Part shown: positions 1 through 38,615 of the stretch, piece by piece
How positions within the stretch are numbered: position 1 is the stretch's first letter
How the letters are laid out: each line of letters opens with the position of its first letter
From: Nitrospiraceae bacterium
GTDB taxonomy: Bacteria > Nitrospirota > Nitrospiria > Nitrospirales > Nitrospiraceae
Direction: 5' to 3'
DNA length: 38,615 bases
Assembly: GCA_046759485.1 (NCBI GenBank)
Contig: JBHICF010000001.1
Location: 1 to 38,615 of the forward strand
Program-made: the position numbers and the translations under genes
Notes under the pieces: model-generated
Told to the model about the DNA's origin: nothing
Databases searched by the model: none
What the model saw: the letters and a program-made list of their open reading frames with translations, nothing else

Positions 1-233
1 GAGGTGGTGGCGTGGGACCACAGCGAGGTGGTGGCGTGGGACCACAGCAAGGTGGTGGCGAGGGGCCGCAGCGAGGTGGTGGCGTGGGACCACAGCGAGG
101 TGGTGGCGTGGGACCACAGCAAGGTGGATGCGAGGGGCCGCAGCGAGGTGGTGGCGCGGGGCCACAGCAAGGTGGTGGCGTGGAACCACAGCAAGGTGGA
201 TGCGAGGGGCCACAGCAAGGTGGATGCCGGGCC
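1..233 (+). repeat. Tandem 24-bp coding repeat, about 9.7 copies, running off the left edge of the window
   Basis: Units at 1-24, 25-48, 73-96 and 97-120 are identical (gaggtggtggcgtgggaccacagc). The other units differ at a few positions. Confidence 0.95.
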
Positions 234-687
234 GTGCGTCTCAGTTCGAATAATTGGTCACAGGGGCAACGTTCGCGGCGGTGTCGCGATTGGGGCTGTC
301 TTCACCGCCGAGGAATGGGTCGAGCGGTGCGGCTTGGTGGTCGAGGACGATTCGGTCATTCTCTACAAGGCTGCGGGCAGTCACTACAAGTCAGACTACA
401 ACCCGGATTACCGGTATGAAATCGGATCCGAGGTCGTGGCCCAAGATTGGGCCGACGACGGACAGGAGTGTGGTGGCGGGCTGCATTTCGGATGGAGTCC
501 GAGGGTTGCCTCGTCGTTTCATAGCGGCTACAAGCACATCGTCGCGTGCAGCGTGAAAGTGTCCGATATCGCGACCGTGCATGACGAGCATCGATACCCC
601 GACAAGTGCAGGGCCCGAGCCTGCACGGTGCTCTATGAGGTGGACCTCGACGGAAACCGTCTCGAAGAACAGGAGGATACATCGTGA
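1..687 (+). CDS. 5'-truncated repeat protein. At least 9 tandem octapeptide units (EVVAWDHS/KVVARGRS/KVDARGHS) precede a ~150-aa globular C-terminal domain with ILYKA...CGGGLHFG motif, resembling a phage DUF7666-type domain.
   Basis: Frame 1 is open from base 1 to TGA 685-687. A 24-nt coding periodicity spans 1-233. The stop overlaps the GTG of the next gene (GTGA). Confidence 0.75.
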   Translation, partial: EVVAWDHSEVVAWDHSKVVARGRSEVVAWDHSEVVAWDHSKVDARGRSEVVARGHSKVVAWNHSKVDARGHSKVDAGPCVSVRIIGHRGNVRGGVAIGAVFTAEEWVERCGLVVEDDSVILYKAAGSHYKSDYNPDYRYEIGSEVVAQDWADDGQECGGGLHFGWSPRVASSFHSGYKHIVACSVKVSDIATVHDEHRYPDKCRARACTVLYEVDLDGNRLEEQEDTS

Positions 688-968
688 GTGACCGCGCGAA
701 GTACGTGGACGTAAGCAAGCTGCGGGAACGGCTGGACGGGTTGCGGCCCAAGATGCACGGACCACCGCTCGAAGAATGGGCGACGACCAGGGACCTAGCG
801 ATCGACGAGTTCGGATCCATCATTGACGAGCTGGCCTACATGAAGGTCGATCACGACCGCATCTGGTTCCATGACGGCCGGCAGATTCCGGAGCCGTTGC
901 GGATTCTCGGCCCCCTTCCCGACCGCTTCTGCGGCTGTAGCGGCTCGCAGGCTCGGGATTCTCAATGA
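684..968 (+). CDS. Hypothetical protein (94 aa)
   Basis: GTG start has AGGAGGA 6 nt upstream. GTGA overlap with the upstream gene and ATGA overlap with the downstream gene. Confidence 0.6.
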   Translation: MSDRAKYVDVSKLRERLDGLRPKMHGPPLEEWATTRDLAIDEFGSIIDELAYMKVDHDRIWFHDGRQIPEPLRILGPLPDRFCGCSGSQARDSQ

Positions 969-1888
969 GGACTCTGATGAAGGCTGAGACGACGATCGCC
1001 CCTGAATTGCTCATCAACGAGCTAGGTGCCTATCGCCACCTGCCCCGGCACCTGCGCGGCCGGTACAGGTACATGCTCTTCGAGTCGTGCAGATTCCAGA
1101 CTGGGATCACCGGGGAGAAGGCAGAAGTCCGGCGCTGGTGCTACCTCACGCCGGACGGCGTGATTTGGATTGCAGGGAGATACCTCTGGGACGGCCCCAG
1201 CGGTCCTGCCATTGACACGTCATCGTTCATCAGGGGCTCGCTCGTTCATGATGCCCTCTATCAGCTCATCCGCGAGGGGCGGCTCGCGCGTCACTACCGT
1301 CGAGATGCCGACCAACTGCTGCGCAGGCTCTGCCGGGAGGACGGGATGTCGCGCATCCGCTCGTGGTGGGTTTACCGGGCCGTTCGGCTGTTCGGCTGGC
1401 GGGCTGTGCGCCCGGGCGCACCCGAGGTCGCGGAGCGCGAGGAGACCGGCCTCCTCACCGACACGCACGGGCCGGTCGCGGGAGAGGAGCGGTGTCCCGA
1501 CTACTGTGACCTCGACGTCCAGGAGCTTGGCTGCCTGCCACCAAGCCCTACAGATCTCACCTACCTGCTCAAGGTAGAGGCGAAGCTCACGGCGGTTCGT
1601 GCGGCCGCTCGCAGGCTTGGGATTCTAAGGGAGGACGCCATGGCTGAGACACGTACGCGCCCGCTCATCCGCTTCATCAACAGTCAGCGGCTGAAGGTGC
1701 AGATCCAGTGGGAGCCCCGGGACCTCTGGGTCGGCATGTTCTGGGAGTTGAGGCTCGTTCCGGTGCCGGAGGAGAGCGTCCAGATGAAGATCCTGCATGC
1801 CTATCTCTGCGTGATCCCGATGTTTCCGATTCACGTCACGTGGCTTGTTGACCTCCTCTGTTTCTACCCGGAGGCCCGCGATGGCTGA
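965..1888 (+). CDS. Hypothetical protein with DUF1353-like N-terminal half (WDGPSGP...SLVHDALY)
   Basis: ATGA coupling on the 5' side and an 8-nt overlap with the next gene. Motif recalled by eye only. Confidence 0.6.
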   Translation: MRTLMKAETTIAPELLINELGAYRHLPRHLRGRYRYMLFESCRFQTGITGEKAEVRRWCYLTPDGVIWIAGRYLWDGPSGPAIDTSSFIRGSLVHDALYQLIREGRLARHYRRDADQLLRRLCREDGMSRIRSWWVYRAVRLFGWRAVRPGAPEVAEREETGLLTDTHGPVAGEERCPDYCDLDVQELGCLPPSPTDLTYLLKVEAKLTAVRAAARRLGILREDAMAETRTRPLIRFINSQRLKVQIQWEPRDLWVGMFWELRLVPVPEESVQMKILHAYLCVIPMFPIHVTWLVDLLCFYPEARDG

Positions 1889-2906
1889 GAACACGGACAT
1901 AGAGTGGTGTGACGCCACCATCAATCTGTGGTGGGGCTGCACGAAGGCGCAGGTGGGCGGCCGTCTCGACGAAGCATGCCGACACTGCTACGCCGAGGCC
2001 GGCTCGAAGATGCGTGGCCACAGGGTGTGGGGTCGGAACGCCGAGCGACGGTTCATGAAGGACCCCCTCGGCCAGCTCAAGAAGTGGAACCGGTGGGCGG
2101 CCGAGGGCCGCTGCCGGGAGTGCAAGGGGCGTGGCTATCTAGGCGGCGACAAGGGGAACTACTGCAGCAAGTGCGGGCGCAGCGGGCGAGTACCGCCCTA
2201 CAACATCAAGGTCTTTGCGATGAGCTACGGCGACCTCTTCGAGAAGCACTCCGACGAGGCGATCAACGCCAGGATGACGGCAATCCGCGAGGAGTTCTTC
2301 GTCCTGGTGCCCAGGCTCCGCAACTTGACGTTTCTATGCCTCACCAAACGCCCTGAGAACGTGATGTGGATGGTGCCGAACAACGGCTCATTCCCCCCGA
2401 ACGTCTGGATCGGCACCAGCGTCGCGGACCAGGAGAGCCTCGACAAGCGCTGGCCGGATCTCGCGGCGATCCCGGCGCGGGTGCGGTTCGTCTCGGCGGA
2501 GCCGCTGCTCGAGGGGGTGGACTTTTCGTCGGCGCTCCACGATATCGAGTACGGGGCGCCCGGTGGCCCCGTCAGGCAGGCACGGAAACTTGAGTGGCTC
2601 ATCCTTGGCGGTGAGAGCGGCCCGAAGGCCCGGCCGTCTCATCCCCGCTGGTTCGAGTTCGCGATCGAACAGTGTCGGAAGGCCGGGGTGCCGGTGTTCT
2701 TCAAGCAGTGGGGGGAGTGGGCGCCCTGGAGGCCCAGCGACCGACGACCGGTACGGCCGACGGACATCTGTATGGAGCCGGACGGCTCACGGCGTCGCGG
2801 CTGTGATGCGTTGCCGTCGCCCGACTCGGCTTGGCTGCGACGAGTCGGGAAGAAGGCCGCAGGTGCGACGGTCCTCGGCCGGGAGTGGCAGGAGTTTCCG
2901 AGATGA
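1881..2906 (+). CDS. Phage Gp37/Gp68 family protein (DUF5131) with an inserted DnaJ-like zinc ribbon
   Basis: N-terminus MAENTDIEWCDATINLWWGC...CRHCYA is typical of the family. CRECKGRG...CSKCGRSG lies at about 2112-2189. Confidence 0.85.
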   Translation: MAENTDIEWCDATINLWWGCTKAQVGGRLDEACRHCYAEAGSKMRGHRVWGRNAERRFMKDPLGQLKKWNRWAAEGRCRECKGRGYLGGDKGNYCSKCGRSGRVPPYNIKVFAMSYGDLFEKHSDEAINARMTAIREEFFVLVPRLRNLTFLCLTKRPENVMWMVPNNGSFPPNVWIGTSVADQESLDKRWPDLAAIPARVRFVSAEPLLEGVDFSSALHDIEYGAPGGPVRQARKLEWLILGGESGPKARPSHPRWFEFAIEQCRKAGVPVFFKQWGEWAPWRPSDRRPVRPTDICMEPDGSRRRGCDALPSPDSAWLRRVGKKAAGATVLGREWQEFPR

Positions 2907-2931
2907 GCCGGCCCCCGGAGGACCACGAACG

Positions 2932-3405
2932 ATGAGGACCTACGACCTCGACCAGCTCCGCGAGTTTGTCCGCGAGAGCGAGCGAATCGAGGGAATTCAC
3001 CGAGAGCCTCGACGGGCGCAGGTCCGGGCCCACGAGCACTTCCTGGGCCTAGGGGAACCAGACCTCCAGGACCTCTGCAACGTGGCACTGTCGCTCGAGC
3101 CTCGAGCCCGCCTTCGTGAACAGCCGGCTATGAACGTGCGGATCGCCAACCACAGACCTCCTTCCGGAGGGCCGGAGATTCCCTCGCACGCCGAATTCCT
3201 GGTTCGCCAGGTCGTTCTCAACCGCGGAACGCCCTACCGACTCCATATCGAGTATGAGACCCTCCACCCATTCATGGACGGCAACGGCCGCACGGGTCGC
3301 CTCCTGTGGGCGTGGCAGATGATTCACCACGACATTTCGCCGGGAATTGACCTCGGATTTCTCCACGCTTGGTACTACCAGGGCTTGGATTTTGGACGGG
3401 CCTAG
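2932..3405 (+). CDS. Small Fic-domain protein (157 aa), probable AMPylase/NMP-transferase
   Basis: Canonical Fic motif HPFMDGNGRTGR at 3265-3300. N-terminal SERIEG at 2977-2994 fits the (S/T)xxxE(G/N) inhibitory helix motif. Internal ATG chosen because the upstream ORF extension overlaps DUF5131 and is R/S/P-rich. Confidence 0.9.
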   Translation: MRTYDLDQLREFVRESERIEGIHREPRRAQVRAHEHFLGLGEPDLQDLCNVALSLEPRARLREQPAMNVRIANHRPPSGGPEIPSHAEFLVRQVVLNRGTPYRLHIEYETLHPFMDGNGRTGRLLWAWQMIHHDISPGIDLGFLHAWYYQGLDFGRA

Positions 3406-3454
3406 GATGCCCTCTGACGGGAGAGATTTGTGATGAGTAAAACGATGCCCTCAA

Positions 3455-3688
3455 GTGCGCCCCCCCCCAATCCAGAAGCCTATGTTCGCGATCGACGAAA
3501 AACGACTAGACGAAATAAGAATACGGCGTATCGAAGTACAGGCCGAAATTGACTCTACGTACGTAGAGTCGCGCAGGATCAACGCCCGACGAGCCAAGCT
3601 AAAGAAAGAGCTTGTTGGGGCTTATTCGCACCATACTCGAACAAGAGCAGGTTCGCCCAGAGCACCGTCCAAGGCCGGGTCACCGTAG
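3455..3688 (+). CDS. Hypothetical coiled-coil-like small protein. Start ambiguous (GTG 3455, ATG 3482, or fusion to ATG 3433 through the C9 tract).
   Basis: ORF track. The region is AT-richer than its surroundings. A better RBS (GGGAGAG 3419-3425) serves ATG 3433, which is in another frame. Confidence 0.35.
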   Translation: MRPPPIQKPMFAIDEKRLDEIRIRRIEVQAEIDSTYVESRRINARRAKLKKELVGAYSHHTRTRAGSPRAPSKAGSP

Positions 3689-3718
3689 CGACTCGTAGAG
3701 ACGCGTCCTGATGACGCC

Positions 3719-4390
3719 CTAGATGCCGTACTTACTCACTGCGTACGACTGGATCGCGGTTGCGTCAGCCTGGACCGCCGCGCCCGAGAGGATCAATGCC
3801 TCATAGAGCTTGAACTGGGTTGAATCGGTTCCCGTCGCAAGTCTTGCCCCGAGGACTATGGGAATTAGGGAGTCCGGTCCGGTGTCGCCCACAGCCTGCG
3901 AGACCGAATCCAGGTATGCCTCGGATGAGGCGCCATTAAAGACGCCCATCGTAACGTGTCCGCCCGCCGTAATCGTCGCTACGTAGCCGAGGACTAGCGA
4001 AGCCTGAAGGCGGTGAGACGTTGCGGTAAAGGAAGACATCTTAGGGCCCAGACCAGTGTTCGTGGCCATAAGTGTGGAGGCGGGCGAGGTAAAGGACCAG
4101 TCCTTATAGATGGACACCAGCGTACATGGCTGGGAAATTGCAGGACCTACGGCAGCGAGCACATCATTCGAGCCGTCGAAATCGATCGTGTCTATCCCCA
4201 GTAACGGACGGTTTGCATCGACGCCTTGCATCGCATCCAGCCCTCCTACCAGGTCGACCCAGCTAGAGACTCCAGACCCTGTAACCGTTACGAGCTTTGT
4301 GGCGACCCAGCGATGGGCTACGGGCACGCTTAATTGCGGAAACCCCACGCCACGCCGTGCCTCTGAACGGTGCATAACGGCGAGCGGCAT
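3719..4390 (-). CDS. LamG/concanavalin-like jelly-roll protein, tail-associated (223 aa)
   Basis: Pattern W.DL.GG...FDGSNDVL...G.FNG...LGAR...F.LYEALI...Y...KYGI is typical of phage LamG-like domains. Last gene of the minus-strand late block. Confidence 0.65.
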   Translation of the reverse strand: MPLAVMHRSEARRGVGFPQLSVPVAHRWVATKLVTVTGSGVSSWVDLVGGLDAMQGVDANRPLLGIDTIDFDGSNDVLAAVGPAISQPCTLVSIYKDWSFTSPASTLMATNTGLGPKMSSFTATSHRLQASLVLGYVATITAGGHVTMGVFNGASSEAYLDSVSQAVGDTGPDSLIPIVLGARLATGTDSTQFKLYEALILSGAAVQADATAIQSYAVSKYGI

Positions 4391-4414
4391 AAGAGCAAGT
4401 CTAGCGCATGTGAG

Positions 4415-4723
4415 CTACGTGACGATGGCGATACTCGCCGTACGTATCGTACCTATGCGGTCTTTATACTTAACCTCCAGCCGTCGGTTGACACCCATGC
4501 CAGCCGACGAAAACCAGAATATGAGCGTGCCATCGGGCATGTCGCTATCAACTGGCTCGGTCTCCTCAACGAAGATTGGCCAGTTCGTCGCGGGCGACAC
4601 GCCCGCAATCTGCGACCCGGTGGCAGATGTCGCGGTGCCGATAACCGCCTTAAAAGTAAGGAACATGTCCATATAGTCATTGTTATCGGTCTCATCATCC
4701 GATAGCAGGTGAAGCTCTGTCAT
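4415..4723 (-). CDS. Hypothetical acidic structural-module protein (102 aa)
   Basis: ATG has GGGGAGGGA 4 nt upstream. Confidence 0.65.
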   Translation of the reverse strand: MTELHLLSDDETDNNDYMDMFLTFKAVIGTATSATGSQIAGVSPATNWPIFVEETEPVDSDMPDGTLIFWFSSAGMGVNRRLEVKYKDRIGTIRTASIAIVT

Positions 4724-4771
4724 CGTCCCTCCCCAGGGCCGTTGGCGTGTAGGGGCTCATACTCTCACGGG

Positions 4772-4888
4772 TCACGGCTCGTCGCGACGACCGGAGCGGA
4801 ATTTCCACCACGCAAGAAGAACCGCCGCAAGAATCGCCAGGCTCTTGTAAGGGATCTTCAAGGAGAGGTCGAGTATCTCGCTTTCCAT
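4772..4888 (-). CDS. Possible 38-aa single-pass membrane peptide (MESEILDLSLKIPYKSLAILAAVLLAWWKFRSGRRDEP)
   Basis: Internal ATG of ORF 4772..4990. Hydrophobic core followed by a basic tail. No clear RBS. Confidence 0.3.
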   Translation of the reverse strand: MESEILDLSLKIPYKSLAILAAVLLAWWKFRSGRRDEP

Positions 4889-4995
4889 AGTTCGGCTCGT
4901 CGCGGATAACCAGACGGTGGCTCGGCGGCCAAGACCCGGGGAGGGAGGATAGGCGACCGCCAAGTACCCAAAGTCCCCGATTGGGGACACCCGTC

Positions 4996-5009
4996 CTTAT
5001 ATATATAAG
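4996..5009. repeat. Perfect 14-bp AT palindrome CTTATATATATAAG in a GC-rich intergenic region
   Basis: Read directly from the sequence. Lies between the tail-fibre stop (5121) and the downstream minus-strand genes. Confidence 0.9.
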
Positions 5010-5120
5010 TGCCGCCGAGAACGAAAATCTGACACACGAAACGAAAAGCTTTCGAGGCACCGGACGCAACTACCAACATCGCGGTGAACGGGGTCCATCA
5101 AAATAGACTAATGCCGCGCC

Positions 5121-6176
5121 TTACCAATTGCCGCCGAAGTCACTGCGCCCAGCAACGGAGACATCGCTTACGCCCGTGGTATTACGTACACGGAGCTGTA
5201 ACACGTCACCGTTCGAAAGAGTAACGAATGCAATGGCTGCCCACGCGCCCGGTTCGTTTTGCCTGGCTGAGATCCGTCCACCCATTCCGACCGGAGCACC
5301 GTTTAGATGCCAGCGAAACTGCATTGTCTCAGGCGATCCACCGCCAACCTTTCTCGCCGACCCCTGGCTCTCGATGCGCAGATTGCCGGCTCGGTCAGGC
5401 CCCGTATACGTCCACTCGTTCGTGCCGGCTCCACCGAGTGTGAAAAGAACCTCACTGCCGCTAGCGGTCAAGGCTCCGGTTACCGCAACGTAGACGTTCG
5501 TTGTTGAGATCACCGTTTGGGTGAAGGCGCCCCGAGTCCCGGAGAAAACGGCCGGCAACTCGGAAACTGCGATCCACGTACCGCTACCCGGGGCTGGCGA
5601 ATCAGAAAAGTATGCGTCGATCGAGATGTCGGTCGTATTGAACACGGCCATGCCGCGTACAGGGTTTGGGATCGCATTGCGCTGTGTCTCTGTAACCTGA
5701 TGTAAGCCGAATGCTGAGTCTGTACCGCGCATCAGCACGTGACCATCAACGTCGACTCGTAGGCGAGCTTTCAAGAGACTGCGGTCTTCCAACTCAAGGC
5801 TTCCTGCATCGTTAACTGTCCAGCACCACTCCCGTGGGGCCTCTTCGTTAACGATGCAAAGCTCTTCGAAAAGCTCGAGAGGGATCTCTACGGACAGCTT
5901 CCCGTCCGCTTCTCGCAAGCTCGATTCAACCAACTCTGAACGCTGGTTCCATCGTGGAAGCTTGCCAGAGCCGCCCCTGATGCCGACCACCATCACGTCG
6001 CGCAACTGCTGCATAAGTTGACGAAGGGTCGCAGCAATCGTGCGCGGATCTTCGGATACGGTCTTGCGGTAGAGGTCGAACTGGATCGACCGCGAAGGCT
6101 GCTTGGACAGCCGATCACGTTCAGCACTGCGCGTCAGTGCTGATGTGTCGCGCCCGCCGCGACGAGTCTCGGCCAT
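5121..6176 (-). CDS. Tail fibre / receptor-binding protein candidate (351 aa)
   Basis: Sits directly after the giant internal-virion-like gene. The C-terminal half is G/T/S/V-rich and beta-like. TAATG overlap with the upstream gene. Confidence 0.7.
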   Translation of the reverse strand: MAETRRGGRDTSALTRSAERDRLSKQPSRSIQFDLYRKTVSEDPRTIAATLRQLMQQLRDVMVVGIRGGSGKLPRWNQRSELVESSLREADGKLSVEIPLELFEELCIVNEEAPREWCWTVNDAGSLELEDRSLLKARLRVDVDGHVLMRGTDSAFGLHQVTETQRNAIPNPVRGMAVFNTTDISIDAYFSDSPAPGSGTWIAVSELPAVFSGTRGAFTQTVISTTNVYVAVTGALTASGSEVLFTLGGAGTNEWTYTGPDRAGNLRIESQGSARKVGGGSPETMQFRWHLNGAPVGMGGRISARQNEPGAWAAIAFVTLSNGDVLQLRVRNTTGVSDVSVAGRSDFGGNW

Positions 6177-6547
6177 TACGCCTCCGTGTCGAAGCGCCCG
6201 CCAGGCGCTAGGTCGCTGCCGGCCAGGTGGTGCCTCGTACCTTGGCGTGCGCCGTGAGGTATGTGGTGCGACCCATCGACAAAGATCGCAGCCTCCTTCT
6301 CGCCAATCTGTCGAGCGTGATCTTCATAGAGAGGGTTTGCCATGTCTACATTCTCGTAAGGGGTACCCTCCCACGGATTCGCGACGTCCAGCACGACAGG
6401 CTTGCCGGCAACCCTCATGTGCGGAGCTGAAAATGCGCGCCTCATCGTTGCGCCGCACTGACAGCTCAAGCCCTGTGGCTGATCGGAAAAGGGAGCGATA
6501 TTCTCGCGCCGTTCTCGGCATTGCCGACATACAAAGAGCTGGATCAT
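6176..6547 (-). CDS. Zinc-ribbon protein (CxxC...CxC), 123 aa
   Basis: MIQLFVCRQCRE...LSCQCG. ATGA overlap with the upstream 1214-aa gene. Confidence 0.7.
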   Translation of the reverse strand: MIQLFVCRQCRERRENIAPFSDQPQGLSCQCGATMRRAFSAPHMRVAGKPVVLDVANPWEGTPYENVDMANPLYEDHARQIGEKEAAIFVDGSHHIPHGARQGTRHHLAGSDLAPGGRFDTEA

Positions 6548-9500
6548 TCGCTCTCCGATATGTCTGCAGAATCGACCCTAGCTTTCGCCCGCAGAAGGCT
6601 GCCAGTGAAATTATGCATGGCCGTTGCCGCAATCGTTGCCACCGCTTGGTCGATCAGGGCGATCTGTGAACGCTTCTCCGCGTCGTCCAGGTCTTCTGAG
6701 TCAAGCACTGTCTGCCGATCCTTGCGCAGCGCTGAGAGTCTTTGTGCAATCTTGCGAACTTCTGGCTCAATGAGCGCTTCGGGACGTGCGGACAAGACGC
6801 GTCGTTTCTGCTCGGCGGTCTCCGCTCGTCCAAGGGTGTTCTTGGCAATCGCCGCCTCCTCGCGCAAGTCGAATAGATCCGAGACTGGCTGTGAGCGAAA
6901 TCCATAAGCCCCTTCGATCTCTGCGACTCTTGAGGGGGAGGTGAAGAAAGACCGCTGAACCTCCTCGATGAACGGTACTTGCAGCTCGGGGCGCTGTGGG
7001 TCCGGAGTACGAAGAGGCGAGCCGAGCAAAATATCCCCAGTGCGCAGAGCGGCCTTTCCGATATTCGAGGTATAGCCCCGAATCAGGCTTTCAACCTGCA
7101 ACGGCGATGCCTGAAATGGCCGAGCAAGAATGCGAGCGGTTTCTGTCGTAGCGGGCGTGAATTGAAATTCTGGTAGCTCCTGTTTCAGGCGCTGAGGGAT
7201 GACCTGGGTCTCGTAGAAGGCATCGTATCCCGTCGTTAGCTCGATAGCCGGGTCTAGGATCGTCGGCGTGAAAGAGTCAACGAGACGACGTCCCATCCGG
7301 TGAGGTGTGCGACCCTTGGTGCGGAACATCGCGTCAATCGGAATAATCATGCCGAGCGGCACCTGGTCAACGAAGCTCTTCTTCCAGCGGTCAAAAGCAC
7401 GCTGGGCATCCTGGTCACCGGCCCCCGAGCGTGCTTGTAGATAGCGCGCGAAAGCTTCGATCGATGTGCCAAACGCGACATTCAGGGCGCCGATTGGGCG
7501 TGGAATCTTGAAGAAGCTCCCGTCCTCACGCTTGGCGACGTGGAAAAATAAAGACTTCTCCCATTCGGGCAGGGCCTGGTAGTCGGCATCGTCATGGTTC
7601 TTGAAGTAGTTGACCATTGACGGAATGGCGATGTACTGCAGCGCTCGACGAGTCGTTCGTACTGGGTGCGATTTCATATTTCGCGCGAACTTGTCAAGGT
7701 CCTGCAGCTCCGCGTTGATGAACGCTTCGACGGAATTCCACTTGCGCCCAAAGCTCCCGCCCCGTGAGAAATTGAGCGTAACCTCACTGGCGTCCTTAGC
7801 CGCCTGTGAGACCGTTGCGCCACGGATACGAGCACGACGAAACTCCGAGAAGCGAGGTATGGACTCAGACAACTCCGAGATGATCTGGAACGGGTACAGC
7901 GGGCTCTTCAAAGTACTGCGAAGAACCTTCGAGACTCGTCCACCCGCACGACGAGAGGCGGCGATTTCACCAAGCTTGTCTCCGATGTTGAAACGGTCAA
8001 GACCGACCTGCGTTGAGCCGAGTCCGCCGCCGCGAACGAATTCCCGCCAATGCCGCCCGCCGTCCTTCAGGAACTCCGAAGTGAACTGCGCCAACGGCGT
8101 GAGAATCGGTACAAAACCGTGCTTCGAGTTGACGGCGGCGGTGAACTGGTCCCGCAAAACGTTACGCAAGGCGAAGGACGGCACTCCCGTTGCGCCTGCG
8201 CGAAGCGTACGGGCCGCCGTTTGTCCGGTACGCATTAGGGGGCCGATGTGCTCGGGATCGACGGCCTGAAGTGCCCTGAGCATCTCTTCATTCGTGCTCC
8301 AAAGCTCTCGGACGGTGACTTCATTTCCCTCCTCATCAAGGCCACGGCGCATGACCGAGAATTCTCCAGGGCCGTCCTTGTGAATCGCCCGGAAAATCGA
8401 CATGTCATCGCCGGCACTCTCCGGATCATCTCCAAGCCTCGCCTTCTCTTCGGGCGTTAGCTCCGCAACCTTTCGTACCCGTCGCTCGACAAGGCGAATC
8501 GGGACCTCTCCCTCCGTCGGGCTCTGTAGCTCTCGAAGAAGCTGCGTACGGGCGTCTCCTTCTCCCATGCGCAAGGGGTCTCCACTTCCGATCTCGGCAA
8601 GCCGAGCCTCAACAAGCGACTTGCGCACCAGGTTCGTATCGATCGCCTGGGACGTTCGTACGGCCATTCGCGCCATGGCCTCCAGTGGCGGAACGATGGG
8701 ATTCTCAACATCCAGACCGCCCCCAATCTTGCGTGGCACAACGGCGTTTCCCCGGCTTCTCGCCGCTGTCTCCAGCTCACGCTCGAGGCGCTGAAACGTA
8801 ACGTAATGAGCGTTCTTCTGAAGGATGCGCTCAACGGCGGAGTTAGAAAGTATCTCCGCCGATTCCAGGGAACGGAGCATCAAGTGCGACCAGTCGCGGA
8901 CCTCTCGGGCGACGCGGTCCAGCTCGCCCATGCCCGCGCCGTACTTTGTTTCCATCTCAGCAAGGAACGGGGCGATCTCCCGGTCAAACTCCTCGGGTCC
9001 GATCGTGATTTTCAGATCGGCGTCGTCTCGTGAAAATTCCCGGCCGGCCGCTTGGTCTTCCAGTGCTCTTTCCTTGCGGCCCTTGATCTCAATTTCGCGG
9101 CGATAGGCCATGTATCGATCGAGGTCTTTGAGGAAGTTCTCCTCATCTGGCGCGGTGCGAAGGATCTCCTCGAGCGAGCGTGCCGACGATCCGTCCGGAA
9201 GTGTCGCGACGCGGAACTCCTGCGCGCTCCCGTTCCAGATCTCTGGCTTGACAAAAAGTGAGTTCGTCGCAACTCGCCGGCTTATCCGCTGGCGCTGTGT
9301 GAGCGCTTCAAGTTGTGCTCCGGCATCCCCGCCGACCGCGCGTGCCGCCTTCTCAAGAGGCATCTGCTCATCAAAAATCGCCTGGTAGAAGAGGCTTGCC
9401 CGATCCTTGATCCAATCCGTTGCCGGTTGTGATTCTCGATCCCGAATGTACGGCCCGTTGCCCTGCGCGACGGCGCGGACGGCCGCGCGATTTGCAAGAG

Positions 9501-10188
9501 ATGCACCACCAACACCCAGGAGCCCACCGAGCCCGGTCGGTACGAGAGCGGCCAAGATGCGCTCCTCTTCCGGTAAGGCGGCGGCATCGCCAAATCCCAC
9601 GATCGCACCCTCTCCGGCTCCTACCGCGAGACCTCGAGCAATATTTCGGCCCTTGGCGGTTGATCTATATAACCGTCCTGCATAGCGAGCCAAAGCCCCC
9701 CCGGGAAGCAGAGGGATTAGGTTCGAAGCACCGATAATAACGCCCGTCGCCGCCTTACGGCCGATCTCATCAAGCTCCGAGCGTTCCTCGCCCGTGTCTA
9801 GATCGATCTCGCTCGTAAATGCAGCCTTAGAGCGCAGCCACTGGTCGCGAATTTTCTTTCGCGTCCCCTTGTCTACGAAGCCGGCACGCTCGGCGAGCCC
9901 CACGAACGGGCCCACCGTGGCATCCATCAGAGCGTCCCGCGTTAGCTCGAAGGCATCGACATCACCGCCCACGTAGAGTGGCTCGCCAAGGTCATCAAGC
10001 GACTGCGGCTCCTTGCTTCTTGCCTCTGCTTCCCCAGCAAGTATCGCCGCGGAGAATTCCAGGAACTCCCTCTCCTCTTGGTCCTCTTGCAAGTGGCGCC
10101 GGGCGTCGAAGAGAAACCGCCGCTCCTCTTCGTCTTCATCACGTGGCGAGAAGGCGAAAGAAGCGGATGTCCCGAGAGGCTCGGTCAT
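6544..10188 (-). CDS. Giant internal virion / ejection protein candidate (1214 aa)
   Basis: Single long ORF. Its position matches T7 gp16-like proteins, after smaller core proteins and before the fibre. Gly-rich hydrophobic segments near the N-terminus. Confidence 0.85.
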   Translation of the reverse strand: MTEPLGTSASFAFSPRDEDEEERRFLFDARRHLQEDQEEREFLEFSAAILAGEAEARSKEPQSLDDLGEPLYVGGDVDAFELTRDALMDATVGPFVGLAERAGFVDKGTRKKIRDQWLRSKAAFTSEIDLDTGEERSELDEIGRKAATGVIIGASNLIPLLPGGALARYAGRLYRSTAKGRNIARGLAVGAGEGAIVGFGDAAALPEEERILAALVPTGLGGLLGVGGASLANRAAVRAVAQGNGPYIRDRESQPATDWIKDRASLFYQAIFDEQMPLEKAARAVGGDAGAQLEALTQRQRISRRVATNSLFVKPEIWNGSAQEFRVATLPDGSSARSLEEILRTAPDEENFLKDLDRYMAYRREIEIKGRKERALEDQAAGREFSRDDADLKITIGPEEFDREIAPFLAEMETKYGAGMGELDRVAREVRDWSHLMLRSLESAEILSNSAVERILQKNAHYVTFQRLERELETAARSRGNAVVPRKIGGGLDVENPIVPPLEAMARMAVRTSQAIDTNLVRKSLVEARLAEIGSGDPLRMGEGDARTQLLRELQSPTEGEVPIRLVERRVRKVAELTPEEKARLGDDPESAGDDMSIFRAIHKDGPGEFSVMRRGLDEEGNEVTVRELWSTNEEMLRALQAVDPEHIGPLMRTGQTAARTLRAGATGVPSFALRNVLRDQFTAAVNSKHGFVPILTPLAQFTSEFLKDGGRHWREFVRGGGLGSTQVGLDRFNIGDKLGEIAASRRAGGRVSKVLRSTLKSPLYPFQIISELSESIPRFSEFRRARIRGATVSQAAKDASEVTLNFSRGGSFGRKWNSVEAFINAELQDLDKFARNMKSHPVRTTRRALQYIAIPSMVNYFKNHDDADYQALPEWEKSLFFHVAKREDGSFFKIPRPIGALNVAFGTSIEAFARYLQARSGAGDQDAQRAFDRWKKSFVDQVPLGMIIPIDAMFRTKGRTPHRMGRRLVDSFTPTILDPAIELTTGYDAFYETQVIPQRLKQELPEFQFTPATTETARILARPFQASPLQVESLIRGYTSNIGKAALRTGDILLGSPLRTPDPQRPELQVPFIEEVQRSFFTSPSRVAEIEGAYGFRSQPVSDLFDLREEAAIAKNTLGRAETAEQKRRVLSARPEALIEPEVRKIAQRLSALRKDRQTVLDSEDLDDAEKRSQIALIDQAVATIAATAMHNFTGSLLRAKARVDSADISESE

Positions 10189-10197
10189 GCCGTTAAT

Positions 10198-11484
10198 TTA
10201 TCGTGGATGAGGAAGAAGGAGGGGACCGACGCTCATTGCCTGCTCTAGCGGTGTTCCGAGCGCATCTTCTAGCTCTGAGGAGACTTCCGGGAGAAGCTCG
10301 ACGTCCTGAGCCTCTGACTCGAATCCGCGCCCGCCGAGACCCTCGCGACGGCGCATGCCGGAAGGTGGCTCAGAGGGCTCTAAAAGGCTCTCGATCACGT
10401 TCGAGGTGATATCGCCCAGGGAGACTTCGCGCTCGCTTTGCAGGATAAGCTCTCGGGGCGTTGGCCGACCGAGCTGCGTGTTGAACTCCTCGAGCGCAAT
10501 CTCCAGATTTGGACTTGCGCTCAGGACATTGACAAGACTCTGTCGTACTCGGTCGACGTTGCGACCATCGGGGGTGACCCTGGCGACGGCAGATGAAACG
10601 ATCGCGGACTCCCCCTGAGTCAACGCCGCCGGACTAACCGTACCGCTATCCCCCACAGGTGGGCGAGGCGCGCCGTCGGACGGCTGCAGCTCGAGCCCGA
10701 ATTGAGACAGGGCCACGTCCTGCACGCTGCCTATTTGCTGGTTAATCCCACGCAGGCTCTGTGCCGCGCGATCTCGTTCGTCCTGCGGCAACGTGAGATC
10801 GAATGCCGTTTCCCGGAAACCATCGGCGCGTGACTGCAGGACGTCGAGCACCTGCCGAGCATTATCGAAGAATCGATCCCGCGCAGTATCCCTGGCCGTT
10901 GGATCGTCACGCGCCGACTCCGTCTCGGCCCTGAGCCTTTCGGTACGGGCACGCGTCTCCTCGAGATCGACCTCCGTCTCCTCACGCTCACGTTCGCCTC
11001 GAATACGTTCAAGCTCCAACCCTCGGCGACGGATGAACTTCCGTCGGCCCTCGCCCGGTAGGCGATCTGCCGCCGGCTGTGCGAGCTGACTTTCCTCTGT
11101 ACGCAGGCTCGCCAGGCCACGGCGCACTTCCTGGCGACGTTCTCGGCGACGGTCAGCGTCGCCCGCGACCTCGAGCGCTTCGATTCGCCCCCTTTGAGAT
11201 GTCGTCAATTGACGTTTGAGGTTCTCCAACTCCGCCGCATTCTTAGTTCTGAACCTCTTTGGCTCCTGGGCCAGGATGCTCGCCGCCTCAAAGGTGCTAT
11301 TGCGGTCTTCGAGACTACGTCGGCGACTCTCCTCACGCGCTTCCGCCCGCTCCGAGATGGCCTCCTCCTCCTGCAGGAGGGCGAGTCGATGCTCGCGCTC
11401 TAATCGTTGATGAAGCTCTAACTCTTGCTGCCGGGTGAACTGATCCGCGGCACCACCGAGGAAGGAGAAGAGGGCATCCGTCAC
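10198..11484 (-). CDS. E/R-rich coiled-coil internal-virion-like protein (428 aa)
   Basis: ATGA overlap with the upstream gene. Highly charged, helical-looking sequence. Confidence 0.8.
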   Translation of the reverse strand: MTDALFSFLGGAADQFTRQQELELHQRLEREHRLALLQEEEAISERAEAREESRRRSLEDRNSTFEAASILAQEPKRFRTKNAAELENLKRQLTTSQRGRIEALEVAGDADRRRERRQEVRRGLASLRTEESQLAQPAADRLPGEGRRKFIRRRGLELERIRGEREREETEVDLEETRARTERLRAETESARDDPTARDTARDRFFDNARQVLDVLQSRADGFRETAFDLTLPQDERDRAAQSLRGINQQIGSVQDVALSQFGLELQPSDGAPRPPVGDSGTVSPAALTQGESAIVSSAVARVTPDGRNVDRVRQSLVNVLSASPNLEIALEEFNTQLGRPTPRELILQSEREVSLGDITSNVIESLLEPSEPPSGMRRREGLGGRGFESEAQDVELLPEVSSELEDALGTPLEQAMSVGPLLLPHPR

Positions 11485-12605
11485 AAGGACTCGAACCCCC
11501 TAAAGATCTCGGGGCTTATGTTGAGGTTCGCCCCGATCAGGCGGGCAAGCTCTTCGGATGAGAGGCCCCCGGTCGGAGACGGGGGAAATCCGGGCAGTTG
11601 CGCAAGCGTGAGCGTTTGGAGGAACTCCTGTAGTGCCGCGTCACGTTCAGCGGCCAGCTCGAGGCGCTCCGCTTCCCGCATCCCCAGCGCCTCCGTCACA
11701 TCAATGCGGCGACCCTCGAGACCCGCCCTTCTCAGCGCGTCCTCCTCTTGGACCCGAATGCGCTCTCGGTCATTCGCGAGGCCCGACTCGGACAGCGCCT
11801 TGTCGATCTCTTGCTGGGTTGTGTCCAGTCCGAATCGACGGTTTTGCTCGAGGATCTCCTGCTCGAGCGCATCGCGACGTAGCGCAAGCTCGTTATTAGA
11901 GATTCTCTCCTGGGACTGGATTGCATAGCGCTGAACCGACGCCTGGCGCCGTGAGATCAGGTCCCGAAGCTGTTGGTCGCTGATTCCGAGATCGCGGCGA
12001 ATGCCGATCTCGTCGGCCGCCTGCTGCAGTTGACGCTGCTGCGCCGATGCGGCAAGGCCCGTCTGCGTCTGTGCGAGTCCGAAGCGAGCAGCATCCTCAC
12101 GAGCCCCCTGGAGGCTCTCTAAGAGGTTTCGAGCAAATCCCTGCTCTAACCTTGCAGCCGCCTGCTCCGAGGCCCCTGACCCCAGTAGGCCGCGCCCAGC
12201 AGCGGCGTCAGCGGCCCGCAGGCGGGCGTCTCGCAGCGCGTTCGCGGATTCGGCCCGGATCAGCGACTCTCGCAGGTCCAGTCCGGGCAGAGCTCCACCC
12301 TCCAGTAGGCGCGCGATCGCGGCCTCGGTCTGAGCCTGTAGCTCGGGACTAAACTCGGTGACGTCACGCACCTGGGGGGAGAATCTTGGCCGTCCGGCTC
12401 CTCCGCCTCCGCCCATGCCACCGCTGACCGCCACGTCGGCCGGCAAGCCCTCCACGGAAGGAATTGGCACGGAATCGACGGGTATGGGCAAGGAATCTGG
12501 CACCGGAACATCGGGGACGAGAGGCACACCGGAAGGGTCCTCGACCGGCAACGCAACGGTGTCAATCGGCAGAAGCTCTGGCGGAATGGCGGCACTGACG
12601 ACCAT
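11481..12605 (-). CDS. Internal-virion-like protein (374 aa)
   Basis: Start moved to ATG 12605, 4 nt after the stop of the upstream gene. The longer ORF (to 12788) would overlap that gene by 180 nt. Confidence 0.75.
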   Translation of the reverse strand: MVVSAAIPPELLPIDTVALPVEDPSGVPLVPDVPVPDSLPIPVDSVPIPSVEGLPADVAVSGGMGGGGGAGRPRFSPQVRDVTEFSPELQAQTEAAIARLLEGGALPGLDLRESLIRAESANALRDARLRAADAAAGRGLLGSGASEQAAARLEQGFARNLLESLQGAREDAARFGLAQTQTGLAASAQQRQLQQAADEIGIRRDLGISDQQLRDLISRRQASVQRYAIQSQERISNNELALRRDALEQEILEQNRRFGLDTTQQEIDKALSESGLANDRERIRVQEEDALRRAGLEGRRIDVTEALGMREAERLELAAERDAALQEFLQTLTLAQLPGFPPSPTGGLSSEELARLIGANLNISPEIFRGFESL

Positions 12606-12609
12606 ATGG

Positions 12610-13197
12610 CTACCCCGTGCGGATTGGGAAGGCGATCCCCGTCGTTGAATCAATATTGGTACTTGGGAGACGATTGTTGAATAGCCCGGAGACGAGCGCT
12701 GACCCAATCGACCCGGCACCGGATATACGGTCTCGGCGACGTTGTGCGGCGATGTCAGCGAGGCGATCGACGGACCCCGTACCGGCACCGGTCAGGCCCG
12801 AGAGCGTTCGCTCGAGCGCGCCGGCGGTGCGCAGGGAGTCAAAATCGACCCCACTGAGAAGCTCCGCGAGATCTGAGCCCCCACCTTCAATGCCCGGCAA
12901 CCGGAAGCCTCCCGCGTCGAGGATGGAACGCGCGGCGGATGGACGGCCGGCGAGACCCTCAAGGCGGCTTCCGATGCGACCCTGTTGCTCGAGTATGTCC
13001 GCCTGCTGCTTGGCGACCTGGGCTTGCAGCCGTTCGGCAAGCTTCTCTGAAGAGGATTTTCTCGAGGCGAGGAGACTTGACACAAGCCCGCCCGCGGCAA
13101 CGATTCCGGCCGCGGCAAGTGGCCCGATTCCGAGCCTAAGACCCTCCGGATCCGCCCAGCCCGGCCCCCAGAGGAATGCCATCAGCTCATGCCACAT
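12610..13197 (-). CDS. Membrane-anchored coiled-coil protein (195 aa), internal-virion-like
   Basis: N-terminal hydrophobic stretch GIGPLAAAGIVAAGGLVSSLL. The fully overlapping + strand ORF (12617..13204) is S/R/P-rich and looks like junk. Confidence 0.75.
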   Translation of the reverse strand: MWHELMAFLWGPGWADPEGLRLGIGPLAAAGIVAAGGLVSSLLASRKSSSEKLAERLQAQVAKQQADILEQQGRIGSRLEGLAGRPSAARSILDAGGFRLPGIEGGGSDLAELLSGVDFDSLRTAGALERTLSGLTGAGTGSVDRLADIAAQRRRDRISGAGSIGSALVSGLFNNRLPSTNIDSTTGIAFPIRTG

Positions 13198-13708
13198 TGC
13201 GTAGACCTCGCCGGCTCCAAGCGGGTAGGAGCATCGCTAGGATCACCCGATCGATAGCATTGATCCCATTCCAATGCGCCTTCCGCAAGCAACCCTCCTC
13301 CCTGAAGCCGAGGGAGCGGAACATCGCCTTCTCCTCCCTTGCTGGTGTCAATAGCTCCGCCGTGATTCGAAAGACCCTCCCCTTACCCGCCGAGAAGAGC
13401 ATAGCGCAGAACTCCTCAAGCGCCTCTTCGCATGGGGAGAGAAGGTAGGGCTGTACGATGACGGAACGCGTTTCGACGCCGCGATGCTGCCCGACGAGAA
13501 GTCCAATCCGCTCACCGTCGATTTGCACCTCGCGCACGAGACGATTCTGGTCTGGTGTAAGGATATCCACAAGGGCTGCCACGGCCTTAACTCGTCCAGG
13601 CTCGCCCCTGCCGAAGCCCCAGCGCCAATTGCGCTCATCATCGTGCATCCACCCCTTACGGATGGCGGCTATTGCCGTTTCTGCGTCTGGCGCCCGCAGC
13701 TCGATCAT
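13187..13708 (-). CDS. GNAT-family N-acetyltransferase (RimJ/RimL-like), 173 aa
   Basis: C-terminal ...RITAELL...EKAMFRSLGFREEGCLRKAHWNG..IDRVILAML pattern. ATGA overlap with the nozzle-like gene and 11-nt overlap with the next gene. Confidence 0.75.
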   Translation of the reverse strand: MIELRAPDAETAIAAIRKGWMHDDERNWRWGFGRGEPGRVKAVAALVDILTPDQNRLVREVQIDGERIGLLVGQHRGVETRSVIVQPYLLSPCEEALEEFCAMLFSAGKGRVFRITAELLTPAREEKAMFRSLGFREEGCLRKAHWNGINAIDRVILAMLLPAWSRRGLRNVA

Positions 13709-15807
13709 GATGCCTTCAGAAGGGCGGCCGAGCCACTCGTCTGATCCTGCGATACGAGCCGGACCTCAAACAGCTGGACCTTCGTCGTACCGTTATCCAC
13801 CGCCGTGAAGGTCAGCTCAAGATCATGTCCTTGCACACGCTTCGTATAGTGACGATGGCGCGTGCGTAATGTATTTGTAGCGGGCCGCACGGTGACGCCG
13901 AGGACGTTGATGAGATCGAGCCCGTCGACCTTGAACTTCAAATCGGCCGTAATCGGCTGCGCCTGTGACGACGAGAGCCATAGGTCAACATAAAGAAAGC
14001 GCCGAATCCCCGCTCCGGGACCGGAGAACGGCAAGAGCGTAACGCCAGCATCAAGGCCGTCGATGGCTGCGTCATAATTCGCCCGGAACAGCGCTCCTAA
14101 GTCCGGCAGGATGTCTGTTTTGAAGCCGCCGCAGACCAACTCTTCGACATTGCCGAAATCGTCCGTCAGATATGCCCTGTAGCCGTACTTCGCAGCACCC
14201 ACGAAGCGGCGCAGGTTCTCATCGTAAAAGATTGTCGACTCGGCGACCGTCGCCCATACACGGCCTCTTTCGGCGTGGCGTCCGATCGTTACATCCCACG
14301 GATCCGTACCGAGAAAATCCCCATCGCCGATATAGAACTTGATGTCCTCCTCAATCAGGCCGGAGAGCCGTCGAATCGTGCGGCCACCAGCATATTGATA
14401 GAAGCGCTTATCGAAGTAGAAGAAGATTCCACCCTCGTAGTAAGTGAATGCATTCGGGCTCGGCACGCCAATCGAGCGCGTTGGCTGATCGGACGGTCGT
14501 AGCTCAACGATCTCAAACTCCCGTGGCGTCCGTCCGAAGAGTCCGTAGAGATGTGATTGCTTTCCGAAAAGGATGCTGTCATCGCCACGGATGAGCGTTG
14601 ACCCGACGTCGCCATCGTTCTGTCCAACGATGCGGAAGTTCCCGTCCGTGGCCGTAAACCAACTTTCCGGCTCCTCGACATCGCTCCAGAACAGGACATT
14701 CTTTGCCTGGCCGTACATGCGCCCGAAGAACGTGATCGCACTTGTAATCGACGCGGGTGGAGGGTCTCCCATCAACTCCGGTGGATCGCCCAGGTCGGCA
14801 TCGAGAACGTCGTCGACGAACGTTGCTCCGGGGGTCGACGGTCCAACCTCGATCTCGCCGATGAAGAACGGGTCCGGCCCGTCCTTGTACGTACGGTAGA
14901 TCCGGTACGTATTGTTGTAGTAGAGGGCGTCATCGAAGGTCAGCTCGACCCGAGTGCCGACGTGTTCATCGTTAACCACCTGGAAGGCGTTGACCGTCGC
15001 CGAAGGTAGTGAGAGCGGCCCTTCCACAATGCCCTGAACCTCCGAGATCCAGTACTTCACAAAGCCCCTGACGTTATCTCGCCCGCCGGGGCTCAAGCTT
15101 ACGACGACCTGCGACACGTCGGGGCGCTGGAGGCCAATCGTCGAGACCTTCGTCACGATGAATGAATCACCGACCTCCCACTGGTTATCGAAGCCTCCCA
15201 ACAGGGCATCGTGGACGAGATTATTCTCGTCGGTGATCCCGGTGATGAAGGCGCTGGAGCCGTCGGTCACGTTGAAGACGGTCCAGCCGTCCACCACGTT
15301 GCTGGTCTGAAAGTTCGCGCCCGTCGATTGCAGGTTGGTGCCGGCTGGGTTGGCGGCCGTCGCGGTATTATTGCCCAGGGCCTGTACGGGCGTTGCTTCG
15401 ACAGGAACCTTGAAGGGAATATCGACGCCGTTGAACATGAAGACGAATTCTTCGCCCTGTTTGTTTGACATCGTCGTGAAGGTGAGCAGGCTCGCCGAGT
15501 TCAAGTTCGTGATGAGCGGGTCTCGGTAAGCGTGAATCGCATCGATCCAGTAGAGCGTCGATCCGGTCATCGCGAGGCGTAGAACCTCACCCGTCTGAGA
15601 ACTGATCGCCCGGTATAGGTTGTTGACCTTTTCCCCGGGCTTGTCCGACGTCTTCGCGTTACCGGGTGTGGACTCGAGCGAGCCTGTGGCGTCGACTGAC
15701 TCCCACATGTTGATCGGTCGGCGAAAACCATCGTACGAGCGCGCGGGAGTCAGGTTCGAGACCCAAGCGCCACGAAATTGCCTGCGCTCCTCCAGTGGGC
15801 GCCCCAT
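13705..15807 (-). CDS. Tail tubular B / nozzle-like protein (700 aa)
   Basis: Size and position follow the adaptor-like gene. Long ORF rich in predicted beta sequence. Confidence 0.8.
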   Translation of the reverse strand: MGRPLEERRQFRGAWVSNLTPARSYDGFRRPINMWESVDATGSLESTPGNAKTSDKPGEKVNNLYRAISSQTGEVLRLAMTGSTLYWIDAIHAYRDPLITNLNSASLLTFTTMSNKQGEEFVFMFNGVDIPFKVPVEATPVQALGNNTATAANPAGTNLQSTGANFQTSNVVDGWTVFNVTDGSSAFITGITDENNLVHDALLGGFDNQWEVGDSFIVTKVSTIGLQRPDVSQVVVSLSPGGRDNVRGFVKYWISEVQGIVEGPLSLPSATVNAFQVVNDEHVGTRVELTFDDALYYNNTYRIYRTYKDGPDPFFIGEIEVGPSTPGATFVDDVLDADLGDPPELMGDPPPASITSAITFFGRMYGQAKNVLFWSDVEEPESWFTATDGNFRIVGQNDGDVGSTLIRGDDSILFGKQSHLYGLFGRTPREFEIVELRPSDQPTRSIGVPSPNAFTYYEGGIFFYFDKRFYQYAGGRTIRRLSGLIEEDIKFYIGDGDFLGTDPWDVTIGRHAERGRVWATVAESTIFYDENLRRFVGAAKYGYRAYLTDDFGNVEELVCGGFKTDILPDLGALFRANYDAAIDGLDAGVTLLPFSGPGAGIRRFLYVDLWLSSSQAQPITADLKFKVDGLDLINVLGVTVRPATNTLRTRHRHYTKRVQGHDLELTFTAVDNGTTKVQLFEVRLVSQDQTSGSAALLKAS

Positions 15808-16563
15808 TCAGAACCTCTGTCGTACGTTACCTCGCCGACGCGTAACGCGTCCGTGCACGATCGAGCTCCGACCATGATCACGAAGACCGGCGGTGGGAGA
15901 ACGGAATTCATCGTCGAAGACCATCTGAGCGATATCTTCAAGGAAATTCGACATACGCTGCTGAAGTGTCCTATCGAGTACGGCTGGCCATTCCGCCTCG
16001 ATCTCTCCGCGGAGTCCAGCGGCGGCCTTGTACGCGATCAGGCGATGATGTGCTGCGGGCAAGAGTGGAACGTCAACGTCGGCCACCAGCGGTGACGGCT
16101 CGGCGAGGTAACGTACCAGTAATCCGTTCGTTGAGCCGACGGTCGGCGGCCCATAGATGCCGATCTGCTTTGTGCCGCCGACCTCGCGAAAGGTATACGC
16201 TCGCATTTCGGATAAGTCGTTACGCGCCCACCGTTCCGGTGCACCGTTCGTACCGACATCCGAAAATGGCTCCAACGATGGAGGGAGTGGGCTTAGTGTC
16301 AGATCGAGCGTGCTTGCGTGGGCGGACAGGATACGCGTGCTGAAATTCGCTGGCAGCGAATAGTAGGACTGGTCAGCGACGAGATCTTGCACGTCCTCGG
16401 CCTGGCCCCACCCCGTATTGATTTGCTTCGCCTCAAACCATAGCTCTTCATAGGAGGCGTTGACCCACTCGTCCACGATCGTAGCCTCGTGCAACTCGCC
16501 AGATGCGTCAGGGCTTTCACCGCCGAGACGCGATGCCAGCGTACGAAGAGCGGCGAGGTCCAC
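15808..16563 (-). CDS. Head-to-tail adaptor / tail tubular A-like protein (251 aa)
   Basis: GTG start 16563. Abuts the next gene with no gap. YYSLPANF-type adaptor-like motif. Confidence 0.75.
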   Translation of the reverse strand: MDLAALRTLASRLGGESPDASGELHEATIVDEWVNASYEELWFEAKQINTGWGQAEDVQDLVADQSYYSLPANFSTRILSAHASTLDLTLSPLPPSLEPFSDVGTNGAPERWARNDLSEMRAYTFREVGGTKQIGIYGPPTVGSTNGLLVRYLAEPSPLVADVDVPLLPAAHHRLIAYKAAAGLRGEIEAEWPAVLDRTLQQRMSNFLEDIAQMVFDDEFRSPTAGLRDHGRSSIVHGRVTRRRGNVRQRF

Positions 16564-16566
16564 TTG

Positions 16567-17010
16567 CTACCCGCCGTAACTGATGGGCTGAAAGGCGAGC
16601 ACGTCGAGCGTAATGTCTGTGCCGGGGGTGAATGTAAACACGAGCTTCGGCGGCTGGTTGATTTCCGCCGGTGGCTGTGCTGAGATGAAACGATCGAAAA
16701 CCTTCGTAATCGGCGTATTGGTGGCGACAATGTCCGGAATTGCGATCGGTGCGTCCGAATTCACGTCTTCCGGATAGACGCCCGCGATCGTCTCCGTCGC
16801 CAGATCACCCGCGCCGTCAAAGAATTCGTAGACTTCGTCGACCGACACGGTACATGCGCCCGTAATCGCGGACGCGTTGGCGAGAAACCGCCAACGATGG
16901 GCGGATCCGGGGCGAAACGAGACCGCAAACGGAGAGGTTTTAATAACGCCGAGCACTTGCTCTTTGGCGTCGTCGAAACGAGGGATGAAGATTCGGTCGG
17001 GCGACGACAT
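16567..17010 (-). CDS. Hypothetical virion-module protein (147 aa)
   Basis: Start set at ATG 17010, which is preceded by GGAGGAG. The longer ORF extension is basic, low-complexity sequence. Confidence 0.7.
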   Translation of the reverse strand: MSSPDRIFIPRFDDAKEQVLGVIKTSPFAVSFRPGSAHRWRFLANASAITGACTVSVDEVYEFFDGAGDLATETIAGVYPEDVNSDAPIAIPDIVATNTPITKVFDRFISAQPPAEINQPPKLVFTFTPGTDITLDVLAFQPISYGG

Positions 17011-17032
17011 GGACTCCTCCGAGCGTGTTGAC

Positions 17033-17566
17033 TCAAACGGCTCCAGCGACCGCGTTAGCCAGGCTCTTCTCGCGTGCTTTTGCGGCTTGTTCCGGTGTTT
17101 GTGCCTTTTCTCCGACCTCTCGACGATGTCCGCTCGAGTCAACGTGCAGTTTGACCGCGCGCGCATCATCTAGCTGCTGGTCACAAATCAAGCAGAGAAA
17201 CCCGGCCACGCCGTACGGCACGATATTCTGGTCGGCGTCGCTTGCCTCGCCCTTGGCGTCAACTAGCACGAAGGAGCGTCCGCGCTGCGGATGGCTCATC
17301 AAGAACCGGTCGATCTTCGTCTGCGTAACGTCACGATCCTTTGAGTCGAAGGATGCCTGGCCTCGGCGGCGGAGTATTTCCGCCATCCGGCGCGTGTCGA
17401 GCTGGCCACGCGCCGGAAACGGGAATCCCCGAATGTGCATCGGCTCACTCAGGGCGCTGAACTCGATCAAGACGGGCGGAGTCTCCTCGGGAATCCCGTC
17501 GACTACGCGACGTGAGCCACGAACCATCACGAACTGCGGCTGGTGCATCCGGCTGAAAAAATGCAT
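17033..17566 (-). CDS. Hypothetical protein with C-terminal C2H2 (C-x2-C-x12-H-x5-H) zinc finger, 177 aa
   Basis: ATG 17566 has GGGAGG 9 nt upstream. FLCLICDQQLDDARAVKLHVDSSGH lies at about 17126-17194. Confidence 0.7.
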   Translation of the reverse strand: MHFFSRMHQPQFVMVRGSRRVVDGIPEETPPVLIEFSALSEPMHIRGFPFPARGQLDTRRMAEILRRRGQASFDSKDRDVTQTKIDRFLMSHPQRGRSFVLVDAKGEASDADQNIVPYGVAGFLCLICDQQLDDARAVKLHVDSSGHRREVGEKAQTPEQAAKAREKSLANAVAGAV

Positions 17567-17597
17567 GGGGTGAAGCCTCCCTAGTAAGGACTTTGCC

Positions 17598-17635
17598 GAG
17601 ATTAACACGCGGCGCTCGGTAGTCATGTTAATCTC
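17598..17635. promoter_or_regulatory. Perfect 10-bp inverted repeat GAGATTAACA-N18-TGTTAATCTC at the divergent junction. Each arm carries -35-like TTAACA and -10-like GTTAAT on both strands.
   Basis: Arms at 17598-17607 and 17626-17635. ATG 17642 lies 6 nt to the right and the minus-strand RBS/ATG (17581/17566) lies to the left. Confidence 0.5.
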
Positions 17636-17641
17636 AGCCCG

Positions 17642-17911
17642 ATGCCTGAGTGCTCACGAAAGTCTCGGAACTTGCCGAACATCGATCGCCTAGTGCTCGA
17701 GATCGTAAAGGGTGCCCTCGATGAATCTGATGAAGACACCCTGCGCCTTTTGAGGAAGGCCCTCCTTGAGGGCAAGAATCTCGCCGCCGTGCTCCTTGGG
17801 AGCAGGGGCGGAAAGAAGGGCGGGAAGGCTAGGGCGGCGAGGATGACACCGGAGGAGCGATCGCAGGCGGCATTTCTCGCCGCACGAGCACGATGGTCCA
17901 GGAGGAGGTAG
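17642..17911 (+). CDS. Small basic protein (89 aa) with RGGKKGGKARAARMTPEERS..AARARW tail
   Basis: First gene of the + strand island. No SD, so possibly leaderless. Confidence 0.6.
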   Translation: MPECSRKSRNLPNIDRLVLEIVKGALDESDEDTLRLLRKALLEGKNLAAVLLGSRGGKKGGKARAARMTPEERSQAAFLAARARWSRRR

Positions 17912-17914
17912 GAC

Positions 17915-18754
17915 GTGACGGCGCAAGGTATTCAAGGCAATCTCGACCGTGCTCGGGAACGAGCCCTAGATGCAAGCAGAATGCTGAACCAGTTTCAGAA
18001 TAAGGCCCGCCAGCGGCGGTGGGCAAGCTGTATCGACCGGGCGGAGAGAGCGGTTGCGGCTCTCTCGGAGGCCAGGGCACATGCTCAACTCCTGAGCACG
18101 CTGGCGATTCTGGAAAGGGATCGCGATACCGACCTTTCGCCCATGCTGGAGCCTGACGAGCCTAAGCGCTATAGGTTTAACACATCGGATGCTTTGCCGT
18201 GGTCCCCCCGGGTCCGAACCGACCACCTCAGCATCCCGCTTACCGCTGCTCCGGCAGGTACAGTCCATTCCGTGGAGCTGCATGTGCTCATGGAGGGCGA
18301 ACCGCTGAACCAGGCGCTTATCAACCGCATCATCTCTTTCGGCAATTCGAAGCGCTCCGGCGCCTACGAGCATCGGCGGAACTTCGTGTACTGCACCTGG
18401 AAGGACGGACGAGCGAAACTGCGATCGGGCTGGAATGTCGAACATCAGCTGAAAACCACCGACGTCAACAAGCTAGCCTTCGCGGAACGCCCAGAAGAGA
18501 CACTGCTGGAGTTTTTTCAGATCTATAGGTATGGCGCTCACTCCATGGTCGCGGGTGGACGGTCTAAGACCTGCTCAAAGTTCGTTGGCGACCTGCCACC
18601 GGCAGTCGGCAAGCACGGCGTCACGCTGAAGCTCGGCGGGCACGGCGACACGGACAATGAGATCAACGAAAATGAGACCTCCCCGGTCGGCCTTACGTAC
18701 AAGCGCGTCTGGGGCTCGATCCTCTACGCCGCAGACCAAGCACACTCAGACTGA
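17915..18754 (+). CDS. Hypothetical protein (279 aa)
   Basis: GTG start 3 nt after the upstream stop, preceded by AGGAGGAGG. Confidence 0.7.
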
Positions 18755-18768
18755 AAGGAACAAGAAGT

Positions 18769-19428
18769 ATGACGAAGAGCACCGCGGTGGCCGCCATGAT
18801 GTCCTTAATGCTGGCGCTGGCGTCCCATTCAGCACAGTCACAAACGACCGACGAACACGCGACGGAGGGGGCTGCACCCGAACGACTGCCACAGGTCTTA
18901 GTCGTCGACGTGGACGAAGGCATCCAATGTGCCGGGAAGCCTTCGCTCCGCATCTGGGGCAACATGCTGCGCGGCGGCAGGAAGCCACGCCTGAGCGTCG
19001 GCCATCACGAGAACGTACGGGTGTGCAAGGCACGGCGCGGCTGGCTATTAGCGGCTTGTCCCGAGAGCATCTGCGAACACGCCGGAAACTACCTGGTGCG
19101 GGTTGAGAAGGATCCTCGCAGACATTGGCCCGAGGGCTGGTGGTCCGAGGGCTGGCTGACGATTCACCCAGCAGAAACTCCTGAGCCTGGACCTCCTGGT
19201 GAGACGGGACCGCAGGGTCCACCCGGGGCGAGGGGACCTGCCGGACCTTCGGGACCGCAGGGTCCACCGGGACTTCCGGGGCCGCCCCTGTGCACTTCGA
19301 TCGAGATCGACGATGCTTGCACCTGGGACAACCCGTGCTTCTGGATCGGCCATATCGAGGACGGCCAGCTTCACTGTGAGCTAAGGCCAAAAGGTCATTC
19401 GGACGACAGTGACAGTGACAGTGACTGA
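18769..19428 (+). CDS. Secreted collagen-like protein. Signal peptide, Cys-containing N-domain, 11 G-X-Y triplets, Cys-rich C-domain, (DS)n tail.
   Basis: [24 protein letters not shown] signal-like N-terminus. [33 protein letters not shown] at 19189-19287. Confidence 0.85.
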
Positions 19429-19870
19429 AAGAAATTATGCGGAAGGGGTGCTGGGCAGGGTTGTGCCGGCGTTTTCAACGAGGTCGCGCGAGAGACTCTC
19501 GAGCTGCGATCCGCGACTTATCGAACTGTTCGAGCGAGTTGTACAGGGGTGGGACTGTACGATTCTAGAGGGCCACCGCGGCGAGGAAGCACAAAACGAG
19601 GCGGAGAGAACGGGCCGATCGACACTGCGCTGGCCAGAAGGCAAGCATAATAGAAGGCCGTCACGCGCGGTTGACGCCGCTCCGTACCCTATCGACTGGA
19701 GCGACATGGATCGCTGGCGAGCGTTCGGAGGATTCGTGCTCGGCGTCGCCGAGATGATGGATATCCCGATTCGATGGGGAGGTGACTGGGATGGAGATCG
19801 TACATTTCGCGATCAAAACTTTAATGATCTCTCCCACTTTGAGCTGAGCGAAGCGCGAAGTATCAGGTGA
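19409..19870 (+). CDS. Peptidase M15 (VanY / L-Ala-D-Glu peptidase-like) endolysin candidate
   Basis: EGHRG...SRAVDAAP...RWGGDW...DLSHFEL (H-D-H zinc ligand pattern). The exact start is uncertain (GTG 19409, 19415 or 19421). Confidence 0.8.
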
Positions 19871-21011
19871 CCCCGTTGGTGAAGCGGTGATGCGTCCTCT
19901 CCTGGACACGAAAGAACCCTACCTCGCCGCGGAACTCGTCCTTTCGCCCATCGCGGTCGTTAACCTGGATGTTCGTGACGAGCCGATTGTCGCGATTCCG
20001 CATGAAGCGGTATCCGACGTTCGCCGGATCGACCGCGTAGGCATGGCCTCTGTAGATCGCCCCGTCGAAAAGGTCGTGACTCATGATGCGCAATCGACCA
20101 TGCGGCGTAACGAGTCGCGTAATGTCCATGCCAAGCGTCTTGTCCTTCGGCATCAGCTCGAGCTGCGCGTGCGCGTCGGCTGAAATGTTGGCAACGATCC
20201 CCCGCGAAGCAAAAAAGAGCTTGTCCTTTGCCCCGTAACGGAATGTCTTCTCCGAGACCCCGTAGAACGAGATCATGTCAAACGTGCCGCCGAGATCCGT
20301 ATCGTTCGTTACGATGAACGGATCGAGGCCGCCCGTCGAGCGACGCGGCTCGTTGCCCGTCAGGTCCTCGAACGCCTGGCCCCAGAAGAACGAGGACTCG
20401 ATCCGCACAAGCTGATCGATTCCGCCCTTCTTCTGCTGCCACGGCAACTCCTTCGAGCCGTAGAGATCCGACTCCATCAGCGTGTTCGTCACCGCGAAGG
20501 GCCAGCGCTGAATCTGCGTAAAGTTGATCTGAACGGTCTTTTTCGTGGTGATCGACTCTTCGGATAGCGCGCCCTCCTCGGCGGCCCCGCCGAGACTCGA
20601 GATGGTGTCGCCATCGGACATCGCGGCGGCGGTGGTACCACCCCACCCGCGCTCGACCGTAAGGTCGTTGCCTACCTTTGAAACAATTCGACAGACCTCG
20701 TCCGTCTGCTGGTTGCGCCAGAGGACATTCGGGTGCCAATAGCCCCCGTTATCAACGGTGATGGTCGTCGTGACTCCATCCGCAACAGCGCCATCCAGCG
20801 TGTCGCGCTCGGGAACGCGCTCATCCTCGAGTGCCTTGAACTCGGGGTTAAACACGGACCGACGGTTGATCATTGCGCTCATCACCGTCAGCGGCGCCGC
20901 TGACGGCTCAAGCAAGAAGATATCGCGGTGCATGTCGATGACGCGCGACTCTTGCTGTACGCCGCGCGTTGCCGCCGTGGCCCGCTGGCCGGCGATAGTC
21001 GGAACGGTCAT
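19863..21011 (-). CDS. Major capsid protein candidate (382 aa)
   Basis: Follows the scaffold-like gene. AGGAGG lies 10 nt upstream of the ATG. Size fits an HK97-fold capsid protein. Confidence 0.8.
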   Translation of the reverse strand: MTVPTIAGQRATAATRGVQQESRVIDMHRDIFLLEPSAAPLTVMSAMINRRSVFNPEFKALEDERVPERDTLDGAVADGVTTTITVDNGGYWHPNVLWRNQQTDEVCRIVSKVGNDLTVERGWGGTTAAAMSDGDTISSLGGAAEEGALSEESITTKKTVQINFTQIQRWPFAVTNTLMESDLYGSKELPWQQKKGGIDQLVRIESSFFWGQAFEDLTGNEPRRSTGGLDPFIVTNDTDLGGTFDMISFYGVSEKTFRYGAKDKLFFASRGIVANISADAHAQLELMPKDKTLGMDITRLVTPHGRLRIMSHDLFDGAIYRGHAYAVDPANVGYRFMRNRDNRLVTNIQVNDRDGRKDEFRGEVGFFRVQERTHHRFTNGVT

Positions 21012-21034
21012 GGGTTTCTATGCCTCCTGAATTG

Positions 21035-22183
21035 TCACCCCGTCATCCACTCGGGGATGGATCCTCGCCGGGCACGAACGATCTCGTCCACGGTCAACCG
21101 ATCCCCATCCGGGACGGAGGTTGGTGTGTCGCTCGGACCGTGGCGCATTGCCGCGCCGACTGTCGCGAACGTCTCATTGCCCGGAGACGTCGATGGTACG
21201 GCATGACCGTTCTTACGCAGAACCCGCCCCGCAACCACTTCAACCGCTTCGGTAATCGACTGTGGGCTTGCCAGGAAGTAGCGATTGGCCCCCTCTTGGA
21301 AATACTTCCAGAGGTTGCTTTCTTCCTTACGGAAGAAAAACTCTTCCATCACCTTTCCCTTCACCGGGTCACCCGTCGACTCGACCGCTTGAGCGGCGAT
21401 TCTTAGGTTGTGATCGACTCTCTCGGAAAGCTTCGCTTGCTCGTCCGTTTGCTCAATTCGTCCCAGACGCTCTTCGAACCGCTGGACGAGCGGCTGAATG
21501 ACCTTTTCCTCGATCTGACGAGCATGCAGATCGAGGATTTCGGCCTGGTCTTGAGCCTGCTCCTCGGTAAGGTCAAACCGTCTTTGAATTTCCTCGATGA
21601 CGGCATCCGTCGCGGAGTCAAAGGGCTCCACGGAATCGGCGGTCTCGGACGGTGTTTCGGGTGCGGTCAGGGCTCCGAGGAGGGAGCTTTCGGCACGACG
21701 GCGCTCCTCGAGCATGGCGCGCAGCTCGATCGCCTCTCGAGACGGCCGCTCCGGCTCGGAGGTTTCATCTGACGCGGAGGGCTGCGTGTCCGAAAGTGAC
21801 GCGCCGGAAGCAAAGCCGCTCGCCTTATTCACGAGCGCCGTGGCCCACTCCTGCGTACCCGGCCGTGGATCGTCGGTGGTCCCCGGCGCCGATTGGCCGG
21901 ACTGAGCCTCCGGCGTCGAGCTTTCATCTGGGTCGACCGGGGGTCTCGGCGAGAGATCCACTCCACCCTCGGGGACTTCGACCGAATCGCCGACAACGCC
22001 GACCTCCGGCTCAAGACTCTCTTGGGCCGGGCTCTCCGCAGCGGGCTCGGACGGCTCGGGCACGGAAGCGTTGATCATCTCGACCGGCGTATCTGCATTG
22101 GGCGGCTCGGGATTCGGATCAGCGGTGAGGCTTGGAGACGCCTTCATATCCTCGAACAAAGACCCTAGATTTGCTTCAGTCAC
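21035..22183 (-). CDS. Scaffolding protein candidate (382 aa, acidic, P/E/S-rich N-half, helical C-half)
   Basis: Lies between the portal and capsid genes. GTGA overlap with the upstream gene. Confidence 0.7.
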   Translation of the reverse strand: MTEANLGSLFEDMKASPSLTADPNPEPPNADTPVEMINASVPEPSEPAAESPAQESLEPEVGVVGDSVEVPEGGVDLSPRPPVDPDESSTPEAQSGQSAPGTTDDPRPGTQEWATALVNKASGFASGASLSDTQPSASDETSEPERPSREAIELRAMLEERRRAESSLLGALTAPETPSETADSVEPFDSATDAVIEEIQRRFDLTEEQAQDQAEILDLHARQIEEKVIQPLVQRFEERLGRIEQTDEQAKLSERVDHNLRIAAQAVESTGDPVKGKVMEEFFFRKEESNLWKYFQEGANRYFLASPQSITEAVEVVAGRVLRKNGHAVPSTSPGNETFATVGAAMRHGPSDTPTSVPDGDRLTVDEIVRARRGSIPEWMTG

Positions 22184-22452
22184 CCGCCTCTAGCTCCTTC
22201 GATAAGCTCTGCCTCAAGCTGTGCCAGCCAGTATGAAATTTCGGCGACATGCCCCATCCTTCTGGATACTGTAGCACTTCGCTCTGGATCGGTCTCCTGG
22301 TAGAGCAAAATCTCGTGGTTTCGTTTCTGCTCCTCCATCATCCGGATCAGCTCGCGACCGCCCGTCGTCTGCTTCACAGAAGCGAGAAGTCGGGCCCGTC
22401 GCCGCTCCTCGTCGCGGTCATTCGCCTGGCCGTCAAGCATCCTGTCACGCAT
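22180..22452 (-). CDS. Hypothetical helical protein (90 aa)
   Basis: ORF between the portal and scaffold genes, coupled to the scaffold gene. Confidence 0.6.
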   Translation of the reverse strand: MRDRMLDGQANDRDEERRRARLLASVKQTTGGRELIRMMEEQKRNHEILLYQETDPERSATVSRRMGHVAEISYWLAQLEAELIEGARGG

Positions 22453-22461
22453 TTCTTGGCA

Positions 22462-24327
22462 TCAGTTCACCCCACCAAGCTGGTCGCCAAGCTCCGCCGC
22501 GATGGCCTGCCCTTGCGTTTCGGTGCCACTCCCGGGTGTGGCCCCAATCGCTTGAGACTGCTCGGCTTGAGCCTGCGCGGCTAGCGACTGTCGCGCGGAG
22601 TCGCCAAGAATTAATGCCTCTGGATTAGGGGAGAGCTTCGTGCCGCGCGCGTAGTCGATAAACGTCGCCGACATCAATGGATGATCGAGCGGCAATCTGA
22701 GCTGCGCGAGGACGGCCAGGAAGCGCTCAGTTCGCTGAAGGCGCTGAGCGGCCGTTAGCGGCTCGTTACGTGCAAGGTCGATCGTTGCGTCCATATCCAT
22801 GCCCGATCCGGAGACCAGGTCATGGGGATCGACCTTGTGAAATGACTCTCCGGTAAAGGCATCTCCGGCTAGCCGAATGAAACGCTCTTCATCGATGAAG
22901 AGCTCATTAACCCGCATGAGCTGACGCGCTAAATCTCCTAAGAACTGCCAGCCCAGCACCTGAATCATCAATCCAGCCTTCGACCCGGACGCCTCCGCGA
23001 GAACGCTCGCTTCGGTCGCGGTACCACCTCCGGCCGCCAGACCAGAAAACGTATCAGTCGAGCCGGCCTTCTGTGCCCATCGGTCAATCTCCTGACTTTC
23101 CCGGTAGACCGAGAAATCGATCGGATCACGTCGCAACGGCGCGATCGAATTGTGATTGCGTACCCACACGACGCCATTCGGGCTATAGCGAAGATCGTGC
23201 GGATTCACACCCGAGTTCCGAATGACCGTATACATTTGATGAACGGCATACAGCAGGTTGTCCATCCTGGACTCGTGGAGCGTTTGTAGCTCGACCTGCA
23301 TCGAGTAGAGAACTTCGGCGGGCGAGATGCCGTAGATCGAATGAAGGGAAGGGATCGGAGTGAATTCAAGGATTGGCAGGTGCCCAAACGGATTACCGGC
23401 ATTGCGAATCGGCTTCAGCCTAGGATGCTCACGTACGACCGTCACGACACGGTCCCACGTCCACATCTCGAGCAGCGTAACCTCGCGCTTGGTCTGGTCC
23501 GCGGGCAAATTCGACATGCCGTCGAACGTATTGCGCGCGTGCTCCTCGACGGTCTCGGCATTCCCTTCGAACGGCTGTTTCGTATTGCTGTCCTTGACCA
23601 GCTCCTCAAGCTCGCCGAGATTCTTGTATAGCGGCTCACCTTCCAGGCGTGCCGCCTTGAGATCGTCCAGAGTGGCGCTCGTTTCGTGGACGACCCACTG
23701 GCATGGCTTCTCCCCAGTGAAAGAAAGGCTCTTTCCGTCCGGATCAGGGAAGACCTCATCGATATTCAGGACCTCGCACCAAGGATCGTTCCAGATCACC
23801 GAGTCCTCCCACGAAAATCGACTCCGTGTACCCAGGCCAACGTTGAGCCCAAACATGGAGAGACCGAGCCGTCGAGAGCTGCGCACAAGGCGGCGCTGCA
23901 CCGACTTACGGTGCGTCACCTTCATAAACCCCGTACCGTAAATCTCCGCCGATTTGATCATCAGTAGCAGCTTCATCTGCAGCTTCAGCGCCTGCCAGTC
24001 GTATTCGAGAAGGTAGCGATGATGGTTCGCGCGACGTGAATCCCTCTCGCCACCACGGCCCCAGGTTTCGATGACGGGCGTGTTCGCAACCCGAGCAAGG
24101 AAATCCTCCACGGTCGTGAAGATCAGAGGGATCCCGAGGCTCGAAGTTAGAGAGTCCTCGGGGACTTCCATGGCTGTTCTGTAACCGTCGTAGAGGTCTT
24201 TCCATTTATCGCGGTTTTGATCGACCAGCTCGCGCCGTGAGCGCTCGTAGCGATGGAGCACGGACGAAACGGCATCGTCCGCAGCAAGCTCCTTGCCCGG
24301 AACAACGTACAGGCTTGGATTCGGCAC
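22462..24327 (-). CDS. Portal (head-tail connector) protein, 621 aa
   Basis: Immediately downstream of TerL. Size and N-terminal pattern (RYERSR...W..LY.GY) are podovirus-connector-like. Confidence 0.8.
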   Translation of the reverse strand: MPNPSLYVVPGKELAADDAVSSVLHRYERSRRELVDQNRDKWKDLYDGYRTAMEVPEDSLTSSLGIPLIFTTVEDFLARVANTPVIETWGRGGERDSRRANHHRYLLEYDWQALKLQMKLLLMIKSAEIYGTGFMKVTHRKSVQRRLVRSSRRLGLSMFGLNVGLGTRSRFSWEDSVIWNDPWCEVLNIDEVFPDPDGKSLSFTGEKPCQWVVHETSATLDDLKAARLEGEPLYKNLGELEELVKDSNTKQPFEGNAETVEEHARNTFDGMSNLPADQTKREVTLLEMWTWDRVVTVVREHPRLKPIRNAGNPFGHLPILEFTPIPSLHSIYGISPAEVLYSMQVELQTLHESRMDNLLYAVHQMYTVIRNSGVNPHDLRYSPNGVVWVRNHNSIAPLRRDPIDFSVYRESQEIDRWAQKAGSTDTFSGLAAGGGTATEASVLAEASGSKAGLMIQVLGWQFLGDLARQLMRVNELFIDEERFIRLAGDAFTGESFHKVDPHDLVSGSGMDMDATIDLARNEPLTAAQRLQRTERFLAVLAQLRLPLDHPLMSATFIDYARGTKLSPNPEALILGDSARQSLAAQAQAEQSQAIGATPGSGTETQGQAIAAELGDQLGGVN

Positions 24328-24341
24328 GCCCGAAGCTTACC

Positions 24342-25907
24342 TTAATGCGCTCGTCGGCCCATGACGACGCCACCCATGCGACGGTGCGCTGCCGTTCCTT
24401 GACGCCGCATCGCACGCGCTCGGGCATTCTGCATGCCGTAGCGCGTAATATCGTCGTCACGCATCGGGCTCGGCTCGTGAACGGAGTCGACGTGGCAGGG
24501 GTTCATCATGATCAGGTAACGCAGGGCGTCGCAGAGGTCGTCATCCTTCTTGAACGGCCTCTCAGGGGCGACCTGGTCCTTGTAGCGAGTCCGTGCCCAC
24601 TGGTACGAAGAGAGGGCCGAGATCAGCCGTGGGCAATTTCTGGAGATGAACAACTTCGGACGTTCGGTATTTGGACGCAGCGTGGCTCGAAGATAGCTTG
24701 ATACCGACGCGATGCCCGGCAGGACATCCGTATTCGCCAAGTTCGTGAAGACGCCATTCTCAGCATAGAGGTCTTGAATTGTTCGCTCGTCGCCTGGGTC
24801 GGAGTCGTTGCGTACCCGGCGCCTCGAGTCGTGCGAGATCGCCGTATCGGCGATTCGGTCCTGCCCCGAGAGGCGTCGAATCGACTTCGCGTGATCGTCG
24901 TGCACGGTCGAAGGTGCTCCGTGATACTCGCGATATACCCAAAGGTCGTTCTTGCGATTGGCACGTGCCCATAAGCACGCGGTTGGGTGCCGAAACCCGA
25001 TATCGATGGCCGAATAGGTCGTGCCGGTCGGAACAGGATGACTCGCAGGATTAAAGACATGTCCGCCGACGTGCGGCTCGTTCCAGTCGACGTAATCGGG
25101 GGAGAAATCTGGCCAGATCAGGCCCTCGAACTCCTCGAAGCTCGCCTCGTACTCGCGCCGAAAGATGTCCTCGGGAATCTCAGTCTTCTTCGATCGTAGC
25201 CAGTCCCGGTCGACGTAGGGATTCTCTTCCGTACGGCAACGGATACCGGCCCACCCCTTGCCCTTCGTCTCCTCTTCGAGGCGACGGTCAAAGTAGCGCT
25301 TGAACCAGCCACCCCCTCGGGGGGTCGAGATAAACAAGACGCGCCCATGACGGTCAATCGTGCACGGTTCGAGGTATTCCGTCCAAATGTCCTCGGCCAA
25401 GAATGCGCACTCATCAACGACAATAAGGTCAAGCTGCTCTCCCTTAAGTGAGGTTGGGGACTCGGCCGACTTACCGACGATGATGGCGCCGTCACACGTA
25501 CGGATGAAGCGGTTGTCCCGGGTCCAATTGGACTTCTCGATCGATCCGGGTCCGAGCACCTCCTCGATAACCAGCGCCTGCCAGACGATTTGCCATACAC
25601 GATCCGTGGTTTCATACTGAGGTCCAACGATCCATGTACGAGTTTTTGGAAATGATGCCGTATAGATGACCTCCCCGGCTGCGGCAATGGTCTTGCCGCA
25701 GCGCCGGCCCCACGGTGCGGCAAAGTAAATCCACTCCGGGCCGAAATGAAGCGCCGTCTGTCCCGGATGACGATTGACCCCGGCGAGGTAGGGGCGTACG
25801 TCGCCCGGGCGTATCTCCACCTTCCAGTTCGTGAAGATAAACGCCTTCCACTCACGGAGCTGCTCGGGCGTGCCGTAATAAGAAAGGTGCTCCGAGTGAC
25901 CCCTCAT
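24342..25907 (-). CDS. terL: Terminase large subunit
   Basis: Walker A-like GRRCGKT and Walker B-like LIVVDECAF. 521 aa, directly upstream of the portal gene. Confidence 0.9.
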   Translation of the reverse strand: MRGHSEHLSYYGTPEQLREWKAFIFTNWKVEIRPGDVRPYLAGVNRHPGQTALHFGPEWIYFAAPWGRRCGKTIAAAGEVIYTASFPKTRTWIVGPQYETTDRVWQIVWQALVIEEVLGPGSIEKSNWTRDNRFIRTCDGAIIVGKSAESPTSLKGEQLDLIVVDECAFLAEDIWTEYLEPCTIDRHGRVLFISTPRGGGWFKRYFDRRLEEETKGKGWAGIRCRTEENPYVDRDWLRSKKTEIPEDIFRREYEASFEEFEGLIWPDFSPDYVDWNEPHVGGHVFNPASHPVPTGTTYSAIDIGFRHPTACLWARANRKNDLWVYREYHGAPSTVHDDHAKSIRRLSGQDRIADTAISHDSRRRVRNDSDPGDERTIQDLYAENGVFTNLANTDVLPGIASVSSYLRATLRPNTERPKLFISRNCPRLISALSSYQWARTRYKDQVAPERPFKKDDDLCDALRYLIMMNPCHVDSVHEPSPMRDDDITRYGMQNARARAMRRQGTAAHRRMGGVVMGRRAH

Positions 25908-25915
25908 GTGTTCGC

Positions 25916-26410
25916 TCAGCTTACCTTCGGCGCGGGAAGCTCCTCGAACGTTCTTAGGTCCCTCTCATGCTGCATGGAGCGCATGGCGTCCATGAACTCT
26001 TCGATCCTTGATCTCCCGCTCGACTGCCCGTCGCTCTCCAGGTGCTGCGTCTCCTCGCGAAGATCTGACAGCGTCGACGTGATCGATTTCGTCATTCTCG
26101 TAAAGCTGAGCGTCTCGTCATAAGGGATCTCGCGCAGGCGTTGAATTGACTCTTCGATGAGATCAGAGAGGGCTGAGACGCGATCGATGCGCCGGGCGTA
26201 GGGGATTTCAGAGAGGCCGTGTGCGGTTCTCCAGTCCTCCAAGTCGCAGAGGAATTGGCCCGAGGATCGATACTTTCTGAAGCTGCACTGCTCGTACTCG
26301 TGCGCACCCTCATACAGGCGGTAGAACTCTCCGTGCGCGCTTTTGATACTGCGACCGATCAGCAAACCCACGAGGCCGACCCTCTCGCTATCCGTGAGCC
26401 TATCCAGCAC
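25916..26410 (-). CDS. Terminase small subunit candidate (164 aa)
   Basis: Assigned only by position, directly upstream of TerL. Confidence 0.5.
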   Translation of the reverse strand: MLDRLTDSERVGLVGLLIGRSIKSAHGEFYRLYEGAHEYEQCSFRKYRSSGQFLCDLEDWRTAHGLSEIPYARRIDRVSALSDLIEESIQRLREIPYDETLSFTRMTKSITSTLSDLREETQHLESDGQSSGRSRIEEFMDAMRSMQHERDLRTFEELPAPKVS

Positions 26411-26419
26411 GGCTAGTGC

Positions 26420-27388
26420 TCACAGGGTGGCCCCGCGACGTGCACGGCGCGTCCGTCGTCGGCGCTGCTGCCGTCGTCGACGACGACGGACAGCGGACGG
26501 GGGCCTGTCAGGCCGATCCGCTGTGGTGGGAACCGGTCGCCGAGGTGTCACCGTGGGCTCGGGAGCTTGCAGCCTGCGTCGTCGGCGAACGGTCGGACGG
26601 GGACGAGGGAGGGGACGAGGGGATGACCGTCCAGGGGCGACCGGAAGGCCAGGGGCGATGGGCCTCACGAGATCGGGCCGACCCGGTACGGGCTGCAAGT
26701 CAAGCACCTCCTGCTCGCTGCCCCCTGTTTGCGGGACATTTCGTGCGATTCTGCGACGCACGCGACCTAGCCGCCGCCGCGCGGCGGCTAACTGATCCGG
26801 ACTAAATGTCTCCAGGCCGAGCTGCCGTTGATCTCGCAGATCGGCAATTTGCTCCTCCAATGCGGCGGCATTCACCTGCCGTAAGTTCTGCCTTGCCGCA
26901 AGACGTTCGGGACGTCCAGTAGCCGCGGCGACGGCCTCCTGTGCCTCTCGGATCGATTGCCCCCGCCGAAACTGTTCGAGCACGTCCGAGACGTTGCCAG
27001 CAACGCGCGTGAATCTTGACCCTGGACCCTGCACCGGCAAGCTGTCAAACCCGGATGAACGTGATGTCGGAACCGCACCCGGCACCAGAAAGCCGCGGCC
27101 CAGGCTCGGATCACGCATGATCCGTTGTACGAATTCAGCGGGTGGACTGAGCGTCGGCGCCTGGCCGGGCGCGGCCAGGCGCGGTACTGGACGCGCGATG
27201 CCAGGAGCGGGTGCCTGTGGCCGGGCAATTCGTGTCCGCACGTCTGGGACGGACGCCGGATTGCGACCTGCATTTAAATCGGCGGCGTCCGGCGACGGCC
27301 GAAAGACCGTTGGCAAGCTCTGTGCGAAGGCGTCCAGACGGGAGATAGGACTTTGCGGCACCCGCCCGAATGTGGCTGGAGCGACCAT
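26420..27388 (-). CDS. Hypothetical P/R-rich protein with extreme poly-Arg C-terminal tail (RRRRRRQQRRRRTRRARR)
   Basis: 322-aa ORF with a helical central segment. Spaced 4 nt and 9 nt from its neighbouring genes. Confidence 0.55.
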   Translation of the reverse strand: MVAPATFGRVPQSPISRLDAFAQSLPTVFRPSPDAADLNAGRNPASVPDVRTRIARPQAPAPGIARPVPRLAAPGQAPTLSPPAEFVQRIMRDPSLGRGFLVPGAVPTSRSSGFDSLPVQGPGSRFTRVAGNVSDVLEQFRRGQSIREAQEAVAAATGRPERLAARQNLRQVNAAALEEQIADLRDQRQLGLETFSPDQLAAARRRLGRVRRRIARNVPQTGGSEQEVLDLQPVPGRPDLVRPIAPGLPVAPGRSSPRPLPRPRPTVRRRRRLQAPEPTVTPRRPVPTTADRPDRPPSAVRRRRRRQQRRRRTRRARRGATL

Positions 27389-27392
27389 GCGA

Positions 27393-27557
27393 CTAAGCGC
27401 AGCGAAAGCGCCTGAGCAAGCGCTGACGACGGATCTCAGGTCCGTCGTTGCGCATCTTTGCGATAGACATATCGCGCTGAGGACCCGTAACGGGAACGGT
27501 GGCCGCCTTCTTGGTGGTCTTTTTCGCGGCCGCCTTCTTCGTGATCTTTTTCGCCAT
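27393..27557 (-). CDS. Small Lys-rich basic protein (MAKKITKKAAAKKTTKKAA..., 54 aa), histone-H1-like tail
   Basis: ATG 27557 has GGAGAAG 6 nt upstream. Overlaps the 3' end of the longer ORF 27436..28269 in another frame. Confidence 0.45.
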   Translation of the reverse strand: MAKKITKKAAAKKTTKKAATVPVTGPQRDMSIAKMRNDGPEIRRQRLLRRFRCA

Positions 27558-28269
27558 GCGCTTCTCCGGCAAGATGACTAGACGTTCGCCAGGGGTGAAA
27601 GCTCCATTGGGCACTTGTACCGGCCTCACTATACACGACACCTCTCCTTAAAGAGAGGGGGTAGGTCGGAATACGGTAGTGTCCTAATTTGAAATCGCAA
27701 CCACGCGCTTTCAGACGGCATTCGATCTGTCTGTCAGTGAGCACGTCCCAAACCCCGAAGTGCGGCGTACCGCGAAGAGACATCATGAGAAGCCGCCCCT
27801 CAACAGAACCGATCTCAACCGGTTGCGCCTCGATGATGGCGTTGATGTTGGCGACGGTCGTGGCCGTTACCCGGGCTCTCCGACGAGACCTTCGGACCTG
27901 GATCTCTCGGCCCTTGGGGACAAGTCTGGCAATCTTCCGAGCGCTCCTCAGCGCCTCGTCGTTGAAGTGACTGGGGCGAGCTACCCGCTTCCCCTTTTTT
28001 TGCTTGAATGCCAAGAGCTTAAAGCCAGACTCGACAGCCTCAGTCACCTCTGCAACGGGTACTCGAGGAGCTTCGGGCTGAGAGTGCCAACGCAGCACCG
28101 CACTGCCTTTCTCGACGCTTACGAGCCATCGAATCCGATTCGGCTTGCCGGTTATCTCCCGCGTCACCTCCTGGGTCACGTCCAGAAAGGCTTCCACGGC
28201 CTCCATGAACTGCTCGGCGGGAATCCGCCGGTCACCGAGGTACAGGACGAGAGTCTCGCCAACAGTCAT
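27436..28269 (-). CDS. Hypothetical protein (277 aa as read). The real 3' end probably lies upstream, near 27690.
   Basis: ATG 28269. The N-terminal ~195 aa look protein-like. The last ~80 codons use rare codons, span a hairpin plus an SD-like site, and overlap a better small ORF. Confidence 0.5.
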   Translation of the reverse strand: MTVGETLVLYLGDRRIPAEQFMEAVEAFLDVTQEVTREITGKPNRIRWLVSVEKGSAVLRWHSQPEAPRVPVAEVTEAVESGFKLLAFKQKKGKRVARPSHFNDEALRSARKIARLVPKGREIQVRRSRRRARVTATTVANINAIIEAQPVEIGSVEGRLLMMSLRGTPHFGVWDVLTDRQIECRLKARGCDFKLGHYRIPTYPLSLRRGVVYSEAGTSAQWSFHPWRTSSHLAGEAHGEKDHEEGGREKDHQEGGHRSRYGSSARYVYRKDAQRRT

Positions 28270-28434
28270 TTTGGACGGCGCCGCTCGGCGTGCAGCCAGG
28301 GGCGGTGACGTCGGTCCATGCTGCCGACCGGCCGGTGGCGATAAGGACCGCCGATGCGGCCGGGGTGGAACGACCATCTCTCGCGCCGAGGCCGAATGAC
28401 CAGCGCATCCCGCGGCTGGAGTGGGCTCCCGCTC

Positions 28435-28731
28435 CTAGCTCGCACGGTCCACCCCGGCCTCGGCAAAGCTCGGGTGCGCGGGCACCCTCGGCTGGCCGCC
28501 GCGCCAGTCCTCCAGAAAAGCCACCATCATGCGCGGCACGTCACCACGGTAGCCCAGGGAATGCGCCATCGGAACCAGGCCCATGCGCGAGGCCAGGCCG
28601 GGGCTCTTGCCGCGTTTCTCCAGGCAGCAGCCGAGCCACGCCTCCCAGAATGGCTGTGCCTCTGGCGTGTACGGCCACCCGATCGGCATCGCGCCGGGCA
28701 CGTCGTGGCTGCGCAGCGGTGTGGGGCACAT
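28435..28731 (-). CDS. Hypothetical protein (98 aa)
   Basis: ORF begins 15 nt after the stop of the upstream gene. Confidence 0.45.
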   Translation of the reverse strand: MCPTPLRSHDVPGAMPIGWPYTPEAQPFWEAWLGCCLEKRGKSPGLASRMGLVPMAHSLGYRGDVPRMMVAFLEDWRGGQPRVPAHPSFAEAGVDRAS

Positions 28732-28746
28732 GGCACCCCAAGACTA

Positions 28747-28962
28747 TCAGCCGTCCCCGCTGGTTGGGCTCGATCCGCCTGCTCCGTGGTCGGCGACGCC
28801 CTGGCCGACGATGTAGGCGACCAGCAGCGCTACCACCGACTGCACCTCCGCTTCGTCGAGGGTGAGGCCCATGTGCTCACCCATGACGGTGACCAGGAGC
28901 CCGGCGATCATCGCCTGGCCCTTGCGGCTCTTGAGGATTCTCGGGAAGAACTTTTTCAACAT
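28747..28962 (-). CDS. Two-TM holin-like small membrane protein (71 aa)
   Basis: MLKKFFPRILKSRKGQAMIAGLLVTVMG...VVALLVAYIVGQGVADHG. Start overlaps the stop of the upstream small ORF. Confidence 0.5.
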   Translation of the reverse strand: MLKKFFPRILKSRKGQAMIAGLLVTVMGEHMGLTLDEAEVQSVVALLVAYIVGQGVADHGAGGSSPTSGDG

Positions 28963-29090
28963 GGCGCTTTGTCTTCGCTCCTTTTGCGGTCGATGACGTC
29001 GTCGTCCTCCAGCTGTCCGGGGTTCTGCCGCTGCGCCGCTGCCACACCCGCCAAGGCGACGACCAGCACGATGGCTGGCCAGCGACGCAT
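28956..29090 (-). CDS. 44-aa signal-anchor peptide (MRRWPAIVLVVALAGVAAAQ...), spanin/lysis-accessory-like
   Basis: Internal ATG of ORF 28956..29171, 19 nt after the YkgJ-like stop. Confidence 0.35.
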   Translation of the reverse strand: MRRWPAIVLVVALAGVAAAQRQNPGQLEDDDVIDRKRSEDKAPC

Positions 29091-29109
29091 CGAAAGCAGC
29101 GGACTGTCA

Positions 29110-29415
29110 CTAATCGAGACGCTGACGGATAGCGACCAGCTCCTCGCCGGGCACGAGCGGGTAGAGATCATCCGGAAGTCCTCTTCGATCGATGAGTAGG
29201 TGGCACATCACGACGTTCGTGATGTGCCATTCCCGGCGTGACATCGACTGATTCAATATCGGTCGTTCGTCGTACATTTCGTCGACACGACACACCGGCG
29301 GTCGCATTTCATAGATTTTGCAACGGTTCGTCTCTGGATCGAGCATCTCGCACGCGACGCCTGGCTCTCCCCAGGGCGGAAAGTGGCAACAGGCTCCGCT
29401 TGACAGCCGGTGCAA
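29110..29415 (-). CDS. YkgJ-family (CxxCxxCC, UPF0153) zinc/iron-binding protein. The N-terminus appears frame-split.
   Basis: GACCHF...VACEMLDPETNRCKIYEMRPPVCRV. The strong RBS and ATG (29441) lie in the adjacent frame, which encodes ...LCTGC. Confidence 0.55.
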   Translation of the reverse strand: MHRLSSGACCHFPPWGEPGVACEMLDPETNRCKIYEMRPPVCRVDEMYDERPILNQSMSRREWHITNVVMCHLLIDRRGLPDDLYPLVPGEELVAIRQRLD

Positions 29416-29456
29416 AGGTTGTCAAAACCTTCATCCGGCATTCTCAATCACCTCCC

Positions 29457-30107
29457 CTATTGAATCGCCCATCCGATAACGCCCTCTATCCCCCCGTCAC
29501 TCGAGAATCGCACTCGGTAGCCTACTCGGTCGGCCCTTGGTATGTGCATTCGCAAATCTACAACGGTAGCTTCGGCAATTGCCCCGAACGGACCGTCTCG
29601 CGCGCCCGCATAATGAAGTACCGTCGTCTGTATGGCCGACCGGTCCGCCCACCGTAATCCGAGGAGTAGACTTTTGCCCTGCCGGCTCCAGCCGGGCATT
29701 GTGAAGCCGCCCGGGTGCGTTCCCGCACCCGTTTCGTAGCGACTAACGCGCATTCCGAGCAGGCCGCGCAGTCTTTCTCGGCCGATGACAATCGATGCTT
29801 CTGAATGCCCTCGGCGCGTGTTGCCGTGGAATCTCCACTGACGCCACCGCTTATCGCCTCGCAAGTAGAGGTTGACCCAACCCTCGACACCGATCCATGA
29901 AGTTGCCTCACAGAGGCCCATGACATGAATGCCGTACGCGCTTCTAAATGTATCCCCCGTACGAGCGACGAGCCCGAGGACCCCGGAGCACCTCGCTTCG
30001 GAGGCCGAAGCCCAGAGGAAGAGCGCAAGGGCGCACCCCCGGCTAAGGTCCCGCCTTGACCTGTGGGCCACCGGTCGTCCCGCTTGATCCCCCACGCGGT
30101 ACGTCAC
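29457..30107 (-). CDS. Possible secreted protein (signal-like RRDLSRGCALALFLWASASEA), 216 aa
   Basis: ORF track only. GTG start with a weak RBS. Overlaps the 3' end of the 61-aa ORF. Confidence 0.35.
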   Translation of the reverse strand: MTYRVGDQAGRPVAHRSRRDLSRGCALALFLWASASEARCSGVLGLVARTGDTFRSAYGIHVMGLCEATSWIGVEGWVNLYLRGDKRWRQWRFHGNTRRGHSEASIVIGRERLRGLLGMRVSRYETGAGTHPGGFTMPGWSRQGKSLLLGLRWADRSAIQTTVLHYAGARDGPFGAIAEATVVDLRMHIPRADRVGYRVRFSSDGGIEGVIGWAIQ

Positions 30108-30228
30108 TTTCGTCTGGCCACGGGTGCGCTTCGCTCCGTTTGTCGACCTCGCGCAACGACTTGATGCCTCGCGTAAGTGACTCTACCTCCCTGATGAGCA
30201 GGTCGTAGATCAGGTCACGGTCCGACAT
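30043..30228 (-). CDS. Hypothetical 61-aa protein, first gene of the minus-strand block
   Basis: ATG 30228 has AAGGAGG 5 nt upstream. Confidence 0.5.
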   Translation of the reverse strand: MSDRDLIYDLLIREVESLTRGIKSLREVDKRSEAHPWPDESDVPRGGSSGTTGGPQVKAGP

Positions 30229-30333
30229 CGGCACCTCCTTCTTCTTATTGCGCTTGTCCTCGGACGGATTGCGGAGCCAGCGCCCCTTGTTCCATCCCAA
30301 TGTGTACTCTTCGCTCGTCGTGGTCCGTACGGT

Positions 30334-30350
30334 ACACGTGATCCACGTGT
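30334..30350. promoter_or_regulatory. 7-3-7 palindrome ACACGTG-ATC-CACGTGT next to a minus-strand TTGACA (30353-30348)
   Basis: Read directly. Lies between the tRNA-like gene and the first late ORF. Confidence 0.3.
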
Positions 30351-30424
30351 CAACGCAAGTGCGCACAAGAAGAGGTAGTGGCGTCGTGTTACTGTTCGCT
30401 CGTGGCCACGGGTCCCTGGATGGG

Positions 30425-30533
30425 AGACCACGACGAGATTCGAACTCGCGTCACCAGTGGAAGCCTAAACAACGTCCCTTGGTGAAGACTCCCCTTGCAG
30501 GGGGGGCACCTTAGACCACTCGGTCACGCCGCC
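30425..30533 (-). tRNA. Aberrant class-II tRNA-like gene (~109 nt), Ser(GCU)-like layout. The anticodon loop is one nt short and the variable region is ~40 nt.
   Basis: Minus-strand read: GGCGGCG-TG-ACC-GAGTGGTCTAA-GGT-G-CCCCC(C)CTGCAAGGGG(AG)...GCGAG-TTCGAAT-CTCGT-CGTGGTC-T. D and T arms are canonical. The acceptor pairs 6/7, with 2 G-U pairs and 1 G-G mismatch. Confidence 0.45.
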
Positions 30534-30561
30534 TTCAGGGATTTACCCAAAAAGTCCCGAC

Positions 30562-30609
30562 TAGACCCTCTCGCCGCAGCTTTAGCGGGTTGAAGCGCGA
30601 GAGGGTCTA
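30562..30609. repeat. Perfect 13-bp stem hairpin (TAGACCCTCTCGC / GCGAGAGGGTCTA), 22-nt loop
   Basis: Arms at 30562-30574 and 30597-30609. Confidence 0.9.
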
Positions 30610-30631
30610 ACCCTAATGGGTTGTTTGTCGC

Positions 30632-30657
30632 CTCTGCCTACGCCGGGCTAGGCAGAG
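30632..30657. repeat. Perfect 9-bp stem hairpin (CTCTGCCTA / TAGGCAGAG), 8-nt loop
   Basis: Arms at 30632-30640 and 30649-30657. Confidence 0.9.
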
Positions 30658-30783
30658 ACTCGAATGCTCTCATCGGCATCCTCCTCATCCACGTCGTGAT
30701 TGGCCCACACGTAGCGGGCCGGAGACGCCACTACCCAAAGAAGATGTCCCCTACGACACCGACCGTGCTAGGATATGGACTAC

Positions 30784-30809
30784 GACCGTCCGTAAGAGTC
30801 CGGACGGTC
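30784..30809. repeat. Perfect 9-bp stem hairpin (GACCGTCCG / CGGACGGTC), 8-nt loop
   Basis: Arms at 30784-30792 and 30801-30809. Confidence 0.9.
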
Positions 30810-30812
30810 TTG

Positions 30813-30865
30813 GGGGCGACCAGGGCCGTTGCCGGGCAGGTACGGACTCTCGCCCTGGTCGCCCC
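30813..30865. repeat. Perfect 14-bp stem hairpin (GGGGCGACCAGGGC / GCCCTGGTCGCCCC), 25-nt loop
   Basis: Arms at 30813-30826 and 30852-30865. Confidence 0.9.
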
Positions 30866-30931
30866 ACTTCGAGGTGGGCCTCACACAAGTTGCATAGCCC
30901 CGGGACTTACGTCTAAAATAGCAAGAGATAT

Positions 30932-30972
30932 GCGATGTGAGGGAGAGCCTAAGGACAGCCGGCTCACATCGC
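30932..30972. repeat. Perfect 10-bp stem hairpin (GCGATGTGAG / CTCACATCGC), 21-nt loop
   Basis: Arms at 30932-30941 and 30963-30972. Confidence 0.9.
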
Positions 30973-31122
30973 CCATACATCGTCCACCGGCGGGGCTGCC
31001 CACAAGACGAACGTGCTCACGCACGATGGACCTACTGCTAGTGCTCTGACGGGTCCGGGCTCTTCAAAGGAACAGGGCTAGCGAACGACGGCCGGCGACC
31101 GACGGGCAACCTCAGTCGCACC

Positions 31123-31193
31123 GAGCTGGTTCGAGCTGCAGTCCACTTCGTCGCATCGGCGGGGGCTGGGACTGCTGCGCCTCGAACCAGCTC
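31123..31193. repeat. Compound hairpin: 13-bp outer stem (GAGCTGGTTCGAG / CTCGAACCAGCTC) plus 7-bp inner stem (GCAGTCC / GGACTGC)
   Basis: Outer arms at 31123-31135 and 31181-31193. Inner arms at 31138-31144 and 31169-31175. Confidence 0.9.
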
Positions 31194-31209
31194 CCTCTAA
31201 GCAAAGCTC

Positions 31210-31562
31210 TGTACATATGTACATGTACTCGTACACTCGTACATGTACACACCACATGTAGGGGGGAGATGGGTGTATGTACTGTACGACGTACGGCGTA
31301 CGGGCACGGGTCCCTCGTGCGGGGGGTGGGGGGGGTGTACGTGCGTGTTCATGTACACGAACACTCGTACGTGCGCTCGTGTGTACATGAACACGCACGT
31401 ACACGAGCATGGGTGGCGTACATGGACCTACTCGTCGTACACGTTCTCGTCCGTCGTTCGCGTCCGTTGTACAGTCCGAGCACCGTCAGCTCGAGCTGTA
31501 CGATCGCACGAGACGGGACGTGTACGTGGGGGGGTCATACGAGAGTGAAATGCACGCCGTAC
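31210..31562. repeat. GTAC-saturated iteron-like array (TGTACA, ATGTACAT, CGTACG palindromes), including two tandem 30-bp units and G6/G6TG8/G7 runs
   Basis: About 21 GTAC by hand count in ~350 bp. Units 31335-31364 and 31365-31394 match at 21/30 positions (GTACGTGCG...TGTACAYGAACAC). Confidence 0.9.
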
Positions 31563-31627
31563 ACACGAGGGGGCGCTCACGGGCGTTGTCGACCGAGAGC
31601 GACCTGGTGAAAAACCTCAGAAATGTA

Positions 31628-31657
31628 TTGACAGTGTGTTGTCAGGTGTGGTAGAAC
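31628..31657 (+). promoter_or_regulatory. Candidate early promoter: TTGACA (31628-31633), TG-extended weak -10 TAGAAC (31652-31657), overlapped by TGACA-N7-TGTCA inverted repeat
   Basis: Read directly. About 45 nt upstream of the first early ATG (31702). The -10 is poor. Confidence 0.3.
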
Positions 31658-31701
31658 TGCGGCTGCCCTATTAACCATACACGGGAGAACAGCACACACC
31701 A

Positions 31702-32346
31702 ATGACACTACACAGCAACTTGACGGTCCAGACCGAACAGCCAGACACCGAGTCGGAAACGCCGCTCTATCACCGATACGCGGGCGACGCCTACCCGCAG
31801 AACGCGTACCTGACCCTCGATCTCGAAACCGGCATGCTCAGCGCCGAGTGCTGGACGAACCCGGGCGGTGGGCGGTCGATGCGCGCACACCGCGGCGTGC
31901 AGCAACTACAGTTCCCGGTCAACGCCGCGATCCGCCGTGACGCCCTGGCCTCTGTCCTGGAGAGGACCCAACCGTACGCGCAGACCATTCTCGACCATAG
32001 CGTCGTCGAGTGGCAGAACGACAACCTGACAGGGCGCGTTAGCGAGCGGAGCGACGATGCTCGGCTCGCAATCGAGGAGATCTGCGAGAATCTCGAGCCA
32101 TCCGAGGTCGGCAACATGTGGCAGGCCGGTGACTGGATCACGGCCGGCGGCCAACAGCAGGCCGAGGACTACCTGCCCTCCATCGTGACAGCGACCGATC
32201 GCGAAATCGCCACCCTCGCGGCCATGACCTGCGAGGAGGCCCTCCGTGGCGACGATGTCGTGATCGAGGGTGGCGCAGCGGCTCTGGCCAACTACCTGCG
32301 CCAGAGGCGGGACGAAATTTCCATCGGTGAGGCACAATCGATCTGA
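31702..32346 (+). CDS. Acidic, lysine-free early protein (214 aa)
   Basis: First ORF of the + strand operon. 34 D/E versus 15 R and 0 K by hand count. Confidence 0.75.
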   Translation: MTLHSNLTVQTEQPDTESETPLYHRYAGDAYPQNAYLTLDLETGMLSAECWTNPGGGRSMRAHRGVQQLQFPVNAAIRRDALASVLERTQPYAQTILDHSVVEWQNDNLTGRVSERSDDARLAIEEICENLEPSEVGNMWQAGDWITAGGQQQAEDYLPSIVTATDREIATLAAMTCEEALRGDDVVIEGGAAALANYLRQRRDEISIGEAQSI

Positions 32347-32357
32347 GAGAAAACCCC

Positions 32358-32540
32358 ATGAAACAGAACCAACCGCGACAGCCCCCAGCCCCTGCATCTC
32401 AGGCGGTCAGGCGCATGCGAGCAATGACCAGGGAGCTACGATCGTCCATTGGCGATCCGCCGAAACGCGATCTATTCGAGTGCGAGGAGTCGAATCCCGA
32501 GCTCGAGCCACATGAACGACGGTTCCCGCCGGGCGCCTAG
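32358..32540 (+). CDS. Hypothetical 60-aa protein
   Basis: ORF track. Weak RBS. Confidence 0.35.
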   Translation: MKQNQPRQPPAPASQAVRRMRAMTRELRSSIGDPPKRDLFECEESNPELEPHERRFPPGA

Positions 32541-32569
32541 CCGGCACACGAAAGGACACCACACACCCC

Positions 32570-33190
32570 ATGAGCCAGAAGCACGTTGATCGACTCCTGA
32601 GATCCGTGCCCGAATGGAACTCCTGGCGCCAGGAGAATCCCAGGGTCATACCGGACCTCACCAATGCAAACCTCGCCGGAGCAAACCTCACCAATGCAAA
32701 CCTCGCCGGAGCAAACATCGCCGATGCAAACATCGCCGATGCAACCCTCGCCAGAGCGGACCTCGCCGGAGCAACCCTCGCCAGAGCGTACCTCGCCGGA
32801 GCGTACCTCGCCAGAGCGGACCTCGCCAGAGCAAACCTCACCGATGCAAACCTCGCCGGAGCAAACCTCGCCGGAGCGGACCTCGCCAGAGCGGACCTCG
32901 CCGGAGCGAACCTCACCAGAGCGTACCTCGCCGATGTCCGGGGAATCATCGCCGCGCCCATAGCCGACCCCCGCGGACACACAGCGTTTTTCTGGAAGAA
33001 GCGCCAAGGGTCGTGGTGGGTCAACTCTGGATGTCGCTCCACGACCATCGCCCAGGCACGGAAACACTGGGGTGAGTACTACCTTTCTAGGGCCACCGCG
33101 GATATGACTAGCCGGGAAATCGGCGACCAATACCTCCGAGCGTTCGACTGGCTGGAGAAGCTACTGGCGGCGAGGGCCCTGAACGACTGA
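32570..33190 (+). CDS. Pentapeptide-repeat protein paralog 1 (206 aa): N-cap, ~19 A(D/N)LxG-type units, conserved C-terminal domain
   Basis: [24 protein letters not shown], then ANLAG/ADLAR units at about 32654-32935, then DPRGHTAFFW..WWVNSGCRS..ARKHWG. Confidence 0.9.
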   Translation: MSQKHVDRLLRSVPEWNSWRQENPRVIPDLTNANLAGANLTNANLAGANIADANIADATLARADLAGATLARAYLAGAYLARADLARANLTDANLAGANLAGADLARADLAGANLTRAYLADVRGIIAAPIADPRGHTAFFWKKRQGSWWVNSGCRSTTIAQARKHWGEYYLSRATADMTSREIGDQYLRAFDWLEKLLAARALND

Positions 33191-33615
33191 TGACGAACCG
33201 AACTCCGAAATACGACCGCAGACGCGAAATGCTCGCCGCACTAGCATTCGCCGTACTCGTCGCCGCCCTATTGCTGATCTGGATGCTATTCACGACGCCA
33301 CCGGCCTATCCCGAAGCCTGCACTACGAACATGCCCGACGATGCTCGCCGTACCCTCCACATGCGGCACGATTCGCTCATAGAACATGCTCAGCGCTGGG
33401 CCGAGGCACGAGCATGCGCCCTCTCACTACCCTACCCGATCCGGCGTGTCGGACGACAGACTTGGCGAGGTTACTACCCAGCCGAAACAACCGGCACCTT
33501 CCACCGTCGCTACTTGCGCTACCTCGCCGAACGTGAGCGCTGCTATACCGGACGCGGACTGATACCCCCAGGCTCACCGACGAGCGAGCTACGGATCAGG
33601 GTCGTACGACGATGA
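33190..33615 (+). CDS. N-terminally membrane-anchored protein (141 aa)
   Basis: TGATG overlap with paralog 1. TM segment MLAALAFAVLVAALLLIWMLF. Confidence 0.7.
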   Translation: MTNRTPKYDRRREMLAALAFAVLVAALLLIWMLFTTPPAYPEACTTNMPDDARRTLHMRHDSLIEHAQRWAEARACALSLPYPIRRVGRQTWRGYYPAETTGTFHRRYLRYLAERERCYTGRGLIPPGSPTSELRIRVVRR

Positions 33616-33758
33616 CCCGGACAGCGCGCATAATGGAGCGATACCGCCAGCACGTATCCTGTATGGTCGACAAAATCGAAAACGGGGAACGGCCGCTCAT
33701 TGTCGCTTTCGAGGAAGAGGGGTACTCAATCATCGCATTGCTCGGCGAGGCGAACTGA
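33612..33758 (+). CDS. Small ORF (48 aa), below the ORF-track cutoff
   Basis: ATGA overlap with the upstream gene. Hand translation: MTRTARIMERYRQHVSCMVDKIENGERPLIVAFEEEGYSIIALLGEAN. Confidence 0.4.
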   Translation: MTRTARIMERYRQHVSCMVDKIENGERPLIVAFEEEGYSIIALLGEAN

Positions 33759-33763
33759 GATCC

Positions 33764-34453
33764 ATGAGGATACGTACCGACGCGCATGCACCCGCAGAGC
33801 AAAATTCCAATACTTACTCACCGCAGGCACCCGCGTTCGAGGACGCATTCGACGTACGTGATGCGATCGCCTCTGGGACCATCCGGTTCACGAAACGGCA
33901 TCGCATACCGGTCGGGCTAGACGCCCCGGCATTTCGTGCGGCGTGGCGGGAGTGGGTCCGCTACAAGGGCGGTCGCTACCTGCCCGTCTACCGGACAATC
34001 GACCTCGTTCGACTCGCCCTGCGTTTTGATGCGGACGAGGCAACGAAACAGATCCACCACGCGCTTGAGCGCCTGAACCGATTTTGCGTCACTGAAAACA
34101 CACCCCTGGGACCATCCAGGGGCGGGCCAGCCATCGGCGTCGATGACGAACAATTCGTTATCGGACCGCATCGATTGACGCGGGGGTGCGCATCGCAAAA
34201 CGTTGGAGAAATCTCGAGCGAGAGCTTTACGGTCCGCAGCCCACAGGACCTCGAACGCTGGATCTGGAGGCTCGAGGGATTCATACCACGCACACGGCAG
34301 GGATCGACACTCGCACACCTCGACGAGTCACACCCCGCTCGGCGGCAAGCCGCCGAGCGGGAATACGAACGGCGAATTCGACTGGCATTTCGAATTGCCG
34401 GACGGCTCGGGTACCGCATCGACAAGGACCTGCGCCGGGTCATCCGACGATGA
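33764..34453 (+). CDS. Hypothetical protein (229 aa)
   Basis: ORF track. Coupled to the downstream ORF (ATGATGA). Confidence 0.65.
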   Translation: MRIRTDAHAPAEQNSNTYSPQAPAFEDAFDVRDAIASGTIRFTKRHRIPVGLDAPAFRAAWREWVRYKGGRYLPVYRTIDLVRLALRFDADEATKQIHHALERLNRFCVTENTPLGPSRGGPAIGVDDEQFVIGPHRLTRGCASQNVGEISSESFTVRSPQDLERWIWRLEGFIPRTRQGSTLAHLDESHPARRQAAEREYERRIRLAFRIAGRLGYRIDKDLRRVIRR

Positions 34454-34701
34454 TGATACCCGGAACGCGATGCTTCCCCGGATGCCGGTTCGTGCAAGCT
34501 GGACTCAATCACGAGGGGAACGAACAGGTCGCGCTCGAGGCAGACTGGCGAAACCGGGGCGGACGCGTATTTGAAGAACGAAACATCACCCAATCAAACG
34601 GAATGACGATCACCCGGCTGTTCGAGCAGTTTGAGGACGAAATGGAGATCGAGGTGGCCCTCGACGGAACGAGATTTGTCAACACGACGGACGTCAAATG
34701 A
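34450..34701 (+). CDS. Hypothetical protein (83 aa)
   Basis: ATG 34450 overlaps the upstream stop. The longer ORF extension rejected. Confidence 0.5.
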   Translation: MMIPGTRCFPGCRFVQAGLNHEGNEQVALEADWRNRGGRVFEERNITQSNGMTITRLFEQFEDEMEIEVALDGTRFVNTTDVK

Positions 34702-34712
34702 AATACGTTGTG

Positions 34713-34742
34713 TTGACATGCTCCGCACGCCTGCCCTATCAT
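34713..34742 (+). promoter_or_regulatory. Sigma-70-like promoter TTGACA-N18-TATCAT. The transcript would be nearly leaderless for ATG 34753.
   Basis: TTGACA at 34713-34718 and TATCAT at 34737-34742. Confidence 0.45.
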
Positions 34743-34752
34743 TCACGGGCAT

Positions 34753-34968
34753 ATGAGTGCGCGGCCTGAGGCCATCCATACCGATTTTTTGCACCTTCGT
34801 GTCTCGCCCGAGATGCGTACGCTGCTGAAGCGCGCGGCGTACGTCGAACACCGGCCGGTATCAAACTACGTCCGAATGGAGCTGCAACGCGCGGCTCGAG
34901 AGACGCTGCTGCGAGCTGGTGAGGAGTTGGGCGAATGGCTCCCCGAGGGTAAGGATGGCATACCCTGA
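34753..34968 (+). CDS. Ribbon-helix-helix protein, DUF1778/TacA-antitoxin-like (71 aa)
   Basis: LHLRVSPEMRTLLKRAAYVEHRPVSNYVRMELQRAARETL matches the LR(V/L)SPE..L..AA....S.FV pattern. Confidence 0.65.
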   Translation: MSARPEAIHTDFLHLRVSPEMRTLLKRAAYVEHRPVSNYVRMELQRAARETLLRAGEELGEWLPEGKDGIP

Positions 34969-35397
34969 GTGAGCCCAGAACAGCGCTCACTCGCACTCTT
35001 ACGCGAGCAGGGGTTCCACGTCGCCATCACCGAACACTGGAACCCACATGCTCGGCGCCGTATCGACCTGTTTGGCGTTATGGACTTGGTCGCATTCCGG
35101 CCTGGGACGCCAGGCGTTAGTGCGATTCAGGTAACAAGCGGATCGAACGTCACCGCTCGTTGCGAGAAAATCCTCAAATGGGATGCCCTGCCTGACTGGC
35201 TGGCCTGTGGCAACCGCTTCGAGGTCCACGGATGGCGAACCGTACGCTCAGCTCGTATTCTGACGTCCGGGCAAAGATCGCGAGCACGAGTCTGGCGCCC
35301 CCGCGTACTTCGCGCAGAGCTCCATACGGGCACACCCGTATGGAGCTCTGCGAATAGCGATCAACTGCCCAACGAGACGTCAGAAAAAACAGGTTGA
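34969..35397 (+). CDS. PD-(D/E)xK-like nuclease / Holliday-junction-resolvase-like protein (142 aa)
   Basis: LLREQGFHVAITEH...RRIDLFGVMDLVAF...IQVTSGSN core pattern. GTG start abuts the RHH stop. Confidence 0.5.
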   Translation: MSPEQRSLALLREQGFHVAITEHWNPHARRRIDLFGVMDLVAFRPGTPGVSAIQVTSGSNVTARCEKILKWDALPDWLACGNRFEVHGWRTVRSARILTSGQRSRARVWRPRVLRAELHTGTPVWSSANSDQLPNETSEKTG

Positions 35398-35422
35398 CGA
35401 CGGCAAGCCAATGTGATACATT
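35394..35422 (+). promoter_or_regulatory. Sigma-70-like promoter TTGACG-N17-TACATT, overlapped by palindrome ATACA-T-TGTAT (35416-35426)
   Basis: Read directly, upstream of the SSB gene. Confidence 0.45.
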
Positions 35423-35468
35423 GTATTGACGGAACGTTGCCAAAGAACAGAGCAGAAAGGTGAGACAC

Positions 35469-36209
35469 ATGAACTTGATGGAACTTTGGAGGGCTGTCCG
35501 CGATGCCGAAATCAAAAAGGGCGCACAAGCGCAGCTCTCCGCGACGGTAATTCAGTCCGACGGCATGAAGCAATTCCGCGGCCGCGACTACCTGCAACTA
35601 CGCATCAACGACGGCTCCCTGAAATACCCTATCGCGATGCGGATTTACGGCGGGATGATCCAGTACGAAATTCCCATCGGTGCGCAGATCCTGGCCCATG
35701 TCCAGGTCGACGTATACGGTGACGCTCCCAGCATCTGCCCGATGACCCGGATGCAGCACATGTCCGTCAACGGACAACCGATGCCGGACACGGGCTATCC
35801 GACCGATCTCGTCCAGGTCGGACAGGGGCAGGGCTCCATCGCGCCCGGCACGATCGATATACCGAATGTCGCTTCATCGGCCTCCTCCGTACAGGGTCAA
35901 CTCGCACCTCCACAGGACGCACGAGACCGCCGACTTACGGCGTGGGACATGGTCCAGCGGCAGGAGGCGTTGCTCGCGTACTGGTCAGCACGTAACGGCG
36001 AGAAACTCAACGATGGGGCAGTCATGGCAGCGGTTAATGCCGTCCTCATCGCTATTAACAGCGGATCAGTAAGCGACAATGTGATGAACGTCCCGCTCTC
36101 ACTCGAGGGTCGACCAGGCGCTCCCAGCTACCCACCGGCACAAAGCCCGCAAGAGCCAGCGCCGAGCGTCGAGCGGATCGCGGTGGACGACGACGACATC
36201 CCGTTCTGA
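35469..36209 (+). CDS. ssb: Single-stranded DNA-binding protein with divergent OB region and canonical acidic tip
   Basis: C-terminus ...VDDDDIPF is an SSB hallmark, preceded by a P/Q/G-rich linker. AGAAAGG RBS lies upstream of ATG 35469. GTG 35460 is an alternative start. Confidence 0.8.
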   Translation: MNLMELWRAVRDAEIKKGAQAQLSATVIQSDGMKQFRGRDYLQLRINDGSLKYPIAMRIYGGMIQYEIPIGAQILAHVQVDVYGDAPSICPMTRMQHMSVNGQPMPDTGYPTDLVQVGQGQGSIAPGTIDIPNVASSASSVQGQLAPPQDARDRRLTAWDMVQRQEALLAYWSARNGEKLNDGAVMAAVNAVLIAINSGSVSDNVMNVPLSLEGRPGAPSYPPAQSPQEPAPSVERIAVDDDDIPF

Positions 36210-36246
36210 AGCGCACCTGGGTCCGGAAAGGAGATAGAAAGTTGAA

Positions 36247-36519
36247 ATGACGAGCTTTTGCGCACCGAACCGATTCTCCCTCACGATTGAAAGCGACAAT
36301 GTCGTGGTCGTGCGCTCCTATGTAAAGGGTACGCGGGGGACCGCATCGCGTCGGGTATTTCAAACCGAGAGCGAGGTTGACTCCATGGCACGGGCAATGT
36401 CATACATCCTCAACGTACGTGGCTTCGATCCGAGCGCGGCAGGCGAACAGCCCGCCGACGATCGCGAGGATGGCGGCCCGCCGTACGAACCGGACGAACG
36501 AACGACGCCTGGCCGATGA
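36247..36519 (+). CDS. Hypothetical protein (90 aa)
   Basis: ORF track. AAAGGAGA upstream. Confidence 0.5.
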   Translation: MTSFCAPNRFSLTIESDNVVVVRSYVKGTRGTASRRVFQTESEVDSMARAMSYILNVRGFDPSAAGEQPADDREDGGPPYEPDERTTPGR

Positions 36520-36610
36520 GCACCGCAATCGCCGCCGCCGACGTCGTGCTCTGGCGCCATCTCGAGCGCAGCGGCCAGCGAGTCGCACAGCTCGGGGAGG
36601 GATGGATCGG

Positions 36611-37480
36611 ATGAGTGTGGTTGAGCAGCAGATAGCGCCGCCATCTCGCCCCGCTCTGAGGTACTTCGGTGGCAAGTGGCGCATTGCGCCCTGGATCATC
36701 TCGTTCTTCCCAGAGCACATCTGCTACGTCGAACCGTTCATGGGTGCCGGTTCCGTCCTACTGCGGAAGCCTCCAAGCACCTTCGAGTACCTCAACGACA
36801 AGGACGATGCAGTCGTCAACTTCTTCCAGGTCCTCCGCGACCACAAGGATGAGCTTCTCAGGCAGATCCGACAGACCCCCTTCGCGAGACGGGAGTTGGA
36901 GTTGTCGTACTCGAGCACATCGACCGATCCCATTGAGCGGGCACGGTTGGTCTACGTCAGGTGTTGGCAGGGGAGATCGGGCTCACGTCTTCACAAGACC
37001 GGTTGGCGCAACCAGATACGCCCCTCCCGCAACAAGACCGCCCTGCGCGGTTTCATCGACGACTCGCATCTCGATGTAGTCGCGGCCCGTCTGCGAGAGG
37101 TCGGTCTCGAGTGCGGCGACTATCAGAGGGTGATCGAGCGATACGACGCACCCACCACGCTCTTCTATGCCGATCCGCCATACCTGGGCAGCCTCCGGAG
37201 CACGATCGGCTACCGATTCGATCTGAAGCAGGAAGAAGAACATCGGAACCTCGCGGAAGTGTTCCGTGAAGTGGCGGGCATGGTCGTTCTGAGCGGCTAT
37301 CAATCGAGCCTCTACGCGGAGCTCTTCGAGGAGCACGGATGGGCTCGGCGGGATCGCAAGGCACGAATGCAGTCCGGCGAGGCTGTCGAGTCGGTGTGGC
37401 TCAACCCGAACACTCTCTCCGCACACACTCAGCTCGACCTATTTCGACACACGGAGCCACCGAACGGAGAAACCGAATGA
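36611..37480 (+). CDS. D12-class (Dam-like) N6-adenine DNA methyltransferase
   Basis: LRYFGGKWRIAPWI, EPFMGAGSV and DPPY motifs. GGGGAGGGA upstream. ATG 36602 is an alternative start. Confidence 0.9.
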   Translation: MSVVEQQIAPPSRPALRYFGGKWRIAPWIISFFPEHICYVEPFMGAGSVLLRKPPSTFEYLNDKDDAVVNFFQVLRDHKDELLRQIRQTPFARRELELSYSSTSTDPIERARLVYVRCWQGRSGSRLHKTGWRNQIRPSRNKTALRGFIDDSHLDVVAARLREVGLECGDYQRVIERYDAPTTLFYADPPYLGSLRSTIGYRFDLKQEEEHRNLAEVFREVAGMVVLSGYQSSLYAELFEEHGWARRDRKARMQSGEAVESVWLNPNTLSAHTQLDLFRHTEPPNGETE

Positions 37481-37593
37481 CCGAACCCCGAGACTCTCTG
37501 CCCGATCTCCGCCTCATCTGGGAGGACGGATTCCGGGCCGGCGTGAAGGCCGCCAGGCGGGCGCTCGACCGAGCCATCGAGGCGTGCCCATGA
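37477..37593 (+). CDS. Small ORF (38 aa) bridging the methyltransferase and paralog 2
   Basis: ATGA overlaps at both ends. Confidence 0.4.
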   Translation: MTEPRDSLPDLRLIWEDGFRAGVKAARRALDRAIEACP

Positions 37594-38357
37594 GCCAGGA
37601 GCACGTTGATCGACTCCTGAGATCCGTGCCCGGATGGAACTCCTGGCGACAGGAGAACCCGAATGTTGTGCCAGACCTCGCCGGCGCCGACCTCAGGTAT
37701 GCCGACCTCAGGGACGCCAACCTCAGGGACGCCAACCTCAGGCACGCCAAACTCATCAGCGCCAACCTCAGGCACGCCAACCTCACCGGCGCCGACCTCA
37801 AGTATGCCAACCTCAGATATGCCAACCTCAGATACGCCAACCTCACCGGCGCCTGCCTCGCCGCCACCAACCTCAGATACGCCAATCTCAGGCACGCCAA
37901 ACTCATCAGCGCCAACCTCAGGCACGCCCGTTTCAACTCATCCAACCTCACCGGCGCCAAACTCAGATACGCCGATCTCAGGTATGCCGACCTCAGGCGC
38001 GCCTGCCTCACCGCCGCCAACATCAGGGACGCCGATCTCAGGGATGCCGACCTCAGGGACGCCGAACTCTGGGGCGCCGAACTTACCGGCGTCACGGGGA
38101 TTCTCGACGCTCGCGTAGATGATCCCCGTGGGTATCGAGCGTTTTTCTGGCAGCAGCGAGGGGGCGAGTGGTGGATCAACTCCGGATGCCGTTCCATGAC
38201 TGTGGAGAAGGCACGAGAACACTGGGGGGGCGAATGTTACGTGTCGTCGACACCGTTGCCCGGTGACTGTACCGACAGGGAGATCGCAGATCGGTACCTG
38301 GAGGCCTTGGTTTGGCTGGAGGAGCTAACGAATGAGATGCAGGAGGCGCAGGCATGA
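37590..38357 (+). CDS. Pentapeptide-repeat protein paralog 2 (255 aa, ~27 units) with the same N-cap and C-terminal domain as paralog 1
   Basis: [34 protein letters not shown] units at about 37674-38087, then [25 protein letters not shown]. Confidence 0.9.
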
Positions 38358-38615
38358 ACCAAGAGCACGTTGATCGACTCCTGAGATCCGTGCCCGGATG
38401 GAACTCCTGGCGACAGGAGAACCCGAATGTTGTGCCAGACCTCGCCGGCGCCGAACTCAGGCGCGCCAACCTCACCGACGCCAACCTCACCGGCGCCGAC
38501 CTCAGGGGCGCCAACCTCACCGACGCCAACCTCACCGACGCCGACCTCACCGGCGCCGAACTCAGGGGCGCCAACCTCACCGACGCCAACCTCACCGACG
38601 CCGACCTCACCGGCG
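38354..38615 (+). CDS. Pentapeptide-repeat protein paralog 3, 3'-truncated by the window end
   Basis: ATGA overlap with paralog 2. Hand translation: [60 protein letters not shown]... Open to base 38615. Confidence 0.85.

Follow-up and report, generated by a model that had tools for sequence, protein, structure and literature searches.

A full-length tRNA-like gene with a 40-nucleotide variable region in a SU10-like podophage, possibly an acquired and remodelled tRNA

The tRNA-like gene described here is carried on the minus strand of a SU10-like podophage from a hydrothermal-vent sample. The window, i.e. the whole stretch of 38,615 nucleotides that was analysed, encodes a terminase large subunit as well as SU10 portal, major capsid and adaptor domains. 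An independent Logan assembly of the sole run with the sequence is identical at a depth of 11, including the run of seven cytosines in the anticodon arm. No integrase or recombinase was detected among the ORFs scanned against Pfam and PHROGs, and no tRNA-related enzyme domains were found in the window. The gene lies within 1.5 kb without convincing genes and heads a leftward unit, with the first ribosome-binding site about 200 nt further downstream; the product of the first gene of this unit has no family match. Neither a sigma-70 promoter nor a canonical terminator was found adjoining the tRNA-like gene. Cysteine codons are rare in this phage (15/5346 late and 34/2058 early codons). The coordinates of all features are collected in Table 1.

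Table 1. Features of the tRNA-like gene and its surroundings (positions in the window)
Feature	Positions	Strand	Details
Full tRNA-like gene, acceptor 5' G to discriminator U	30425..30533	-	RF00005, 31.8 bits
Acceptor 5' strand GGCGGCG	30527..30533	-	Pairs with 30426-30432
D arm ACC-GAGUGGUCUAA-GGU, with G13.A22, A14, G15, G18, G19, A21	30508..30524	-	21-mer identity
Anticodon arm CCCCCCC-UGCAA-GGGGAG	30489..30506	-	Candidate anticodons GCA (30496-30498) and UGC (30497-30499)
Oversized variable arm	30450..30488	-	Basal stem UCACCA (30480-30485) / UGGUGA (30451-30456); single C48 before the T stem
T arm GCGAG-UUCGAAU-CUCGU	30433..30449	-	Canonical G53, U54, U55, C56, R57, A58, C61
Acceptor 3' strand CGUGGUC, discriminator U (30425), then CCCA	30421..30432	-	Direct reading
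I8, 13-bp perfect hairpin just 5' of the tRNA-like gene, then CUUUUU	30562..30609	-	Predicted pair probability ~1.0
I13, 12-bp perfect long-range helix	3' arm 30374..30385, 5' arm 30724-30735	-	Predicted pair probability ~1.0
I12, GACCACGACGAG, perfect 12-nt complement of tRNA positions 61-72 (30426-30437)	30314..30325	-	Inverted repeat
First downstream gene, 61 aa, start MSDRDL...	30043..30228	-	Strong AAGGAGG ribosome-binding site

The element matches the Rfam tRNA family (RF00005) from end to end (model positions 1-71) with 31.8 bits against a gathering threshold of 29. This match was seen in sensitive mode only, and a run with default filters missed 30425-30533. On a 401-nt stretch the E-value was 6.5e-5; when the whole window was searched with all 4227 families, it was 0.0063. 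Genuine tRNA-Ser genes with the same D arm score 56-59 bits. ARAGORN returned nothing for the native gene, relaxed settings included; at thresholds of 90-70%, with introns allowed and in tmRNA mode, nonsense folds or nothing were obtained. When the variable arm was trimmed in silico, ARAGORN called a tRNA-Cys(GCA) at default thresholds with a best score of 107. The call was always Cys(GCA), whether a variable-arm loop of 4-9 nt was left or a 5-nt class-I loop was swapped in, and the scores of 103-107 exceed the pseudogene flag of 100 and come near the 112 of a real phage tRNA-Cys. It is the length of the variable arm alone that blocks ARAGORN; in the trimming test the gene was still called with a variable region of 25 nt and failed at 29 and 39 nt. 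The fold with the cloverleaf enforced lies 4.2 kcal/mol above the minimum free energy, compared with 2.6-9.4 kcal/mol for five genuine tRNA-Ser controls. To judge from these matches, the segment 30425-30533 is tRNA-derived and full-length, with a resemblance far beyond chance.

The seven positions of the acceptor stem pair as G-C, G.U, C-G, G.G, G.U, C-G and G-C, the G.G being a mismatch. The A at 30534 could add an eighth pair (A-U), and ARAGORN draws an 8-bp acceptor stem followed by C and CCA. The 3' end can be read in two ways: with U73 and a following CC or, if the stem has 8 bp, with C73 and a CCA that the gene itself encodes. The 21-mer that covers the D arm (GTGACCGAGTGGTCTAAGGTG, 30507-30527) is identical in four GTDB genomes, where it belongs to a tRNA-Ser gene in all four. 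The invariant tertiary bases are all kept (U8, A14, G18, G19, A21, G15-C48, G53, U54, U55, C56, A58, C61).

The variable region comprises 40 nt in the Infernal alignment (G, 37 inserted nucleotides and AC), versus 16-21 nt in the genuine tRNA-Ser controls. A perfect 6-bp basal stem encloses about 23 poorly structured extra nucleotides. The hairpin of the arm has a z-score of -2.58 (3 of 200 shuffles fold as well), while its interior alone yields -0.66. The insert has no second copy anywhere in the window, and complements of the loop of the arm occur elsewhere in the window at chance level only. A sequence-only reading of this DNA had proposed that the phage carries a tRNA-like gene of class-II shape whose variable region, at ~40 nt, is oversized, and both the RF00005 match and the SU10-like gene content bear this out. 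Its canonical D arm (UG-ACC-GAGUGGUCUAA-GGU) and T arm (GCGAG-UUCGAAU-CUCGU) were recovered on the minus strand, and so were its six acceptor pairs out of seven (GGCGGCG/CGUGGUC), two of which are G.U. It had also allowed for a canonical fold that had been misparsed; no such fold emerged from ARAGORN, relaxed settings included, and the gene barely passes in Rfam, with its 37-nt insertion.

The anticodon arm can be read in more than one register. Infernal and MAFFT place a 7-nt loop CCUGCAA with anticodon UGC and C33, whereas ARAGORN (with the variable arm trimmed) places a 7-nt loop CUGCAAG with anticodon GCA and U33/A37. To adopt the latter register, the arm has to take up one additional spacer nucleotide and to tolerate a C.A mismatch in its stem. 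The register energies, calculated with a D stem that was one position off, were -25.2 kcal/mol for the 7-nt CCUGCAA, -25.1 for the 6-nt CUGCAA, -24.7 for a 5-nt loop and -21.1 for the 7-nt CUGCAAG. Pairing of C32 with G38 is possible and would reduce the loop to 5 nt. The hairpin CCCCCC-CUGCAA-GGGGAG that had been described earlier is indeed present, but its 6-bp stem hides a C.A mismatch that had gone unmentioned (besides this mismatch, the stem has a spacer of 2 nt or else a sixth pair that is mismatched). Its 6-nt loop is not forced, since the run of seven cytosines permits several registers. A shortened anticodon loop is not required, as Infernal/MAFFT and ARAGORN each place one of seven nucleotides; a 6-nt loop could also form, but it is probably a by-product of the several registers of the C7 run and no designed feature.

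The bacterial serine identity set consists of G73, C72, G2-C71, R4-Y69, C11-G24, a large variable region and G30-C40 (PMC9976931). Only three of these seven are found in the phage gene (C72, C11-G24 and the large variable region); the others are replaced by U73, G2.U71, G4.G69 and C30-G40. For bacterial tRNA-Cys the determinants are U73 and the anticodon GCA (major), together with G2-C71 and C3-G70 (PMC9976931). Here, U73 and C3-G70 are present in the 7-bp register and GCA in the ARAGORN register, with a G.U at the position of G2-C71. As a set, U73, C3-G70 and GCA appear to fit cysteine better than serine. A serine anticodon (NGA or GCU) was considered and rejected, as the loop reads UGCAA and GCU would need a U that is absent. 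The earlier suggestion of a tRNA-Ser(GCU) that has lost one loop base is possible but unsupported as stated, the serine marks being mostly absent and the cysteine marks present.

Compared to known tRNA types, the gene is a composite. With bacterial class II tRNA-Ser it shares the 21-nt D arm, the 3-bp D stem with G13.A22 and C11-G24, the long variable arm, the single C48 before the T stem and the 7/5 acceptor/T geometry; it differs in its discriminator U (instead of G), G2.U71, G4.G69 and a non-serine anticodon. With tRNA-Cys(GCA) it shares U73, C3-G70, the GGC... acceptor and, in the ARAGORN register, the loop C-U-GCA-A-N, and a 14-mer of the D loop is common to a phage tRNA-Cys (L003). Ordinary tRNA-Cys, however, is class I with a variable loop of 4-5 nt as opposed to 40 nt, and the phage gene further departs from it by G38, the C.A mismatch and extra nucleotide in the anticodon stem, and G2.U71 in place of G2-C71.

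A natural tRNA-Cys with a long variable arm is known in selC* (PMC5389517, PMC7609411). Like the phage gene, selC* and the allo-tRNAs are natural tRNAs with a long variable arm and a non-serine anticodon, and selC* further resembles it in U73, GCA and lengthened acceptor and anticodon stems (PMC5389517). Some allo-tRNA-like sequences are degenerate and non-translational, and some occur in phages (PMC5389517). In selC* and the allo-tRNAs the acceptor/T split is 8/4 or 9/3, whereas it is 7/5 in the phage gene, or 8/5 with the extra A-U pair. An 8/4 split was rejected on inspection, as it would need a U.U pair and leave G49 unpaired, and the T stem has 5 bp. The D stem of allo-tRNAs is long with a tetraloop, in contrast to the canonical D arm of the phage gene; an allo-tRNA-like D stem (GACC-GAGU-GGUC) would reach 4 bp only. 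A selB* or cysS* neighbour, the mark of selC*, is absent among the domains in the window. A tRNA-Sec was rejected on inspection, since UCA is missing and the D stem counts 3 bp instead of 6, which leaves just the optional 8/5 reading as a fit, and a tmRNA was discarded as the tmRNA mode of ARAGORN gave nothing at 70% thresholds and no Rfam match was obtained. The tRNA-Other of B. cereus (PMC3399842) is likewise a tRNA-shaped gene with features against ordinary decoding, but it has no sequence relationship to the phage gene, which is known from sequence only. Hairpins grafted onto the tips of variable arms leave tRNAs translationally active (PMC7590224). These aptamer-tagged tRNAs also carry an extra segment at the tip of the variable arm, in their case a hairpin on a functional tRNA body; they are synthetic, while the extra segment of the phage gene is natural, poorly structured and without a known protein partner.

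No relative of the element was found. Among nine related SU10-like phage loci recovered via their terminase, none has a tRNA at E <= 5. When 1.4 kb and the element alone were compared by blastn with 50,697 phage records, nothing appeared but short matches of the T arm to tRNAs that are unrelated. Exact-pattern scans of viral, metagenome and genome contigs (with the D arm; D loop, long gap and T loop; a 20-mer of the variable arm; the anticodon arm; and T arm plus acceptor) gave ordinary tRNAs or nothing related. Four metagenome matches (L010-L013) were rejected as unrelated tRNA-like sequences that carry repeats or intron-like inserts. Neither 185,579 species genomes nor the viral contigs contain a match to the variable arm, and the contigs of the same sample hold no variants, no similar contig and no host tRNA look-alike.

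The gene is embedded in a 1.6-kb region that is dense in inverted repeats: six perfect ones of at least 12 bp surround it, against 0.044 expected. One of them (I12) sits 100 nt downstream of the gene; it is predicted to pair with a probability of 0.97 in a transcript of 30540-30300 and is absent in longer ones. A second (I13) would close a domain of 362 nt that contains two hairpins and the tRNA-like gene. In addition, the ribosome-binding site at 30235-30246 is 83% complementary to the leader at 30367-30378 (I20). The segment 30300-30745 has a folding z-score of -4.07, the opposite strand one of -3.82. Of the 16 copies of CACGACG/CGTCGTG in the window, 4 are located within 383 nt around the gene. 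In every longer transcript modelled, the acceptor stem is predicted to be outcompeted by flanking complements. An upstream 'anti-T-arm' duplex does not stand out clearly from the background across the genome (47/1420).

The element is best read as an acquired and remodelled tRNA, either a weak cysteine decoder or a decaying relic. In the version that we put first, with a probability of roughly 0.4, a genuine full-length tRNA gene was acquired by a single phage lineage and remodelled, and would be at best a weak Cys(GCA) decoder. Such a gene would combine the D arm and long variable arm of a tRNA-Ser type (class II) with tRNA-Cys-type identity marks, namely a GGC... acceptor with C3-G70, the discriminator U73 and a 7-nt loop C-U-GCA-A-G. 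The remodelling would have added about 20 nucleotides to the variable-arm tip and a single one to the upper end of the anticodon stem. The gene would be transcribed leftward along with the leader of the virion-gene operon. Subsequently, the intact elbow and acceptor/T stack would allow RNase P cleavage, 3' trimming and CCA repair, releasing a tRNA-shaped RNA. If charged, this RNA might decode, at best, as a low-efficiency tRNA-Cys(GCA), and its variable-arm extension would project into the solvent, where engineered tRNAs tolerate added hairpins. Several findings speak against a cysteine decoder: the low bit score, the G.G and two G.U pairs in the acceptor (one G.U falling on the determinant G2-C71), the C.A mismatch in the anticodon stem and the possible C32-G38 pair, the UGC/C33 register favoured by Infernal and MAFFT, the scarcity of cysteine codons, the absence of a tRNA from the nine relatives and the predicted loss of the acceptor stem to flanking complements in longer transcripts.

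The substitution pattern (about two stem mismatches and zero to one invariant-base defects) fits roughly 5% neutral decay equally well. The element could be a pseudo-tRNA relic that has lost decoding and is drifting, and that persists solely thanks to its position within a non-coding control region or its overlap with one, a view that we hold for somewhat improbable yet worth serious weight. It would account for the low covariance-model score and the failure of ARAGORN, the three non-Watson-Crick acceptor pairs, the C.A mismatch and ambiguous loop of the anticodon arm, and the unstructured interior of the variable arm (z = -0.66). In addition, no relative has a tRNA and the lineage therefore does not depend on one, the window encodes no tRNA-related enzyme, the demand for cysteine codons is low and the surrounding 1.5 kb are without convincing genes. 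However, the invariant tertiary bases, D arm, T arm and 6-bp variable stem are all intact, and the core passes the default thresholds of ARAGORN once the variable arm is shortened. U73 and GCA in a U33...A37 loop make up an identity set that is consistent in itself, neutral drift with two indels to about three substitutions would be unusual, and surroundings with six perfect inverted repeats of at least 12 bp (0.044 expected) are not junk.

These repeats bring in another explanation, which we regard as unlikely: a tRNA mimic that does not decode and acts in cis in the leader of the virion-gene operon, either as a tRNA-shaped site for processing ('punctuation' for RNase P/Z) or as a switch between conformations, with the 3' strand going back and forth between the cloverleaf and the flanking complements. 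The gene is the first feature of the leftward unit, ~200 nt upstream of its first ribosome-binding site; I12 complements exactly positions 61-72 and I13 closes its 362-nt domain with a predicted probability of ~1. The folding of 30300-30745 (z = -4.07), the 4/16 CACGACG/CGTCGTG copies nearby and the anti-Shine-Dalgarno complement in the leader (I20) point the same way, and an elbow that is kept while the anticodon and variable arms have drifted is expected if only RNase P-type recognition counts. On the other hand, the nearly equal z-score of the other strand (-3.82) leaves room for a role of the repeats at the DNA level (operators, origin), the pairing upstream is marginal against the genome-wide background (47/1420), and I12 forms at one modelled transcript length only. 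Of all helices the weakest is the acceptor stem, on which RNase P depends, neither a promoter nor a terminator was identified by the gene, and the idea is without comparative support.

Still less probable is a fully functional phage tRNA-Cys(GCA)-like molecule on a class-II body, in which the 40-nt arm would recruit a protein of the phage or host or hide the tRNA from a tRNA-cleaving defence of the host and which would be released from, or toggled within, a structured 360-nt leader with flanking segments that pair with its 3' strand.

It is very improbable that the RNA acts in trans as a decoy, or as a nuclease-resistant substitute, against a tRNA-cleaving defence of the host. In the GCA register only position 38 presumably differs from a typical bacterial tRNA-Cys loop, with G for what we take to be the usual A. 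A role of phage tRNAs against anticodon nucleases, retron effectors and PARIS has been proposed or demonstrated (PMC10264068, PMC11555353, PMC12409363). The presumed difference at position 38 would be a flanking change of the kind seen there. However, the published escape from anticodon nucleases relies on base substitutions within 7-nt loops and not on changes in length (PMC10264068); the tRNAs of the published cases are canonical apart from their substitutions and mostly belong to tRNA clusters, whereas the phage element is a single orphan sequence that nothing links to any defence system.

Temperate phages often integrate into tRNA genes and archaeal tRNAs may bear short introns outside the anticodon loop, but an attP core or duplicated 3' half of a host tRNA (refuted as far as testable, although raised earlier: the gene is full-length, with its 5' half and D arm, the scanned ORFs include no integrase or recombinase, the variable arm is unmatched in the 185,579 species genomes and in the viral collections, and the sample has no similar contig), an archaeal tRNA with a bulge-helix-bulge intron (a scripted scan of the insert gave three weak candidates with flanking helices of 2-3 bp and no sensible exon junction, and the gene content is bacterial-phage-like) and a chance resemblance (excluded by the Rfam E-value and the 21-mer identity) are together highly improbable.

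If the acquired and remodelled tRNA is produced and becomes charged, its variable arm, a natural one, would be about twice as long as in the ordinary class II tRNAs examined here; to our knowledge, no longer natural variable arm has been described. Alongside selC*, nature would then have found a second way to a cysteine tRNA with a long variable arm, in this case carried by a phage. The tRNA would also be a natural counterpart of the engineered aptamer-tagged tRNAs and would show how much added RNA on a tRNA the translation machinery tolerates. As a relic, it would be an instance of ordinary tRNA gain and decay in phages. In either case, long-armed tRNA genes are systematically under-called in the annotation of metagenomic phages, because ARAGORN does not report variable regions much longer than ~25 nt and the default filters of Rfam failed to detect this gene as well.

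The stretch at 30425-30533 (minus strand) is a real, full-length, tRNA-derived phage gene. Its elbow is intact, its variable region measures 40 nt and its anticodon arm is ambiguous. Its 5' part reads GGCGGCG UG ACC GAGUGGUCUAA GGU G CCCCCCC UGCAA GGGGAG UCU, and its 3' part UCACCA AGGGACGUUGUUUAGGCUUCCAC UGGUGA C GCGAG UUCGAAU CUCGU CGUGGUC U, followed by CCCA. All features named in the sequence-only reading were recovered there by direct reading. ARAGORN reported no tRNA in the window (relaxed settings gave spurious folds only), and Rfam with default filters found nothing at this gene. In sensitive mode, the Rfam tRNA model RF00005 matched the gene exactly (model positions 1-71) with 31.8 bits versus a gathering score of 29. 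This is the sole tRNA-like match in the window.

The length of the variable arm is the sole cause of the ARAGORN miss. Variants trimmed in silico (6-bp stem retained and its loop cut to 4-9 nt, or a class I loop of 5 nt substituted) were called every time at default thresholds, always as tRNA-Cys(GCA), with scores of 103-107. On this scale pseudogenes are flagged below 100, a real phage tRNA-Cys reaches 112 and cellular tRNA-Ser genes 121-125. The variable region of about 40 nt noticed earlier indeed measures 40 nt and appears as a 37-nt insertion in the RF00005 alignment. Its 39-nt hairpin is stabler than shuffles (z = -2.58; 3/200) because of the perfect 6-bp basal stem, and the inner 24 nt by themselves are unremarkable (z = -0.66). 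The arm resembles an ordinary variable stem of class II whose loop has gained about 20 nt. This insert occurs only once in the window, and neither IMG/VR nor 185,579 species genomes contained a copy. The gene is a clear example of a tRNA class beyond the reach of standard finders.

With a probability of roughly 0.4, we favor that the element is still processed to a tRNA-shaped RNA, which would at best be a weak tRNA-Cys(GCA). No invariant base of the elbow or core is missing, and a single C between the variable and T stems keeps the G15-C48 pair, as in real tRNA-Ser. Enforcing the acceptor, D and T stems costs 4.2 kcal/mol relative to the unconstrained best fold (five genuine tRNA-Ser controls: 2.6-9.4). 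Four species genomes contain the 21-mer GTGACCGAGTGGTCTAAGGTG (U8 through G26), each time within a tRNA-Ser gene.

The anticodon arm (seven C, UGCAA and GGGGAG) allows four registers. Infernal and MAFFT choose the 7-nt loop CCUGCAA (C33, anticodon UGC) with four G-C pairs and C27.A43, and ARAGORN the 7-nt loop CUGCAAG (U33, A37, anticodon GCA) with a C.A mismatch and either a 2-nt spacer or a sixth mismatched pair. The sequence-only reading took the 6-nt loop CUGCAA on a 6-bp stem broken by C.A; the 5-nt loop UGCAA with C32-G38 paired is chosen by none. Their energies, computed with the D stem offset by one position, spread within about 4 kcal/mol. Anchored on G26.U44 as in genuine tRNA-Ser, the arm comprises 20 nt instead of 19 and the loop is formally 8 nt, CCUGCAAG. 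The shortened anticodon loop proposed earlier is possible in the 6-nt register; it is not forced, as the C7 run allows other registers, and is one option instead of an established feature.

In comparison to a published table of bacterial identity determinants (PMC9976931), the element contains C72, C11-G24 and the large variable region of tRNA-Ser and lacks G73, G2-C71, R4-Y69 and G30-C40. Of the Cys determinants, U73 and C3-G70 are present, as is G34-C35-A36 in the ARAGORN register; G2-C71 is weakened to G.U. ARAGORN further draws an 8-bp acceptor stem (extra A-U pair) followed by C and an encoded CCA. This makes the discriminator C, so that U73 and the 8-bp stem are mutually exclusive. Among natural molecules described so far, the long-armed selC* tRNA-Cys and the allo-tRNAs (PMC5389517, PMC7609411) come closest; their hallmarks (8/4 or 9/3 geometry, D-arm type, gene neighbors) are missing from the element, and neither acceptor/T split fits it. 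Codon demand offers no rationale for a tRNA-Cys: of the codons sampled, Cys accounts for 0.28% in late and 1.65% in early genes. The ORFs scanned against Pfam and PHROGs yielded neither an aminoacyl-tRNA synthetase nor a tRNA-processing enzyme.

That the gene is a decaying relic is a tentative alternative to be taken seriously. The element scores about 25 bits poorer than genuine tRNA-Ser genes with the same 21-mer (56-59 bits in RF00005). Besides the insertion, its deficits are G4.G69 and two G.U pairs in the acceptor stem, the C.A mismatch in the anticodon stem and the irregular loop. The substitution pattern, comprising about two stem mismatches and no more than one defect in an invariant base, is compatible with mild decay and with function alike.

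A cis-acting processing or switch module in the leader is rather unlikely. The element heads the leftward (virion-gene) unit and lies within about 1.5 kb without a convincing gene; a 61-codon gene with an AAGGAGG ribosome-binding site starts about 200 nt downstream. Six perfect inverted repeats of at least 12 bp, no more than 400 nt apart, fall in the surrounding divergent intergenic control region (shuffle mean 0.044, never more than one in 500 shuffles). No other part of the window is as dense in them, and the region could serve as an origin, as an operator cluster or as a structured leader. One repeat, I12, pairs tRNA positions 61-72 (3' strands of the T and acceptor stems) with GACCACGACGAG at 30314-30325. 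Another, I13, closes a 362-nt domain holding two hairpins and the tRNA-like gene with a base-pair probability of about 1. In all longer transcripts modeled, flanking complements outcompete the acceptor stem. Upstream pairing with the element is only marginally above the genome-wide background (47/1420). Folding scores for the 446-nt region (30300-30745) are z = -4.07 on the minus and -3.82 on the plus strand, hence the repeats could act as DNA instead of RNA.

Several smaller features were seen here. Four of the window's 16 CACGACG/CGTCGTG heptamers fall within 383 nt, one inside the tRNA 3' strand and one abutting an I13 arm. Downstream of the tRNA-like gene and ahead of the first late gene, TTGACA precedes the palindrome ACACGTGGATCACGTGT; this arrangement resembles an operator or promoter but yielded no -10 match. 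The leader sequence CUACCUCUUCUU is 83% complementary to AAGAAGAAGGAG and may form an anti-Shine-Dalgarno pairing.

Positions of features in the window
Feature	Position	Strand	Remark
Repeat stretches	1-264; 32617-32976; 37616-38125; 38380-38604		24-nt tandem repeats at left end
Fic/DOC-motif protein	2563-3405	plus	among early genes
LPD38-domain protein	6544-10188	minus	1214 aa; large polyvalent protein-associated
SU10 adaptor	15808-16563		
Collagen-like Gly-X-Y repeat ORF	18769-19428	plus	strand opposite to surrounding virion genes; overlaps minus-strand ORF
SU10 major capsid protein	19863-21011		
SU10-type portal	22462-24327		
Large terminase	24342-25907	minus	
Control region	30150-31750		
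Ribosome-binding region, first late gene	30235-30246		AAGAAGAAGGAG
I12 arms	30314-30325; 30426-30437		
Heptamer cluster	30316-30698		
TTGACA and palindrome	30334-30353		
Leader complement	30367-30378		CUACCUCUUCUU
I13 arms	30374-30385; 30724-30735		
tRNA-like gene	30425-30533	minus	
13-bp hairpin	30562-30609		control-region set
14-bp inverted pair	30813-30865		control-region set
GTAC-rich TGTACATGTAC-type repeats	31210-31430		direct and inverted copies, iteron-like
24-bp perfect hairpin	31335-31404		control-region set; source of spurious microRNA matches

A role as nuclease decoy or resistant substitute is very improbable. Least credible are an att remnant, raised earlier and contradicted by the full length of the element (no integrase was found in the ORFs scanned against Pfam and PHROGs), an intron-containing tRNA (no bulge-helix-bulge motif flanks the insert) and chance resemblance.

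The element is a lineage-specific orphan. In nine related SU10-like phage loci, no tRNA was found by ARAGORN or by Rfam at E <= 5, and pattern scans of viral, metagenome and genome collections gave nothing beyond ordinary tRNAs and unrelated oddities. In four tRNA-like sequences from metagenomes the D loop is the same, and 50-80 nt separate D arm and T loop, with tandem repeats in this interval in two; two identical members look like an intron-containing tRNA, and none is called by ARAGORN. Type II hammerhead ribozymes occur among the early genes of two related loci (L009 6103-6169, minus, 51.7 bits; L020 829-892, minus, 47.3 bits; gathering 37); none was found in the window.

The 38.6-kb window is a phage without a DNA match among 50,697 GenBank phage records; its nearest terminase relatives are metagenomic proteins (40-53% identity). 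The sequence is present in one hydrothermal-vent metagenome run, and an identical Logan contig (depth 11) confirms the assembly. Plus-strand early genes include those for a D12 methyltransferase, a DUF5131 protein, a Fic/DOC protein and pentapeptide-repeat proteins. The collagen-like ORF matches Pfam Collagen weakly (25.6 bits vs cutoff 27.2). Long 15-nt-period repeats in the listed repeat stretches encode pentapeptide-repeat proteins. The contig ends within repeats, so the assembly probably broke there.

Follow-up and report, generated by a model that had tools for sequence, protein, structure and literature searches.

The window analysed here, a stretch of 38,615 nucleotides, carries a phage genome in which a late block on the minus strand and an early block on the plus strand diverge from a non-coding hub. 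The map of open reading frames (ORFs) and GC3 values places the hub at 30229-31701, which makes it 1473 bp long with the ATG at 30228 as the start of the first late gene and 1335 bp with the GTG at 30366. No ORF with coding-type GC3 was found in the hub. Its sole sigma70-like promoter (P1, TTGACA-N18-TAGAAC, 31628-31657, plus strand) precedes the first early gene (31702-32346, plus strand), whose 214-aa product is acidic (pI 4.4) and assigned to DUF8280 by precomputed Pfam. No sigma70-like promoter facing the late block is present in the hub, and the late block has none of its own. Further plus-strand genes encode a 71-aa ribbon-helix-helix (RHH) protein with a TacA1/DUF1778 N-terminal domain (34753-34968), a 142-aa protein whose gene follows the RHH stop codon without a gap (34969-35397), and a divergent member of the Dam-family (D12) N6-adenine DNA methyltransferases (36377-37480). 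The 142-aa ORF has no match in Pfam, NCBIfam, PHROGs or PDB, and the structure model of its product was unusable (pLDDT 39). Matches of the window's own ORFs to SU10_MCP, SU10_portal, and SU10_adaptor define a structural module of the SU10/phiEco32 type. A 164-aa protein encoded at 25916-26410 on the minus strand is presumed to be the small terminase from its position directly upstream of the large terminase; a search for its family gave no match.

The subject of this analysis is an array of GTAC sites at 31210-31562. It lies between the divergent late and early blocks, as the original prediction had placed it, within the 1.3-1.5 kb hub, with the gene of the presumed small terminase about 4.8 kb away and that of the large terminase 5.3 kb away. 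P1 starts 66 bp to the right of the array end, or 69 bp from the start of the last GTAC; array and promoter do not overlap.

The array was originally noted for about 21 GTAC tetranucleotides where one or two would be expected. The count is indeed 21, against about 1.2 expected in 353 bp and 133 observed in the remaining 38,262 bases, so that the local enrichment is confirmed over the window (Poisson p = 4.5e-19; one GTAC per 17 bp). In dinucleotide-preserving shuffles of the array, GTAC occurred 9.65 ± 2.08 times, with a maximum of 17 (n = 2000). The real number lies 5.5 SD above this mean, which points to selection on GTAC itself, beyond richness in GT, TA, and AC. GTAC accounts for 21 of the 26 TA steps of the array. 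The flanking bases are constrained as well: 19 of the 21 sites read YGTACR, compared with 49 of the 133 elsewhere in the window (Fisher p = 4.6e-6). It had been claimed that most sites sit in strict palindromes, which overstates the case, since TGTACA (six) and CGTACG (three) make up just 9 of the 21. Six of the seven TGTACA hexamers of the whole window fall inside the array, and 22 of the 62 copies of GTACA/TGTAC are packed into 300 bp. Outside the array GTAC occurs at expectation (133 observed, 128 expected, ratio 1.04), and a check of the 4-bp palindromes of the genome showed none to be avoided. A GTAC decoy or target cluster in a genome that otherwise avoids the motif is thus the sole role among those first proposed that the data reject.

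Sub-array A (31210-31249) contains six GTAC at spacings of 8, 6, 6, 8, and 6 bp, including a five-site dyad unit, TGTACATGTAC-N10-GTACATGTACA (31218-31249). The left edge of the array coincides with a local GC minimum (0.42 in the 40-bp bin 31200-31239), and a G6 run on the plus strand (31261-31266) marks the end of sub-array A. Sub-array B (31279-31303) has four GTAC spaced by 5, 7, and 7 bp in heptad direct repeats GTACGNC, two of them GTACGG. It is followed by a G6TG8 tract (31321-31335, plus strand), which is included in the block with the window's top G-quadruplex propensity (31308-31349; G4Hunter-type score 2.32). Sub-array C (31335-31404), with five GTAC at spacings of 16, 14, 16, and 16 bp, forms the second of the two five-site dyad units of the array. 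It is a 24-nt inverted repeat whose arms (31335-31358 and 31381-31404) are 100% complementary across a 22-nt spacer and which, as a DNA hairpin, reaches -30.7 kcal/mol (z = -6.95). Two tandem 30-bp units had been described at this place, and their match at 21 of 30 positions was reproduced, but the perfect inverted repeat is the stronger structure. Sub-arrays A and C have a 28-nt direct repeat in common (86% identity), and GTAC pairs 12 bp apart are present in A and B. The last six GTAC form a sparse tail (31418-31562) with spacings of 19 to 37 bp and a G7 run on the plus strand (31528-31534); this run, like G6 and G6TG8, lies exactly where it was first reported. The sequence GTGGGGGGG is found at 31326 and again at 31526, 200 bp apart.

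Purine/pyrimidine alternation is higher in the array than in any other 350-bp stretch of the window (0.686 vs. 0.494 ± 0.038, z ~5), and 10 of the window's 30 alternating runs of at least 10 lie there, as do 4 of its 14 G/C runs of at least 6, all with G on the plus strand. The site positions have no significant periodicity (best Rayleigh R 0.47, null 95th percentile 0.59). The GTAC core stays constant across units with periods of 6, 7, 8, and about 15 bp, which favours selection of the sites over replication slippage. A tandem-repeat or slippage origin was also discarded after TRF returned just short pieces with differing periods. The ORFs of 101-113 aa in the array have a GC3 of 0.59-0.63, as compared to 0.70-0.81 in neighbouring genes, and the view that no plausible ORF exists here holds. 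An Rfam scan at gathering thresholds gave no match to a known RNA; in a permissive scan, the inverted repeat gave just below-threshold matches to miRNA hairpins, and these reflected nothing beyond a TG/CA-rich hairpin.

The phage lineage has been seen in metagenomes only, and its closest terminase relative is 53% identical. Megablast and blastn searches of 50,697 phages gave no match to the query DNA, protein-seeded scans of IMG/VR and a tblastn search of phages with the RHH protein returned nothing, and in a collection of 5.8 billion proteins, queries with the RHH protein and with the product of the first early gene retrieved themselves only. Six related loci (L002, L003, L005, and L049-L051; terminase identity 40-46%) have no GTAC array, and their best k-mer clusters reach p ~1e-9, as opposed to 1e-33 for the array. 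Nothing comparable was found in any annotated phage.

Judged by its sequence, the array almost certainly serves as a landing field for a protein that binds DNA. To name the binder, and to choose between switching, packaging, and replication as its task, is beyond sequence alone, as was originally cautioned. Our preferred reading, with a probability of roughly one in three, is a multi-site field for a dimeric protein that serves the early/late switch, the candidate being the TacA/DUF1778-type RHH protein. The palindromic hexamer YGTACR would suit a dimer with two-fold symmetry that inserts into a single major groove. The recognition field would be made up of three sub-arrays split by G-runs, namely a compact five-site dyad, a run of 7-bp heptads, and an expanded five-site dyad (the 24-nt inverted repeat), plus the thinning tail. 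Phage RHH dimers, expressed early from 34753-34968, would bind the GTAC sites cooperatively and coat the hub, and this coating could set the early-to-late switch by shutting P1 (31628), by helping to open the late block, or by both. The RHH protein as binder, its cooperative binding, and the transcriptional output are steps that we infer. The position of the array between both diverging blocks and upstream of P1 is consistent with such a switch. The dense operator field that had been suggested has thereby gained a candidate binder from a family with GTAC-core operators and a promoter about 70 bp to its right.

The RHH ORF matches Pfam PF08681 (TacA1) with an E-value of 3.4e-7 and 30.6 bits, above the curated cut-off of 21, and its best PDB match is 7ak7_C. 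Helices are predicted at residues 19-32 and 38-62 by the structure model; a fold search with the monomer model gave no significant match. In the crystal structure of KacA with DNA, the RHH sheet reads GTACGG, and R12 touches the G of GTAC (PMC6698736). The equivalent of this arginine is retained in the phage protein as R16, but of the three KacA residues that contact bases, two are altered (R8 to F12 and D10 to H14), and the contact pattern R-x-D/E-x-R is absent from the phage strand (F-L-H-L-R), in which the last Arg alone is retained. The operators of the family were read from eight upstream regions, seven belonging to annotated plasmid DUF1778 antitoxins and one to an unannotated metagenomic relative of the phage RHH protein (L046). 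Three of the eight, all plasmid loci, carry the same GTACGG-N7-CCGTAC as KacA; one has the variant ATACGG-N7-CCGTAT, one the more degenerate ATACGG-N7-CCGCAT, one a single half-site, and two none. The GTAC-GTAC spacing of 14-16 bp in sub-array C agrees with the 15 bp of these operators.

DUF1778 antitoxin operators (TacA/AtaR/KacA) thus share with the array a GTAC core, a spacing of about 15 bp, and inverted sites. However, they consist of a single palindrome overlapping the antitoxin's promoter, with a GNAT toxin gene downstream, whereas the 21 sites of the YGTACR type are non-canonical, lie 3,191 bp upstream of the RHH gene, and come without a GNAT partner (no GNAT family among the 144 window ORFs). 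Several further observations speak against the RHH protein. The canonical operator [GA]TACGG-N7-CCGTA[CT] is absent from the entire window, and just three isolated half-sites of the (G/A)TACGG type occur in the array (31291, 31298, and 31557). The RHH gene has its own promoter (TTGACA-N18-TATCAT at 34713), which, unlike those of autoregulated antitoxins, contains no GTAC (the nearest are at 34411 and 34817). Upstream of P0064, the nearest RHH relative with readable context (51% identical in the RHH domain), GTAC is absent. Sites only 5-6 bp apart make simultaneous occupancy of all by RHH dimers impossible, their number exceeds that of typical operators, and the relatives of the phage lack an array and hence provide no co-variation evidence for the RHH protein.

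The closest working analogies for a switch are the p4/p6 control region of phi29 and the multi-repeat arrays bound by RHH proteins such as omega (heptads), ParG (tetramer boxes), and MetJ (met-boxes). By analogy, the array may combine, as these systems do, many close short sites with a cooperative nucleoprotein complex between diverging promoters. The omega heptads recall the 7-bp heptad run of sub-array B, and the MetJ met-box, an 8-bp palindrome with an ACGT core, is nearest in motif style. The phage showed no homology to p4, p6, omega, ParG, or MetJ, and the array goes beyond these systems in site number and mix of spacings. While short-site arrays in control or terminal regions of phages are already well known, this one is distinctive in its density, its purely palindromic unit, its nested dyads, and its association with G-runs. 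If a TacA-type RHH protein is the reader, an antitoxin DNA-binding module would have been reused as a phage master regulator with a testable operator code.

It is possible, though we consider it unlikely, that the hub instead contains the physical ends of the genome, in the form of a short direct terminal repeat, and that the GTAC field is the array by which terminase or its small subunit recognizes concatemers for cutting. This reading draws on the SU10/phiEco32-type structural module, whose families are also present in the relatives. In phiEco32, which shares this module and the layout of diverging blocks, the late block starts from the left end and the early block from the right end, and in the concatemer they diverge from an 840-bp non-coding junction. 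This junction contains a 193-bp terminal repeat and, in and beside it, an array of five ACGGGG in about 410 bp, as opposed to two in 25 kb elsewhere. The left end of T7 similarly has about 12 CCTAAAG in 13-bp steps (175-341), next to the terminal repeat and ahead of the early promoters A1-A3. Both are dense short motifs in non-coding DNA between late genes and early promoters, as is the GTAC array, and the terminal-repeat or packaging role named in the original prediction is favoured to the extent of this synteny with phiEco32, the diverging blocks, and the junction motif array. The distance of 200 bp between the two copies of GTGGGGGGG is near the 193 bp of the phiEco32 repeat. Large non-coding gaps between divergent genes are found at the terminase-block junction in L002 and L049 (1.1-1.2 kb) and elsewhere in L050 (0.9 kb), while the terminase-block junctions of L003, L050, and L051 measure just 0.1-0.6 kb.

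The motifs of T7 and phiEco32 are, however, asymmetric direct repeats in one orientation, regular at 13 bp in T7, whereas the array is palindromic and irregular. The large terminase is 27% identical to that of phiEco32 over part of the protein only, so that the packaging mode is not transferable. The distance of the array from the presumed small-terminase gene and an assembly that is continuous through the array also weigh against genome ends. An independent 1.2-kb Logan contig does break at 31383, but low coverage is the simplest explanation, as the terminase protein was found on no other contig; with that run's assembly fragmentary and a search for the left-hand neighbour of the contig unsuccessful, the break was discounted as evidence of a terminus. 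The pac site of phage P1 offers another comparison, with seven TGATCA/G hexamers around a methylatable 4-bp palindromic core (PMC10028697), and the present phage encodes a Dam-family methyltransferase. P1 pac also resembles the array in its purine/pyrimidine-constrained flanks and in the irregular spacing of its sites, which fall into two groups, but the resemblance is one of form only: its seven hexamers occupy 161 bp inside pacA, whereas the 19-21 of the array are spread over 350 bp of DNA that is non-coding and distant from the terminase genes. Cleavage at a P1-type pac site requires a methylated core and takes place between the groups of hexamers. Should the array mark the genome ends, a packaging signal would be defined for the whole group; under this reading and the switch reading alike, the array would be the cis-acting centre of the phage genome.

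A replication origin is a weaker proposition, and we regard it as rather unlikely. Here, an initiator would bind the GTAC sites as its repeats, melting would take place at the alternating, GC-poor TGTACATATGTACA stretch or at the cruciform, and the G-runs, all four of which lie on the same strand, would stabilise a priming RNA-DNA hybrid. The G6AG8 of mitochondrial CSBII resembles the G6TG8 of the array. Transcription runs outward from the hub on both arms, so outgoing forks would be co-directional with it; the GC minimum at the left edge of the array and an SSB-like protein encoded in the early block and ending in DDDDIPF fit as well. Moreover, in both viral contigs matching a spacing-only pattern of five GTAC, GTAC-bearing repeats lie directly upstream of initiator-like genes: 23-bp iterons and AT-rich repeats before a Phg_2220_C protein in L007, and TTTGTACC-N8-GGTACAAA palindromes before a RepL-like protein in L008. 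The iteron origin first envisaged may apply, but iteron-like regularity is missing, as the site positions lack periodicity and the units are 6-bp palindromes instead of direct iterons of 17-22 bp. Furthermore, the 144 ORFs of what is an incomplete contig, most of whose early proteins have no family, include no recognisable initiator, helicase, primase, or polymerase; the product of the adjacent gene is acidic, and the GC skew does not turn at the hub.

A more far-reaching form of the preferred switch reading, which we consider improbable, is that a lytic SU10-like phage took its TacA/DUF1778 RHH protein from a toxin-antitoxin setting and expanded a two-site operator into a 21-site field. Together with the G-runs and the cruciform-forming repeat, this field would act as a structural switch at the concatemer junction, responsive to occupancy, supercoiling, or methylation, and would link the shut-off of early genes with late transcription and possibly with the formation of ends.

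Methylation as the primary role is a distant prospect. In this case, GTAC would be the target of a phage or host adenine methyltransferase (GTm6AC), and the hemi- or full methylation of the cluster would gate whichever process the hub controls, in the manner of the GATC clusters of E. coli oriC and P1 pac. Such clusters consist, like the array, of an irregularly spaced 4-bp palindrome, the phage encodes its divergent D12 enzyme, and GTAC-specific m6A methyltransferases exist (M.PabI and M.HpyAXII). In an H. pylori plasmid, a GTAC-dense region is regulated by GTAC methylation (PMC10273834). On the other hand, the specificity of the phage methyltransferase is not readable from its sequence, its nearest structural relatives act on GATC, and the Y...R flank constraint exceeds what a 4-bp methylation site needs. 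Methylation would also be an overlay on other models, having no function by itself.

Least credible is an array with no sequence-specific reader, i.e., a non-B-DNA element absorbing the supercoils of divergent transcription, simple sequence from slippage or duplication, or a restriction decoy: the alternation, the G-quadruplex block, the perfect 24-bp hairpin arms, and the internal 28-nt duplication would suit it, but GTAC exceeds the level set by alternation or dinucleotides, one core recurs in several repeat periods, and a decoy would have nothing to protect, as GTAC is not avoided elsewhere. The parts of such a non-B-DNA element would be Z-DNA-prone alternating tracts, a cruciform, and G-quadruplex runs, and the supercoils would be negative.

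Several known site types were compared with the array and rejected. YefM/Phd antitoxin operators have TGTACA cores 12 bp apart (PMC4803016), and both the hexamer and the 12-bp pairs are also seen in the array, but there is no PF02604 protein among the 144 window ORFs. A promoter for a phage sigma factor was considered from the similarity of ATGTACA to tAATGTAtA, the motif of the single-element late promoters of phiEco32, which go with the sigma factor gp36. A phmmer search of the window ORFs with phiEco32 gp36 gave nothing better than E = 0.7. Of ATGTA[CT]A, six copies fall in the array and one within the portal gene, and late genes are not preceded by further copies. The NtcA-type arrangement (GTA-N8-TAC) misfits the array spacings when compared by hand, and LexA-type boxes gave scattered near-matches only, leaving the 21 sites unexplained. 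Finally, a spacing pattern of six GTAC sites had 0 matches in viral contigs and 37 in metagenomes, among them about 30 unrelated satellite-like repeats and six GTAC-saturated contigs.

The window is an entire contig of 38,615 bp (G+C of 61%) from a tailed phage, whose large terminase is encoded at 24342-25907 (minus strand) and whose portal, capsid, and adaptor proteins are of the SU10 type. A gene block on the plus strand (4-3405) precedes the late, structural block on the minus strand (3719 to about 30230-30366), which diverges from the early block on the plus strand (31702 to the contig end) at a non-coding hub of 1.3-1.5 kb, whose right-hand quarter is the GTAC-rich array (31210-31562). 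The early block encodes three pentapeptide-repeat proteins, an SSB-like protein, a Dam-family methyltransferase, and a small ribbon-helix-helix (RHH) protein.

The GTAC array described in the original prediction is real and highly significant: it holds 21 GTAC, where about 1.2 are expected per 353 bp, and the other 38.2 kb hold 133 (p about 4e-19). Purine/pyrimidine alternation reaches the window's maximum here (0.686 vs 0.494 +/- 0.038), but a mere by-product of it is ruled out by dinucleotide-keeping shuffles of the region, which gave 9.65 +/- 2.08 GTAC and at most 17 in 2000 shuffles. Of the 26 TA steps in the array, 21 lie inside GTAC, and YGTACR flanks are found at 19 of the 21 array sites vs 49 of 133 elsewhere in the window (Fisher 4.6e-6). 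Six of the window's seven TGTACA copies are located in the array, and half-site tallies weakly extend the motif to C-R-Y-GT|AC. The G-runs are present as first described and are likewise enriched: of the window's 14 G/C runs with a length of at least 6, four fall in the array, each of them G on the plus strand. ORFs across the array show a non-coding codon-position G+C, in agreement with the earlier view that no plausible ORF exists, and the array matched no known RNA family in Rfam scans, the permissive one yielding only sub-threshold miRNA-hairpin matches to an inverted repeat. The suggested contrast of local enrichment with global avoidance did not hold, as the GTAC ratio outside the array is 1.04. 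Because neither GTAC outside the array nor any 4-bp palindrome in the window is avoided, the idea of a decoy set against global GTAC avoidance fails.

Sub-array A (31210-31249) consists of six GTAC at spacings of 8, 6, 6, 8, and 6, next to a G6 run on its right, and includes a dyad, TGTACATGTAC-N10-GTACATGTACA, in which a fifth GTAC is displaced from the axis by one base. Sub-array B (31279-31303) contains four GTAC (spacings 5, 7, and 7) in GTACGNC heptads, and G6TG8 lies about 17 bp beyond it, with GGCACGGGTCCCTCGTGC in between. The five GTAC of sub-array C (31335-31404; spacings 16, 14, 16, and 16) belong to a 24-nt inverted repeat with perfect arms (31335-31358 and 31381-31404) and a 22-nt spacer, whose central GTAC is one base off axis as in sub-array A and which folds as a DNA hairpin of -30.7 kcal/mol (z -6.95). 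The "tandem 30-bp units" reported earlier do match at 21 of 30 positions but are part of this inverted repeat. Over 28 nt, sub-array C copies the core of A at 86% identity, with GTTC and GAAC in place of two decayed GTAC, which makes C a stretched version of A. In the tail, six GTAC at 19-37-bp spacing are broken by G7, and the GTAC positions have no overall periodicity across the array. Several repeat periods with one conserved core are what binding-site selection, unlike slippage, would produce. Almost certainly, the array serves as a functional field for protein recognition in the genome's cis-acting centre.

The hub's only sigma70-like promoter (TTGACA-N18-TAGAAC, 31628) begins 66 bp to the right of the array end and is directed toward the first early gene; the hub has no such promoter toward the late block, and two more lie within the early block (34713 and 35394). 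The window has exactly two copies of the 10-mer TGTGTTGWCA (31635-31644 and 34709-34718), one at the hub promoter and one at that of the RHH gene (34713); a second regulator may use it as an operator. Four long-stem inverted repeats fill the hub's left part, at 30562-30609, 30813-30865, 30932-30972, and 31123-31193 (arms of 10-19 or more bp, spacers of 21-33 nt), and could act as protein-binding dyads or, in the late transcript, as structured leader RNAs; DNA folds of the first, second, and fourth gave z of -3.6 to -5.6. A tRNA-like element (30425-30533, minus strand) scores 31.8 bits against the Rfam tRNA model (gathering score 29). Its D-loop is of the class II type and its variable region, at about 37 nt, is very long; the acceptor stem is mismatched, and the anticodon can be read as either GCA or UGC. 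The element was not called by ARAGORN and was missed by the default Rfam scan.

We favor, at a probability of roughly 0.35, a reading in which the RHH protein would bind the array and thereby operate an early/late switch at the hub. This 71-aa protein (34753-34968) is the one clear DNA-binding protein in a Pfam scan of the 144 ORFs; its TacA1/DUF1778 RHH domain scores above the curated cut-off and its best PDB match is the TacA-type chain 7ak7_C. The crystal structure of the family member KacA bound to its operator, AAATGTACGGTTATTAACCGTACATGA, shows GTACGG being read by every RHH dimer, with R12 contacting the G of GTAC and D10 and R8' reading its C:G pair (PMC6698736). Upstream of seven plasmid genes annotated as DUF1778 antitoxins and of one unannotated metagenomic relative of the phage RHH (L046), exact GTACGG-N7-CCGTAC was found in three of the eight, the variant ATACGG-N7-CCGTAT in one, the more degenerate ATACGG-N7-CCGCAT in one, and a lone half-site in one, while two had no GTAC. 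Judged by these upstream sequences, a GTAC-type core is a trait of the DUF1778 family. The operators space GTAC by 15 bp, which matches the 14-16 bp in sub-array C. A simple transfer of specificity, however, is counted against by several observations: the phage protein has F-L-H-L-R in place of the family's R-x-D/E-x-R, retaining just the final Arg among the three contact residues; nowhere does the window contain the canonical operator arrangement; GTAC is lacking both from the promoter of the RHH gene itself and from the upstream region of the one closer relative with readable context; and the downstream gene does not encode a GNAT toxin. The latter gene (142 aa) begins with GTG directly after the RHH stop codon, and the tight pair (34753-35397), driven by its own strong promoter, looks like a toxin-antitoxin pair. 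The 142-aa protein has no recognizable family in Pfam, NCBIfam, PHROGs, or PDB; a possible PD-(D/E)xK-like motif (DLVAF...IQVT) was seen by eye. As reader of the array, the RHH protein is a specific, testable lead, not a demonstration.

Two other readers were rejected. The Phd/YefM family uses TGTACA operators (PMC4803016), but no such protein is encoded among the 144 ORFs. The array's ATGTACA resembles the late-promoter element tAATGTAtA of phiEco32 (PMC8948821), but no gp36-like sigma factor was found, nor is the element repeated ahead of the late genes.

Comparative evidence on the array is essentially nil. The closest terminase in a search of 5.8 billion proteins is only 53% identical, those of isolated phages share <30% identity, and the RHH and first early proteins have no homologues in that collection. 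Relatives whose terminases are 40-46% identical share the layout of diverging blocks, and in some of them non-coding regions are large, but the GTAC array is absent from all those examined. One of them (L050, 40% identity) has a 450-bp non-coding stretch (1900-2350) with C/G runs and a milder motif cluster (TACG 17 vs 3.9 expected, ACGT 11 vs 2.1, GTAACG 5 vs 0.3), which may be a counterpart with a different motif. Of the 37 metagenome matches to the six-site GTAC pattern, about 30 were unrelated satellite-like repeats. Six further contigs among them (L013, L015, L020, L023, L026, and L038; G+C 46-53%), also unrelated to the window, are extremely GTAC-dense (242 sites within 13.2 kb in one case, 143 within 5.5 kb in another), with recurring strings such as GTGTACAGCTGTACACGTACGTGTAC.

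The switch and its alternatives are not mutually exclusive. The main rival, that the array is a repeat field adjoining a terminal repeat, or a packaging signal, seems to us rather unlikely, although phiEco32, the best-studied phage with an SU10-type structural module, offers a parallel. Its late block runs from the left genome end and its early block lies at the right end; therefore, in the concatemer, both diverge, as in the window, from an 840-bp non-coding junction, which contains the 193-bp terminal repeat and an array of its own (5 ACGGGG in about 410 bp vs 2 in 25 kb elsewhere). In T7, about 12 copies of CCTAAAG, one every 13 bp, lie between the terminal repeat and the early promoters, and in P1, pac comprises seven TGATCA/G hexamers in which Dam sites gate cleavage (PMC10028697); so the array could play either role. 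However, the terminases of the window and phiEco32 are barely related, and the motifs of both T7 and phiEco32 lack symmetry and all point the same way. In phiEco32 (ACGGGG-rich terminal-repeat region, L054 2540-2960 and L053 1-193), the repeat's left boundary, preceded by AGTGCT, has a TGTACA 5 bases ahead of it, and both boundaries read GCT|AG.

A replication origin is an unlikely reading. A spacing-only search for five GTAC matched two unrelated viral contigs from IMG/VR, both with GTAC-bearing repeats directly upstream of replication-initiator-like genes, and the same-strand G-runs and the SSB gene of the early block would also fit; but the array lacks iteron-like regularity and no initiator was recognized among the window's ORFs. 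In the first contig (L007, 7590-7700), about five copies of a 23-bp iteron, AGTACTTTGTACAAAACGTACAT, and AT-rich repeats precede a Phg_2220_C gene; in the second (L008, 7900-8250), TTTGTACC-N8-GGTACAAA palindromes precede a RepL-like gene. A methylation-sensitive cluster, as an overlay on the other readings, is highly improbable. GTAC-specific m6A methyltransferases exist, and a GTAC-dense region of an H. pylori plasmid is regulated by methylation (PMC10273834); the phage's own Dam-family enzyme is structurally closest to GATC methyltransferases. Least probable of all is an array without any sequence-specific reader.

Regarding the rest of the genome, pentapeptide-repeat proteins can mimic DNA, and the three encoded here (32570-33190, 37584-38357, and 38354-38615; Pfam Pentapeptide, E down to 9e-51) are therefore candidate anti-restriction or gyrase-targeting factors. 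The third gene runs into the contig end, and the contig starts inside a tandem repeat (1-223, in ORF 4-687; 24 bp x 9 or 72 bp x 3) that codes for an 8-aa repeat of a DUF7666 protein; with both ends in coding repeats, a few kb of the genome are probably missing. A 249-aa acidic protein (35460-36209), without a family match in Pfam, PHROG, or NCBIfam, has the C-terminal tip DDDDIPF, a signature of bacterial SSB proteins. At the far end of the plus-strand block (1845-3405), a gene for a DUF5131 (phage Gp37/Gp68) protein precedes an ORF that carries a Fic/DOC motif.

Follow-up and report, generated by a model that had tools for sequence, protein, structure and literature searches.

Three pentapeptide-repeat genes in a predicted phage early operon

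The window analyzed here, a stretch of DNA 38,615 nucleotides in length, belongs to an uncultured tailed phage, with terminase, portal and major head protein genes on its minus strand. On the opposite, plus strand lie three genes for proteins in which a common N-terminal cap (N-cap) leads into a run of pentapeptide repeats; the arrangement had been predicted from the sequence and is borne out by the open reading frames (ORFs) and their matches to Pfam family PF00805. Copy 1 (32570..33190; ORF and translation of 206 aa, the same sequence as family representative P0001) consists of the N-cap (32570-32659), 18 pentapeptide units (32660-32932), a C-terminal domain (32933-33187) and the stop codon (33188-33190). 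Copy 2 (37590..38357; ORF and translation of 255 aa) has its N-cap at 37590-37679, 27 units at 37680-38087 and its C-terminal domain at 38088-38354. Copy 3 (38354..38615) is cut by the window end, leaving the N-cap (38354-38443) and at least 11 acidic units from 38444. An in-frame GTG is present at 37584, upstream of the copy 2 ATG at 37590; because alignment with the paralogs supports the ATG, we take this as the start.

In every copy the tandem A(D/N)LXX units pass the Pfam gathering threshold of PF00805 (20.2 bits): copy 1 scores 75.3 bits (E 2.5e-21), copy 2 169.5 bits (E 8.6e-51) and partial copy 3 77.4 bits (E 5.7e-22). In the N-cap, 24 of the first 30 positions are invariant among the three. 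Counted in register, the units number 18, 27 and 11 plus a partial unit, the earlier estimates having been about 19 for copy 1, about 27 for copy 2 and 12 or more for copy 3; Tandem Repeats Finder reports 15-nt periods with 17.9, 26.3 and 11.9 copies in genes 1, 2 and 3. Duplications of 60 nt, the length of one coil, occur within the copy 2 repeats, and the window end falls within a 97%-identical tandem repeat of period 60 nt in copy 3. In the PDB, the sequences match pentapeptide solenoids, some designed and some natural, with E values as low as 1.8e-43. Among solved natural proteins, cyanobacterial HetL and Np275/276 come closest; for copy 2, the PDB matches reach residue 169 only. A single-sequence AlphaFold2 model of full-length copy 2 is unreliable (pLDDT 55.7) and contains strands with 5-residue and 20-residue periodicity.

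Directly upstream of copy 2 is a plus-strand gene for a D12-class N6-adenine DNA methyltransferase (36377..37480; PF02086 E 3.5e-25, phrog_56 E 1.6e-64), the true start of which is probably an internal ATG. A 38-aa ORF (37477..37593, plus strand) joins this gene to copy 2 with an ATGA overlap at each end; a longer, 84-aa version of it has no database match. The coupling by ATGA overlaps claimed in the original prediction is present at 37477, at 37590 and, between copies 2 and 3, at 38354, but not after copy 1, where the junction reads TGATG (33188-33192). The same operon encodes a 249-aa protein (35460..36209, plus strand) with no match in Pfam or the PDB. Its C-terminal end is DDDDIPF, the motif at the tip of bacterial SSB, by which the protein may be SSB-like. 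Sitting with the pentapeptide genes, and on the other strand from the structural genes, are thus a Dam methyltransferase gene and the gene for this protein with its SSB-type tail.

No integrase, repressor, annealase or exonuclease was recognized in the 38.6 kb window, and Rfam, tRNA and promoter/terminator scans returned nothing informative. PADLOC gave just two sub-threshold matches, both to the copy 2 repeat region (DrmC E 0.0015; Cas6 E 0.0073). No GenBank phage matched in a megablast search with an 8.6 kb part of the window, and the terminase is <30% identical to that of any GenBank phage.

A C-terminal domain that defines an unannotated family

The globular domain that had been noticed behind the repeats of both complete copies is indeed common to them, at 56% identity over 79 aa (E 1e-31). 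It is an alpha/beta domain of ~75-85 aa with the consensus LPVxDPRGY...W.I.AGCRxFT..EAR.HWG..Y.GDR.IGD.YL.AlDWLE. and, as its first description as unrecognized implied, it has no match in Pfam, NCBIfam, PHROGs or PDB sequences. A word-index search with a single C-domain also found no match, and an exhaustive profile search was needed to recover the family: a profile built solely from copies 1 and 2, run against 1.84 billion proteins, yielded 131 cluster representatives at E <= 1e-3, 7 of them at E <= 1e-10. The resulting family HMM matches copy 1 at E 1.1e-27 and copy 2 at E 4.1e-28, and the alignment places all family motifs, DPRG(Y/H), GCR, HWG, (G/A)DxYL and WLE, in both. The set of three genes is not a unique system: their C-domain is the mark of a family with 131 or more representatives, which usually occur as single copies. 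Judged by sequence, the domain sets apart a family of phage proteins, predicted to be early, that had no annotation before. What is new here is this C-domain variant among phage pentapeptide-repeat early proteins, the pentapeptide-repeat class itself being already known.

Across the family the domain is almost always found at the extreme C-terminus, following a beta-solenoid of 0-24 repeat units; in copies 1 and 2, too, it comes last, behind the repeats. The solenoids with which it combines are of at least three kinds, namely pentapeptide, ARVxG-type and degenerate. Among 60 aligned members, a D, an R and a W are invariant and a Y, a C and an H nearly so; most of the nearly invariant residues of the domain are G, W, Y, P and A. 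When AlphaFold2 was supplied with an alignment, the copy 2 C-domain was modeled with a pLDDT of 94 and a pTM of 0.84, and the domain is accordingly predicted to be an autonomous fold. A Foldseek search of the PDB with this model gave nothing significant (best E 0.87, TM 0.29); the sole structural neighbors of the domain are other phage solenoid proteins. In a DNA-pattern search of genome contigs, 7 of 11 matches were due to chance. The Mycobacterium phage MiaZeal "RNA ligase", matched by the copy 2 domain in tblastn (E 0.2), was rejected as a relative, since the match lies outside the annotated reading frame and is lost in protein comparison.

Genomic context of the family

Family genes elsewhere are located in the early, replication or recombination modules of phages, as judged by gene context, and the window conforms to this. 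In three loci the family gene follows Cro/CI-type HTH genes (L006, L010 and L031), and in L011 an integrase and repA are nearby. A YqaJ exonuclease gene adjoins it in L002, L004, L018 and L035, and ERF, SSB and Dam genes do so in L008. In a number of loci the family gene is directly upstream of ERF and/or YqaJ and SSB (L002/L004, L008, L015, L018/L020, L035, L036, L059 and L060/L071); of the 26 non-redundant loci with enough flank, 6 have ERF, YqaJ or SSB within 4 kb on the downstream side. No other partner turned up when the loci were searched for conserved neighbors, and these three occur in a subset. Tandem paralogs are also found elsewhere (L017, L050 and L067), and the C-domain is kept across phages of distant hosts. 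Given this recurrent placement in early and replication-recombination modules, the proteins may plausibly act early and on the host. Recombination genes are linked to the family in only about a quarter of the loci, and early operons carry such genes anyway.

Similarity to gp60 and Orf232

The original prediction cited no characterized phage system built on several pentapeptide proteins, but one phage pentapeptide protein has been characterized: gp60 of Vibrio phage 24 (SBVc24_0060) is a pentapeptide protein that counters the RexAB-like Sucellos defence, and phage 24 without gene 24_60 is sensitive to Sucellos (bioRxiv 10.1101/2024.07.02.601686). It is the sole protein of the set compared here with functional data, namely this anti-Sucellos activity. 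We assign gp60 to the Orf232 family of P22-like phages (ST64T and L), in which Orf232 is encoded in the early-left operon (PMC8022706). Like the window family, gp60/Orf232 combine an N-terminal helix cap, variable pentapeptide units and a ~70-aa C-terminal alpha/beta domain, and the two share the local motif (V/I)xAGC(R/Q)xxT(I/V)xE. Their gene locations are also alike: Orf232 adjoins ral/17 in ST64T, in an early/replication setting, and the gp60 gene comes after two methyltransferase genes, much as a methyltransferase gene precedes copies 2 and 3 in the window.

The H..W(L/I) cap type of Orf232/gp60 is shared by 27 of 143 window-family members, though the window copies themselves carry a WNxWRxENP cap. 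There are differences, too: Orf232/gp60 lack the DPRGY, HWG and GDxYL motifs. The C-domain HMM gives a weak match to Orf232/gp60 of 7.9 bits over 21 residues, with the order of elements colinear, and the hhalign probabilities of 15.6% (local) and 34% (greedy) are below significance. Neither an Orf232 phage nor phage 24 is recovered when the family consensus is run in tblastn.

Repeat variation and surface charge

Repeat number varies among near-identical phages on both sides of this comparison. A single 15-bp unit separates phage ST64T from phage L (PMC8022706), and in the window family the sole difference between representatives P0011 and P0133 is one 20-aa coil. In our own register alignment, made with the GenBank sequence, the gp60 escape mutations fall at outward-facing positions of an ANLYGAN unit. 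Solenoid length and outward-facing residues change fast.

Charge, computed from sequence only, differs among the three copies. Over the N-cap and repeats the net charge is 0 in copy 1 (whole-protein pI 9.4), +7 in copy 2 (pI 9.8 for that part) and -7 over 87 aa in partial copy 3, the sole acidic copy; the N-terminal parts of the family carry about -2.4 charges per 100 aa (average/median). These values do not support imitation of the charge of DNA as a general property of the solenoids: neither copy 1 nor copy 2 is acidic, the N-terminal parts of the family are close to neutral at -2.4 per 100 aa, and generic DNA mimicry is therefore unlikely.

Comparison with other known systems

The resistance proteins Qnr, MfpA, AlbG and McbG resemble the window proteins in having a pentapeptide-repeat beta-helix and a C-terminal element. 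In Qnr and MfpA, the element beyond the repeats mediates dimerization (PMC10886550). The window C-domain differs from this dimerization helix and exceeds it in size, copies 1 and 2, set against these proteins, are not electronegative, and the genes are found among phage early genes, whereas the resistance genes are chromosomal or plasmid-borne. With NCBIfam models, copy 2 scores 58.3 bits for penta_rpt_Qnr (cut-off 240) and 42 for mfpA (cut-off 360), and copy 1 scores lower. In a reported test, BREX was not inhibited by McbG or QnrB (PMC7261183).

Other candidates for comparison are small early proteins of phages and mobile elements. The RecBCD inhibitors lambda Gam, P22 Abc1/Abc2 and T7 gp5.9 are encoded beside recombination genes, and Gam and gp5.9 are DNA mimics; relatives of the window proteins occupy a Gam-like position, but in the 6 of 26 loci only. 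Pfam, PHROG and PDB fold comparisons link the window proteins to none of these inhibitors, by sequence or by fold. Ocr and ArdA are early, non-enzymatic, elongated decoys of mobile elements, as we propose for the window proteins. Both are strongly acidic helical proteins, whereas in the window only partial copy 3 is acidic. Pfam DUF7666, represented in the window by the ORF at 1-687 (plus strand), likewise places short tandem repeats before a small C-terminal globular domain, but its repeat is an octapeptide and its C-terminal domain is unrelated.

Discussion

We favor, at a probability of roughly 40%, the explanation that these are early, non-enzymatic binders that block host DNA-handling or defence proteins; the family would then most likely consist of phage pentapeptide-repeat early proteins that are putative inhibitors of host proteins. 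A short N-cap would be followed by a predicted right-handed pentapeptide beta-helix and then by the conserved C-domain, and such proteins could act as stoichiometric binders, occupying or blocking host targets early in infection. The solenoid would provide a tunable recognition surface, and the C-domain may cap the helix and serve as an oligomerization or docking module; its conserved G, W, Y, P and A residues fit a purely structural cap as well as a docking site. We propose that the neutral, basic and acidic copies have different partners. Our ranking of candidate targets places RecBCD/AddAB (a Gam-like role) above RexAB-like or restriction-type defences, and these above gyrase. The anti-Sucellos activity of gp60 is a precedent for such a role; the absence of a conserved partner gene from the loci searched weighs against it.

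A narrower version of this explanation, that the proteins inhibit RecBCD/AddAB and so shield linear phage DNA and phage ERF/YqaJ recombination, is rather unlikely on its own. In lambda, gam precedes bet-exo, and the loci with a family gene directly upstream of ERF and/or YqaJ and SSB recall this order, and the SSB-type tail encoded in the window operon also speaks for the idea; the association is nevertheless seen in a minority of the non-redundant loci, the window has no recognizable annealase or exonuclease, Pfam reveals no similarity to Gam, Abc2 or gp5.9, and copies 1 and 2 are not acidic. We regard it as unlikely that the proteins are accessory factors, such as scaffolds for the phage SSB or annealase in the phage's own replication or recombination. 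Their genes are embedded in replication-recombination modules and coupled to neighbors, and phages of distant hosts retain the C-domain, but no neighbor family consistently co-occurs, a housekeeping cofactor would seldom vary so much in repeat number and surface charge, and three divergent copies in one genome argue for several targets. According to a review (PMC10886550), gyrase is the target of every pentapeptide-repeat protein for which a biochemical target is established; this, together with weak similarities to the Qnr and MfpA models of NCBIfam and to the QnrB1 and MfpA structures, would fit binding to host gyrase, either guarding it from toxins or poisons released during infection or throttling host replication. 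We consider this about as unlikely: the scores are far under the cut-offs, the matches are confined to the repeats, HetL and Np275/276 rather than Qnr are the closest solved natural proteins, and the C-terminus is unlike the Qnr/MfpA dimerization helix.

The two remaining alternatives are less probable again. Several relatives occur in temperate phages near repressor or integrase genes, and pentapeptide repeats are found in defence proteins such as Hailong (PMC13586616), so the genes might serve (pro)phage defence or superinfection exclusion in a lysogen, the solenoid sensing incoming phage proteins. This is improbable: an effector domain is lacking, PADLOC gives no match above threshold, the genes run in the same direction as lytic early genes, after Cro-like genes and not in moron positions, and the window shows neither integrase nor repressor. 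More improbable still is an active C-domain, a binder of small ligands or nucleotide signals or an enzyme for which the solenoid is merely a spacer. Its pairing with at least three solenoid types and its invariant or nearly invariant D, R, W, Y, C and H would suit such a role, but it has only ~75 residues, matches no known catalytic or binding fold and has no conserved metal-ligand set, and most of its conserved residues look like core or turn residues.

Returning to the favored explanation of early host-directed binders, a more specific form of it, which we consider doubtful, is that the C-domain is a new fold that docks the tunable solenoid onto a conserved host hub, with the copies forming a multi-target counter-defence array. 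The hub might be RecBCD/AddAB or proteins that bind the SSB tail, and the array could have been diversified by repeat slippage and gene conversion.

New anti-defence and host-takeover proteins come chiefly from phage early genes of unassigned function. The family described here is now testable, having a sequence signature, a confident model of a domain without a solved relative and ~130 diverse members, as well as natural variants that differ by whole coils and one phage with three copies that differ in charge. It could join anti-defence annotation tools, where its genes now read "pentapeptide repeat" or go unnamed. Should the proteins turn out to be inhibitory, their solenoid would offer a natural, tunable scaffold with which DNA-handling enzymes could be blocked.

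Three paralogous genes with a common architecture

The three pentapeptide-repeat genes all lie on the plus strand: copy 1 at 32570-33190 (206 aa, PF00805 E 2.5e-21), copy 2 at 37590-38357 (255 aa, PF00805 E 8.6e-51) and copy 3 from 38354 onward, of which the first 87 aa fall inside the window (PF00805 E 5.7e-22). They share the N-cap M(S/N)Q(K/E)[10 protein letters not shown](E/G)WNSWRQENP, and the repeat run behind it, counted in register, has 18 pentapeptide units in copy 1, 27 in copy 2 and a minimum of 11 in copy 3, where the window ends inside the repeats. In both complete genes the repeats lead into a non-repeat domain (the C-domain) that is 56% identical between copies 1 and 2 (E 1e-31). 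ORFs, PF00805 matches and alignment therefore confirm the three-gene architecture of the original prediction, with the shared C-terminal domain established for copies 1 and 2 and the C-terminus of copy 3 lying beyond the window end. The proposed coupling by ATGA overlaps holds at 37477, 37590 and 38354, which link a Dam-type methyltransferase gene to a 38-aa ORF, that ORF to copy 2 and copy 2 to copy 3, so that both copies are translationally coupled to the methyltransferase; it does not hold after copy 1, where the junction is TGATG.

At the DNA level, the N-cap codons (32570-32674, 37590-37694 and 38354-38458) are 92-97% identical among the three paralogs over their first 60 nt, and for copies 2 and 3 the similarity extends over 105 nt at 97% identity. 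Between the C-domains of copies 1 and 2, in contrast, DNA identity is only 63%, a pattern that suggests gene conversion among the paralogs or a constraint on their 5' nucleotide sequence itself. In copy 3 the window stops within a tandem repeat (38464-38615) that has a 60-nt period and 97% identity; the assembly probably broke inside these repeats, and the repeat counts in all three genes may be assembly-sensitive.

The C-domain defines a family absent from existing libraries

The C-domain had been described as unrecognized and proved to be so: no match was found in Pfam, NCBIfam or PHROGs, whether the window proteins, the isolated domains (E up to 10) or 60 family members singly were searched, and none in PDB sequences with the family profile (best E 0.68). 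Full-length copy 2 matches PDB sequences only as far as residue 169, where its repeats end. A profile built from the two window domains only, searched against 1.84 billion cluster representatives, retrieved 131 proteins at E <= 1e-3, seven of them at E <= 1e-10. We conclude from these sequence comparisons that the C-domain defines a real family absent from existing libraries. Its consensus is LPVxDPRGYxxxAVxxxxxWxIxAGCRxFTxxEARxHWGxxYxGDRxIGDxYLxAlDWLE, in which D, R and one W are invariant across 60 aligned domains and G, Y, A, W, G, C, A, H, G, Y, G and Y nearly so.

Nearly all members are 90-240 aa long, with the C-domain at the extreme C-terminus. The N-terminal part usually comprises a few to about 24 pentapeptide units, the alternatives being degenerate units or an ARVxG-type solenoid (P0008, P0013, P0045, L017 and L029). 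Of 143 members, four have the WNxWRxENP cap seen in the window and 27 an H..WL cap. Degenerate DNA-pattern scans added 7 IMG/VR contigs, 45 metagenome contigs and four true matches in MAG contigs (two Planctomycetota, one Alphaproteobacteria and one unclassified); no isolate genome was among these four, which came from 185,579 species-representative genomes, the strict pattern missing some family members. Loci with more than one copy turn up repeatedly yet are exceptional: apart from the window, tandem pairs occur in three loci (L017, L050 and L067), and three per phage is the maximum seen. The pair in L017 (854-1809, minus strand) combines an ARVYG-type solenoid with a short pentapeptide solenoid.

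An AlphaFold2 model of the copy 2 C-domain, made with the 60-sequence alignment, has a mean pLDDT of 94 and a pTM of 0.84, and predicts, in this order, a strand, three more strands, a short helix with HWG at its end, a loop and, at the C-terminus, a long helix. Foldseek found no significant neighbor of this model in the PDB (best E 0.87, TM 0.29). In the viral BFVD it matches best to proteins from uncultured Caudovirales that are labeled "pentapeptide repeat" (E 5e-4 to 1e-2, TM about 0.6, 20-26% identity), and more weakly to other phage proteins with solenoids.

Genomic context of the window genes and their relatives

By its gene content, the window is a fragment of a tailed-phage genome, with PHROG matches on the minus strand to a large terminase subunit (24342-25907), a portal or adaptor protein (22462-24327) and a major head protein (19863-21011). 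G+C content is ~0.57-0.64 throughout, no GenBank phage has DNA-level similarity to the 8.6 kb of the window that were compared, and the terminase is <30% identical to any deposited phage. Among the structural genes sits a minus-strand gene for a 1213-aa protein (6544-10188), a possible internal virion or ejection protein whose best matches are very large PHROG families without an assigned function (phrog_9854, E 1.7e-44). The plus-strand block begins at 31702, just after a ~1.6 kb stretch (30100-31700) without a database-supported ORF. This stretch holds, at 31200-31410, a cluster of direct repeats of the GTACA(T/C)G type together with a perfect 24-nt inverted repeat (arms 31335-31358 and 31381-31404), ~300 nt ahead of the first rightward gene. 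The cluster has no Rfam match; lying between the structural and early blocks, which diverge from each other, it may be an operator or origin region.

The operon of the pentapeptide genes also encodes, on the plus strand, a 249-aa protein (35460-36209) without a match in Pfam, PHROG or PDB sequences; it ends in DDDDIPF, the tip motif of bacterial SSB, and may be a divergent phage SSB or an SSB-tail mimic. A fourth solenoid-type repeat protein is encoded on the same strand by an ORF open at the left end (1-687), where about nine octapeptide units, VVAWDHS(E/K) or VVARGRSE, precede a DUF7666 domain (Pfam E 5.4e-6), a design of repeats plus small C-terminal domain like that of copies 1-3. Downstream of it lie DUF1353 (965-1888), DUF5131 (1845-2906) and Fic-domain (2563-3405) ORFs.

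The early-module position originally assigned to the genes is matched by their relatives: every context examined was phage-like, with the family gene in an early, replication or recombination region. In L002 and L004 a Cro-like HTH gene and three small genes precede the family gene and a YqaJ exonuclease gene, with SSB, MT-A70 methylase and DnaB further on; in L006 three small genes and the family gene follow a divergent CI/Cro HTH pair. The family gene is followed by a 50-aa ORF, ERF, SSB and Dam in L008, and lies near genes for Prim-Pol, DUF2800 and an Enc34-type single-strand DNA-binding protein in L009, a few genes after an HTH regulator in L010 and L031, and between an integrase/CopG region and repA in L011 (MW202444, uncultured), the sole GenBank phage record carrying the C-domain. 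The 77 fetched loci include 61 with the C-domain, in 44 non-redundant groups. ERF, YqaJ exonuclease or SSB, the first two verified by Pfam on representative neighbors, was encoded <=4 kb downstream on the same strand in 6 of the 26 groups with >=1.5 kb of downstream sequence, and no other neighbor family recurred in the fetched loci.

Comparison with gp60 and Orf232

Gene 24_60 of Vibrio phage 24 encodes a pentapeptide-repeat protein, gp60, that is reported in a preprint to be needed against the RexAB-like system Sucellos; the mutations seen in escape mutants are Y112R and changes at N110/N115 (10.1101/2024.07.02.601686). The gene (KJ572844, 12900-13322) lies inside the replication module and is preceded by two DNA methyltransferase genes and a TetR-like gene. 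In our register alignment of the GenBank sequence the mutated residues fit outward-facing positions of an ANLYGAN unit, the published numbering being that of a corrected assembly with a different repeat number. A clear homolog of gp60 is Orf232 of the P22-like phages ST64T and L, whose gene is flanked by ral and gene 17 in the early-left operon. Hundreds of near-identical Orf232 homologs in Salmonella and Cronobacter prophages (P0144-P0263) differ mainly in unit number, with lengths rising in 5-aa steps; many are annotated as 'partial', which we read as assemblies breaking in the repeats.

Both proteins resemble the window family in their three-part layout. Their N-cap is of the H..W(L/I) type, as in many family members and unlike the window's own copies, and their C-terminal domain of about 70 aa shares (V/I)xAGC(R/Q)xxT(I/V)xE and the predicted element order with the family. 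The HMM match is weak (7.9 bits over 21 residues), as is the support from hhalign (15.6% in local mode; 34% in greedy mode, colinear over 72 columns), so gp60 and Orf232 are not counted as members; a distant relationship or convergent design is possible.

Solenoid variation and surface charge

The solenoid evolves fast, to judge from three comparisons: proteins P0011 and P0133 of near-identical phages differ solely by a 20-aa indel, exactly one four-unit coil; copy 2 holds duplications with a 60-nt period; and orf232 of phages L and ST64T differs by one 15-bp unit (PMC8022706). The coil-indel pair is located at L002 10001-10420 and L004 8001-8480.

Outward-facing residues are very different among the window copies. 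Copy 1 repeats are mostly AN/DLAG/R with a net charge of 0 (whole-protein pI 9.4), copy 2 repeats are AD/NLR(Y/D/H) with +7, and copy 3 repeats are A(N/D/E)L(T/R)(D/G) with -7 over 87 aa. Since copy 1 is neutral, copy 2 basic and the family median for N-terminal parts only -2.4 charges per 100 aa, the family, judged by sequence charge, does not share a uniform electronegative surface like that of B-DNA. The DNA mimicry first proposed thus fails for copies 1 and 2 and holds at most for copy 3.

Proposed role

We tentatively propose (probability about 0.4) that the window proteins are early, non-enzymatic binders acting on host DNA-handling or defense proteins. The pentapeptide solenoid would provide a rapidly tunable recognition surface and the C-domain a conserved cap with an oligomerization or docking role, the whole acting early on the host proteins. 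A working analogy for the C-domain is the C-terminal element of Qnr and MfpA, which mediates dimerization (PMC10886550). The conserved C-domain residues, mainly glycine, proline, aromatic and alanine, fit a compact cap or oligomerization module; the invariant D and R, with the near-invariant C and H, would also be compatible with a specific docking or ligand site, and that the C-domain is itself the active, ligand-binding part is the least probable of the readings considered.

As to targets, RexAB-like or restriction-type defenses are candidates by analogy with gp60. In a quarter of informative loci the family gene lies immediately upstream of phage annealase and exonuclease genes, the position that gam holds in lambda; this placement in a subset of relatives supports a Gam-like action on RecBCD/AddAB as another candidate, preferred among the targets but of low probability as the specific role. 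A cofactor role in the phage's own recombination is rated slightly below it, and gyrase, a candidate target by analogy with Qnr and MfpA, slightly lower again. That these are prophage-encoded defense genes appears quite improbable.

The finding itself holds up and is of moderate novelty. Because pentapeptide-repeat early proteins are already known in phages, one of them with anti-defense activity, it does not amount to a new kind of system. What is new is an undescribed domain family, with a confident predicted model and no solved relative, and a single phage carrying three copies that differ in surface charge.
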